From contig NIVC01001255.1 of NCBI GenBank assembly GCA_002269645.1, forward strand, positions 186,001 to 250,000: 64,000 nt of DNA, given 5' to 3'. The position numbers and the translations under genes were made by a program. Within the stretch, counting starts at the first letter, position 1; the number at the start of each line of letters is the position of its first letter. The notes beneath the pieces were generated by a model. That model was not told the DNA's origin and made no database searches. It worked only from the letters and a program-made list of their open reading frames with translations. Below are positions 1 through 64,000 of this stretch, one piece after another. This DNA comes from Macrostomum lignano (Eukaryota).

Positions 1-135
1 CCATTGGCCGGCCGCCAGCAGCCGGCACACTTCGTCCGGACGGTTCGCCTTCACCGCCAAGTGCAGCGGTGTGTCGGAACGAAACGACGCCGGCGCCGGC
101 GGTGCGAGCGGCGGCGATGCCGGAGCCTGCGGCGC
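1..135 (-). CDS. ASB13-like ankyrin repeat protein, exon 3 (gene continues beyond window start)
   Basis: Acceptor ctttcag|GCG at 136/135, phase 0. Translates APQAPASPP...SDTPLHLAVKANRPDEVCRLLAAGQW, an ankyrin repeat. Confidence 0.8.
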
Positions 136-204
136 CTGAAAGTTTGAGTTCGATTGGAAAGTCCTCGAAGGTCCTTGTTATCCTTCAGGACACCCGCTGT
201 CGCT

Positions 205-372
205 TCAGGGTTAGAGTCGCTAATCCTTCAGGCAGCCCGCTTCCGCTTCAGGGGAAGAGTGGCTAATCCTTCAGGCAACCCGCTTCCGCTTCAGGGGAAG
301 AGTGGCTAATCCTTCAGGCCAGCCAGATTCCGCTTCAGGGTTAGAGTCGCTAATCCTTCAGACAGCCCGCTC
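205..372. repeat. Short intronic tandem repeat (about 43-52 bp units)
   Basis: gctaatccttcagg...ttccgcttcaggg repeated about 4 times. Confidence 0.8.
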
Positions 373-759
373 CTAACCTCTTAACTTTCGGTCTTTCAGG
401 CAAGATGCAAATAAAAGTACTTTTGAGTACACATGCCAATCACAGAAAAAGCAAAAATATGAATGAAATCTTTTATTTGAAGAGCCAGTGTTCTAAATAT
501 GTTACTTGAAGTAGTTTAATGTAATAATGCCAATAACGATTGTAAAAATGCTCGAAATTCTATAGAACTATATCGAGGCTATACTGATGCTTAATGACAC
601 AAAACAATGTTTCAAAATATGTAAAATAATGAAAATGACTATGAAACAGTTTACAGATGTCATATACTCGTATAAGCGAAAAAGGCAAAAATTCTTTAAT
701 GCCCTAAAAAGAAATCGAGAAATCGAGTTTGAAATCCTTCAAGACTCCAAGGAATCTAA

Positions 760-885
760 CAGGATTCCGATAATCCCTACAGGATTCCGTTAATCCCTAC
801 AGGATTCTGTAAATCCCTTCAGAATTCCGATAATCCCTACAGGATTCCGATAATCCCTACAGGATTCCGATAATCTCTACAGGAT
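760..885. repeat. 20-bp minisatellite, left part
   Basis: aggattccgataatccctac units; the same array resumes at 2010-2100. Confidence 0.9.
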
Positions 886-892
886 GTATATA

Positions 893-1071
893 ATCTTTGT
901 CTGTTCTTTTGGCTCCCATGGCAGAGAAAGGCCGAGGACGCTGTTCTCAGGCCGAGGCGAAGCCGAGTTCTCAGTTCTGACTGAGACTGAGAGCCTGAGC
1001 CTGAAGGATTAGCCTTAGAATTGCGTCCTCGGCCTCTCTCTGCCATAGGAACCAAAAGAACAGACGAAGAT
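893..1071. mobile_element. Hairpin/MITE-like element
   Basis: 49-bp inverted arms at 893-941 and 1023-1071 with 4 mismatches, and an 81-nt loop. Confidence 0.55.
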
Positions 1072-1076
1072 CGTAC

Positions 1077-2009
1077 TTAATCTACAGATTTTGGAAGCGA
1101 CTGGGAGTGGGAGAGAGGTATTCGTCAAAAGCGGGGGTGTGGGGGGCATGGGAGGCATGTGGGGGGAACTGAGAATCATGGAACACGACTTGGAACTCGC
1201 TTTCGACTGGTTGAATGACATTGAATTGAGAGAAAACGAGGCTTCTAGATTTGCTTTACTGTCCGATAAGAGGTTGCTGAAAGGATTGACGCTGCTGTGC
1301 CGGAATCGACACGCCGGAAGGAACGATGGGCACTAAAGCAATTTGACGACTGGTTTCAGGAGAGGCAAACCAAACTGCTTCATGGAGACGCCTGCGGTCT
1401 ATCTGTGTCTACCTATCGGCCGGCATACTCTCGACTCCAATTGTGGCGAATATCACCAAACCCGTGTCTACGGATGGTAAATTCTCAAACCAGTCTCCAA
1501 GGAAGACTTGTGCCAGCAGGTTGCATCGGGCTGGACTGGCTAGGGACGATACAGCCCGCGTCACTGGACATTCGTCCAACGCAATAGAGAGGTACATACG
1601 GCTAGACGTCCAGGACCATTCGCGTATGACCTACGCTCTACACGCCGGAGGAGCCGTGGAGTCCAATGGGCGGACCAATGAGCAAGATGTCGTGTCTGAG
1701 TACTACCAAGAAGATGCGCATGACTGTCCACGGTGACACCAACAGCGTAGAAATCATGTTCGAGTAAATCGGCAAGAATGAATCGGTCTTTACTGCTGTT
1801 GATAGTTTATACTTCTAATGGACTAACTGACAAATTATAGTCGTTCTAAAATATTCTCAGGCCTTGTTCTTAGGCCTGTTAACCGGTTAACAGGCCTCGT
1901 TTTGAGTTCTCAGGCTTAGTTTTTTAGTGAGGTTTGGCCATAGACTATCGTTCCACTAGAAAAGAAGGAGCCTAGGAATTTAGTGTGAACCGTCATATCT
2001 GTAGGTTAA
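1077..2009 (+). mobile_element. Internally deleted Crypton-like (DUF3504 tyrosine recombinase) element in an ASB intron
   Basis: RFALLSD/EVAERIDAAVPESTRRKERWALKQFDDWFQER (Crypton/KCTD1/ZMYM-type N-terminal motif, frameshifted) followed by FSNQSPRKTCASRLHRAG...VTGHSSNAIERY (YR C-terminal motifs). Ends are TTAAtctacagat...atctgtaggTTAA (12/13 inverted match). Confidence 0.72.
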
Positions 2010-2100
2010 TCCGATAATCTCTACAGGATTCCGATAATCCCTACAGGATTCCGATAATCCCTACAGGATTCCGATAATCTCTACAGGATTCCGATAATCC
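2010..2100. repeat. 20-bp minisatellite, right part (overlaps the exon end)
   Basis: Same unit as 760-885. Confidence 0.9.
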
Positions 2101-2268
2101 CTGGGCGAGTCCAGGCGGGCACCGGAGCGGGCCAGCACCAGCGCGGCTGCGGGCCGGCCGTGCCAGGCTGCGTAGTGCAGCGGCGCGCCCAGGTGACCAT
2201 CGAATTTGTCAGGAGCGGCGCCGCGGTCCAGGAGCAGCTGGGAATGATGAGGAGGCGGAGCGGTGATA
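2085..2268 (-). CDS. ASB13-like ankyrin repeat protein, exon 2
   Basis: LLLDRGAAPDKFDGHLGAPLHYAAWHGRPAAALVLARSGARLD (compare ASB13 LLIDVGANLEAHDCHFGTPLH). Acceptor actcag|T at 2268 is in phase with the exon-1 donor; donor CCT|gtagag is phase 0. Exact boundaries uncertain. Confidence 0.7.
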
Positions 2269-2279
2269 CTGAGTAGTCA

Positions 2280-4178
2280 CCATTCACCCAACATCATTCA
2301 CCAATCGCTCACTCATCATCCAATATTCACTCAAGATTCACCATTCACCGACTCTAATCTACTATTCACCCACCCAACTTCACCACTCTAATTCACTATT
2401 CACCCACCCAACTTCACCATTCTAATTCACTATTCACACACTCAGCTTCAATATTCACACACTCAGCTTCACCACTCTAATTCACTATTCACCCACCCAA
2501 CTTCACCACTCTAATTCACTATTCACCCACCCAACTTCACCATTCTAATTCACTATTCACACACTCAGCTTCACCATTCACACACTCAACTTCACCACTC
2601 TAATTCACTATTCACCAACTCAACTTCACCATTCACAGACTCTAATTTACTATTCACCCACCCAACTTCACCACTCTAATCTACTATTCACCCACCCAAC
2701 TTCACCACTCTAATTCACTATTCACCCACCCAACTTCACCACTCTAATCTACTATTCACCCACCCAACTTCACCACTCTAATTCACTATTCACCCACCCA
2801 ACTTCACCACTCTAATTCACTATTCACACACTCAGCTTCACCATTCACACACTCTAATTCACTATTCACCCACCCAACTTCACCACTCTAATTCACTATT
2901 CACACACTCAGCTTCACCATTCACACACTCTAATTCACTATTCACCAAATCAACTTCACCATTCACCGACTCTAATCTACTATTCACCCACCCAACTTCA
3001 CCACTCTAATTCACTATTCACACACCCAACTTCACCATTCACCCACACTAATTCACCATTCACCCACTCAATTTCACCATTTACCCAGTCGAATTCAACC
3101 TTCACACACTAATTCACCATTCACCCACATATTATTCACCATTCACCCACCATCATTCACCATTCACCCACCATCATTCACCATTCACCCATCATCATTC
3201 ACCATTCACCCACCATTCACCCACCATCATTCACCATTCACCCAACTTCACCACTCTAATTCACTATTCACCAACTCAACTTCACCATTCACCGACTCTA
3301 ATCTACTATTCACCCACCCAACTTCATCACTCTAATATACTATCCACCCATACAACTTCACCACTCTAATTCACTATTCACACACTCAACTTCACCATTC
3401 TAATTCACCATTCACACACTCTAATTCACTATTCACCAACTCAACTTCACCATTCACCGACTCTAGTCTACTATTCACCCACCCAACTGCACCACTCTAA
3501 TTCACTATTCACACACTATTCACACACTCAGCTTCACCATTCACACACTTATCTACTATTCACACACCCAACTTCACCACTCTCTAATTCACTATTCACA
3601 CACCCAACTTCACCATTCACCACACACTAACTTCACCATTCACCCTCAATTCACTATTCACCAGTCGAATTCAACCTTGACACACTAATTCACCATTCAC
3701 CCACATCAATTTCACCATTCACCCAGTCATTCACCATTCACACCATATTCACCATTCACCCACATCATTCACCATTCACCCACCATCATTCACCATTCAC
3801 CCACCATCATTCACCATTCACCCACCATCATTCACCATTCACCCACCATCATTCACCATTCACCCACCATCATTCACCATTCACCCACCATCATTCACCA
3901 TTCACCCACCATCATTCACCATTCACCCACCATCATTCACCATTCACCCACCATCGTTCACCATTCACCCACCATCGTTCACCATTCACCCACCATCGTT
4001 CACCATTCACCCACCATCGTTCACCATTCACCCACCATCGTTCACCATTCACCCACCATCGTTCACCATTCACCCACCATCGTTCACCATTCACCCACCA
4101 TCGTTCACCATTCACCCACCATCGTTCACCATTCACCCACCATCGTTCACCATTCACCCACCATCGTTCACCATTCAC
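2280..4178. repeat. G-poor intronic minisatellite (ttcaccattcacccaccatc family)
   Basis: Degenerate units grading into a pure 21-bp array at 3780-4178. Confidence 0.95.
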
Positions 4179-4582
4179 CTCGCAGAGCGCAGAGCGGCGG
4201 CATGCCCAGCGGCGGCGGCCTCATGCGCCGGGCCAGTCAGGGCGAATCGCGGTGAAATCCAGGCGCCCCGATCGAGCAGCAGGCGGACCAACGCCGAGCA
4301 TCCGCTGGCAGCGGCATCGCACAGCGGTGTCGCGCCGTCGATGTTCTCCCGGTTGACGCCGGCCCCGTTGGCCAGCAGGTAGCGAGCGGCCTCAAGGTTG
4401 CCGGCCTGGCAGGCCAGGTGCAGCGCCGTGTTGCCGTCGGCGTCGCAATCGTCGATGTGCCGGTCGCCGTCGATGAGCGGCAGCAGCCGGGAGCGGTCGG
4501 CTGCGTCGGTGGCCATCGCGTGGTCAAGCAGGACTCCGGCGGTGGACTCCCGGCCGTAGAGGGCCGGCACGCAGCCAGACAT
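4179..4582 (-). CDS. ASB13-like ankyrin repeat (SOCS-box family) protein, exon 1
   Basis: DADGNTALHLACQAG...RENIDGATPLCDAAASGCSALVRLLLDRGA...GPAHEAA closely resembles ASB13/9/11 (ARNIDGSTPLCDACASG). Donor AG|gtgaat at 4179/4178. SOCS box not in window. Confidence 0.8.
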
Positions 4583-4639
4583 TGAGGACTCCGACTGGGA
4601 CGAGGCTGACTATTGACTACTGCTGAAGCTATGATAAGA

Positions 4640-5220
4640 GGCTTGGATTAGGCTCAAGATACTGGATCTCACCCCTGAGACTAAGCTTAAGATACTGGAT
4701 CTCACCCCCTGAGACTAAGCTCAAGATACTGGATCTCACGCCTGAGACTAAGCTCCAGATGCTGGATCTCACCCCTGAGACTAAGCTCCAGATACTGGAT
4801 CTCACCCCTGAGACTAAGCTAAAGATACTGGATCTCACGCCTGAGACTAAGCTCAAGATACTGGATCTCACGCCTGAGACTAAGCTCAAGATACTGGATC
4901 TCACCCCTGAGACTAAGCTCCAGATACTGGATCTCACGCCTGAGACTAAGCTCCAGATACTGGATCTCACGCCTGAGACTAAGCTCCAGATACTGGATCT
5001 CACGCCTGAGACTAAGCTCCAGATACTGGATCTCACGCCTGAGACTAAGCTCCAGATACTGGATCTCACCCATGGGACTAAGCTCTTGATACTGGATCTT
5101 ACCACGAGACTAAGCTCAAGAGACTGGATCTCACCTATGAGACAGCTCTAGATACTGGATCTCACCCCTGAGACTAAACTGAAGATATTGGATATCATCC
5201 CTAAGACTAAGCTCTAGATT
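4640..5220. repeat. 33-bp minisatellite
   Basis: gatactggatctcac(c/g)cctgagactaagctc(a/c)a units. Confidence 0.95.
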
Positions 5221-5679
5221 TTGAATCTGACTCTGAAACAAATAAAAATTTAATAGATTCTCCCCATGGAAATGAACTTAGAGACAAACAGATCATTCTA
5301 GTCAGCAATTTTAAACAATAAGTTGTCAAATTTAGCAGCAAAATTGTTTTTTATGTTACATATATAATTATACAGTTTGTTAAGATTGCTAGACTGGTCA
5401 TTAAAAACTATGATAAGAAGATTAAGCGACAAAGAATAATTTTTCTGACAAAGGGACTAGGAAGGGCTAAGTGTGGCTTCAGACCGCAAAAAGTCACTTC
5501 CAAAATGAGAAAAAAAATGACACTGTCACCAAAGAAGAGATTTCATTAAAAGTATAAAAAATATAATTATCCCATCACTCAGAAAACTTTTAGAAATTGT
5601 CGGAAAAATCACCCACTTTTTGAATACTCACTCGTTCACTAAGGTATTTGTTCAATGTTCAACCACCATTGTTCACCCA

Positions 5680-6375
5680 CTATCATTCACCTGACCCACT
5701 ATCATTCACCTGACCCACTATCATTCACCTGACCCACTATCATTCACCTGACCCACTATCATTCACCTGACCCACTATCATTCACCTGACCCACTATCAT
5801 TCACCTGACCCACTATCATTCACCTGACCCACTATCATTCACCTGACCCACTATCATTCACCTGACCCACTATCATTCACCTGACCCACTATCATTCACC
5901 TGACCCACTATCATTCACCTGACCCACTATCATTCACCTGACCCACTATCATTCACCTGACCCACTATCATTCACCTGACCCACTATCATTCACCTGACC
6001 CACTATCATTCACCTGACCCACTATCATTCACCTGACCCACTATCATTCACCTGACCCACTATCATTCACCTGACCCACTATCATTCACCTGACCCACTA
6101 TCATTCACCTGACCCACTATCATTCACCTGACCCACTATCATTCACCTGACCCACTATCATTCACCTGACCCACTATCATTCACCTGACCCACTATCATT
6201 CACCTGACCCACTATCATTCACCTGACCCACTATCATTCACCTGACCCACTATCATTCACCTGACCCACTATCATTCACCTGACCCACTATCATTCACCT
6301 GACCCACTATCATTCACCTGACCCACTATCATTCACCTGACCCACTATCATTCACCTGACCCACTATCATTCACC
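5680..6375. repeat. 19-bp minisatellite
   Basis: cactatcattcacctgacc, near-perfect copies. Confidence 0.97.
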
Positions 6376-6676
6376 CGTCCACCTCGCCTGATAACATAAA
6401 AGCAGATTGACAGACAAATAAAAAATGGAACAGCAACCATTTAAGGAGGGCTCATTTCAGAAAAAAATACCTTACTTTGTGAAATTCTTAACACGAGAGT
6501 TTTAATACAAAAAGGCTAGATTTCGAGTATCCACAAAGATGTCACACGCGAAAAATAGATCATAATAACAACTTCAATAAAAGTATGATTTTAAAAAATA
6601 AACATAGAGCACTGAGCTGAGTTACTTACATGGACACCTTCAAGTAAAGATAAAAGGGTATTTTAAACGGATATCG

Positions 6677-7200
6677 GGACAGACAGACCCTAGATAGAAC
6701 TTCAGGCTTGGGACAGACAGACCCTAGATAGGACTTCAGGCTGGGACAGACAGACCCTAGATAGAACTTCAGGCTTGGGACAGACAGACCCTAGATAGAA
6801 CTTCAGGCTTGGGACAGACAGACCCTAGATAGAACTTCAGGCTGGGACAGACAGACCCTAGAAAGGGCTTCAAGCTTGGGACAGACAGACCCTAGATAGG
6901 ACTTCAGGCTTGGGACAGACAGACCCTAGATAGAACTTCAGGCTGGGACAGACAGACCCTAGATAGGACTTCAGGCTTGGGACAGACAGACCCTAGATAA
7001 GACTTCAGGCTTGGGACAGACAGACCCTAGATAGGACTTCAGGCTTGGGACAGACAGACCCTAGATAGGACTTCAGGCTTGGGACAGACAGACCCTAGAT
7101 AGGACTTCAGGCTTGGGACAGACAGACCCTAGATAGGACTTCAGGCTTGGGACAGACAGACCCTAGATAGGACTTCAGGCTTGGGACAGACAGACCCTAG
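6677..7200. repeat. 34-35-bp minisatellite
   Basis: gggacagacagaccctagataggacttcaggctt units. Confidence 0.95.
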
Positions 7201-7274
7201 GACTTCTGGAAGCACAACTTGAAACACGAGCTTATCCCCAAAACGATCCCCAACACAGGGTCTCCGTTACGCAA

Positions 7275-7601
7275 TCAGAGCAGCCTAACCCTACAGCTGG
7301 GTGTTGAGCAATAGCAGATGAGCTCTTTGCCTGGCACACTGCCAACCTCGTAGCTATAGTCCCAGCACAGCTCCTCGCCAGCCGAGATTCTTCTAAGAGC
7401 AAAGAAAGCCGTCTCAGGAAATCTGGGATCGTGAGTTTTAACGAATACGCTCTGCACTCGACAATTGGGCTCGCAGGAATGGTTCATGTAGCGGCCGAGA
7501 TTGCCGCGCTGCTTGGCGTCCATGACGTACGGGTGCGACTCGCCGAACCAGCTGGTGCGAAGGTCCACCGGGCCCGAGGCGGAGCTGGAGTTGAAGCGAA
7601 C
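7275..7601 (-). CDS. SETDB1: SETDB1 last exon: C-terminal SET half and post-SET
   Basis: Acceptor ttcccag|GTT. YVMDAKQRGNLGRYMNHSCEPN...THDPRFP...ELCWDYSYEVGSVPGKELICYCSTPSCRVRLL* matches the SETDB1 C-terminus (...CRGRLL*). Confidence 0.95.
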   Translation of the reverse strand, partial: VRFNSSSASGPVDLRTSWFGESHPYVMDAKQRGNLGRYMNHSCEPNCRVQSVFVKTHDPRFPETAFFALRRISAGEELCWDYSYEVGSVPGKELICYCSTPSCRVRLL

Positions 7602-7634
7602 CTGGGAAAAAGAGAGGGGAGTTGGGGTTAGACT

Positions 7635-9000
7635 ATCTACTTCTCACTCTCGGTAGATAAGGTGAGATCTAGATTGCAGTCTGTCCACTGTCCACTCCTC
7701 ACTCTCGGTAGATAAGGTGAGATCTAGGTTGCAGTCTATCCACTGTCCACTGCTCACTCTCGGTAGATAAGGTGAGATCTAGATTGCAGTCTATCCACTG
7801 TCCACTCCTCACTCTCGGTAGATAAGGTGAGATCTACTTTAGATTGCAGTCTGTCCACTTCTCACTCTCGGTAGATAAGGTGAGATCAAGATTGCAGTCT
7901 GTCCACTTCTCACTCTCGGTAGATAGGTGAGATCTAGATTGCAGTCTGTCCACTTCTCACTCTCGGTAGATAAGGTGAGATCTAGATTGCAGTCTGTCCA
8001 CTTCTCACTCTCGGTAGATAAGGTGAGATCTAGATTGCAGTCTGTCCACTTCTCACTCTCGGTAGATAAGGTGAGATCTAGATTGCAGTCTGTCCACTTC
8101 TCACTCTCGGTAGATAAGGTGAGATCTAGATTGCAGTCTATCCACTGTCCACTTCTCACTCTCGGTAGATAAGGTGAGATCTAGGTTGCAGTCTATCTAC
8201 TATCTACTTCTCACTCTCGGTAGATAAGGTGAGATCTAGATTGCAGTCTGTCCACTGTCAACTTCTTACTCTCGGTAGATAAGGTGAGATCTAGGTTGCA
8301 GTCTATCCACTGTCCACTGCTCACTCTCGGTAGATAAGGTGAGATCTAGATTGCAGTCTATCCACTGTCCACTCCTCACTCTCGGTAGATAAGGTGAGAT
8401 CTACTTTAGATTGCAGTCTGTCCACTTCTCACTCTCGGTAGATAAGGTGAGATCAAGATTGCAGTCTGTCCACTTCTCACTCTCGGTAGATAAGGTGAGA
8501 TCTAGATTGCAGTCTGTCCACTTCTCACTCTCGGTAGATAAGGTGAGATCTAGATTGCAGTCTGTCCACTTCTCACTCTCGGTAGATAAGGTGAGATCTA
8601 GATTGCAGTCTGTCCACTTCTCACTCTCGGTAGATAAGGTGAGATCTAGATTGCAGTCTATCCACTGTCCACTTCTCACTCTCGGTAGATAAGGTGAGAT
8701 CTAGGTTGCAGTCTATCTACTATCTACTTCTCACTCTCGGTAGATAAGGTGAGATCTAGATTGCAGTCTGTCCACTGTCAACTTCTTACTCTCGGTAGAT
8801 AAGGTGAGATCTAGGTTGCAGTCTATCTACTATCTACTTCTCACTCTCTGTAGATAAGGTGAGATCTAGATTGCAGTCTGTCCACTGTCCACTTCTTACT
8901 CTCGGTAGATAAGGTGAGATCTAGGTTGCAGTCTATCCACTGTCCACTCCTCACTCTCGGTAGATAGGTGAGATCTACTTTAGATTGCAGTCTGTCTACT
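7635..9000. repeat. 48-bp intronic minisatellite (SETDB1)
   Basis: ctcactctcggtagataaggtgagatctagattgcagtctgtccactt, including a 562-bp block duplication. Confidence 0.95.
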
Positions 9001-9065
9001 TTTCTTATAGGATAGATATACTATCCTACTGCCAGTAGCAAGCAGGCACAAGACATCGCACCCAC

Positions 9066-9287
9066 CCGATCCTCCGGTTCTCGGGCGAATCGCTCGAAGC
9101 CCTCCTTCTCCATCTGCATGATCTCGATGAGGTCCAGCTCGGCCTGGTATTCGTCCCCCAGTTCGGTGCCGTAGCGCACGGCCGTCTCCTCGTTGTAGAC
9201 TTCGCCAGCGTAAATGCAAATGAAAGCGCCTTTGGGAATGTCGTGCAGAGTGCGGATGCCCCAGCCTTTGCGGGCGGTGCGAAATAC
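9066..9287 (-). CDS. SETDB1: SETDB1 exon: N-terminal SET half
   Basis: cctcag|VFRTARKGWGIRTLHDIPKGAFICIYAG...GDEYQAELDLIE...KEGFE...EDR|gtgggt; 222 nt, phase 0/0. Confidence 0.93.
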
Positions 9288-9379
9288 CTGAGGCGAAATA
9301 AATTCATATTGTTTGCAAACAATACTTATTATTATAAAGCATGAATAAGATCGGAACGTTTCTAGGTAATGAATCAAAG

Positions 9380-10210
9380 AAACCTCGGATAGCAACGGGG
9401 AATTGATCTCGAGTAGCATAGCAACTGGACAATAAATCTCAGGTAGCATAGCAACGGGACAATAAAGCTCAGGTAGCATAGCAACGGGACAATAAAGCTC
9501 AGGTAGCATAGCAACGGGACAATAAAGCTCAGGTAGCATAGCAACGGGACAATAAAGCTCAGGTAGCATAGCAACGGGACAATAAAGCTCAGGTAGCATA
9601 GCAACGGGACAATAAAGCTCAGGTAGCATAGCAACGGGACAATAAAGCTCAGGTAGCATAGCAACGGGACAATAAAGCTCAGGTAGAATAGCAACGGGAC
9701 AATAAAGCTCAGGTAGCATAGCAACGGGACAATAAAGCTTAGGTAGCATAGCAACGGGGAAATCTGTTTTCATAGCTCGAAGAAATCTCAGTCTCCATAG
9801 AAACGGGGAATGTCTCCATAGCAACGGAAAAATCTGTCGCCATAGCAACGGGGAAATCTTATTCTCCATAGAAATGCGGAAATCACTGCCAGCATAGCAG
9901 CAGGAAAATCTCAGTCTCCATAGCGACAAGAAAATCTCATTCTCCACAGCAACAGGGAAATCTCGGTCTCCATAGCAACGGGGGAAGTCATTCCGCATAG
10001 CAACAGGGAAATCTAAGTCTCCACAGCAACAGGGAAATCTCAGTCTCCATAGCAACGGGGGAAGTCATTCCGCATAGCAACAGGGAAATCTAAGTCTCCA
10101 TAGCAACAGGGAAATCTGTCTCCATAGCAACGGGGGAAGTCAGTCCGCATAGCAATGGGGAATCTTTGTTTCCATAGCAACGGTAAAAAGCCAGCATAGC
10201 AACGGGGCAA
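9380..10210. repeat. 30-bp intronic minisatellite with degenerate flank
   Basis: gcatagcaacgggacaataaagctcaggta units. Confidence 0.93.
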
Positions 10211-10248
10211 AAGTCAGTCAAGAAGAACAAACCCAAACAGCAACTCAC

Positions 10249-10644
10249 CTGCAGCCGATTGCGCAATCCGTGCTGCACAACCCGATTGCGGCAGGTGGCC
10301 GCCCGGCACCGGCACTTGGCATTGCACTCGTAGATGCCGCCAAGCGCCCTGGCCATGTGCCGGCCGTGACGATAAGTGACTCGAATATCAGCTTTGCCAG
10401 TGATCGCCTGCGACGATCGAATAGTGAGCTGCTGACAGGCGCAACGACGCCTATCCGAGCAGTCGTCTGTGCAGTCGCAGCAGACCAGGAAGCCCGGCTC
10501 GGATTCGTTAGTGTTAACGCCCTGAGTAGGGACTCGCTCGGCCGCGTATTCAATGTAGGGCAGGCTGGTGTTGTCCAGGCTGTTCACCGCGCTGACTGGC
10601 ACGGGCTCTTTGCCGTAGCTGATGTCCTTCAGCTGGTAGATTAT
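10249..10644 (-). CDS. SETDB1: SETDB1 exon: pre-SET
   Basis: tcgcag|IIYQLKDISYGKEPVPVSAVN...CCDCTDDCSDRRRCACQQLT...GIYECNAKCRC...CRNRVVQHGLRNRLQ|gtgagt; 396 nt, phase 0/0. Confidence 0.93.
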
Positions 10645-10709
10645 CTGCGAATTTAAAGGTGGGGCGACTAATTAGGTACCGAGGATACTGTCAATTAATG
10701 GAGGGCCCT

Positions 10710-11045
10710 ATAAGTAGCTACTTTATTGGCCCTAAAATAGCTACTCTGTTGGCCCTAAAAACAGCTACTTAATCGGCCCTATAAACAGCTACTTAATCAG
10801 CCCTATAAACAGCTACTTAATTGGCCCTATAAATAGCCTCTTAATTGGCCCTATAAACAGCTACTTAATTGGCCCTATAAATAGCTACTTAATCAGCCCT
10901 ATAAACAGCTACTTAATTGGCCCTATAAATAGCCTCTTAATTGGCCCCATAAACAGCTACTTTATTGGCCCCATAAACAGCTACTAAATTGGCCCTATAA
11001 ACAGCTACTTTATTGGCCCTATAAACAGCTACTTAATTGGCACTA
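10710..11045. repeat. 24-bp intronic minisatellite
   Basis: ggccctataaacagctacttaatt units. Confidence 0.92.
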
Positions 11046-11084
11046 AGTGGGCCTTCAGAAGGAACCACAATAGAGTCAACCAAC

Positions 11085-11259
11085 CTTGAGCGGCTGGAAT
11101 TCGTTGTTAATCCGAACGGCGGCATCGAAGCAAAAGGCGGACACGTGCAGCCGGCAGCAGGTCTCTCTCAGGTAGGCGTCCAAATCGGCGTGGCTGCGCA
11201 AGCTTCGGCCGCAGGGGGCCCGGTACTCCACCACTTCGCGGCCGCGCCCGGCCGGCCCT

Positions 11260-11290
<31 letters not shown>

Positions 11291-11828
11291 CAACTCCGCC
11301 GTCGTCATCGGCGGCCAGCACCAGCAGTCGCCACCAGCCAAGCGCTACGGGCGCCTCCAACGGATTCCGACCCCTAGCAGCGGCGTCATCGAAGGCAACA
11401 GCGCTGGACAGGCCGCCGGCAGGGTCCGGGCAGCAGCTGGGCGAGCAGCGATGCGGCCGGTACAGCCTCGGCTGCGGGCACGGCGACTCGGGATCGAATG
11501 TGGCCACCTGACGGCCTCTGTAGGCCGCGTCCTGGGCTACGCTGTCGTCGTCGGAGTCGCCGTTGTCACGTCGACGGCGACGCCGGCCAGTCGAACCGAT
11601 GTACACAAAATCATCATCGTCCTCGGCAGCGTTGGCCGTCGATTTTGACGAGGCCAATCGACTGGCGGATGTGGACTTCCTAGCGTGGCCGACTCGAGCT
11701 TGCGAGGCCACAACCGCTGCAGACACCTGCACTTGGACTGGCTTCTGCTTTGGCTGCTGCTGTTGCTGCTTTGGCGGCCCGTACAACCTGTCGTAGAGCG
11801 TCTTGAGCCGCGTGCTGCCGCGGTACAC
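11085..11828 (-). CDS. SETDB1: SETDB1 exon: end of Tudor 3, linker, MBD
   Basis: ttgaag|VYRGSTRLKTLY (SETDB1 WIYRGSTRL motif)...RGRNPLEAPVALGWWR...EYRAPCGRSLRSHADLDAYL...FCFD|gttggt; 744 nt, phase 0/0. Confidence 0.9.
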
Positions 11829-11919
11829 CTTCAAGTTAATGGATGATTGGGCGGCCCTGGTGAGCTGTAGAGCTGCGTCAGAGAAGAGTAACAAAGGACA
11901 GTAAAGGTGATTTGAAGAG

Positions 11920-13100
11920 TGAAAAAATGACAGGAAGGGGAATTTGAGGAGTGACAAGATAGAGAGGATCTGAGGAGTGACAAGATAGACAGGAAGGAGA
12001 TCTGAGGAGTGACAAGATAGACAGGAAGGAGATCTGAGGAGTGACAAGATAGAGAGGATCTGAGGAGTGACAAGATAGACAGAAAGGAGATCTGAGGAGT
12101 GACAAGACCGACAGGAAGGAGATCTGAGGAGTGACAAGACCGACACGAAGGAAATCTGAGGAGTGACAAGATAGAGAGGATCTGAGGAGTGACAAGACCG
12201 ACACGAAGGAAATCTGAGGAGTGACAAGATAGAGAGGATCTGAGGAGTGACAAGACCGACACGAAGGAAATCTGAGGAGTGACAAGATAGAGAGGATCTG
12301 AGGAGTGACAAGACCGACACGAAGGAAATCTGAGGAGTGACAAGATAGAGAGGATCTGAGGAGTGACAAGACCGACAGGAAGGAGATCTGAGGAGTGACA
12401 AGACCGACAGGAAGGAGATCTGAGAAGTGACAAGACCGACAGGAAGGAGATCTGAGGAGTGACAAGACCGACACGAAGGAAATCTGAGGAGTGACAAGAT
12501 AGAGAGGATCTGAGGAGTGACAAGATAGAGAGGATCTGAGGAGTGACAAGACCGACAGGAAGGAGATCTGAGGAGTGACAAGACCGACACGAAGGAAATC
12601 TGAGGAGTGACAAGATAGAGAGGATCTGAGGAGTGACAAGACCGACACGAAGGAAATCTGAGGAGTGACAAGATAGAGAGGATCTGAGGAGTGACAAGAC
12701 CGACAGGAAGGTGATCTGAGGAGTGACAAGACCGACACGAAGGAAATCTGAGGAGTGACAAGATAGAGAGGATCTGAGGAGTGACAAGACCGACACGAAG
12801 GAAATCTGAGGAGTGACAAGATAGAGAGGATCTGAGGAGTGACAAGACCGACAGGAAGGAGATCTGAGGAGTGACAAGACCGACAGGAAGGAGATCTGAG
12901 GAGTGACAAGACCGACAGGAAGGAGATCTGAGGAGTGACAAGACCGACAGGAAGGAGATCTGAGGAGTGACAAGATAGAGAGGATCTGAGGAGTGACAAG
13001 ACCGACAGGAAGGAGATCTGAGGAGTGACAAGACCGACAGGAAGGAGATCTGAGGAGTGACAAGACCGACAGGAAGGTGATCCGAAGAGTGACAAGACGG
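11920..13100. repeat. Composite 27/31-bp intronic minisatellite
   Basis: tctgaggagtgacaaga followed by variable spacers. Confidence 0.95.
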
Positions 13101-13113
13101 AGCGGCAACTCAC

Positions 13114-13765
13114 CCACTCGCACGAGCCGTCGTGCATGAATGTCAGCCGAATGAGGGCGCCGTCGACGGCTTCAACGCGAGCGTTGTGCCAGCCGCCGCG
13201 CAGCTCGGCGACAACGGCCTGCCCGGGCTGCAGACGGAGCAGATCCCGAGTGGGATAGGCGTCCAAGTAGTCGCGAATAAAAAAGCGACTCTCCGGCCCA
13301 GCCAGCCGCCAATTGTTGACGCTCTGAGCCAGGACTCGGTGCACCGCGGCCTGCTCAGAGTACTGACAGTAGCCATCGTCGAAGAATATTAGATAACGAA
13401 ATTTATTAGCCTCGCCGGGCGATTCGGCTACGATGCCGGCGTATCGAGGCGTCTCGTCGCCGTCGGCCTCGGCGTCGGGACCTTCGTCGGCGTAGTCGGG
13501 ATCTGCGACGGTCGATACCACGCGAGTGCCGACCGGGCAGCGCTCCTGACGGGTTAGACAGGAGTCGCCAAGGGCCATCTGGACTGGTTGAACGGTGCGG
13601 CTGAGCTGCGGCTGAGGCTGCGTTGGCTGCTGGTTGGCGGCCAGCGTCGGGGCGCCGAGGAATCGAACAACGTAGGCGTCGCGCGGCAGCTCGTGGGTAA
13701 CGACGGCGCGGCACCATTCGTCTTGGTCGCGCAGGGCGAACACTGATTCGCCGACGTGAACTTTG
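13114..13765 (-). CDS. SETDB1: SETDB1 exon: triple Tudor domain
   Basis: ttccgcag|C KVHVGESVFALR...PVGTRVV...YAGIVAESPGEANKFRYLIFFDDGYCQY...ARVEAVDGALIRLTF...CEW|gtgagt; phase 2/0, consistent with neighbouring exons. Confidence 0.92.
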
Positions 13766-13789
13766 CTGCGGAAAATAGGCGGATTGCGG

Positions 13790-14430
13790 TAGTTGCTATG
13801 GGGAATGGTGACAGTTGCTATGGAGAGTGGTGACAGTTGTTATGGGGTGGTGACAGTTGTTATGAGGAATGGTGACAGTTGCTATGGAGAGTGGTGACAG
13901 TTGTTATGGGGTGGTGACAGTTGTTATGGGGAATGGTGACAGTTGCTATGGAGAGTGGTGACAGTTGTTATGGGGTGGTGACAGTTGTTATGGGGAATGG
14001 TGACAGTTGCTATGGAGAGTGGTGACAGTTGCTATGGGAAATGGCGACAGTTGCTATGGGAAATGGCGACAGTTGCTATGGGGAATGGCGACAGTTCCTA
14101 TGGGGAATGGTGATAGTTGATATGGAGAATGGTGACAGTTGCTATGGGGAGTTGTGACAGTTGCTATGGGGAGTTGTGACAGTTGCTTTGGGGAGTTGTG
14201 ACAGTTGCTATGGGGAGTTGTGACAGTTGCTTTGGGGAGTTGTGACAGTTGCTATGGGAAGTTGTGACAGTTGCTATGGGGAGTTGTGACAGTTGCTTTG
14301 GGGAGTTGTGACAGTTGCTATGGGGAGTTGTGACAGTTGCTATGGGGAATGGCGACAGTTGCTATGGGGAATGGCGACAGTTGCTATGGGGAATGGCGAC
14401 AGTTGCTATGGAGAATGGCGACAGTTGCTA
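13790..14430. repeat. 22-bp intronic minisatellite
   Basis: gttgctatggggagttgtgaca family. Confidence 0.95.
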
Positions 14431-14443
14431 TATAACGACTTAC

Positions 14444-14914
14444 TAAGGTTTCTCCAACAGATCTGTAGTAATAAGATTTTTGAGATTTTCCGCGGTCAGC
14501 AGTTTAACCGGCGCCGTTAGCACCACTCGCCGTCCGACACCAGCAGCTCCGCCAGATGCAACCGTCGACGAAGCTGCCTCGCCGTTGTCCAATCGGCGAA
14601 CTTTACTCGCCGGCGGGATGGACACCCCCGCGGCAGTTGGCTCCGCTCTAGTAGTCGCCGAATCATCAGCAACGGATGTCGGCGGAGGCGGAGGCGGAAT
14701 CGGCGCCGGCGCCGGCGGCCCGTCGACAATCAAAACGTCGGCGTCGGAATCGTCGGAATCGATGTCGAGAGTCAGCGTGTCGCCAACCAGACCGTCGCCG
14801 TGTCCCTCTCTACGACGCTGATGCGACTTTGTCGGATCGTCGATAATAACGACATCGTCGTCGCTGTCTTTGTCGCTGTCGCTGAGCTCAATGACGGTGA
14901 CCTGAGCTCGGAGA
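14444..14914 (-). CDS. SETDB1: SETDB1 exon: acidic, SIM-rich low-complexity N-terminal region
   Basis: tttcccag|T LRAQVTVIELSDSDKDSDDDVVIIDD...DVLIVDGPP...LLEKP TA|gtaagt; phase 2/2 joins upstream and downstream exons in frame. Confidence 0.85.
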
Positions 14915-15163
14915 CTGGGAAAGAGATATACGGATTTCGGGGGTCATTGGTTTTGGGATTTGGAATCATTAACCTTTGAATTTCGGCGTCAGTGTTTTGG
15001 GATTTGTGGATCATTAATGTTGGGATTTCAGGATCATTAATATTTGGATTTAGGGATCAGTAATGTTAGGGTTTAGGGATCATTAATGTTAGTTTAGGGA
15101 TCATTAATGTTGGGATTTCGGGATCAGTAATATTGGGATTTAGGGATCATTACTTTCATACAT

Positions 15164-15319
15164 GCGCAACCTTGGGAATCACTCGGCCGTTTCTATTGGC
15201 AACACACACATGTAAGTCGCTATTGGCTGAGAGCAGTCACGTGACTACTATTCCGTCCAATAGCGACTTACATGTGTGTGTTGCCAATAGAAACGGCCGG
15301 GTGAATCCCTAGGTTGCGC
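15164..15319. mobile_element. Palindromic MITE, copy 1
   Basis: About 63-bp inverted arms gcgcaacc...gctattgg / ccaatagc...ggttgcgc, embedded in an intronic minisatellite. Confidence 0.7.
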
Positions 15320-15570
15320 CCAAGCATGATTACTTTTGGGATTAGGATCAGTAATGTTGGGATTTAGGGATGATTAATTTTGGGATTTAGGGATCATTAA
15401 TGTTGGCATTTCGGGATCAGTAATATTGGGATTTAGGGATCATTACTTTTGGGATTAGGATCAGTAATGTTGGGATTTAGGGGATCCGTAATGTTTGGAT
15501 TTCGGGATTAGTGGTTTTGGGATTTCGGGATCAGTAATATTGGGATTTAGGGATCATTACTTTCATACAT

Positions 15571-15726
15571 GCGCAACCTTGGGAATCACTCAGCCGTTTC
15601 TATTGGCAACACACACATGTAAGTCGCTATTGGCTGAGAGCAGTCACGTGACTACTATTCCGTCCAATAGCGACTTACATGTGTGTGTTGCCAATAGAAA
15701 CGGCCGGGTGAATCCCTAGGTTGCGC
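15571..15726. mobile_element. Palindromic MITE, copy 2
   Basis: Near-identical to copy 1, offset 407 bp, with duplicated flanks. Confidence 0.7.
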
Positions 15727-16038
15727 CCAAGCATGATTACTTTTGGGATTAGGATCAGTAATGTTGGGATTTAGGGATGATTAATTTTGGGATTTAGGGA
15801 TCATTAATGTTGGCATTTCGGGATCAGTAATATTGGGATTTAGGGATCATTACTTTTGGGATTAGGATCAGTAATGTTGGGATTTCGGGATTAGTGGTTT
15901 TGGGATTTAGGGATCAGTAATTTTGTGATTTCGGGATCTAGGGAACATATGTTTCAGGTACAATAAATTCTGGGATCTTGACTTTGGTTGCCATAAACTT
16001 TGGATTATGAATATTGGACAGATAAAAGCAGAACTCAC

Positions 16039-16126
16039 CCAGCCTCCAGCTCGTTAAACTTTATAGTCCTTGCTCGCAGTTCGGCGTCCATGGCCTGAAC
16101 TGAACTGTTCACTTCGCCGAATTTTT
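16039..16126 (-). CDS. SETDB1: SETDB1 N-terminal exon (88 nt)
   Basis: tttgcgcag|AA KFGEVNSSVQAMDAELRARTIKFNELEA GG|gtgagt; phase 1/2, consistent with both neighbours. Confidence 0.75.
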
Positions 16127-16215
16127 CTGCGCAAAGTAAAGGCCCAGATTGATTATTAACAGCATAAAATATTAAAGCACAAAAATATTAACTCAGTAAA
16201 TTAATTTCAACTCAC

Positions 16216-16371
16216 CCCCAGCGACTTTTAACCGCCTAATGACATCTTGATAAAAGGTGCACTTAGTCAATTCTCTGTTTAGCCCTTCGTCGACTCGAAG
16301 ATATTGGAATAGAAATCTGTTCACAATCGCATCGATGGGGTCGCTGAAACTCGAGTTGTTGTTGCTCTGGG
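16216..16371 (-). CDS. SETDB1: SETDB1 N-terminal exon
   Basis: QSNNNSSFSDPIDAIVNRFLFQYLRVDEGLNRELTKCTFYQDVIRRLKVAG G|gtgagt; strong phase-1 donor; acceptor position uncertain (16371 or a nearby AG). Confidence 0.65.
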
Positions 16372-16444
16372 CTGGTCAATTAAAGAATTTGGAGAGGCCA
16401 CGTTAGCGGTATTGCCATACAAAGTTTTTAACAGGAAAGCATAG

Positions 16445-17900
16445 GAGATGAGATGGGATGGGATTTGATCATTGGTAGGATAGGTTGGGATAAAATGGGA
16501 TTTGATCATTGGTAGGATAGGTTGGGATAAAATGGGATTTGATCATTGGTAGGATAGGTTGGGATAAAATGGGATTTGATCATTGGTAGGATAGGTTGGG
16601 ATAAAATGGGATTTGATCATTGGTAGGATAGGTTGGGATAAAATGGGATTTGATCATTGGTAGGATAGGTTGGGATAAAATGGGATTTGATCATTGGTAG
16701 GATAGGTTGGGATAAAATGGGATTTGATCATTGGTAGGATAGGTTGGGATAGAATGGGATTTGATCATTGGTAGGATAGGTTGGGATAGAATGGGATTTG
16801 ATCATTGGTAGGATAGGTTGGGATAAAATGGGATTTGATCATTGGTAGGATAGGTTGGGATAAAATGGGATTTGATCATTGGTAGGATAGGTTGGGATAA
16901 AATGGGATTTGATCATTGGTAGGATAGGTTGGGATAAAATGGGATTTGATCATTGGTAGGATAGGTTGGGATAAAATGGGATTTGATCATTGGTAGGATA
17001 GGTTGGGATAAAATGGGATTTGATCATTGGTAGGATAGGTTGGGATAAAATGGGATTTGATCATTGGTGGGATAGTTGGGATAGAATGGGATTTGGTCAT
17101 TGGTGGGATAGTTGGGATAGAATGGGATTTGGTCATTGGTGGGATAGTTGGGATAAACTGGGATTTGGTCATTGGTGAGAATTGGATTTGGTCATTGGTG
17201 AGATTAAATGGGATTAGGTCATTGGTGAGAATAAATGGGAGTTGGTCATTGGTGAGATTAAATGGGATTTGGTCATTGGTGAGATTAAATGGGATTTGGT
17301 CATTAGTGAGATTAAATAGGATTTGGTCATTGGTGAGATTAAATTGGATTTGGTCATTAGTGAGATTAAATGGGATTTGGTCATTGGTGAGATTAAATGG
17401 GATTTGGTCATTGGTGAGATTAAATTGGATTTGGTCATTGGTGAGATTAAATGGGATTTGGTCATTAGTGAGATTAAATGGGATTTGGTCATTAGTGAGA
17501 TTAAATAGGATTTGGTCATTGGTGAGATTAAATGGGATTTGGTCATTAGTGAGATTAAATAGGATTTGGTCATTGGTGAGATTAAATTGGATTTGGTCAT
17601 TAGTGAGATTAAATGGGATTTGGTCATTGGTGAGATTAAATGGGATTTGGTCATTGGTGAGATTAAATTGGATTTGGTCATTGGTGAGATTAAATGGGAT
17701 TTGGTCATTAGTGAGATTAAATGGGATTTGGTCATTGGTGAGATTAAATGGGATTTGGTCATTGGTGAGATTAAATTGGATTTGGTCATTGGTGAGATAA
17801 AATGTGATTTGGTCATTGATGGGATAATTGGGATAAAATGGGATTTGCCATTTGTGCTAATGGGATGCAATGAGACTTAGGGATGAAATTGGATTATGTC
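16445..17900. repeat. 37-bp array grading into a 27-bp array
   Basis: gggataaaatgggatttgatcattggtaggataggtt, then ggtgagattaaatgggatttggtcatt. Confidence 0.95.
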
Positions 17901-18137
17901 ATTGTTGGGATATTAGAGAAATTTCCAGCAAAGATACTTCCCTTCATATTAAATGTGAAAGTCAAATAAAAATTTGATGCGATTACTGAGAATTGCATGT
18001 AAAATTCCCATAGTTGAAGCCTAACGAGTGCTAAGATTGACGCAATTCCTCCCTTGTTTTTCTCCCGACAAAAAGCAGACGGATATTAAAAAGGAAGGCA
18101 ACGAAGTTTCTAAGGCTTCAACTCTGTTTTATCACAA

Positions 18138-18195
18138 GAGGTTTTAGTCAGAGCGCCAGACTCACGACTGAAAGGTCGGGGTTCGATTCTTGACC
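18138..18195 (+). mobile_element. tRNA-derived SINE head fragment
   Basis: agactcacgactgaaaggtcggggttcgattc with an intact B box; homologous to 19916-19980. Confidence 0.55.
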
Positions 18196-18650
18196 TACTT
18201 GGAAAAAGAGATGCGTCGATTTTTTACCTACTTGGAAAAAGAGGATGCGTCGATTCTTGACCTACTTGGAAAAAGAGGATGTGTCGGTTCTTGACCTACT
18301 TGGAAAAAGAGGATGTGTCGATTCTTGACCTACTTTGAAAAAGAGGATGTGTCGGTTCTTGACCTACTTGGAAAAAGAGGATGTCGATTCTTGACCTACT
18401 TGGAAAAAGAGGATGTGTCGGTTCTTGACCTACTTGGAAAAAGAGGATGCGTCGATTCTTGACCTACTTGGAAAAAGAGGATGTCGATTCTTGACCTACT
18501 TGGAAAAAGAGGATGTCGATTCTTGACCTACTTGGAAAAAGAGGATGTGTCGGTTCTTGACCTACTTGTAAAAAGAGGATGTGTCGGTTCTTGACCTACT
18601 TGGAAAAAGAGAATGCGTCGGTTCTTGACCTACTTGGAAAAAGAGGATGT
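18190..18650. repeat. 32-34-bp minisatellite abutting a SINE B box
   Basis: tcttgacctacttggaaaaagaggatgtgtcg units. Confidence 0.93.
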
Positions 18651-19030
18651 GAACTTTAGAGTTCCAAATAGCTCCCGCTATGCCTAAAACCGACCACTTT
18701 AGCATTTGGGGATCTCTATGCGGAGAAATGGGATAACTGGAGATTTAATGTGCACAGAAACCTTCCTGAGTTTAATATTTTTTATTGTTTTTTTCAGGAG
18801 CCTCTAGTATACAGCCATTTATGAAACATTGTACTAAAACTTAACGTAAGAGATAACATAATGGGGCCATAAAATAACATTACTATCGTTACTATTTTCA
18901 TACAAACATAAAAAGAGCGTTGTTCATCATGGTCATCTCGTCATTTAAGCATTTGAAGCTCCAAATGAAGACATTGGCGTAAAGAAATCGGGACCCAATG
19001 CTTCGGGCTCCATTTTGCCTCTTAAGTTCT

Positions 19031-19125
19031 TTGTGTCCTTCAGCAAGACACTTAACTCTGCATTGCTTCAGTTCACCCAGCTGTATAAAATGGGTGCCAG
19101 CATTAGCTGGGGTAGTTAATGGTGA
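19031..19125 (+). mobile_element. SINE central-domain fragment
   Basis: tgtgtccttcagcaagacacttaactc...cagttcacccagctgtataaaatgggtgccagc; CORE-like and homologous to 19991-20080. Confidence 0.65.
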
Positions 19126-19179
19126 CACAAGCAGTTGCTTATTCATTTGATTATTAACCGCGCCAAACTCTGCTTAGCC

Positions 19180-19455
19180 CTATTCTACAAGAGACTCACA
19201 ATCAGCATCAGAGTCCAACACGTGTTTCCTAGCCATTGACTGCAGCTCGTCTCGAGGCACCACAGCGTAGAATCGAGCCTCAAATGCCGTCTGGATTTCC
19301 GCCTGGGTGCTCAGCGGCAGCGGCTGCTGGCAGTCCTGCTGATTTTGGTCTAACGGGGCTACAGCCTGCCTACAGCAGTGGATGATGGCGCTGACCCAGG
19401 CGCTTTTCACCTGGGCTAGCCGTTCAGAACAGACATTAGTGGCGCCATTCGACAT
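19180..19455 (-). CDS. Candidate first coding exon of SETDB1 (or unrelated short ORF)
   Basis: GC-rich ATG-initiated ORF MSNGATNVCSERLAQVKSAW... on the same strand, upstream of the last confirmed SETDB1 exon. Only a weak donor (CTT|gtagaa); no recognisable homology. Confidence 0.3.
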   Translation of the reverse strand: MSNGATNVCSERLAQVKSAWVSAIIHCCRQAVAPLDQNQQDCQQPLPLSTQAEIQTAFEARFYAVVPRDELQSMARKHVLDSDADCESLVE

Positions 19456-19915
19456 GCTGGCGACAATGGGGCTGAGAAATAGAGCTGATACTGGAAGTCC
19501 ACGGCGGACTGCAGCAAAAAAAGTGTTCTTGCAGTTTTTATGTTTTCTTTTGCAAATTGAAAATCTGCTTCAGCTGGACTTCATATGTGAAGCCCCAGTT
19601 CTTTCATTAGATTTAAAAAGGCAAAAATTGTCACGAATTCTCTCTTCTGCATACAGAATCTAAGTTGGATACTTGGTTAACAAAAAAACATTTCTTGGCC
19701 CTGACTTTCTCATTGTACACACTTTGTGCCTTGGGATTTGATCATCTTAGAAGTGAGAAGGTACTGACAAATCTTTAGACCTTATTAACCCAGTATTTAC
19801 TCACTTACGTACTTACTCTATGAGGTCCCTGAGCTAAGTATACGCGCGGTCGTAGAGATGCTTGATAATTGGAGTTTTAAAAGCTAACACTATATGTTGA
19901 TCCTGACATTATCAA

Positions 19916-20223
19916 CATAGCTTAGTGGTTAGACCGTCGAACTCACGACTTGAAGGTCAGGGGTTTGATTCTCGATCCCGCTGGAACAATTTGTGTCCTA
20001 GAGCAATACACTTAACTCTATTGTACATTGCTTCAGTTCACCCAGCTGTAAAATGGGTGCCAGCATTAGCTGGGGTAATTGAGGGACTGAGGGTGTGGCA
20101 ACCTCATACCCCAGTCCTTGGACTGAACAGCCGTACGCAGCCTTCAGATGCGCCGGGCAGTAGATGTCGGCTGCACAACTGGCCCAATTGGGGCAGGTGT
20201 AATCAATTATATCATTATTATTA
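19916..20223 (+). mobile_element. tRNA-derived SINE with CORE-like central domain
   Basis: A box tagcttagtgg, degenerate B box ggtttgattc, CORE-like gtgtcc...cacttaac...ctgtaaaatggg, and an (ATT)n-like tail. Confidence 0.7.
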
Positions 20224-22181
20224 AGCAGAATAAATCGCGGTTACAAATACGGACCCTTTCAGTTCTGTTTCTGTCAACCTTGTGCTTTCAGTTTAGCAAG
20301 CGTTCGTCTCACCCCCTTTTCCAGTCCTCTCCGCTCTTCCTGCGTTTCCGCGAGCTTCTGATTAAGTTCCCGCTTGAACCTCTGACATATCAGAGTCTGC
20401 TCAGAAGCTAACACCACCCTCTAACCTCCCCGTTGGATCTGCTGACTCGGTCGTTTTTTTGTTGCTTCTGACTGAAGCCTGAAGGAACTACAACCTAAGA
20501 TTTTAGATTGGAGCCACCTCACCTACCGGACGTTAAGTTAGCCGGCGTACGAGAAGTACAGTAATAAAAGTAATGTTGATGGCAAGACAGGTTCGCAAAA
20601 CTTCGGATCATCTAAGCCAGTTAATCCCTTTACGCCCCCAGCACACATACAACCCAAGCTACGGCTGTTACACAGCTTGCAGAGCATTAAAGAAACCATC
20701 AAATCGACATATCGGGAATCATAATTGAGCGCGTAAAACTGGAAGTTCGTCGATTCTTTTTTTCTAATTCTTTGGAATTCGAAGCACAGCAGATTAACGC
20801 TAAATTGTGCTGGCCCAGTCAACTAGGCACTTTGCGTAACACTGTACTACGATAAGAAATTCGAGGCCCACAAACACTCCTGTGCGTAGGTTTATGCTCG
20901 GGATTCGGCAAAATGACCATTCTTAATTGCCTCCTCGATGGCTGCGCGCCGACAGTCGCCTTGATTTGCCGCAGTTCTCAAACCACCACTCCACAACTAA
21001 TAAGGTCTATTATGCGATACGGTCGTAGAATATATTAAAGTAAAAGTCCAAATGGGATGAAATAACGGGTGAATGAAGCTGATTTACGATCTGATCTACA
21101 ATAGTTTCTTTCGCGACATATAAGCTCTTAAGCAATCTCAGTCAAGCATCAATAGGTCAGATTCCTCAACTGCTAGTTAGCTTCATCATCTATCTAGCAA
21201 CCGGAAATGACGCACTGTCTCCCTTCTATACGATAATGACAAGTAGAAAGTATGCAGAAAAATATTACGGTTCTCAGTCATGAAAATCTCCAATATTCAC
21301 AAGAAAGCCCATTCCAGATTTTGCAATCAGGCACGCTCTTAGCTGTGCGCAAGAGCTCTCTGATAGAGTAATAATTCTACGCAAAGCCTTGTAAGTCCAG
21401 CAATTAACAGATTGACATCTCGTTCACTGCAGAGCCAGATCTGGCCGAACACAAGATAACTAGATGTGGTTGCACTCAACTACAAATAGAAAAAGCCTTC
21501 AAAGTGCGAGTCTGCACCAGACTCTACTACATCTTCTAGCTGTACCCACAGTCAACAGCTGATATAAATCACAATCGCAAAATTTATTAATTAGCAATAA
21601 AAGCTTAACTAAAAAGAGGGAGCTGAAAAAATGCTGAATAACAAAATTCTAGATAGCCAAGTGCACGTGATCAACCCATTCTTTATTACTAAGCGGACCT
21701 AACTAAAAATAGCATTTGAATAGAAAGGACCTTCCTTTTTCACGGTCAGCTTTCTGTATGAGTTCAGCAGGTGCAAGCACGAAGATGCTTGGACATAGAG
21801 AAAAGAGACAGTCTTATTCTAAAAATTCTTAGTCTAACTTCTACTTTTTCAAGTCGACAGAATAGGAAAAAATGTCAAACATCAAAAGACAGACGACGCC
21901 GAACGACTGTACTTGCGAGATAAAGATGAAGGAGAAAGATTTCCTGCTATCAATGGGGCTTCTGATCTGAGGGCTCACCGACCGGACAGGCCTAGCTATA
22001 TGCGGATGGTAAAATGGAAAATAGAATGACAGAAGAAGGATGTGAGAGAAAAGCCAGGGGGGAAGACCTATAAGCGACCAGACGCCAGATTCCAATAGGG
22101 ATTACTGGGCGCCAAGCTAAGCTGGCAGGGGGTGCGGGCGATATGAGGAGATGGGAAAGGACTGGGGCGAAACCCGGTCAG

Positions 22182-22225
22182 CCAATAGACGTGTGTGGGA
22201 GACCAGTAAGCCCAAGAGTATAAAA
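22182..22225 (+). promoter_or_regulatory. Possible CCAAT box and TATA box of the GPCR gene
   Basis: CCAAT at 22182 and TATAAAA at 22219, about 120 nt upstream of the ATG; motif match only. Confidence 0.3.
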
Positions 22226-22339
22226 TATGCAACATAAGCGGCTGCTATCGCGAAATCAAACACTAAAATGTGATTGGAAAAAGTCCAATATCAAGAACTA
22301 GGAATTCTAGACTTGACTACATATTTTTATTCAACAGAA

Positions 22340-23869
22340 ATGAACAACGATAGTAATAATAATAGCCAATGGACAAGGCCTCGGGACATGATAGTGGACA
22401 CGGCCGCGTTAACGGGCATCGCACTAATCGGCGTATTCGGCAACGCATTAATCATCATGTGCGTCATCGTTCACAAGAAGCTAAAGAATGTCACATCGCT
22501 ATTCGTAGCCAATTTGGCCGGAGCGGACCTGTTATTAGCTGGCTTAGTAACGCCCGGCTCAATGCGCCTGCTGTGGCGTCAGCGCGGCCTGCCATTTAGC
22601 CCGCTGTGCCAGCTATTCGGCGCGGCGCTCTACTTCAGCTGCGCCGCTGTGGTAAATTTTAGCGCACTGATAGCGCTAACTCGCTATATAGTAATCTGCA
22701 AGCCGCACCTCGTTGTTGGCCTATTTAGGCACAAACGAGCCGCTTGCTGGTGCATCGCATTATGGAGCTACACTGTACTGCAGGTAGTAGCGCCTTCGGC
22801 TGGTCAGTTATTCCAGTACGCCTACAATCCGGCTATCGAGGTGTGCCATTTGAACTATACGAAACACCCGGTGGCAATAGCCATATACATCAACTGTTTC
22901 TGCTTTCTGCCCTGTTTGACTGCCTGCATTGTTTGCTACGCGCTAATATTCTACGCTTTGCGTCGGAACAGGCGAAAGCTGACTAGGCACATGTCGTCAA
23001 CAATGAGCGCAAAATTTCTTGCCAAGAAGTTGACTAGAGAGCGTCGAGCAACTCTGCCACTTTTTGTATCGTTATTGTCATTCTTTGTACACTGGCTACC
23101 CGTGATGATCATGTTCGGCTTGGATCCAAACTTTGAAAAATACAATCCGCAGATCTACCGCTATTTAGGCGTGTTTAGCATAGCCAGCGCCTGCGACAAT
23201 TGGATAATCTACGGCCTGTTGAATAAGAACTTTGCCAACGGCTATAAATCTGTATTAAGCTACTGCTGCTGCTGTCAGTCTAGCAACGATGGCGGCCCAA
23301 CAGCGCCGCAAGAGTCGATCAAAATGCGCCGAGCACCTGGTAGAGGCGGCGGACGTCGGCAGTCTAGTAGCGGACGGGTGCACTGTCAGCACCTGTCGGC
23401 TGGCAGTTTGCTGCGCAACAGTCAGCGATTGCAGCAGCATCGCTACAGGCAGAGCAACATTGCTACCGTAGCTGTGGCAAACGCTGCTCCGCTAGTAAGC
23501 GAATTAGAAGACTACAGCGACTTGGAGAGCTGGAACAGCGGCGGTAGGCGGTTTCCAGTTCAACTGCTAGAAGCCTGCCACGCCTGTAACCGAGAAGACA
23601 ACTATGGAAATCAAGTGTCAATTAATGAGAACATGGCGAATCACGATTACAAGGACGACGAGGACGACTACGAAAGCGAAACGGACGATATTGATCGAAT
23701 CAATGAGAAGTGCTGCGGCGCAAGGCACCGAGCTGAGGCTCTGCAGCAGCAGCAGCAACAAAGACTATCATCTGGCGACCAGACGAATACACCAACGCGT
23801 CAATCGCTTGTTGTTGTCCTGGCGGTGCGAGACGGCTGCGACAATGACGGGAAAATTGCCCAGCTGTGA
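22340..23869 (+). CDS. Intronless class A GPCR, melatonin-receptor-like
   Basis: Seven hydrophobic segments; GN in TM1, FVANLAGADL, TRYIVIC, HWLP, CDNWIIYGLLNKNFANGY (compare melatonin receptor NAIIYGLLNQNFRKEY). True ATG likely 22340 (MNNDS), with an N-glycosylation site nearby. Confidence 0.88.
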   Translation: MNNDSNNNSQWTRPRDMIVDTAALTGIALIGVFGNALIIMCVIVHKKLKNVTSLFVANLAGADLLLAGLVTPGSMRLLWRQRGLPFSPLCQLFGAALYFSCAAVVNFSALIALTRYIVICKPHLVVGLFRHKRAACWCIALWSYTVLQVVAPSAGQLFQYAYNPAIEVCHLNYTKHPVAIAIYINCFCFLPCLTACIVCYALIFYALRRNRRKLTRHMSSTMSAKFLAKKLTRERRATLPLFVSLLSFFVHWLPVMIMFGLDPNFEKYNPQIYRYLGVFSIASACDNWIIYGLLNKNFANGYKSVLSYCCCCQSSNDGGPTAPQESIKMRRAPGRGGGRRQSSSGRVHCQHLSAGSLLRNSQRLQQHRYRQSNIATVAVANAAPLVSELEDYSDLESWNSGGRRFPVQLLEACHACNREDNYGNQVSINENMANHDYKDDEDDYESETDDIDRINEKCCGARHRAEALQQQQQQRLSSGDQTNTPTRQSLVVVLAVRDGCDNDGKIAQL

Positions 23870-25683
23870 CGCTTTTTACCATTCTATTCATATATAGCTT
23901 CTTAAGTCGATGATTAATCTTTCTCCTCGATTGAAAAGGCTTCTGTCCCCATCAAAATCAAAACATGGAAAGCAATAAGTAAACACGCGTTGCCGATTCC
24001 CTTTTTTATGCTTAAGCCAATAGGCTTAACAGGCGACTGACCCTCCAGTCTAGACCGATTCCACTCGTCTTCACCAGCTAAGAACTATGCTGCTGGTCCT
24101 GCAGAGCGGCACTTTGCACCGTTACCTCGGAATGCGTGCAGACAGTGGCGGTCAGAACACTTTAAAAAGGACAGGACAGACCGGGAACGGCGGTTCTAGG
24201 CAAATAAGATCGGTTCAAGAAAGCCAGCCAGACTGAGATTAGAGCCTACACACTGAAAGGGACCGCGAGGAACAGGCGCTACGCTGCAGCGTTCAGCTTC
24301 ATCAACCCCTCTTTCTTTCTCGCTGCCCCCTCACGCCTGTCTCCTACAGATACGGCGTCATTCGAACCCAAGCCTCAGAACACAGTTCCCCTCCTAGAAG
24401 CAGATACAGAACGCCCTAATCAATTCAGCGAAATGTGTTATCCTCCCACTCTACCGCGAGTGCCCAATTTTAGCTTAACTGAACTGGACCTACCTGTGAG
24501 TCAAGCAGTTATGCACCTTCGGCTACAATAAGATTGTAAAACCTTTACCAAATTTTGTTTCTCTTCTGCACTCCGATTTGCAATATTGATTTCTTTATGT
24601 TGCTTTACAATCATTTGTCATAATGAAATATATGAAATTTACCTCAGTGCACTCAGTCAATATTACAAAGCAATCATACCATACAGCTTTTTTTTTAATG
24701 TCAATTACCTGTAAATACTAGAAGAAAAAGATAAATGGGAATAAAATAAAGCATGACAGTTCGCATACTACAATAAAAACATGCACACTTTCATACTTAT
24801 TATTAGAATTTAAACATAGCATAAATAGCCAGGCCCAACATTCTAAAAACTTTTTATCTCAACAATGCTACTAAAAGTAGCAATAGAAGCTAGTAATACA
24901 TACTTTTGCTTGAATATGAATGCAATTTAGACAGTAAGATAGCAGTAAGATGTAGTGTCATATTGAAAATAAGTATATTAAACTTGCCTTTTCAAATTAC
25001 TAAGATCTTTTAATAATAAGATAATGCAAAATAGCAACAATGTTTCTGCTAGCTGCAGTATATAGACAAAATTCTAATAGACTCTCTAATATTAGAATTC
25101 TAATATTAAAATTCTAATAGACTCATAACTGTTAATTTGCCATAGGCATTTTAGCTATCCTGTTCACTATATAAGTATAAATACAAGTTCAACTTGCAGC
25201 TTTGGCCCTTCACCTCTTTTTTGCCCTACTAATCAATTACAATAAACTTGCTTCTATTAGTTAATTGTCAACTTCAACAAATTGGTAACAGAGCATTAGC
25301 ATTACCATGGTCATTATGCAATCAATAACTGACCTATCTAGTGACCAGATCTAGTAGTCCCAGAATGACCATAGCACATACTCTGCTAAAATAGCCATTG
25401 CCACAGAGTAGTCGCATATTGAAGCTAGTGACCCACCACTAGCTGCTTTAGCAACTACGATATCTTCTCTTTTTGCTGCTTATTCCATAACTACGATCCT
25501 TGCAGCAGCTCCCACTACCTCTGTTGACATCAATGCCTCCTGACCACAATGACTGCCATGATACAACAAAACCAACTGCTCATACAATAGCTTGATGCTA
25601 ATGCTCATCTTGCCCCAACATCAACATCATTGTCTATTACTAGCAACTGCAATCTAATTGCTCTCATCTGCTTTATTGTTCTT

Positions 25684-26205
25684 TCAAAGGTTTATCTTCC
25701 AACATTCAATGGTATAGACCTAGCTACATTCCCTAGATTCTAGGAGACATTCTTTCACCATGTCAACAGCATTGCAGTCAATAACATTGATAAGTTTGAG
25801 GCATTCCACAGTCTTCTCTCTGGCTTGGCACTAGAAGCTTGGCACCCTTGATGCTTGCTAGCCCAATGCCTATGCAGAAGCCTGCTGCATCCTCCTGGGC
25901 AAATATATTGATGCCCAAGAGCAGAAAAAATGCCATTCTAGTGCATTTTTGCTCTCCATTGCAGCTCCACCTCCAACCTAGATAAGCTCAATAATTTTAC
26001 CAACACCCTTTGTCTCATTACCAGCTAGCTATTCTGCCTAAGTGAGCTTGTTTGCACCATGGACAGCCACATCTATGCACTTTGGAACTGCCTCCTGCTC
26101 AAGTACTAGACCAAAATCTGGAATATCCACATTGCCAATGGGCTGCCCCTTATGTTTACCATGGCCTAGCTCCAAGGCCACCTCGACTGCAAGCTGAAGA
26201 TGCTC
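25684..26205 (+). pseudogene. BEL/Pao LTR-retrotransposon gag (DUF1759-like) relic
   Basis: SKVYLPTFNGIDLATFPRF*ETFFHHVNSIAVNNIDKFEAFHSLLSGLALEA / NAYAEACCILLGKY matches the LPxFxG..W..FW..F...KF..L.SLL.G.A...NY.EA...L...Y pattern; two frameshifts and TAG stops. Confidence 0.7.
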
Positions 26206-28943
26206 AAAGCCACTTTCTTTTAAACTGATTTAAATGAACTACACAAGATAAATTGAACTATGAAATTGAAACTTTGAAGTTGCTTAATTCTATCACTCTT
26301 TTGAGCCTTAGTTTGACAATATATAGTTTTCTAAGTTCTAAGTTATTTTTTAATGTTAAAAAGGTCTAAAAAACCTACTTTAATCATTTTATAATATCAT
26401 ATCATATTGTAACTATTTTATTTCAAATGAAAATATAATTTAGCAAACAAAAGAGGAAAATTACTTGCCTATTTGACTATCAAAAGAATTAGATATAAGC
26501 TAGCTAATTACTAGAGCTAGAGTACAACTAAACCAATATTAGCCAAACAAACAAGCCTTTAGCTTTAGAATAGACTTAATTAGTATCATATAAATAGACC
26601 TTTTAATCAAATTTAACTAAAATTTGACAAACAATTAACCTAAAAAATAGGGTAATTTGTTAATCTTTAGAAATTTCAAGACATTTAAAATAGAATTTCG
26701 AATTACATTTTGTTCATATTTCTGTTGTTAGTAAGTAAGCTACTAAGACCACTCAATGAGTAACTTTTCCAAACTTTTAAACTATAATAAAGAATTAAGA
26801 CTAGACCTATACCATAGAAAACTCTAATATATACAAGGGATTCCTAATGCACTTAGCACATAATCAAAGTATAAGTAGATATTGAACAAAGGCCATAGTC
26901 TAGAAGAAGGCATATTTACCAAAAATTTCCAAGGTACACTCAAGAAATTAGGTATATATGTTGACATACAAAAATTGATTTTAGGCTTTTGGTATATACA
27001 TTTAATATTTTGGTATGATATACACCAAAAATAAAAAATAATTTTATTAATAACATTAATAGTCACAATAATCATCTATGCATTGTAATTGTAAAATTTG
27101 ATAACTATATAACACAAAACTAAGAAATCATCTAGTTTTGTATATTTAATTATATTTTGAAAAATAGTGACTTTGTTAGTTACCACAAGTAAATATTTGA
27201 ACTTTTCCAGGTGTAAAATTTAGTAGTGATATGGCAGACATCAATGTCTATGTTTACTAGGCCTAGTTTGAGATGGCTAAATGCTATCTATGGTGAAAAC
27301 CTGCAATTGCTCCCTGTTTTTTTAAATGGACTAAGATGGGAAGGACTGGGATTCTAATGAATATCTTGCTTGGCTTGCTTTCCTAAACAATCTTGATTGT
27401 CACTCTTGATTGTGATTGTTAAAATTTTTAGATTTTAACTTTATCTATCTAAGTCTAACTGAAGTTTTTAAATTATAAAAATCACTGACATTAGTACTAG
27501 GCCTAAAATAGTAGTACCGTTATAAAACTGACAATTTGAAGCTTTGCATAATATAATATATTTGGCATACATTGGAATACAGAAAAAATGTCTTTTTGTG
27601 GGGTACATTTATAGACTAGGGCCAAAGGTCCCTAATACATAGGCCTAGGCCTATGATATACAACTGCAAATTGTTATAGGCCAAAAACAATTTATTCCAA
27701 ATCAAAACTGCCTTTTTCTAATATTCAATTCCAATAGAATGTTTCAAAGAATGGGTCACACAAGGACCACAGTAGTAGGGTTGGTAGTATAAATCCTATT
27801 TTTTTGCCTTCTTAACATTATTCATGATAACTTATATGATGACTATGAGTATGATGTAGTCATAAAAATACAATATATCTAATAGCTATCATGCACGAGA
27901 GAAAAAAATAGGGCTTATGTCTTATGAAAGACTAGGGCCCAAGGCTTGTAAGCCAATGCAAGTCTAGGATTAGGCCTGCACTGCACAACATTATAAAGCA
28001 TAGGCGAATATGACTAGCCTACTACTCAGAGACTGATCTTGAAAAACAGAAAACTTATGCTTTGCCTTAGTACATAATATTAAAAATACTTCGATTTTAT
28101 AATAGGCCTAATTTTGCCTTCTTTGAACCTTTAATACGCTAGTAGCTAGCAGTAAATAACAATAAGATCATGAACGTCACATCAATGACCGAGGAGTTCG
28201 AATGGTTTTTTAAAAGATCGAGGGTTCCTAGAATATTCTACGAAGTCCGGTTCTCGTTACACACGCTTTAAGCTCAGCCATTGATAACGAATAATCGATA
28301 AAATTAAAGATATGGGATGAAACGCCAGCTTACTTGATCTTTCTGGGCTGAGTTTAGTCTTTTGATGCTGTTTTTGTTGTTTTTGTTGCTGTTGTTATAC
28401 ATGTTGGTGCTGTTGTTGTAAATCGATGCTAACGTGTAGCTATATACCAAGCCATGGCCAGGGTTCTTTAATTTTTTACCATAGACAAGACGAATAATAA
28501 CTTCGACTAAAAAGTTGACAACAGAGAGGCTAAGAGGATACTCAACTCGATGTCGTCATTTATATTGCTGCCATTAACTACAGTTAGTCTGTACGTTAGC
28601 AATCTCAAATATGCTTTGCGCTCTAAATCTAACATCAGGTTTGTAATTTCGTTTCCTCTTTCGACTTTTTATAGCTGTTGAATAGATGAAGTTAAATTAA
28701 TTGCTGCGCAGGTCAAATTGGAAAAGTTTTGATTTGAAGTTTTTGACAGAGTTTTGACAAAAAGCATGAATCTGAGCGCAAAATCAGCGTTGTCAATAGA
28801 AATGCACGGAGTCAGTATACAGCGATCGCACCATCCTTTCTTAGTTTCATCCACTCTTAGTTTCGCAATTGATGCAACTCGAAAGAAACCGCGAACAGTG
28901 GGCGTGTTGGGGACAATGTTAGTGTCTTCATTCGCTTCCTAGT

Positions 28944-29635
28944 CATGGATGAATGAATAGAATGGATTGCTATTCTGGCTCTGGCTATTTTCGTTTTTGA
29001 CTCTTTTGCATCCGGTTCCCCCCCGTGCCTGTTCTCATCGTTACTGGTATCGTATATGTGTGTTGTTTTCCTGTTCCAATTTCACTCAATTTTACCATTC
29101 TAACAGTCTGTGTTGTCATGTACGTTAATAGAATCGTGTACCACAAGTTTTGATGCGTGATGCACACACAAAGGTACTCCCTCGATGATGATGATGGGCG
29201 AAATAGAAGTTACTTGTGTTGAAATAGAACTTTAAAACCAATTTCATAACTCCAATAGTAAAATTCAGATAAAGCATCGCCAGTAATCCATTATTGTAGC
29301 ATTGTCATCGCACCCTCATCATCACCCTCGACATGAAAATCTGAAATCATTACTGTTGTAATTTGCAGGGGATTTGTTATCATTCCTCTGCTTTAATTAA
29401 CAACTTCAATTGACAAACAAGTAACCAGAGAATATCGAGCGCTCGATATTCTCTGCAAGTAACTGACATTCTCAGTTCTTTGCGCTTGTGCATCGAAAGA
29501 AAGGGGCGAAGGCCGAAAATTGTCTATGGCAATCATCAACCAATGAAAAGGCACGGGGGGGAACCGGATGCAAAAGAGTCAAAAACGAAAATAGCCAGAG
29601 CCAGAATAGCAATCCATTCTATTCATTCATCCATG
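28944..29635 (+). mobile_element. Non-autonomous P-superfamily DNA transposon, copy 1
   Basis: TIRs CATGGATGAA...TTCATCCATG; exact 8-bp TSD ttcctagt (28936-28943 and 29636-29643); left TIR truncated at about 87 bp. Confidence 0.88.
29426..29455. mobile_element. 30-bp TIR-only mini-element nested in the P derivative
   Basis: Perfect palindrome cagagaatatcgagcgctcgatattctctg flanked by the 8-bp direct repeat caagtaac. Confidence 0.65.
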
Positions 29636-30334
29636 TTCCTAGTCACTTTTTGATCTGCCATTTCGTCATTTTCAGGGGCTTCTATCGCCCCATTATAATT
29701 CTGCAGTAACTCTCTGGCCATCTCCCTACCAAAGGGTTCTATGGTGAGAATTGAGTAATTTCACCGTCAACAATCATGCCAGTTGAAGTCGAATTCATTT
29801 CGGATTTGGTCACTTTGTCTAAATTTGCGTTAACATTTTTACTCTATTTAATGCAGAAACACATGGTCATTCAGCACCAAAAAACTATATATTAATCTAG
29901 CTAGATTATTTTTGCCATGACTTGCCCCTTTCGGTTGTTCTGCGAACGCGTCCGCGCAAAGTCTAGCTAGACCAAAAAAACTGATTACTACATTTACGTG
30001 AGTTCAAAATCTATCAAACACCCGCATTTAAAGGTACATGTAAAAGTGGAATAGACCACATACGAGGAGCGTTTGATGACGAACTATTTAGTTTTTTTCA
30101 GTTGAATATTGGTCACTTTGTCATACAAGGCATATAAAGCTTCCATCTTCTTGGTCAGTTCGTATTTCAAAATGAAGAACTATAACAGATGACAATTTCT
30201 ATCCAGCAACCAATTGTCTTTTGAAAAACGCTAAAAGCCATTTTAACGCAAAATTTGGCGTCTTTACTGCGAAGAATGAGTGAAATGATCTTTTTCGCCT
30301 CCGGATATCTACCCCATTTAGGCTAAAATTAGGC

Positions 30335-30612
30335 CATAGGTCGGCCATCTCCGGCCCGCAAAGCCTCTCTATTTGGCCCTTGGGTCATTTGAAACTGCAA
30401 AATAGCAATCCAGCCCCATCAAGGTTTGTGTCTCTGAGCTCGACTCTTCTATCTTATCTTCTCTCTCTCTCCTCTTCCCTCTCTCTCTCTCTCTCTCGTC
30501 TCATCTCTCATCTCCTCGTTCCTTTTCCCTTCTATTCTCTCTCTTACCCCCCTCTCATCTGGCCCGAAGCTGGATCTGGCCATTTAGGGGTAAAAAAATT
30601 TGCCGACCCCTG
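30335..30612. mobile_element. hAT (Charlie/MER-like) MITE with a damaged left end
   Basis: Right end tttgccgacccctg (reverse complement CAGGGGTCGGCAAA); left end gtcggccatctccggcccgc; ccatag present at both flanks. Confidence 0.5.
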
Positions 30613-31093
30613 CCATAGACGGTAATAAATATAGCTTTCTGATAAACGTGTATAAGTGCATCTAATTATGTCAATAGACTATGGAACATCACTTTTCATT
30701 GTAACACAAATACAGAATGATAAGACTTCGAATTTGACTATCTACGCTCGTAGAGCTTCAGGCGCGAAGATGTATGTTTGTGTCTGTGTGCTTAGTTAGA
30801 AAGAAGTATCTATCTTAAAAATCATCCGTGCTTTTTCAACGTCTCCATGCAGAAATTACCGTAAAACTGCCGCGTAGAAACAGCAGTACTGAAAGCCCCA
30901 TAATTTGCCCGTCTCTGTCCATAACTTTGATTCATAATTAACTAGCATAGTTTCATCTTGCCTGTAATTATCCGCCTAATTCATCTTTCTGCCCCCGGCT
31001 TCTTCTGTCCATTTTAGCCATTTTTCTTTCTTGTAAAATGCTATATAATAGACATTTATCATATTGACTGGTTGTGTGCATAACTAAATATCA

Positions 31094-32968
<1,875 letters not shown>

Positions 32969-33569
32969 TTGCTTTTAAGAAAATGTGCTTTCATTTCAAA
33001 GGATTCTCATAAATAATTTTCGGAGCGCCCCAAAGGGGGGCACTATAGATTGCTAGTCCAATACTCAGAATATTAATCTGTCTATCAGTGACCTTTGCTT
33101 GCCTCTTTGCTGCTTCCCTCCTAAAAATTGAAATTTCATTAAAAACAGCACCCCAACAGATTCTAATCCAACAGGCGCATACTTTGAATCAGTCTGGCAG
33201 TTCATTAGCCGTCCAACTGTTATTAGCGACCTCACTTTGAGCTCCTCTTCGCCAAGATGACACTTGATCAACACTAATGGAAGTAATGATGATTCTGGAT
33301 AATTCTCAGCTTTCATGGAAAGCTTTTTCTCAGCAAGATTAAAAATCTTAAGGCTGATATTTGCCCGAATAAAATTTTTCAACTGCAACTTGACTATAAC
33401 TAAGGTCATCTCGTGCAAACTCAAAGATGACTTTTAGTCTAAGGTTTTTACTTGGGTGTCACTCTATCCATTCCTGCGTTACTTTATCCATCTTTTAGGA
33501 CTCTTTCTCTAGACAAAATTCTAAGAATTCATGTTTTCACGCTTTTATAACCAACTGCTTCTAAATCTG

Positions 33570-34320
33570 CCTCTCCCTCAGTGCCTGAGAATCTGCCTCT
33601 CCCTCAGTGCCTGAGAATCTGCCTCTCCCTCAGTGCCTGAGAATCTGCCTCTCCGCTCTCCCTCAGTGCTTGAGAATCTGCCTCTCCGCTCTCCCTCAGT
33701 ACTTGAGAATCTGCCTCTCCGCTCTCCCTCAGTACTTGAGAATCTGCCTCTCCGCTCTCCCTCAGTACTTGAGAATCTGCCTCTCCGCTCTCCCTCAGTA
33801 CTTGAGAATCTGCCTCTCCGCTCTCCCTCAGTACTTGAGAATCTGCCTCTCCCTCAGTGCCTGAGAATCTGCCTCTCCGCTCTCCCTCAGTGCTTGAGAA
33901 TCTGCCTCTCCCTCAGTGCCTGAGAATCTGCCTCTCCGTTCTCCCTCAGTGCCTGAGAATCTGCCTCTCCGCTCTCCCTCAGTACTTGAGAATCTGCCTC
34001 TCCCTCAGTGCCTGAGAATCTGCCTCTCCCTCAGTGCCTGAGAATCTGCCTCTCCTTCAGTGCCTGAGAATCTGCCTCTCCGCTCTCCCTCAGTGCCTGA
34101 GAATCTGCCTCTCCCTCAGTGCCTGAGAGTCTGCCTCTCCACCCCCCCTCAGTGCTTGAGAATCTGCCTCTCCCTCAGTGCCCGAGAATCTGCCTCTCCA
34201 CCCCCCTCAGTGCTTGAGAATCTGCCTCTCCCTCAGTGCCTGAGAATCTGCCGCTCCGCTCACCCTCAGTGCCTGAGAATCTGCCTCTCCGCTCTCCCTC
34301 AGTGCCTGAGAATCTGCCTT
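33570..34320. repeat. 25-33-bp minisatellite
   Basis: tgagaatctgcctctcc(gctctcc)ctcagt units. Confidence 0.95.
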
Positions 34321-34591
34321 ATCAGCTTATTTGATTGACTATCTTAGATAGTTTCGCAGTTGTTAGTCAATGCACAGGATGCAGATAGTTATTCCCCAGC
34401 CCGAATATCCGATTAGATGCAATCTCTAAGGCCCACTGGCTATCAAGCAAAACCCAGCCAATCCCAGACGGCCGATGTAGCTTTGCACCTGGAGGCTTTA
34501 AAGACTGTGTCTGTCTGAGCACCTTTCACACCGCCTCGCTTTGCTCCTTATCCCACACTGACCTGCATTCTCGTTTCCGCTCATCTCATCC

Positions 34592-35032
34592 ATGCCACCC
34601 AGCGGTTCCGCCCATCGAGTCCAGCTGCTGGAAAATCCGCCACAGAACTTCAGCAGTTTCCAGCCCTGCTTCAGTGTCTGGTCTGAACTTCTCGATTCCT
34701 TTGATGCGGATTTTAACTTGAGCAGCTCCTACCGGTACCAGCCTGAGCACTTGGGCCGCTTCCTTAGTCTCAGCGTTGAGATCGAGCCGAGCCAGAGTAA
34801 CAGCAGCGCCAATGCGACTTTCGTTGGAGGCTGTCGGATCTCCGCTCTGCCGTTTAAACCGTTTGCCTTTGTTTTTTTGCTGGCTGTGGCGGCAGTGTCT
34901 GCGGTGGCTAACAGCGCCGTACTTGTCAAACTGCTGGGCTGCTGCCCCAGTCAAAGGCGCCGCTTCTGCTGCCGCCGAAGAAGAGCTGCTGCTGCGGCTG
35001 GAAGTACCTCTGCTCGGGGAATCGGCTCAAAG
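34592..35032 (+). CDS. GnRH/AKH/vasopressin-superfamily neuropeptide GPCR, exon 1 (N-terminus, TM1)
   Basis: ATG 34592; N-glycosylation sites (NFS, NLS, NSS, NAT); TM1 FAFVFLLAVAAVSAVANSAVLVKL; donor AAG|gtatta, phase 0. Confidence 0.75.
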
Positions 35033-35037
35033 GTATT

Positions 35038-35038
<1 letters not shown>

Positions 35039-35087
<49 letters not shown>

Positions 35088-36228
35088 CAGCAGCAGCAGT
35101 ATTAGCAGCAGCAGCAGTATTAGCAGCAGTAGCAGCAGCAGCAGTATTAGTAGCAGTAGCAGCAGCAGCAGTATTAGTAGCAGCAGCAGCAGTAGCAGTA
35201 TTAGTAGCAGTAGCAGCAGCAGCAGTATTAGTAGCAGTAGCAGTAGCAGTAGCAGTAGCAGCAGCAGTAGCAGTAGCAGTAGCAGCAGCAGTAGCAGTAG
35301 CAGCAGCAGTAGCAGTGGCAGTGGCAGTAGCAGTAGCAGTAGCAGCAGCAGTAGCAGTAGCAGTAGCAGCAGCAGTAGCAGTAGCAGTAGCAGCAGCAGT
35401 AGCAGTAGCAGTAGCAGTAGCAGTAGCAGTAGCAGTAGCAGCAGCAGCAGCAGTAGCAGTAGCAGTAGCAGTAGCAGTAGCAGTAGCAGTAGCAGTAGCA
35501 GTAGCAGTAGCAGTAGCAGTAGCAGTAGCAGTAGCAGTAGCAGTAGCAGTAGCAGTAGCAGCAGCAGCAGCAGTAGCAGTAGCAGTAGCAGTAGCAGCAG
35601 CAGTAGCAGTAGCAGTAGCAGTAGCAGTGGCAGTGGCAGTAGCAGTAGCAGTAGCAGTAGCAGTAGCAGTAGCAGCAGCAGTAGCAGTAGCAGCAGCAGC
35701 AGCAGTAGCAGTAGCAGTAGCAGTAGCAGTAGCAGTAGCAGCAGTATCAGCAGCAGTAGCAATAGCAGTGGCAGTAGCAGTAGCAGTAGCAGTGGCAGTA
35801 GCAGTAGCAGCAGCAGTAGCAGTAGCAGTAGCAGTAGCAGTAGCAGTAGCAGTAGCAGTAGCAGTAGCAGTAGCAGTAGCAGTAGCAGTAGCAGTAGCAG
35901 TAGCAGTAGCAGTAGCAGTAGCAGTAGCAGCAGCAGTAGCAGTAGCAGCAGCAGCAGCAGTAGCAGTAGCAGCAGCAGCAGCAGTAGCAGTAGCAGTAGC
36001 AGTAGCAGTAGCAGTAGCAGCAGTATCAGCAGCAGTAGCAATAGCAGTGGCAGTAGCAGTAGCAGTAGCAGTGGCAGTGGCAGTAGCAGTAGCAGTAGCA
36101 GTAGCAGTAGCAGTAGCAGTAGCAGTAGCAGTGGCAGTAGCAGTAGCAGTAGCAGTAGCAGTAGCAGTAGCAGTGGCAGTGGCAGTAGCAGTAGCAGTGG
36201 CAGTAGCAGTAGCAGTAGCAGTGGCAGT
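35039..36228. repeat. (GCA/GTA)n trinucleotide array filling GPCR intron 1
   Basis: agcagc/agtagc runs for about 1.2 kb. Confidence 0.98.
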
Positions 36229-36414
36229 ACAAGAAAAACTGGGACAAGTGTGTTTGCATGTCGGAAAACTGACAGTTACATGTTCTTTTAATATGAGCCA
36301 CGGGCATAAACTCGACGGACTTTAGACTTGCTGCTATTTTAATTAGCACTCACTGTTGCCCATACACCGCATCCGACATCAGCTCAAGGACTGCTCAACC
36401 CGCCTCTCATGCAG

Positions 36415-36708
36415 ATGAGTTTCTTCATCCTACACCTGGCAGCGGCTGACCTAGTGGTCTTGCTTACTCCTGTGGTTGAGCTCGTTAATATCTGGTCTGG
36501 CAGCTGGTACGGCGGCCGGTACCTGTGCAAAATCTACAGGATTCTGTCAACATTCGGCCTGTACCTGTCCTCATTTATTGTGGTTGCCATTGCGGCTGAC
36601 AGGTGCGCGGTGATCACGAGACCGTTCAGCATCGCCACGGCTGGACGGCGAGCGCGGCTTCTGCTGATCGGTTGCGTGCTGACGGCCGTGGCCTGCAGCC
36701 TGCCGCAG
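36415..36708 (+). CDS. Neuropeptide GPCR exon 2 (TM2-TM4)
   Basis: catgcag|MSFFILHLAAADL...W.G...LCK...LYLSSFIVVAIAADRCAVITRP...SLPQ|gtgctg. Confidence 0.88.
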
Positions 36709-36819
36709 GTGCTGGGCAAGGAATTTGAGAGCTGGGAACTCCGGGTGCCAATTGGGTTGCTGGGGTCTACGGAGGCTGGACTAGGAAGCAAGTAGTCATG
36801 CCCATTCCGCTGACCCCAC

Positions 36820-36945
36820 CTCACTCCCTGCCCCTACAGTAACCACCACCTCACTCCCTGTCCCTTCAGTAGCCGCCACCTCACTCCCTGTCCCTTCAGT
36901 AGCCACCACCTCACTCCCTGCCTCTCCAGTAGCCGCCACCTCACC
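36820..36945. repeat. About 30-bp repeat in GPCR intron 2
   Basis: ccacctcactccctg(c/t)cccttcagtag units. Confidence 0.85.
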
Positions 36946-36983
36946 TCTTTTCGAAACCATCTAGATACCTCAAAAATTAACAG

Positions 36984-37185
36984 GCAGCTGTCTTCGACAT
37001 ATTCGAGAGCAGCTTCTTCCAAAGCCACAATCTGGTGTGCATGGAGACATTCGCCGCCGAGCTGGAGAACTCCTACAAACGCCGACTGTACAACATATTT
37101 GCATTCGCTATGATGTACGGTCTGCCACTAATTGTCATTACTGTCTGCTACAGTCGGATTTTGCGCGTTCTAACAGCCAAGTCGC
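36984..37185 (+). CDS. Neuropeptide GPCR exon 3 (ECL2, TM5)
   Basis: aacag|AAVFDIF...LVCMETF...YNIFAFAMMYGLPLIVITVCYSRIL...C|gtaagt. Confidence 0.88.
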
Positions 37186-37270
37186 GTAAGTGCAGCACGC
37201 TTTGAATATTTAACAATGCTGAACGATAACTTAACAAATATTTTACTGATAAATGTTGCACAAATTTTAG

Positions 37271-37432
37271 AGTCTTCCCAGCAACTACAGCAACAGCAGC
37301 AGCATCAGCAGCAGCCAGCAGCCGAGATCAATTACCTACGCGATGACGACAACATATCGCTCCGGCGTAACGACGATGCCAGGGCAATGCGAAGGGCCCG
37401 CAGTTCTACACTGAAGATGTCGGCTATTATTG
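37271..37432 (+). CDS. Neuropeptide GPCR exon 4 (ICL3)
   Basis: ttttag|AG...RAMRRARSSTLKMSAII G|gtgaga; RxTLKM is typical of the GnRH/vasopressin receptor group; phase 1/1. Confidence 0.85.
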
Positions 37433-37454
37433 GTGAGAGAAAGGCCTTCCAGTC

Positions 37455-37690
37455 CATCCACCTCAATCCCTGCCCCGATAGGCACACCCACCTCACTCCC
37501 TGCCCTTATAGGCACACCCACCTCACTCCATTCCCGATAGACGCACGCACCTCACTCCATTGCCCCGATAGACACACCCATCTCACTCCCTGCCCTGATA
37601 GGCACGGCATACCCATCTCACTCCTTGCCCCGATAGACATACCTACCTCACTCCCTGCCCCGATAAGCACACCCACCTCACTCTATTCTC
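37455..37690 (+). repeat. About 30-bp repeat in GPCR intron 4
   Basis: cacccacctcactccctgccccgataggca units. Confidence 0.85.
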
Positions 37691-37817
37691 TTTCGAGCCC
37701 CATTTTTGCTCGTAACCCTCGCATTTCTATGCTTAAATTCTCTAATTCATCTATGTCTATGAGATATACCGGTATATCCAGGTATTAAAATCACTTTGCT
37801 CGGGTTGAACTTCGCAG

Positions 37818-37893
37818 TATTGGCTTTCCTACTCTGTTGGGCACCTCACTGGTCGGCTACCCTGTGGATCACCTTTACTGGTGGGAGCCATCA
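37818..37893 (+). CDS. Neuropeptide GPCR exon 5 (TM6)
   Basis: ttcgcag|TA LAFLLCWAPHWSATLWITF...CA|gtgagt; CWxP motif; phase 1/2. Confidence 0.85.
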
Positions 37894-38011
37894 GTGAGTT
37901 CAAGTTTATCATGCAGAAAACATAGTTTATTGGCTAAACGGTCCAATATTGATCTGTGTATCCTGAGTTCTTTTATATTTACATTGAGAGGCCCTCCGTG
38001 CCTTCTTTTAG

Positions 38012-38094
38012 AACAGCGCACAGCGACTCGGACATAATTTATATGTGCCTCACATTTGCTTTTTTCAACTCAGCACTTAATCCACTCATTTATG
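38012..38094 (+). CDS. Neuropeptide GPCR exon 6 (TM7)
   Basis: cttttag|A TAHSDSDIIYMCLTFAFFNSALNPLIY G|gtgagt; NPxxY motif; phase 2/1. Confidence 0.87.
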
Positions 38095-38114
38095 GTGAGT
38101 AAAACTTATGCTCC

Positions 38115-38435
38115 AGAGAGTGAGGTGGATGTGCCTAACGGGGCAGGGAGTGGAGTGGCTGTCTCAATCGGGACAGGGAGTGAGGTTGGTGTGTCAATCG
38201 GGGCAGGGAGTGAAGTTGTTGTGTCAATCGGGGCAGGGAGTGAGGTGGGTGTATCTATCGGGGCAATGGAGTGAAGTGGGTGTGCCTGGGAGTGAGGTGA
38301 GTGTGCTTATCGGGGCAGGGAGTGAGGTGAGTGTGCCTATCAGGGCAGGGAGTGAGGTGGGTGTGCCTATCGGTTCAGGGAGTGAGGTGGGGTATGTCTC
38401 AGGGCATGGAGTGAGGTGGTTGAATATCGGGGCAT
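38115..38435 (-). repeat. Same 30-bp repeat, inverted, in GPCR intron 6
   Basis: atcggggcagggagtgaggtgggtgt is the reverse complement of the intron-4 unit. Confidence 0.85.
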
Positions 38436-38533
38436 AGAAAGGCAGGAGTGCATCGTACTTTACAATGCTCGTAGGCGCGATTTTCCTATCTCAAATCAAG
38501 GTGAAAAGCGCTAACTGACCAATCAAAATTTAG

Positions 38534-38652
38534 GTGTGTTCACAAACCAGTGTCGCGCCATCTGCGAGCGAGTCTGTCAACGCCGAGATCCGAGTCCTCC
38601 TCTGGGAGATCACATTCCGATGCAACGGGTGCAAATCAGAGACAGAGAGTGA
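38534..38652 (+). CDS. Neuropeptide GPCR exon 7 (C-tail)
   Basis: aatttag|GT VFTNQCRAICERVCQ...RDRE*; the joined CDS totals 1377 nt (458 aa plus stop). Confidence 0.75.
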
Positions 38653-39119
38653 GATGTGCAATCATCAAGTCTCATACATGGAGCTGTACGAGTAATTGAC
38701 TGATAACAATGTGGATGAATTTCTTGGTGATTATTATTTGTTTAATGAAAATAATTTATTTAGATTGATTTTCAGCTTTACAGTCTTGGAATTCATTGTC
38801 TTATACATGTATTTTTTGGGGATTTGCACTAGTCTTACAATTGTTTTCTCATATCTATCACTGTGTTCGATAATTTTTCAAAATCGAAAATTTTTATTTC
38901 AATGTTGACCCCTGTCAATCGATCTGCACTTTTTGAGACAGCTTTACAGATTTCATAGCAGCATTTGTGTGTCGTCAGTGGACTGTTGCCCTTACCTTAC
39001 GCGCCATCTACCGTATTGTAATTACATTCTTCTATCGACATGACTGTCTAACGCACCACTTCACCGCAACACGCTTCTTTCGAGTACTTAGATTAAGATT
39101 AGTCTGACATTGCTGTGCA

Positions 39120-39390
39120 CTGTAGCGCCTGAGACTACTGTCTCTCTTTGTCTGACACAATTCATTGTAGCGCCTGACACTGCTGTCTCCCATTCTTCTG
39201 ACACTTCAATGTAGCGCCTGACACTGCTGTCTCCCATTCTTCTGACACTTCAATGTAGCGCCTGACACTGCTGTCTCCCATTCTTCTGACACTTCATTGT
39301 AGCGTATCACACTAGCACTGTCTCGACTATTCTTCTGACACTATCGTCTCCATGCTTCTGACAATTCCCTGCACTGCCTGACACTACTAC
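39120..39390. repeat. About 44-bp minisatellite
   Basis: tgtagcgcctgacactgctgtctcccattcttctgacacttca; related array at 41130-41350. Confidence 0.85.
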
Positions 39391-39855
39391 AATGCAGCAC
39401 TAATTTTGCTAAATTCCGACAGCCCGACATCAATTGCAATTATATACGAGATTACATGTTTTTGAGCATTTAATCTTACGAGCGTAGAGTACACCTTCGA
39501 ATCGCTCGATTCTTCATCAACAGCAAACTATACGAGTGTACTATTGCATTTTGAAGGAACTGAGAATAATAAAGCTCCTGGCCTCATCAGATGAAAGAGG
39601 AAACTACGACAGACAAGCTCCCCTGACAAAAATATTTTCTTTTCCTGAAGCTTTACTTTTAGAAAAATTTTCTGCTTCCGAAAAAATGATTTTCGCTCGA
39701 TGCAATGCAGAATGCTGGAAATTTCAAAATGCAAATCCGGTCAAATGTGGATGGGAAAAATTATTGTCGTACCAAGATACATCTACACCATAGATACTAA
39801 AATAACTAGATGGGCCACTCAGGCATTTATCACAGAATTTACATATATTCTGTGG

Positions 39856-40478
39856 CATGGATGAACGAATAGAATGGATTGCTATTCTGGCTCTGGCTAT
39901 TTTCGTTTTTGACTCTTTTGCATCCAGTTCCCCCCCCCGTGCCTTTTCATTGGTTGATGATTGCCATACACAATTTTCGGCCTTCGCCCCTTTCTTTCGA
40001 TGCAGGGGGAAGACCTACAAGCACGATTCGAGAGTCGATTCGTCTACAATAAAATCAGTTCTTTGCGCTTGTTGTTGTTGTTTACTCACTGCTTATTTTA
40101 CTTTTATCACTACCATGCCTAATGGCTCAAAGCGCTACTGTGCTGCACTAGGATGTCTATCCAAGTCAGGGATGCGGGACGACACTGGAGTGAATATCAG
40201 CTTCTTTTCTTTTCCTGTCAAATCTCCACTTCAACTGACCGAATGGATGAGCAATGTGAAGATGGCACCGCAGTTTCTAACAGTCTGTTCTCATCGTTAC
40301 TGGTATCGTATATTCTCAGTTCTTTGCGCTTGTGCATCGAAAGAAAGGGGCGAAGGCCGAAAATTGTCTATGGCAATCATCAACCAATGAAAAGGCACGG
40401 GGGGAACCGGATGCAAAAGAGTCAAAAACGAAAATAGCCAGAGCCAGAATAGCAATCCATTCTATTCATTCATCCATG
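39856..40478 (+). mobile_element. Non-autonomous P-superfamily DNA transposon with THAP remnant, copy 2
   Basis: About 149-bp TIRs; 8-bp TSD ttctgtgg; internal MPNGSKRYCAALGC...FFSFP...W...CSHRY (THAP C2CH pattern, final HF degenerate) from ATG 40115. Confidence 0.9.
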
Positions 40479-41129
40479 TTCTGTGGGCGCATATACTTTG
40501 TAAAACAGCTTTCTACTTTCAGTTCAGTAGCAAAGAGGAATACATAAGCTATTTTATAAGAATAAAGGCAGCTGAAATGACTTTGATAAGTTTAGAAGGC
40601 TAGAAGCCCAAGCTTGCAGGCGTAAACAACTTGCTAATAGGTTCAGCAATAATGTACATTAGCCAGTCCACTGAAATGTACATGGCCGATTTAGGCTGGA
40701 AGTCCGAGAAAGGCAATAAAAATTGCGTGGCGGGTGGGGGTAGTGTGGAAAGGCTCCGTTGGGGGTTTAAGCTGGGGGTAAGAGCCAAAAAATCATTGGC
40801 TTTAAAAATACTTTAAAAAGCTTCTGTTTAATCTACTACTGAACTGTAAGTAGTTTACACGCAAATGTGCTGAGTGGCCCATCTAGTTAGTTATTCTAGT
40901 ATCTGTCTACACCGAAGTTGCTTAATAAGTTTTCTTCATTGGTTTACAACGAAAAATGTTAAGTTAATTGCACATTTAATTTGCAAATTTATTAGAACTG
41001 AGCACCGTGGAACACATACCGGTAGTTACATGATTATACATATAAAACATACTCACAATTTGGCAAAAGGAACGCAACATACAGACAATGACCAGAAAAT
41101 ATGTTATTGACACATGATTTTAGCACCTG

Positions 41130-41350
41130 CACCTGCTACTCCATTCTCAGCATTCTGACACTTCACTGTAGCGCCTGACACAACTGTCTCCCCTTCTTCT
41201 GACACTTAACTGTAGCACCTGACACTACTGTCTCCCCTTCCTCTGACACAAGTGTAGCGTCTGACACTCTACTGTCCCTTCTGACACTTCACTGTAGCGT
41301 CTGACACTCTACTGTCCCTTCTGACACTTCACTGTAGCGTCTGACACTAT
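41130..41350. repeat. About 40-44-bp minisatellite (same family as 39120-39390)
   Basis: tgtagcg(c/t)ctgacac...ctgt...ttctgacacttcac units. Confidence 0.85.
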
Positions 41351-41448
41351 CAGCACGGCATACCCCGACAATCTGAAGTTCTGACAGCAGATATTTCCAA
41401 TGATAAAAAAATTATACAAAAAGGTACGCGAATTAAGAACTCGTTTTT

Positions 41449-41918
41449 TCATTTTCCTTTCAACGAGTCCAGAGTCAGGATGGGGTTCTCTGCTGCCTTC
41501 AAGTCGAACTCGGCCCACGCCGGGTCTCCTGTGTCCCTCACCAGGTAGACTTTGACGAAACCATCTCCAACTTCATGGGTGCTCTTTGCCTGGTCAATTC
41601 TGGCGCACAGCTTCGGGATGCTGCACCCATGAGGGATGGCGCCAGGCCGCCTGGTGAACTGCACCATCAGCGACTCCGGCTCCAGCCGCATCGTCAGGTC
41701 GCCTTCGGCCACTTCAGCCGAAGTCCAACGACTTGGCCGGCGAAGATAGTTCGAATGAAGATCGAACTTCGGCTTGATGCCTTCGATGGTCAGGCAGATG
41801 CGGATGGTGTTGGCTCGCTTCCGGTGCACTTGAACTCGAGACGGACAGGTGTACGGCTCGATGGCGACCGCCGCCGCTGCTGCTTCGGTTGCTGAAGCTG
41901 GCGGCTGCAGTGTGGCTG
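41449..41918 (-). CDS. CS/p23-like (HSP20-fold) domain protein A, exon 2
   Basis: Acceptor ttattcgttctcag|; IRICLTIEGI...LTMRLEPESLMVQF...SIPKLCARIDQAKSTHEVGDGFVKVYLVR...W resembles the CACYBP/SGT1-type CS pattern. Confidence 0.6.
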
Positions 41919-41949
41919 CTGAGAACGAATAATAGAAAGTCTTGGTGGA

Positions 41950-42420
41950 GGGGCGATTCTCTGGGAGATTCTCAGTGAGGTGAGGGGCGATTCTCTGGGA
42001 GATTCTCAGTGAGGTGAGGGGCGATTCTCTGGGAGATTCTCAGTGAGGTGAGGGGCGATTCTCTGGGAGATTCTCAGTGAGGTGAGGGGCGATTCTCTGG
42101 GAGATTCTCAGTGAAGGGAGTGGCGATTCTCTGACAGATTCTCAGTGAGGTGAGGGGCGATTCTCTGGGAGATTCTCAGTGAGGTGAGGGGCGATTCTCT
42201 GGGAGATTCTCAGTGAGGTGAGGGGCGATTCTCTGGGAGATTCTCAGTGAGGTGAGGGGCGATTCTCTGGGAGATTCTCAGTAAAGTGAGTGGCGATTCT
42301 CTGACAGATTCTCAGTGAGGTGAGTGGCGATTCTCTGGGAGATTCTCAGTGAGGTGAGGGGCGATTCTCTGGGAGATTCTTAGTGAGGAGAGGGGTGATT
42401 CTTTGGGAGATTTTTAGTGA
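41950..42420. repeat. 34-bp intronic minisatellite
   Basis: ggggcgattctctgggagattctcagtgaggtga units. Confidence 0.95.
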
Positions 42421-42562
42421 AGGGCCGTTATCTAGGCAATTCTTTTTGATAGGCGATTCTATGAATTTTTTAATTTAGTGGGATCACCAGAATGGACGGA
42501 GGTAATTTATGCATATCCTACTTAAAGTAGATGTTCGTAAGAAGGGCGCCACATCACATCAC

Positions 42563-42836
42563 TCAGTCTGAAATAATCGAATTTCTCACCGCCGGCTGAA
42601 GCACCACCGGCCGTAGCTCCTCCAGCTGGTGCTTCCTCGCCTTCGTCTTCTTCAGCATCCGCTTCTGCTGCCGCCGGATTTTTCTGGGCTTCTTCATCTC
42701 CTCCTCCATTTTCACTATCGCTGCCCTCATCGTCGCTTTCCTTCTGTTCTTCTTTTGTTGCTGCGGCGTCTTCCGGCGGCTGTTCTGGCTCCGGTTCCTG
42801 CCGCGGCTCCATCTCCTCTAGCTGCGGCTGCTCCAT
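42563..42836 (-). CDS. CS-like protein A, probable exon 1 (acidic low-complexity N-terminus)
   Basis: ATG 42836, E/D/A/G-rich MEQPQLEE...EKFDYFRL. Phase-1 donor A|gtgatg at 42563/42562 matches the 41918 acceptor, but the donor is weak. Confidence 0.5.
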
Positions 42837-44024
42837 ACTTCCGTCTTCCGTGTGTCGTTTGTTTAAGAAATCGGGCTTAAGAAGTTGGAGGACCGGGAGT
42901 CCGGGACCACTGGGGTGAGCGGAGGATCGGAGCTTTAGGCTACAAAGACCTGTGGTGGAGGGGTGGCTGGGCCATCTTTCTTCTCTCTCTTCTTTCCCTT
43001 ACCCCACCATCCCGATCTGAACCGCATTCCTTCAACCCGTCCCCCGCCTGAATGTATACATACGGGTGCGTAATCTATTTTTAGAACACGCAGTCACCAC
43101 ACCACCCCTCCCTGGAGGGGCTTTCATATCGGGCCCTCACACTTAGTTCTACTTCTGAAATAAACCCCCCAGGCGCCATGACGTGTACACTGGAATTGGA
43201 ACCCCAATTTGACTAATTACGAGAATTGTTGGGGCTTCTGCGTTTATCGATTTTTCTCTCCTCCCAGTTTACAGTAAAGGAAATGTCGGAATCCAAGGTC
43301 AACACACAGCACCCACCCAATAACCACAAATACGATAGTTAATCAGTGATGTAATTCTATGAGTAAGCCAATTTCTTTTAATCCTCTTTAATTCTGTGAC
43401 ATTAATAGACCAAAGGAGGCAAGAATTTCATGACAATAAACTCCCACCAGACCAAAATATCGTTGTTTGGCCACCTTAAATGCTAATATGTGACTGGGGG
43501 GCTAAATGAGTCTTAAGGCCCAAAATTTTGCAAAAACGCTGTTTTGTCAGTGACGAAATCACTCGATTTATTTAACGATAGGTTGAGAAATTCCCGAAAC
43601 ACAGTACAAAGTTAATAAGTATATTAATACACATGCCTTAAGCATTTTTATCGTTTATTTAAATGCAAAGCCGTATCCGTATGGGTAAAATCGTAGAAAC
43701 ATAAAAGCTAGTGCACCAAAATGCATTGCAAATGCAGCACGTACAAGCATTGGCAGTAAGTATACGGTACACATAGTCTCGCTTCTTGTAATGCAACAAC
43801 TTAATTAAGTGGCAAATCTAAGCATAACGGAGGCGAAATACGAAACAAAGAATAAAATAATAGACTTATAAATTAAACTTTGAAGCCATTGTAACTTGGC
43901 ACTTAAAAGCAATATTGATAAAGCTTTGAAACTTTAATTGCAATTGCAGTACAGCACTGTCACTTTTCAGTCTTTTTCATAGGCTTTTTGCCTAAGTGCC
44001 TAGGTGCCTAGGCTAGGTGACCTG

Positions 44025-44519
44025 CTATGGCGGCTGCTGCTGTGCCGGCTGTGGCTGTGACGGCGCTACAATGTCGTTTACGTTGATACCAGCATCCTCG
44101 TGCTCGTCGACAAACTTGCGCCACTCAGCTTGGTCAGCTGGATACAGGTGTACAACCACAAAGTTGGTGAATATCTCGTGATAGCTTCTAGCTGTGTCGA
44201 TGTGAATACTCAGTCTCGGACTCGGAATGGTGAACTCGAATTCGGGGTTCTGCTGCTGCGCCTCTTTGAAGTATCTCAGGCTAAGGCTCTGGACTTCGTT
44301 TTTTACGACAAAAACAGCCGGAGTTCCCACTTCGGAGAAGCCCCGGATCAGGCCTCTGGTCCTCAGGGGAGACAAAATCGAGTGCCTCTTCGGTCTGATG
44401 CCAGGCATGCCCAGCGTCAACTTGAGTCCTACCGGTCTGAATCGGCCAAAATATTTGAATTTCCATTGAATATCTCTCGAAGAAACCTCGTCTAAATGCA
44501 CTTCTTCTTGCTGGGCCAT
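44025..44519 (-). CDS. CS-like domain protein B (single-exon ORF, paralog of protein A)
   Basis: 164-aa ATG ORF sharing GI(R/K)PK, (Q/E)SL, L..(H/R)ID.A(R/K)S.HE(I/V), FV.V(H/Y)L and W..F with the 41449-41918 exon. Confidence 0.65.
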   Translation of the reverse strand: MAQQEEVHLDEVSSRDIQWKFKYFGRFRPVGLKLTLGMPGIRPKRHSILSPLRTRGLIRGFSEVGTPAVFVVKNEVQSLSLRYFKEAQQQNPEFEFTIPSPRLSIHIDTARSYHEIFTNFVVVHLYPADQAEWRKFVDEHEDAGINVNDIVAPSQPQPAQQQPP

Positions 44520-45079
44520 CTACGAGCGTATCTACTAGTTTAAAGACGCACTGGCGTTATAGCTGTCCTTCAGAACAATGCGGTTTTGGGTTTAGGTCCG
44601 TTTCTTAACGCGCTGATTTGTTCATTTTTATATAGTCTGACTTCAACTAAGAACCCTTCATGTGCAATGTATGTACATTGTGCAGATGGGAGCTTACTTA
44701 GTACAAAAGCGCTTGAGGGGTTTTGGTTTTGGGGTGTGCCGAGAGTTTCATCGATTTTTCTAACCCCCACCATACCCTCTCTATTGTTAACCAAACCGAA
44801 CGCCGCCGCCTGGGGATGGGTGGCCGAGGGGTCTGATCCCCCACTGACTAATTCCCCACTATGCCGAAAGCAGTCCAGTAGCCAGTTCAGATGGGACCGA
44901 GAGGGATCATTGTGACTCAGTGACTCCCACATAAACCCGAACACTTCTGTTCTGAAATAATGGGCCAGAATGAGGTTGGGCCGCTTCACAGGACAGGAAA
45001 TTCACATCCTAAACAAAACATATCTGCAAAATATGCCAAAATCTAATCTGAAGTTTTTTGGATTCAGCCTCAGTCTGAC

Positions 45080-45305
45080 CAACTTGATCTAATCTGGTGC
45101 TTATTAAATCCAATCTGGAGCTTATTAGATCAAATGCGGTGCTTATTAGATCCAATCTGGCGCTTATTAGATCAAATGCGGTGCTTATTAAATCCAATCT
45201 GGCGCTTATGAGATCCAATCTGGCGATTATTAGATCCAATCTGGCGCTTATTAGATCCAATTTGGCGCTTAGTAGATCCAATCTGGCGCTTATTAGATCC
45301 AATCA
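45080..45305. repeat. 21-bp minisatellite
   Basis: gcttattagatccaatctggc family. Confidence 0.9.
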
Positions 45306-47205
45306 TGAGAGATAATTTAGAGAGGTTGATCAAGCTTGATCACGAATGGCCAACTGTACTAGTTCGAATGACTATTTTATGAAAGCCACATAAATTGCAT
45401 GAAAAAATTACGCATCCAATTTCGTTATCGGATTTTATAATTTAAAATCACTATTGTTACTTACAGTAGAGTAGCGTGATTGCACTACTGCGGCTTTTTG
45501 GTGAAACTGCGTGGCTCCAGATTACAAAGGTAGTTTAGTTCTGCAGGAAAGACTTTAATATCTGACTTTCAGTTAGTTGGATTGTAGTGGAAAGGGGGTG
45601 GCATGGGAGGCAGTTTTGGGTTGCATGTGGTTACTGTGGGATCGCATAAGGTAAATTTCTGATAAAATTTATACATCGAGAGAAAGAATTAGGAGAATTT
45701 GGGATAGCATTAGGAGAATTTATAGGGGCATTTATTGATATATTGATAGCTTTATTGATAAATCTTTGAAAGCTTTGACATCTCTGCCAAGTGTCCACCT
45801 TCTTTCTGTAAGTCGTATTGTTCTCAAACAATCAAAATCTTCTATTCCTTTCCTTCGATGCTCGACGTGCTCACAGCAGGATTTCGTGACTCGTCGGACA
45901 ATATCCACATCATCATCATATGATGACCGAGACGTACCTGAGCGATAGGAGCTCGGCCATCGGAGCGTACGTGCTGCAGCATATACTGTATGGGACAGTC
46001 CATCTGTTCGTTTAATCCCACATCCTATGACTGGCTTCAATATGTCACGGGGAACGCGGCCTATTTCGGGGAAAATGTTTACCCATTCTCCCACTCGCTC
46101 GTCCATCACGAAATCCAAGATGATTTTGCAATCGAACCGGGAATTCATTCCCTGAGCTGAAGCTCTCCATGGCGATTCTATAGAAGAGACAGAAGTCCCT
46201 GCGAGAGAGCTGTTCAGGGCCGCACTCAAGGACGTAACTGATCTCGTGTTTTGTGGAAAATTATTTGAAGGCTCACGAATACATTTTGATCTAAGATATT
46301 ATAGACGAATTCCTGTGGAAAATTTGTCAATTGGCATTTGTTATTTGTCACCTGGATACAAAAAATACTACTCAAAAGATTACTTTGAAATTTTATGTCG
46401 CATTTCATGTAACAATTTATGCCCAATGTTTTAATACAGCATCATTTACACCAGTTAATTTTAGGCAACGGATCCGGAGTTTAATGAATTCGTTGTGGAA
46501 GACAATCAATCAGTGTACGAGCTCGTTTGTCAGGGTGCCCGCAGCCCTCCTGAAGTTATTAAATTATCACTGTACTAAACCCTCCACCTCCATCTGGCTT
46601 TTTATGCCTTACTCTTCCTCCACTTTTACCCTATACCGTTCTGTATACGTTTCCGCCATTCTCTGTGCCCCTAATTCAGGCATACAACTTTAATATTTGA
46701 TGCACTAAATACCAGCTAAAATCCGCATAAAATTCGTGCACTTTTAACGACTGAACTGCCGAAAACCAGCATAATCGGCTCACAAAACCCTGCAACTTTC
46801 AGATGCGAGCATCCACAGCGCCCATCAATTTTTATAAAATAATTAAACAATGTCAGAGTTAACTCTCTGCCTTGGGGATTAACTTGGGGATTAGGAGAGG
46901 CAGAATTTAGCCAGGATTTTTTATATTAGATGGCTCAGCTTCCTTGACGCTCGTGTACGAGTATGATTTTATTTACGACAAACTGCAGAGAAGATTACTT
47001 TTGGGCTGTAAAAAAACAAAAACCTTAATCCAGCGACTTGGCGAGCGTCTGGCATGGATTAATATGACTTACTGCTGCCTCCCTGCCCTCACTTCCTGAT
47101 CAGGAAGAGAGCGGGATCTGCCCTCACTTCCTCACTTTGTTGCACCCCCTGACTTCTCACTTCCAGTCTAGATTTCCATCATACTATCACGAAAAATGAA
47201 AAACC

Positions 47206-47572
47206 AGTGGCGTATACAAAGCGGGGCACAACAAAATACAACAACATATGACAGGGGCGCCATACAAGAGACAGGGCCGCCCACCAAGAGGCAGGGGCCG
47301 CCCACCAAGAGGCAGGGGGCGCTCACCAAGATACAGGGGTGCCCACCAAGAGACCGGGGCGCTCACCAAGAGGCAGGGGCCCCCCACAAAAGACAGGGGC
47401 GCCCAACAAGAGACAGAGGGTGCCCATTAAGAGACAGGGGCTACCATTTACAGGGGCGCCCACCAAGAGACCGGGGCGCTTACCAAGAGGCGGGGGCGCC
47501 CAACAAGAGACCAAATATTGGCGCCCCTTACGGCTTCGGCCCCCTCTTGTTAAAATTCCCATGTACGCCACT
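47206..47572. mobile_element. MITE with AGTGGCGTA termini (PIF/Harbinger-like) containing a 19-bp minisatellite
   Basis: agtggcgta...tacgccact inverted ends; interior caccaagag(a/g)caggggcgc repeats. Superfamily assignment is tentative. Confidence 0.5.
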
Positions 47573-47849
47573 TTAATACGTTTGTAAATGTATTTTTATC
47601 CGGTTTTAAGAAAAATTTTCCAACAGAAACAGAGCGGATTCTGAAGAATTTTTTGCCGGAACAATAATTATTTGAAGGCTGGCAAAGGAAATCGATTTCA
47701 GATAATGAGTAGTGCTCAAGCTACCTTGCTATATACTACAGTACGTATACGTACATTCATGGACTTCAAGTGCGACCATTCCCTCCTCCAACTCTGGAGG
47801 TGTGACCATTATTCGTCGTTTGAAAATAAATAAATATCCATCCGCCCAA

Positions 47850-48195
47850 CTAGTGACTATGGCCCTCTCGGGTCATGGCTGTTTTCCAGGCATCGTCACC
47901 TCCAAGGGAAATTCCGTAGGGAGGAATGCCCATTCTGCCTCTCCGATGTTGAGAGTGGGGAGCAATTTATCTTTACTCAGGACAGGCTCACACCTACCTC
48001 GGCCCAAACCCGGACCTCTCCGACGTTTTCAGGCCCCAGAATATCTGCCAGCTCGTCCGCTACCTAAGGACCACCGGGCGGGCGATCATCCACCTCCTGG
48101 CCTCTCCGGAGGGGGACCTCGCTGCGGACACCGGCACCACCGGATCTCCCAGCGCGACACCGCAGCACCAGCTGCCCGAGGTCGCCAGGCGTTAG
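47850..48195 (+). mobile_element. 5'-truncated non-LTR retrotransposon 3' end (I/R1-like C-terminal zinc knuckle)
   Basis: Across frameshifts: LSGHGCF / SRHRHLQG...[15 protein letters not shown] / [29 protein letters not shown], matching the LTGHG..F..HL...C..C..E...H...FL..TG pattern. Confidence 0.65.
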
Positions 48196-48350
48196 CGGAA
48201 TGGACGGCAACGCTTCCCGCGGAATCCGGATGCCTGGAACCCCTGCAGCTGAGTCAAAGTAAGTCAAACTTTCGTCCCAGCACACTCCGCGGCTTCTTAC
48301 TTTTAGTAACTACAGTATACAAAGTAACTTGATGCTATATGTATAATTGA

Positions 48351-51300
48351 TGTGTCAGGAGAGGGTTGAGGTGTCAGGAGAGGGTTGAGGTGTCAGGAGA
48401 GGGCTGAGGTGTCAGGAGAGGGTTGAGGTGTCAGGAGAGGGTTGAGGTGTCAGAGAGGGTTGAGGTGTCAGGAGAGGGTTGAGGTGTCAGGAGAGGGTTG
48501 AGGCGTCAGGAGAGGGTTGAGGCGTCAGGAGAGGGTTGAGGTGTCAGGAGAGTATGAGTGACAGGAGAATATGGGTATCAGGAGAGTATGATTGTCAGGA
48601 GAGTATGGTTGTCAGGAGAGTATGGTTGTCAGGAGAGTATGGGTGTCAGGAGAATATGGGTGTCAGGAGAGTACGGGTGTCAGGAGAGTATGGTTGTCAT
48701 GAGAGTATGGGTGTCAAGAGAATATGGGTGTCAGGAGAGTACGGGTGTCAGGAGAGTATGGGTGTCAGGAGAGTACGGGTGTCAGGAGAGTATGGTTGTC
48801 AGGAGAGTATGGGTGTCAAGAGAATATGGGTGTCAGGAGAGTACGGGTGTCAGGAGAGTATGGTTGTCAGGAGAGTATGGGTGTCAGGAGAGTATGGTTG
48901 TCAGGAGAGTATGGGTGTCGGGAGAATATGGGTGTCAGGAGAGTACGGGTGTCAGGAGAGTATGGGTGTCAGGAGAGTATGGGTGTCAGGAGAGTACGGG
49001 TGTCAGGAGAGTATGGTTGTCAGGAGAGTATGGGTGTCAGGAGAATATGGGTGTCAGGAGAGTACGGGTGTCAGGAGAGTATGGGTGTCAGGAGAATATG
49101 GGTGTCAGGAGAGTACGGGTGTCAGGAGAGTATGGTTGTCAGGAGAGTACGGGTGTCAGGAGAGTATGGTAGTCAGGAGAGTACGGGTGTCAGGAGAATA
49201 TGGGTGTCAGGAGAGTATGGGTGTCAGGAGAATATGGGTGTCAGGAGAGTACGGGTGTCAGGAGAGTATGGTTGTCAGGAGAGTATGGGTGTCAGGAGAA
49301 TATGGGTGTCAGGAGAGTACGGGTGTCAGGAGAGTATGGTTGTCATGAGAGTATGGGTGTCAAGAGAATATGGGTGTCAGGAGAGTACGGGTGTCAGGAG
49401 AGTATGGTTGTCAGGAGAGTACGGGTGTCAGGAGAGTATGGTTGTCAGGAGAGTATGGGTGTCAGGAGAATATGGGTGTCAGGAGAGTACGGGTGTCAGG
49501 AGAGTATGGGTGTCAGGAGAGTATGGGTGTCAGGAGAGTATGGTTGTCAGGAGAGTATGGGTGTCAGGAGAATATGGGTGTCAGGAGAGTACGGGTGTCA
49601 GGAGAGTATGGTTGTCAGGAGAGTATGGGTGTCAAGAGAATATGGGTGTCGGGTGTCAGGAGAGTATGGTTGTCAGGAGAGTATGGTTGTCAGGAGAGTA
49701 TGGGTGTCAGGAGAGTATGGGTGTCAGGAGAGTACGGGTGTCAGGAGAGTATGGTTGTCAGGAGAGTATGGGTGTCAGGAGAATATGGGTGTCAGGAGAG
49801 TACGGGTGTCAGGAGAGTATGGGTGTCAGGAGAATATGGGTGTCAGGAGAGTACGGGTGTCAGGAGAGTATGGTTGTCAGGAGAGTACGGGTGTCAGGAG
49901 AGTATGGTAGTCAGGAGAGTACGGGTGTCAGGAGAATATGGGTGTCAGGAGAGTATGGGTGTCAGGAGAATATGGGTGTCAGGAGAGTACGGGTGTCAGG
50001 AGAGTATGGTTGTCAGGAGAGTATGGGTGTCAGGAGAATATGGGTGTCAGGAGAGTACGGGTGTCAGGAGAGTATGGTTGTCATGAGAGTATGGGTGTCA
50101 AGAGAATATGGGTGTCAGGAGAGTACGGGTGTCAGGAGAGTATGGTTGTCAGGAGAGTACGGGTGTCAGGAGAGTATGGTTGTCAGGAGAGTATGGGTGT
50201 CAGGAGAATATGGGTGTCAGGAGAGTACGGGTGTCAGGAGAGTATGGGTGTCAGGAGAGTATGGGTGTCAGGAGAGTACGGGTGTCAGGAGAGTATGGTT
50301 GTCAGGAGAGTATGGGTGTCAGGAGAATATGGGTGTCAGGAGAGTACGGGTGTCAGGAGAGTATGGGTGTCAGGAGAATATGGGTGTCAGGAGAGTACGG
50401 GTGTCAGGAGAGTATGGTTGTCAGGAGAGTACGGGTGTCAGGAGAGTATGGTAGTCAGGAGAGTACGGGTGTCAGGAGAATATGGTGTCAGGAGAGTATG
50501 GGTGTCAGGAGAATATGGGTGTCAGGAGAGTACGGGTGTCAGGAGAGTATGGTTGTCAGGAGAGTATGGGTGTCAGGAGAATATGGGTGTCAGGAGAGTA
50601 CGGGTGTCAGGAGAGTATGGTTGTCAGAGAGTATGGGTGTCAAGAGAATATGGGTGTCAGGAGAGTACGGGTGTCAGGAGAGTATGGTTGTCAGGAGAGT
50701 ACGGGTGTCAGGAGAGTATGGTTGTCAGGAGAGTATGGGTGTCAGGAGAATATGGGTGTCAGGAGAGTACGGGTGTCAGGAGAGTATGGGTGTCAGGAGA
50801 GTATGGGTGTCAGGAGAGTATGGTTGTCAGGAGAGTATGGGTGTCAGGAGAATATGGGTGTCAGGAGAGTACGGGTGTCAGGAGAGTATGGTTGTCAGGA
50901 GAGTATGGGTGTCAGGAGAATATGGGTGTCAGGAGAGTACGGGTGTCAGGAGAGTATGGGTGTCAGGAGAATATGGGTGTCAGGAGAGTACGGGTGTCAG
51001 GAGAGTATGGTTGTCAGAGAGTATGGGTGTCAGGAGAATATGGGTGTCAGGAGAGTACGGGTGTCAGGAGAGTATGGGTGTCAGGAGAGTACGGGTGTCA
51101 GGAGAGTATGGTTGTCAGGAGAGTATGGGTGTCAAGAGAATATGGGTGTCAGGAGAGTACGGGTGTCAGGAGAGTATGGGTGTCAGGAGAGTATGGGTGT
51201 CAGGAGAGTATGGTTGTCAGGAGAGTATGGGTGTCAGGAGAATATGGGTGTCAGGAGAGTACGGGTGTCAGGAGAGTATGGTTGTCAGAGAGTATGGGTG

Positions 51301-54300
51301 TCAAGAGAATATGGGTGTCGGGTGTCAGGAGAGTATGGTTGTCAGGAGAGTATGGTTGTCAGGAGAGTATGGGTGTCAGGAGAGTATGGGTGTCAGGAGA
51401 GTACGGGTGTCAGGAGAGTATGGTTGTCAGGAGAGTATGGGTGTCAGGAGAATATGGGTGTCAGGAGAGTATGGGTGTCAGGAGAGTATGGGTGTCAGGA
51501 GAGTATGGGTGTCAGGAGAGTATGGGTGTCAGGAGAGTATGGGTGTCAGGAGAGTATGGGTGTCAGGAGAGTATGGGTGTCAGGAGAGTATGGGTGTCAG
51601 GAGAATATGGGTGTCAGGAGAGTACGGGTGTCAGGAGAGTATGGTTGTCAGGAGAGTACGGGTGTCAGGAGAGTATGGTGTCAGGAGAGTATGGGTGTCA
51701 GGAGAGTATGGTGTCAGGAGAGTACGGGTGTCAGGAGAGTATGGTTGTCAGGAGAGTATGGGTGTCAGGAGAGAATATGGTGTCAGGAGAGTATGGGTGT
51801 CAGGAGAGTATGGTGTCAGGAGAGTATGGGTGTCAGGAGAGTATGGTTGTCAGGAGAGTATGGGTGTCAGAGAATATGGGTGTCAGGAGAGTATGGTGTC
51901 AGGAGAGTATGGTTGTCAGGAGAGTATGGGTGTCAGGAGAGTATGGGTGTCAGGAGAGTACGGGTGTCAGGAGAGTATGGTTGTCAGGAGAGTATGGGTG
52001 TCAGGAGAGTATGGGTGTCAGGAGAGTACGGGTGTCAGGAGAGTATGGGTGTCAGGAGAGTATGGGTGTCAGGAGAGTACGGGTGTCAGGAGAGTATGGT
52101 TGTCAGGAGAGTACGGGTGTCAGGAGAATATGGGTGTCAGGAGAGTACGGGTGTCAGGAGAATATGGGTGTCAGGAGAGTATGGGTGTCAGGAGAATATG
52201 GGTGTCAGGAGAGTACGGGTGTCAGGAGAGTATGGTTGTCAGGAGAGTATGGGTGTCAGGAGAATATGGGTGTCAGGAGAGTACGGGTGTCAGGAGAGTA
52301 TGGTTGTCAGGAGAGTATGGGTGTCAGGAGAATATGGGTGTCAGGAGAGTACGGGTGTCAGGAGAGTATGGTTGTCAGGAGAGTATGGGTGTCAGGAGAG
52401 AATATGGGTGTCAGGAGAGTATGGGTGTCAGGAGAATATGGGTGTCAGGAGAGTACGGGTGTCAGGAGAGTATGGTTGTCAGGAGAGTATGGGTGTCAGG
52501 AGAATATGGGTGTCAGGAGAGTATGGGTGTCAGGAGAGTATGGGTGTCAGGAGAATATGGGTGTCAGGAGAGTATGGGTGTCAGGAGAATATGGGTGTCA
52601 GGAGAGTATGGGTGTCAGGAGAATATGGGTGTCAGGAGAGTATGGGTGTCAGGAGAGTATGGGTGTCAGGAGAGTATGGGTGTCAGGAGAATATGGGTGT
52701 CAGGAGAGTACGGGTGTCAGGAGAGATGGGTGTCAGGAGAGATGAGGTGTCAGGAGATATGGGTGTCAGGAGAGAACTGGGTGTCAGGAGATGGGTGTCA
52801 GGAGAGAACTGAGGTGTCAGGAGTATGGGTGTCAGGAGAGTATGGGTGTCAGGAGAGTATGGGTGTCAGGAGAGTACGTGTGTCAGAAGATAGTACGGGT
52901 GTCAGGAGAGTATGGGTGTCAGGAGAGAACTAAGTTGTCAGGAGAGTACGGCTGTCAGGAGAGTACGGTGTCAGGAGAGTTCGGGTGTCAGGAGAGTACG
53001 GGTGTCAGGAGAGTACGGGTGTCAGGAGAGTATGGGTGTCAGGAGAGTATGGTTGTCAGGAGAGTATGGGTGTCAGGAGAATATGGGTGTCAGGAGAGTA
53101 TGGATGTCAGGAGAATATGGGTGTCAGGAGAGTACGGGTGTCAGGAGAGTATGGTTGTCAGGAGAGTATGGGTGTCAGGAGAATATGGGTGTCAGGAGAG
53201 TACGGGTGTCAGGAGAGTATGGTTGTCATGAGAGTATGGGTGTCAAGAGAATATGGGTGTCAGGAGAGTATGGTTGTCAGGAGAGTATGGTTGTCAGGAG
53301 AGTATGGGTGTCAGGAGAGTATGGTAGTCAGGAGAGTACGGGTGTCAGGAGAGTATGGTTGTCAGGAGAGTATGGGTGTCAGGAGAATATGGGTGTCAGG
53401 AGAGTACGGGTGTCAGGAGAGTATGGGTGTCAGGAGAATATGGGTGTCAGGAGAGTACGGGTGTCAGGAGAGTATGGTTGTCAGGAGAGTACGGGTGTCA
53501 GGAGAGTATGGTTGTCAGGAGAGTATGGGTGTCAGGAGAATATGGGTGTCAGGAGAGTATGGGTGTCAGGAGAGTACGGGTGTCAGGAGAGTATGGTTGT
53601 CAGGAGAGTATGGGTGTCAGGAGAATATGGGTGTCAGGGGAGTATGGATGTCAGGAGAATATGGGTGTCAGGAGAATATGGGTGTCAGGAGAGTATGGTA
53701 GTCAGGAGAGTATGGGTGTCAGGAGAATATGGGTGTCAGGAGAGTATGGATGTCATGAGAGTATGGGTGTCAAGAGAATATGGGTGTCGGGTGTCAGGAG
53801 AGTATGGTGTCAGGAGAGTATGGTTGTCAGGAGAGTATGGGTGTCAGGAGAGTATGGGTGTCAGGAGAGTACGGGTGTCAGGAGAGTATGGTTGTCAGGA
53901 GAGTATGGGTGTCAGGAGAATATGGGTGTCAGGAGAGTACGGGTGTCAGGAGAGTATGGTTGTCAGGAGAGTATGGGTGTCAGAGAATATGGGTGTCAGG
54001 AGAGTACGGGTGTCAGGAGAGTATGGTTGTCAGGAGAGTATGGGTGTCAGGAGAGTATGGTTGTCAGGAGAGTATGGGTGTCAGGAGAGTATGGTTGTCA
54101 GGAGAGTATGGTGTCAGGAGAGTATGGGTGTCAGGAGAGTATGGGTGTCAGGAGAGTACGGGTGTCAGGAGAGTATGGTTGTCAGGAGAGTATGGGTGTC
54201 AGGAGAATATGGGTGTCAGGAGAGTACGGGTGTCAGGAGAGTATGGGTGTCAGGAGAATATGGGTGTCAGGAGAGTACGGGTGTCAGGAGAGTATGGTTG

Positions 54301-57300
54301 TCAGGAGAGTACGGGTGTCAGGAGAGTATGGTAGTCAGGAGAGTACGGGTGTCAGGAGAATATGGGTGTCAGGAGAGTATGGGTGTCAGGAGAATATGGG
54401 TGTCAGGAGAGTACGGGTGTCAGGAGAGTATGGTTGTCAGGAGAGTATGGGTGTCAGGAGAATATGGGTGTCAGGAGAGTACGGGTGTCAGGAGAGTATG
54501 GTTGTCATGGAGAGTATGGGTGTCAGAGAATATGGGTGTCAGGAGAGTACGGGTGTCAGGAGAGTATGGTTGTCAGGAGAGTACGGGTGTCAGGAGAGTA
54601 TGGGTGTCAGGAGAGTATGGGTGTCAGGAGAATATGGGTGTCAGGAGAGTACGGGTGTCAGGAGAGTATGGTGTCAGGAGAGTATGGGTGTCAGGAGAAT
54701 ATGGGTGTCAGGAGAGTATGGGTGTCAGGAGAGTATGGGTGTCAGGAGAGTATGGGTGTCAGGAGAATATGGGTGTCAGGAGAGTATGGGTGTCAGGAGA
54801 GTATGGGTGTCAGGAGAATATGGGTGTCAGGAGAGTATGGGTGTCAGGAGAGTATGGGTGTCAGGAGAGTATGGGTGTCAGGAGAATATGGGTGTCAGGA
54901 GAGTACGGGTGTCAGGAGAGTATGGGTGTCAGGAGAGTATGGGTGTCAGGAGATATGGGTGTCAGGAGAGTACTGGGTGTCAGGAGATGGGTGTCAGGAG
55001 AGAACTGAGGTGTCAGGAGTATGGGTGTCAGGAGAGTATGGGTGTCAGGAGAGTATGGGTGTCAGGAGAGTATGGGTGTCAGGAAGTATGGGTGTCAGGA
55101 GAGTATGGGTGTCAGGAGAGATATGGGTGTCAGGAGAGTACGGTGTCAGGAGAGTACGGGTGTCAGGAGAGTATGGGTGTCAGGAGAGTACGGGTTGTCA
55201 GGAGAGTACGGGTGTCAGGAGAGTATGGGTGTCAGGAGAGTATGGTGTCAGGAGAGTATGGGTGTCAGGAGAGTATGGGTGTCAGGAGAGTATGGGTGTC
55301 AGGAGAGTATGGTGTCAGGAGAGTATGGGTGTCAGGAGAGTATGGGTGTCAGGAGAGTATGGGTGTCAGGAGAATATGGGTGTCAGGAGAGTACGGGTGT
55401 CAGGAGAGTATGGTTGTCAGGAGAGTATGGGTGTCAGGAGAATATGGGTGTCAGGAGAGTACGGGTGTCAGGAGAGTATGGTTGTCAGGAGAGTATGGGT
55501 GTCAGGAGAATATGGGTGTCAGGAGAGTATGGTTGTCAGGAGAGTATGGGTGTCAGGAGAGTATGGGTGTCAGGAGAGTATGGTGTCAGGAGAGTATGGG
55601 TGTCAGGAGAATATGGGTGTCAGGAGAGTACGGGTGTCAGGAGAGTATGGGTGTCAGGAGAGTATGGGTGTCAGGAGAGTACGGGTGTCAGGAGAGTATG
55701 GGTGTCAGGAGAGTATGGGTGTCAGGAGAGTATGGGTGTCAGGAGAGTACGGGTGTCAGGAGAGTATGGGTGTCAGGAGAGTATGGGTGTCAGGAGAGTA
55801 TGGGTGTCAGGAGAGTATGGTGTCAGGAGAGTATGGGTGTCAGGAGAGTATGGGTGTCAGGAGAGTATGGTGTCAGGAGAATATGGGTGTCAGGAGAGTA
55901 TGGGTGTCAGGAGAGTATGGTGTCAGAGAGTATGGGTGTCAGGAGAGTATGGTGTCAGGAGAGTATGGTGTCAGGAGAGTATGGGTGTCAGGAGAGTATG
56001 GGTGTCAGGAGAGTATGGGTGTCAGGAGAGTATGGTTGTCAGGAGAGTATGGGTGTCAGGAGAATATGGGTGTCAGGAGAGTACGGGTGTCAGGAGAGTA
56101 TGGTTGTCAGGAGAGTATGGGTGTCAGGAGAATATGGGTGTCAGGAGAGTACGGGTGTCAGGAGAGTATGGTTGTCAGGAGAGTATGGGTGTCAGGAGAG
56201 TATGGTTGTCAGGAGAGTATGGGTGTCGGGTGTCAGGAGAGTATGGTTGTCAGGAGAGTATGGTTGTCAGGAGAGTATGGGTGTCAGGAGAGTATGGGTG
56301 TCAGGAGAGTACGGGTGTCAGGAGAGTATGGTTGTCAGGAGAGTATGGGTGTCAGGAGAATATGGGTGTCAGGAGAGTACGGGTGTCAGGAGAGTATGGG
56401 TGTCAGGAGAGTATGGGTGTCAGGAGAGTACGGGTGTCAGGAGAGTATGGTGTCAGGAGAGTATGGGTGTCAGGAGAGTATGGTGTCAGGAGAGTACGGG
56501 TGTCAGGAGAGTATGGGTGTCAGGAGAGTATGGGTGTCAGGAGAGTACGGGTGTCAGGAGAGTATGGTGTCAGGAGAGTATGGGTGTCAGGAGAATATGG
56601 GTGTCAGGAGAGTATGGGTGTCAGGAGAATATGGGTGTCAGGAGAGTACGGGTGTCAGGAGAGTATGGTTGTCAGGAGAGTATGGGTGTCAGGAGAATAT
56701 GGGTGTCAGGAGAGTATGGTGTCAGGAGAGTATGGTGTCAGGAGAGTATGGGTGTCAGGAGAGTATGGGTGTCAGGAGAATATGGGTGTCAGGAGAGTAC
56801 GGGTGTCAGGAGAGTATGGTTGTCAGGAGAGTATGGGTGTCAGGAGAGTATGGTGTCAGGAGAGTACGGGTGTCAGGAGAGTATGGTTGTCAGGAGAGTA
56901 TGGGTGTCAGGAGAGTATGGGTGTCAGGAGAGTATGGTTCAGGAGAGTATGGGTGTCAGGAGAATATGGGTGTCAGGAGAGTATGGTGTCAGGAGAATAT
57001 GGGTGTCAGGAGAGTACGGGTGTCAGGAGAGTATGGTTGTCAGGAGAGTATGGGTGTCAGGAAGAATATGGGTGTCAGGAGAGTATGGTGTCAGGAGAGT
57101 ACGGGTGTCAGGAGAGTATGGGTGTCAGGAGAGTATGGGTGTCAGGAGAATATGGGTGTCAGGAGAGTACGGGTGTCAGGAGAGTATGGTGTCAGGAGAG
57201 TATGGGTGTCAGGAGAATATGGGTGTCAGGAGAGTATGGGTGTCAGGAGAGTATGGGTGTCAGGAGAATATGGGTGTCAGGAGAGTATGGGTGTCAGGAG

Positions 57301-60300
57301 AATATGGGTGTCAGGAGAGTATGGGTGTCAGGAGAATATGGGTGTCAGGAGAGTACGGGTGTCAGGAGAGTATGGTTGTCAGGAGAGTATGGGTGTCAGG
57401 AGAATATGGGTGTCAGGAGAGTACGGGTGTCAGGAGAGATGGGTGTCAGGAGATGGGTGTCAGGAGATATGGGTGTCAGGAGAGTAGGGTGTCAGGAGTA
57501 TGGGTGTCAGGAGAGAACTGGGTGTCAGGAGAGTATGGGTGTCAGGAGAGTATGGGTGTCAGGAGAGTATGGGTGTCAGGAGAGTATGTGTCAGGAAGAT
57601 ATGGGTGTCAGGAGAGTATGGGTGTCAGGAGAGTATGGTGTCAGGAGAGTACGGGTGTCAGGAGAGTATGGTGTCAGGAGAGTATGGGTGTCAGGAGAGT
57701 ACGGGTGTCAGGAGAGTACGGGTGTCAGGAGAGTATGGGTGTCAGGAGAGTATGGTTGTCAGGAGAGTATGGGTGTCAGGAGAATACGGGTGTCAGGAGA
57801 GTATGGTGTCAGGAGAGTATGGGTGTCAGGAGAATATGGGTGTCAGGAGAGTACGGGTGTCAGGAGAGTATGGTTGTCAGGAGAGTATGGGTGTCAGGAG
57901 AGTATGGGTGTCAGGAGAGTATGGGTGTCAGGAGAGTACGGGTGTCAGGAGAGTATGGTTGTCAGGAGAGTATGGGTGTCAGAGAATATGGGTGTCGGGT
58001 GTCAGGAGAGTATGGTTGTCAGGAGAGTATGGTGTCAGGAGAGTATGGGTGTCAGGAGAGTATGGGTGTCAGGAGAGTATGGGTGTCAGGAGAGTATGGT
58101 GTCAGGAGAGTATGGGTGTCAGGAGAATATGGGTGTCAGGAGAGTACGGGTGTCAGGAGAGTATGGGTGTCAGGAGAATATGGGTGTCAGGAGAGTACGG
58201 GTGTCAGGAGAGTATGGTGTCAGGAGAGTACGGGTGTCAGGAGAGTATGGTAGTCAGGAGAGTATGGTAGTCAGGAGAGTACGGGTGTCAGGAGAATATG
58301 GGTGTCAGGAGAGTATGGGTGTCAGGAGAGTACGGGTGTCAGGAGAGTATGGTTGTCAGGAGAGTATGGGTGTCAGGAGAATATGGGTGTCAGGAGAGTA
58401 TGGTGTCAGGAGAATATGGGTGTCAGGAGAGTACGGGTGTCAGGAGAGTATGGTTGTCAGGAGAGTATGGGTGTCAGGAGAATATGGGTGTCAGGAGAGT
58501 ATGGGTGTCAGGAGAATATGGGTGTCAGGAGAGTACGGGTGTCAGGAGAGTATGGTTGTCAGGAGAGTACGGGTGTCAGGAGAGTATGGTAGTCAGGAGA
58601 GTACGGGTGTCAGGAGAGTATGGTTGTCAGGAGAGTATGGGTGTCAAGAGAATATGGGTGTCAGGAGAGTATGGTTGTCAGGAGAGTATGGGTGTCAGGA
58701 GAATATGGGTGTCAGGAGAGTATGGTTGTCAGGAGAATATGGGTGTCAGGAGAGTACGGGTGTCAGGAGAGTATGGTTGTCAGGAGAATATGGGTGTCAG
58801 GAGAGTACGGGTGTCAGGAGAGTATGGTTGTCAGGAGAGTACGGGTGTCAGGAGAGTATGGTTGTCAGGAGAGTATGGGTGTCAGAGAATATGGGTGTCA
58901 GGAGAGTACGGGTGTCAGGAGAGTATGGTGTCAGGAGAGTACGGGTGTCAGGAGAGTATGGTTGTCAGGAGAGTATGGGTGTCAGGAGAATATGGGTGTC
59001 AGGAGAGTACGGGTGTCAGGAGAGTATGGGTGTCAGGAGAGTATGGGTGTCAGGAGAGTATGGTGTCAGGAGAGTATGGGTGTCAGGAGAATATGGGTGT
59101 CAGGAGAGTATGGGTGTCAGGAGAGTATGGGTGTCAGGAGAGTATGGGTGTCAGGAGAATATGGGTGTCAGGAGAGTACGGGTGTCAGGAGAGTATGGGT
59201 GTCAGGAGAATATGGGTGTCAGGAGAGTACGGGTGTCAGGAGAGTATGGTTGTCAGGAGAGTATGGGTGTCAGAGAATATGGGTGTCAGGAGAGTACGGG
59301 TGTCAGGAGAGTATGGGTGTCAGGAGAGTACGGGTGTCAGGAGAGTATGGTTGTCAGGAGAGTATGGGTGTCAAGAGAATATGGGTGTCAGGAGAGTACG
59401 GGTGTCAGGAGAGTATGGTTGTCAGGAGAGTATGGGTGTCAGGAGAGTATGGTGTCAGGAGAGTATGGGTGTCAGGAGAATATGGGTGTCAGGAGAGTAC
59501 GGGTGTCAGGAGAGTATGGTTGTCAGGAGAGTATGGGTGTCAAGAGAATATGGGTGTCGGGTGTCAGGAGAGTATGGTTGTCAGGAGAGTATGGTGTCAG
59601 GAGAGTATGGGTGTCAGGAGAGTATGGGTGTCAGGAGAGTACGGGTGTCAGGAGAGTATGGTTGTCAGGAGAGTATGGGTGTCAGGAGAATATGGGTGTC
59701 AGGAGAGTACGGGTGTCAGGAGAGTATGGGTGTCAGGAGAGTATGGGTGTCAGGAGAGTACGTGTCAGGAGAGTATGGTGTCAGGAGAGTATGGGTGTCA
59801 GGAGAGTATGGTGTCAGGAGAGTACGGGTGTCAGGAGAGTATGGTGTCAGGAGAGTATGGGTGTCAGGAGAATATGGGTGTCAGGAGAGTACGGGTGTCA
59901 GGAGAGTATGGTTGTCAGGAGAGTATGGGTGTCAGGAGAATATGGGTGTCAGGAGAGTACGGGTGTCAGGAGAGTATGGTTGTCAGGAGAGTATGGGTGT
60001 CAAGAGAATATGGGTGTCAGGAGAGTACGGGTGTCAGGAGAGTATGGTTGTCAGGAGAGTACGGGTGTCAGGAGAGTATGGTTGTCAGGAGAGTATGGGT
60101 GTCAGGAGAATATGGGTGTCAGGAGAGTACGGGTGTCAGGAGAGTATGGGTGTCAGGAGAGTATGGGTGTCAGGAGAGTATGGTTGTCAGGAGAGTATGG
60201 GTGTCAGGAGAATATGGTGTCAGGAGAGTATGGGTGTCAGGAGAATATGGGTGTCAGGAGAGTACGGGTGTCAGGAGAGTATGGTTGTCAGGAGAGTATG

Positions 60301-62183
60301 GGTGTCAGGAGAATATGGGTGTCAGGAGAGTACGGGTGTCAGGAGAGTATGGTTGTCAGGAGAGTATGGGTGTCAGAGAATATGGGTGTCGGAGAGTGTC
60401 AGGAGAGTATGGTTGTCAGGAGAGTATGGGTGTCAGGAGAGTATGGGTGTCAGGAGAGTATGGGTGTCAGGAGAGTATGGGTGTCAGGAGAGTATGGTGT
60501 CAGGAGAGTATGGGTGTCAGGAGAATATGGTGTCAGGAGAGTACGGGTGTCAGGAGAGTATGGGTGTCAGGAGAGTATGGGTGTCAGGAGAGTATGGGTG
60601 TCAGGAGAGTATGGTTGTCAGGAGAGTACGGGTGTCAGGAGAGTATGGTTGTCAGGAGAGTATGGGTGTCAGGAGAATATGGGTGTCAGGAGAGTATGGG
60701 TGTCAGGAGAGTACGGGTGTCAGGAGAGTATGGTTGTCAGGAGAGTATGGGTGTCAGGAGAATATGGGTGTCAGGAGAGTATGGTGTCAGGAGAGTATGG
60801 GTGTCAGGAGAGTATGGGTGTCAGGAGAGTATGGGTGTCAGGAGAATATGGGTGTCAGGAGAGTATGGGTGTCAGGAGAGTATGGTTGTCAGGAGAGTAT
60901 GGGTGTCAGGAGAGTATGGGTGTCAGGAGAGTATGGGTGTCAGGAGAGTATGGGTTGTCAGGAGAGTATGGGTGTCAGGAGAGTATGGGTGTCAGGAGAG
61001 TATGGTGTCAGGAGAGTATGGGTGTCAGGAGAGTATGGGTGTCAGGAGAGTATGGTTGTCAGGAGAATATGGGTGTCAGGAGAGTATGGGTGTCAGGAGA
61101 GTATGGTTGTCAGGAGAGTATGGGTGTCAGGAGAATATGGGTGTCAGGAGAGTATGGTTGTCAGGAGAGTACGGGTGTCAGGAGAGTATGGGTGTCAGGA
61201 GAGTATGGGTGTCAGGAGAATATGGGTGTCAGGAGAGTATGGGTGTCAGGAGAGTATGGTTGTCAGGAGAGTATGGGTGTCAGGAGAGTATGGTTGTCAG
61301 GAGAGTATGGGTGTCAGGAGAATATGGGTGTCAGGAGAGTATGGTTGTCAGGAGAGTATGGGTGTCAGGAGAATATGGGTGTCAGGAGAGTATGGGTGTC
61401 AGGAGAATATGGGTGTCAGGAGAGTATGGGTGTCAGGAGAATATGGGTGTCAGGAGAGTACGGGTGTCAGGAGAGTATGGTGTCAGGAGAGTATGGGTGT
61501 CAGGAGAATATGGGTGTCAGGAGAGTACGGGTGTCAGGAGAGTATGGTTGTCAGGAGAGTATGGGTGTCAGGAGAATATGGGTGTCAGGAGAGTATGGTG
61601 TCAGGAGAGTATGGGTGTCAGGAGAATATGGGTGTCAGGAGAGTATGGGTGTCAGGAGAATATGGGTGTCAGGAGAGTATGGGTGTCAGGAGAATATGGG
61701 TGTCAGGAGAGTACGGGTGTCAGGAGAGTATGGTTGTCAGGAGAGTATGGGTGTCAGGAGAATATGGGTGTCAGGAGAGTACGGGTGTCAGGAGAGAACT
61801 GAGGTGTCAGGAGAGACTGAGGTGTCAGGAGATATGGGTGTCAGGAGAGAACTGAGGTGTCAGGAGTATGGGTGTCAGGAGAGAACTGAGGTGTCAGGAA
61901 AGTATGGGTGTCAGGAGAGTATGGGTGTCAGGAGAGAGTATGGGTGTCAGGAGAGTACGTGTGTCAGAAGATAGTACGGGTGTCAGGAGAGTATGGGTGT
62001 CAGGAGAGAACTAAGTTGTCAGGAGAGTACGGCTGTCAGGAGAGTACCGGTGTCAGGAGAGTTCGGGTGTCAGGAGAGTACGGGTGTCAGGAGAGTACGG
62101 GTGTCAGGAGAGTACGAGTGTCAGGAGAGTACGGGTGTCAGGAGAGTATGGTTGTCAGGAGAGTACGGGTGTCAGGAGAGTAC
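48351..62183. repeat. 13.8-kb satellite, 17-bp unit (19-bp variant at the left edge)
   Basis: gg(g/t)tgtcaggaga(g/a)ta(t/c), roughly 800 copies; explains all the SGEYGCQESMGVRRVWV ORFs. Confidence 0.99.
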
Positions 62184-63645
62184 TGGCTGGGCTTCAAGTC
62201 AGATGTATAAGATGCAGCGAAGTCAGCTATTTTTTCCATTTCAACTAGGAGGCCAATCTTTTATCTATTTCCGTTTTAAAAGGTTTGTTTATTTAAAGTT
62301 AAACAGTAGAAGGATTCAACGAGTTGGTCGGATTAGTCTTTAAAGGAAATATAGATAACAAAACTCGCTATAGGCTGCAGCGCTCAGAATGGAATAAAAT
62401 TTTCCGGACTAAAAAACGATTAAAAGTTTTTGTTTTACTGTCTGCTGGGGTCGGGTTAAACAAAACATAACAGTGCACAATAACGCACAGAGTCTAAAAT
62501 GTTAAAGGGGCTTTTAGAGAGAATGAGAGAGAAGTCTGCGAGTTAAACTAAATATTTCTCTACTCAAGCAATCCGTGCTCAGCTGCTAATTAAGATAATT
62601 AGCTCGATTATTTTGTCTCTCATTTTCTCTCCTGATTGCCATATATAGAAACATAATTCCGCGAATGAAACGATAGCAAAAATGTCGAAACATCGAAAGA
62701 ACAAGAACAGCTTTTTGTCTTTTTTAAATAGCTATTGCTCCTTAGTCAAGGTGGGATTTTGATAACAGCTTCAAAGGAATATTGCTTAATAATAGGCCGC
62801 ACTTATTACCGGTTTCCAGAGAGCAGTTATAACAAATTACTTACTTTGGTCGGTCTTAGATAATTAATAATAAAATCTAAAGCCTAAAACGGCACACTTA
62901 TTGGGCATGGCTTCGCAATGAAAGATAAAAGCGGGTTGCATGAAAGCGTGTTTCGAAACGCTGCACAAGTGGTACAAAAAATTGCATTGTGCCAATTTAA
63001 AAAGCGGCTTGGTCTACAGAACTTTGGACAAATAAAAAACAACATCAGCTTGATTTTACTATCGAAAGAGTTTCGCTTACAACAGAATTAATAATTAATT
63101 AAGCTGAGCAGTGCGCATTAGAAAGCAAAAAAACTAAAGCTGTTTGACTTGACACTGCCATCAAGCTGAACGCGTGAACAGATTTTTTATCATAATTTTT
63201 TAAATAGATTCCTAATAATATAGTATTTTGAAAGCTACACAACACAATTCTGGCGGAGACAATTAAAAAGCTGACAGAGATTAACATGCATACAGAGAAG
63301 TTCTATAAAGTACACGAGATAATTGGAGCAGCCGGACAGGAAGGAGCTTTTAGAGCCATATCTAAACTTTTTAAATATACATGTAGCTTTGCTTTTATGT
63401 ACGAGCGTGAAATTCGACTAAGCTATTTTTAGACTGCTTTTATCAGACTTATCACACGGGCTCTGTACATTCTGGCTGCGTACTCAGCCCCCTCTGTGGG
63501 GGGAGGCAAAGTGAATTAACTCCAACCAATCAGAGTCCAGCCCAGCCTAAACCAAGGGGACGAAATTAAAGCACCCCCACCCCAAGCACAGCGCAGCAAA
63601 AGGCGGTAATGAATATGTGCATTTAGCTTAGCTTGAAGGGAACAT

Positions 63646-63850
63646 TCAGTCAAACCGTTGATCTGGCTTGTCGTGACTTTCCGCCATAAACTCTGCCGCC
63701 TGTTTGTCCATGTCCGCCTGGATGACTGCCGGAGGCTGGGCGCCCTCCTGCCACACGGACACGAGTCGCTGCTTGTCAATCACCAGACGTTGCTCCGGCC
63801 GTCTGGGATTAACATAGTACCGAGTTCGCTGTTCGAGACGCATTACCAGA
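63646..63850 (-). CDS. Probable terminal exon of an unidentified gene lying mostly beyond the window
   Basis: Acceptor ttctccgttttgacag|; GC-rich frame LVMRLEQRTRYYVNPRRPEQRLVIDKQRLVSVWQE...RFD*; further acceptor-like site at 63948. Confidence 0.4.
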
Positions 63851-64000
63851 CTGTCAAAACGGAGAATGGTAATTGCTGCTTGTCAGTCACTTCTGTTCGG
63901 TTTTGCGATTATTATTGATAGGCCAAAGATGCGCTCACTAGAAGAAAAGAAAGAGTGAACTAGAAACCTTTCTAGAGGATTTCAATGGCTCGGAAATTTC

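Follow-up and report, generated by a model that had tools for sequence, protein, structure and literature searches.

A sharply bounded, CpG-void and AT-rich island with a decayed gag-like fragment in Macrostomum lignano: composition consistent with island-restricted methylation decay

Introduction

Vertebrate methylation is genome-wide, and decayed retroelement relics of vertebrates exhibit low CpG observed/expected ratios (o/e), an excess of TpG and CpA and a conversion of arginine CGN codons into codons for cysteine, histidine or stop. Fungal RIP islands, e.g., those of Neurospora and Leptosphaeria, are sharp-edged AT-rich blocks containing stop-riddled transposon remnants, with CpA as the depleted dinucleotide. 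Plant CMT3 is responsible for CHG/CWG methylation and mammalian DNMT3B-type enzymes possess a side activity at CAG; deamination of 5mC in such contexts is expected to lower CAG/CTG and to raise TAG/CTA and TTG/CAA. Among the flatworms, DNMT1 and DNMT3 have been lost in parasitic lineages and in planarians.

Macrostomum lignano keeps both DNMT1 and DNMT3 (PMC11292947, PMC9246332), and its 5mC content is low (PMC11292947, PMC9246332, PMC10658182). Mosaic invertebrate methylomes, e.g., those of Ciona, oysters and annelids, likewise retain DNMT1/DNMT3 and combine CpG-normal with germline-methylated, CpG-depleted compartments (PMC11292947). Here, we describe a CpG-void block in the window, i.e., the whole analyzed stretch of 64,000 nucleotides of M. 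lignano DNA. We propose that it belongs to a class of discrete, sharp-edged, CpG-void, AT-rich macrostomid islands that would have been shaped by dense, island-restricted germline methylation and 5mC deamination, possibly with a weaker component at CWG. This joint reading is derived from base composition, and we assign about half of our credence to it.

Results

CpG content of the island

A sequence-only reading of the window had described positions 24540–28140 as a sharply bounded block with about 12 CG dinucleotides between CG-rich flanks, and the counts agree with it in all these respects. The segment contains exactly 12 CG at a GC content of 32.4% (CpG o/e 0.13), the flanks reach o/e values of 0.95 (20000–24500) and 0.91 (28200–31000), and dense CGs persist until 24520 and resume from 28175. 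At the o/e of the flanks 86 CG would be expected (Poisson P(≤12) = 1.4e-23), and the depletion is far beyond chance. The CG-free stretch noted at 25501–26160 in fact extends over the whole of 25495–26183. CTAG, also stated to be abundant, is indeed over-represented in the block (32 copies vs. 14.8 in simulations closely preserving dinucleotide content, z 5.0). The abundance of TA holds relative to the flanks (o/e 0.73–0.89) but not in absolute terms, the o/e of TpA in the block being 0.97. Features of the block and its neighborhood are compiled in Table 1.

Table 1. Features in and around the CpG-void island (positions refer to the window)
Feature	Position	Strand	Remarks
Rhodopsin-type GPCR gene	22340–23869	+	CpG o/e ~1.05–1.1
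CpG-rich segment, putative exon, adjoining the island on its left side	24351–24502	+	Splice-donor-like CCT|GTGAGT end (24497–24502)
10-bp direct repeat ACAATAAGAT, left copy	24525–24534	+	Brackets island
CpG-void AT-rich island	24535–28158		3,624 bp; 12 CG; CpG o/e 0.13; GC 32%
Left AT-rich non-coding matrix	24535–25299		GC ~29%; no match in six-frame Pfam scan
GC-richer sub-block with decayed gag-like fragment	25300–26211	+	39–56% GC per 100 bp
Reconstructed gag-like reading frame	25681–26211	+	Three segments; six in-frame TAG
Right AT-rich non-coding matrix	26212–28158		GC 21–35%; no match in Pfam scan
10-bp direct repeat ACAATAAGAT, right copy	28159–28168	+	Brackets island
Young repeat fragments, right flank	28944–29638		95–99% identical to 39856–40481; normal CpG

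Equivalent islands in further M. lignano loci

In addition to the window, the sample comprised two M. lignano loci that were fetched (L001 and L002), while an ENA contig was left out because it stems from another organism and has an overall CpG o/e of 0.54. CpG-void AT-rich islands of 2.4–3.6 kb are present in both M. lignano loci, at positions 12650–15008 of L001 (4 CG, GC 28%) and 17663–21220 of L002 (3 CG, GC 31%). Over 131 segments of 500 bp, CpG o/e proved to be bimodal, with a main mode at 0.8–1.1, no segment between 0.3 and 0.4, and 18 of the 131 below 0.3, all of them within the three islands. The latter have CpG o/e values of 0.04–0.13 and make up about 10% of the non-satellite DNA sampled. 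Both observations identify the block as one of a class and not as a contaminant. GpC o/e is 1.61 in the islands vs. 1.52 in GC-matched AT-rich DNA of the host and, as these values match, the islands look native apart from their CpG loss.

Neither blastn nor tblastx revealed similarity among the three islands or matches of the block elsewhere in the window, such that no family alignment could be built. The L001 and L002 islands resemble neither a Gypsy polyprotein nor the gag relic described below, Rfam and tRNA scans yielded nothing, and a search for decayed tandem arrays in the islands with TRF at low threshold gave nothing usable. AGGCCT sites number six in the right matrix of the block, most of them TAGGCCTA-like, and AGACTAGGGCC occurs there twice. 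An origin of the block from a NUMT or a virus was ruled out, there being no coding signal of any kind.

The GPCR encoded to the left of the island is 54% identical to M. lignano BOX15_Mlig009868g1 (E = 2.6e-140), a match that points to a Macrostomum-like flatworm as the host; exact-protein look-ups for this GPCR and for an 83-aa ORF inside the block returned no record. Beyond the GPCR, synteny between the window and L001 is limited to a common SINE-like repeat. A left-edge motif shared by the window and L001, CTGTRAGT..CAAGCAGTTAYG, was considered as an orthologous splice donor and discarded, since random alignments score equally well (P = 0.37). The notion that the islands are introns was dropped because the GTGAGT beside the L002 island opposes a minus-strand gene.

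The gag-like fragment

Within the GC-richer sub-block, CpG o/e is 0.11, and at its right end GC falls from 0.50 via 0.28 to 0.21 across 26100–26300. The gag-like portion is only about 0.5–0.9 kb long and takes up no more than one quarter of the block. Its reading frame, chosen by eye, runs through 25681–25836, continues after a +1 shift at 25838–25981 and, after shifting back, at 25984–26211. All six in-frame stops are TAG (25741, 25859, 25979, 26026, 26107 and 26167) and in-frame TAA or TGA are absent, the + strand of this region containing 11 TAG, 5 TAA and 6 TGA overall; the five peptide motifs named earlier were located at 25732, 25850, 26020, 26101 and 26161. Among the 176 codons of the frame there are nine for cysteine (8 TGC, 1 TGT), one for arginine, seven for histidine (5 CAC), two CAA and one CAG. 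TG and CA attain o/e values of 1.82 and 1.38 at 25501–26160, and the symmetrised TpG/CpA o/e of the gag part is 1.45. The features listed by the sequence-only reading, namely exclusive TAG stops, frequent cysteine, surviving CAA codons and, for the gag part, a signature as expected from decay of CG to TG, were thus all recovered.

Its assignment of the whole block to a BEL/Pao relic did not hold up. With stops written as X, the frame matches Pfam DUF1759 (PF03564) at E = 0.073 and 13.5 bits and, with two TAG stops restored to W/Q, as the top hit at E = 0.0058 and 17.1 bits, both scores lying under the Pfam cut-off of 25.4 bits. The possible link to BEL/Pao is a 73-residue stretch (residues 15–87) that aligns, sub-threshold as stated, in register with profile positions 6–78 of 148, the conserved W being represented by a TAG stop. 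BEL/Pao elements, however, have LTRs, protease, reverse transcriptase, RNase H and integrase. A six-frame Pfam scan of 24400–28300 with E up to 1 found no family and none of these enzymes, and a longer gag reconstruction gave neither a homologue in the protein search nor a Pfam match. The repeat finder detected no direct repeats of at least 16 nt with LTR geometry in the block, and local alignment of its left end with its right part scored 18, compared with a shuffle mean of 17.5. A target-site duplication of 4–6 bp as made by BEL/Pao is absent; the sole flanking repeat has 10 bp and encloses the entire island instead of the gag fragment. The name BEL/Pao relic is an interpretation and not an observation, and it is weakly supported.

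The idea that the mutation is targeted to transposons fared no better. In comparisons with the Gypsy polyprotein and the gag relic, the other two islands revealed no transposon content, and the M. lignano Gypsy family, the only intact one sampled (copies 98–99.8% identical; three proteins found in a search with its ORF), has a GC content of 63.5% and a CpG o/e of 1.01. The CpG richness of this young family implies that active transposons are not natively CpG-poor there; for the same reason a TE-directed process is not supported.

CAG/CWG context and TAG excess

Many k-mers were inspected in 9.5 kb of sequence from the three islands and in matched controls totalling 12 kb, and among them CAG/CTG amounts to 0.81 [0.69–0.92] in the pooled islands vs. 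1.16 [1.04–1.26] in GC-matched controls, TAG/CTA to 1.20 [1.12–1.27] vs. 1.01 [0.93–1.10] and CAA/TTG to 1.18 vs. 1.01, with non-overlapping bootstrap intervals in all three cases. CWG lies under every control in each of the islands. Following CA, G occurs at 0.97 times its overall frequency in islands and at 1.27 times in controls, and following TA at 1.43 and 1.01 times, respectively. A decayed (TAGA)n microsatellite was rejected as the source of TAG, since the excess resides in CTAG, TAGG and TAGC rather than in ATAGA.

In forward simulations, CpG decay combined with context-free C-to-T change produced neither CAG below 1 nor TAG above 1, and both were reached once a modest CWG rate was added. 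The fit stayed poor, the rmsd decreasing from 0.177 to only 0.161, with GpC and CA/TG unreproduced. Mutation of CAG to TAG, as claimed earlier, is backed by low CWG and high TAG/CTA and CAA/TTG in three islands, but the uniformity of the stops carries less weight: in view of GC-rich third positions (CAG:CAA is 56:8 in M. lignano Gypsy), exclusively TAG stops are partly expected under any C-to-T decay. These data suggest that CWG is a second, weaker C-to-T target beside CpG and, as composition rather than substitutions against a family consensus was tabulated, the argument is a compositional one.

Discussion

Proposed island-restricted germline methylation

The CpG loss, the deamination signature of the gag part and the CWG shift are what stands of the sequence-only interpretation; the BEL/Pao block and RIP do not, and the targeting of transposons is unsupported. 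We infer that methylation caused the CpG void. Macrostomum would keep DNMT1 and DNMT3 with little 5mC overall and would focus, or long ago have focused, germline methylation on few small islands, leaving exons, young repeats and the bulk of the remaining DNA unmethylated. Inside the islands, 5mC deamination would have turned about 85–95% of CpG into TpG/CpA, thereby lowering GC. The island of the window would then be an old matrix, AT-rich and non-coding, that harbors a DUF1759-like retroelement gag fragment of about 0.5–0.9 kb, probably GC- and CpG-rich on arrival like the intact Gypsy family sampled. This fragment appears to have decayed in place, arginine CGN becoming cysteine TGC or histidine CAC and stops arising. 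The weaker C-to-T bias at CAG/CTG, if CWG is a true mutational target, would fit a DNMT3-type CAG side activity at intense de novo methylation. In the remainder of the block, TG/CA shows hardly any elevation (1.10 vs. 1.06–1.12 in controls), and CpG loss there would be very old or something other than simple recent decay.

Alternative explanations

The 3.6-kb block may have been inserted whole and already CpG-poor, e.g., as a copy of a methylated island, as a composite non-autonomous element or from a CG (and CHG)-methylating genome, in which case its depletion would be uninformative on events at 24535–28158. Such an insertion would fit the sharp edges, where the CpG transition takes only about 15–50 bp and is, on the right, a pure CpG step (o/e 0.09 to ~1.0) without a GC step (0.34 to 0.36). 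It would also fit the ACAATAAGAT pair, a possible target-site duplication whose copies coincide exactly with the CpG boundaries on either side of the block; no longer exact repeat is shared by the two boundary zones (P ~0.02 by shuffling). We nevertheless consider it unlikely: the block lacks LTRs or other long terminal repeats and, by eye, terminal inverted repeats and a poly-A tail; none of its parts recurs in the 108 kb sampled (window, L001 and L002); the L001 and L002 islands have no flanking repeat equivalent to ACAATAAGAT; GpC and other host-like signatures speak against a foreign donor; and a GC-richer gag sub-block within an AT-rich matrix is unlike a single element.

Improbable, too, is a regional mutational or compositional process without 5mC, be it the regime of old heterochromatic or late-replicating AT-rich DNA or the action of an AID/APOBEC-like DNA deaminase. 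CC/GG (1.21 vs. 0.80), AG/CT (1.19 vs. 1.01) and TpA (0.97 vs. 0.83) differ between islands and controls, shifts that simple methylation-decay simulations reproduce incompletely. The loss is nonetheless highly specific for CpG, GpC being unchanged, and TC/GA and CC contexts are undepleted, contrary to APOBEC-type editing. With an AT skew of about 0, the gag part bears no strand-asymmetric mark of G-to-A change, and both DNMT1 and DNMT3 have been reported from the genus.

The sequence-only reading had also entertained a RIP-like process, i.e., repeat-induced mutation of CpA to TpA in a duplicated transposon in the fungal style. An AT-rich, sharp-edged island with a transposon relic full of nonsense codons and a TpA/ApT ratio of 1.04 for the block recall such a process, but it is rejected because CpA/TpG is undepleted (o/e 1.12–1.45), CpG being the depleted dinucleotide. 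RIP leaves a substrate index, (CpA+TpG)/(ApC+GpT), of at most 1.03, whereas the block reaches 1.41 and its gag part 2.13. The composite index lies below zero, TAA shows no enrichment (0.82), and a duplicate partner was absent from the window, L001 and L002, a small sample of the genome. RIP is accordingly very improbable. An assembly chimera or contaminant, derived, e.g., from food or from a plant-like organism, would account for a composition sharply unlike both flanks and for joint CG and CWG depletion as is typical of plants, yet is scarcely credible given equivalent islands inside M. lignano contigs of 150 and 323 kb from a separately produced assembly, GpC o/e and general composition matching AT-rich host DNA, a DUF1759/BEL-Pao gag that we take to be an animal element, and host sequence on both sides within the window.

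Implications

Island-restricted germline methylation predicts that, in a flatworm lineage keeping its DNMTs, methylation is concentrated in discrete islands of 2–4 kb that coincide with neither gene bodies nor young transposons. As the islands are nearly free of CpG, their methylation would explain the "low" global 5mC reported; were they unmethylated, some different CpG-specific mutational process would be required. A genuine CWG footprint would, to our knowledge, be the first evidence of non-CG methylation shaping germline mutation in an invertebrate. Our most far-reaching suggestion, a non-canonical macrostomid methylation that acts at CG and CWG on small intergenic islands of old AT-rich DNA and transposon relics, spares gene bodies and young transposons and leaves a plant-like footprint, is tentative and, taken as a whole, rather doubtful.

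Comparison with known systems

With fungal RIP islands the block shares its sharp edges, its AT richness and a stop-riddled transposon remnant, but differs in the dinucleotide depleted, the substrate index and the lack of a duplicate partner among the sequences sampled. The footprint expected of plant CMT3 and DNMT3B-type CAG activity is present in all its components, although CWG depletion is mild and compositional here, in contrast to near-complete CpG loss. The gag fragment agrees with decayed vertebrate retroelements in CpG o/e (about 0.1 here), TpG/CpA excess and the fate of its arginine codons. In contrast to vertebrates with their genome-wide methylation, flanks and young transposon copies keep CpG o/e near 1, such that the decay is confined to the island, with no demonstrated tie to TE identity. 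The bimodal CpG distribution is reminiscent of mosaic invertebrate methylomes. These, however, deplete the bodies of broadly expressed genes, whereas in Macrostomum the exons adjoining islands are CpG-rich (o/e ~1.0–1.1), and the depleted part consists of AT-rich intergenic islands of 2.4–3.6 kb with near-total CpG loss.

Extent and edges of the CpG-void block

Direct counting between 24540 and 28140 yielded 12 CG dinucleotides (observed/expected ratio, o/e, 0.13; GC 32.4%) and none at all between 25495 and 26183, just as the sequence-only reading had it with about 12 for the block and none in 25501-26160. At the ratio of the flanks (CpG o/e 0.95 for 20000-24500 on the left and 0.91 for 28200-31000 on the right) 86 CG would be expected in the block (Poisson P(<=12) = 1.4e-23). 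CG is dense up to 24520 and again from 28175. At the right edge, GC content merely moves from 0.34 to 0.36 while CpG o/e rises from 0.09 to about 1.0, so that the discontinuity there is CpG-specific. CTAG, also described as abundant, occurs 32 times compared with 14.8 in simulations closely keeping dinucleotide content (about twofold, z 5.0), whereas the same description does not hold for TA, as TpA o/e of 0.97 lies above the flanks yet constitutes no excess.

A 10-bp direct repeat, ACAATAAGAT, brackets the block, its two copies (24525-24534 and 28159-28168) coinciding exactly with the points where CpG content changes (shuffling P about 0.02). The repeat may be a target-site duplication created by the island as a unit; terminal structures that would account for it are missing. 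A splice-donor-like 20/22-nt motif, CTGTRAGT(AG)CAAGCAGTTAYG, is present at the left edge of the block and near the left edge of the island in comparison locus L001, with TG in the window where L001 has CG; this match is statistically indistinguishable from chance.

Equivalent islands at other loci

An equivalent island was found in both Macrostomum lignano loci fetched for comparison. The three islands have no alignable sequence in common, and the two additional ones nevertheless exhibit the dinucleotide signature of the block together with recurrent TAGGCC/AGGCCT-type motifs. CpG o/e is bimodal over 131 windows of 500 bp (tandem arrays excluded), with a main mode of 0.8-1.1, no window at 0.3-0.4 and 18 windows below 0.3, all of which lie inside the three islands. 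GpC o/e amounts to 1.61-1.69 in the islands, and a high value is a host trait because AT-rich, CpG-normal host DNA of matched GC content has 1.52. Host-like GpC and the recurrence of such islands on two other M. lignano contigs rule out an assembly contaminant and render a foreign donor unlikely. The L002 island contains decayed minisatellites with zero CpG left and a divergence too high for TRF, which suggests that the islands derive from old host sequence and not from a foreign source. Length alone does not make an intron CpG-poor in this genome, since a gene which, by eye, we take to be SETDB1-like has introns filled with CpG-normal minisatellites. The most fitting description of the block is that of a CpG-void island, of a kind that recurs in macrostomid genomes, with a small, decayed gag-like fragment inside.

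Features of the window and of comparison loci L001 (NIVC01001279.1, 204475-225842) and L002 (NIVC01002686.1, 62311-85085); positions are those of the window unless a locus is named
Feature	Position	Properties
Left AT-rich matrix of block	24535-25299	GC about 29%
GC-richer sub-block	25300-26211	GC 39-56% per 100 bp
Right AT-rich matrix of block	26212-28158	begins after GC drop from 0.50 to 0.21 within 200 bp
L001 island	L001 12650-15008	2.36 kb; 4 CG; GC 28%; downstream of GPCR homologue
L002 island	L002 17663-21220	3.56 kb; 3 CG; GC 31%; upstream of minus-strand SH2-domain gene
Decayed minisatellites in L002 island	L002 18560-18790, 19975-20480	units about 15-16 bp (ATTTTGCC...) and about 40 bp (GGGGAATTGCTAAGATGTCAAG...)
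Splice-donor-like motif	24493-24514; L001 12984-13007	
Presumed SETDB1-like gene	9021-13743, minus strand	Tudor-like N-terminus, pre-SET cysteine cluster, SET motif; intron minisatellite units 26-90 bp
SINE-like repeat	19010-19124, 19917-20223; L001 385-696	79-90% identity; conserved core, translated ...KWVPALAGV...
GPCR gene	22340-23869	ends 670 bp left of block
Young repeat	39856-40481; fragments 28944-29057, 29468-29638	95-99% identity between copies
(ATCT)n microsatellite	31095-32966	1.9 kb
(TAGCAG)n array	35037-36229	1.2 kb; 577-aa ORF of Ala/Val repeats reads through
Second GPCR-like exon	36409-36795	adjoins ORF of (TAGCAG)n array
Satellite	48352-62182	13.8 kb; 17-bp unit GTGTCAGGAGAGTATGG, about 814 copies, 90% matches; GpC almost nil; very long spurious ORFs
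Gypsy-type elements	L002 5709-13969; L001 17909-20039	very young; two tandem copies in L002; intact 1327-aa gag-pol ORF included; internal deletion in L001 fuses gag-protease with integrase C-terminus

The GPCR gene next to the block has a single strong relative among 5.8 billion proteins, likewise from M. lignano (54% identity, E = 2.6e-140).

Anatomy of the block and identity of the gag-like fragment

The block is three-part and not one transposon. The proposal of a 3.6-kb BEL/Pao relic could not be upheld: neither LTRs nor other long terminal repeats were found in the block, terminal inverted repeats were not apparent by eye, a six-frame scan of the block returned no Pfam domain, and a coding appearance is confined to the middle part. 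There, the five peptide motifs listed in the sequence-only reading were all recovered in place, and a frame picked by eye, with two frameshifts, comprises 176 codons with six in-frame stops, all TAG, along with 9 Cys (8 TGC), 1 Arg and 7 His. Over residues 15-87, the frame can be aligned in register with DUF1759, the BEL/Pao gag domain (profile positions 6-78), at E = 0.073; with W and Q in place of the TAGs, DUF1759 becomes the top match at E = 0.0058, and neither score reaches the Pfam cut-off of 25.4 bits. A protein database search gave no homologue of the relic. Judged from its sequence, the fragment is probably a decayed retroelement gag, while its affiliation with BEL/Pao is unproven.

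One could imagine that the whole block was inserted as a piece already depleted in CpG, as its sharp edges and the repeat flanking both boundaries would fit; such an origin appears improbable in view of the internal heterogeneity of the block, its host-like signature and the lack of further copies in the window, L001 and L002.

CpG decay and the question of transposon targeting

The gag part carries a textbook CpG-decay signature. Symmetrised TpG/CpA reaches 1.45 there (for 25501-26160, TG 1.82 and CA 1.38), at a CpG o/e of 0.11; Arg is nearly absent, and TGC-Cys and CAC-His, both codons being products of CGC, are common. For comparison, the ORF of the young M. lignano Gypsy family contains 9% Arg, three quarters of it CGN-encoded. 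The suggested CG-to-TG decay with replacement of Arg by Cys is supported by composition in this part. The AT-rich matrix has hardly any TpG/CpA excess (1.10 vs. 1.06-1.12 in comparison sequence), so that CpG loss there is either old or not simple recent decay.

The Gypsy family was the one intact transposon family sampled, and its copies (98-99.8% identical, GC 63.5%) are CpG-rich with an o/e of 1.01. CpG is at a normal level, too, in young repeats of the window's right flank. Active elements in these genomes are thus not natively CpG-poor, which speaks for a gag fragment that decayed once it lay in the island. It does not follow that transposon identity was the trigger, and the idea of a transposon-targeted process gained no support: the L001 and L002 islands are similar neither to the Gypsy polyprotein nor to the gag relic. 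The repeat at 39856-40481 has an ORF with a Cys-rich N-terminus, for which no Pfam family was found, between inverted terminal segments some 150-170 bp long.

A candidate CWG component

The exclusive occurrence of TAG among the stops, previously read as CAG-to-TAG hypermutation, is weaker evidence than it appears. In the Gypsy-type ORF with its GC-rich third positions, CAG exceeds CAA 7:1, and with such codon usage any C-to-T process gives mostly TAG stops: context-free transitions on the Gypsy codon table lead to an estimated 59% or so of TAG, and six out of six has P about 0.04. Support independent of stop codons is provided by composition. Relative to a first-order Markov expectation on both strands, CAG/CTG (CWG) stands at 0.77, 0.96 and 0.77 in the islands vs. 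1.02-1.32 in seven controls, TAG/CTA at 1.30, 1.18 and 1.10 vs. 0.86-1.16, and CAA/TTG at 1.18, 1.01 and 1.31 vs. 0.80-1.05. Against GC-matched controls (12 kb of AT-rich DNA; bootstrap intervals), the pooled islands show non-overlapping intervals both for CWG (0.81 [0.69-0.92] vs. 1.16 [1.04-1.26]) and for TAG/CTA (1.20 [1.12-1.27] vs. 1.01 [0.93-1.10]). In controls, G is in excess after CA and CT (1.27 and 1.29 times its frequency) and not after TA or TT, whereas in islands this preference is reversed (0.97 and 0.91 after CA and CT, 1.43 and 1.32 after TA and TT), which is what C-to-T change at CWG would produce. (TAGA)n-like contexts were dismissed as a source, as the TAG excess sits in CTAG, TAGG and TAGC.

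Forward simulation from control sequence with CpG decay and context-free C-to-T change resulted in CAG of about 1.04-1.07 and TAG of about 1.0, while a CWG rate of 1-2x background led to 0.61-0.77 and 1.11-1.17, respectively; the overall fit barely improved with this term (rmsd 0.177 to 0.161), and GpC and CA/TG were not reproduced. We regard the CWG component as a real lead, albeit not an established one and with the chances somewhat against it.

A mutational regime operating without 5-methylcytosine (5mC) would agree with the deviation of several non-CpG statistics, e.g., CC/GG at 1.21 vs. 0.80 in matched controls, and we rate it no higher than arrival of a depleted piece. Repeat-induced point mutation (RIP), likewise considered in the earlier reading as a CpA-to-TpA process, requires a substrate index (CpA+TpG)/(ApC+GpT) of at most 1.03 and is rejected by values of 1.41 for the block and 2.13 for the gag part, by the lack of TAA enrichment in the islands and by the lack of a duplicate partner of the block in the window, L001 and L002. 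Taken together, the observation itself was confirmed and its interpretation supported in part.

Proposed mechanism and comparison with known systems

DNMT3-type enzymes are known to methylate CAG as a side activity. From composition we infer that dense methylation by retained DNMT3 and DNMT1 may be, or for long may have been, confined to discrete 2-4-kb islands that make up a small part of the germline genome, while exons, young repeats and most intergenic DNA would be unmethylated. Deamination of 5mC would have removed CpG from the islands and made them poorer in GC, and any content, here a retroelement gag fragment, would decay along with the island; where de novo methylation is intense, methylation of CAG at a low level could come on top and leave a weaker CWG footprint. 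With less than 1% of the sampled CpGs lying in islands, a "low" global 5mC, such as has been reported, would be expected. According to reviews and a 2024 paper, M. lignano differs from planarians and parasitic flatworms in keeping DNMT1 and DNMT3, and its 5mC is low (PMC11292947, PMC9246332, PMC10658182). Decay driven by methylation is familiar as such; new, if true, would be an island-restricted pattern that spares gene bodies and young transposons, possibly with a CWG component.
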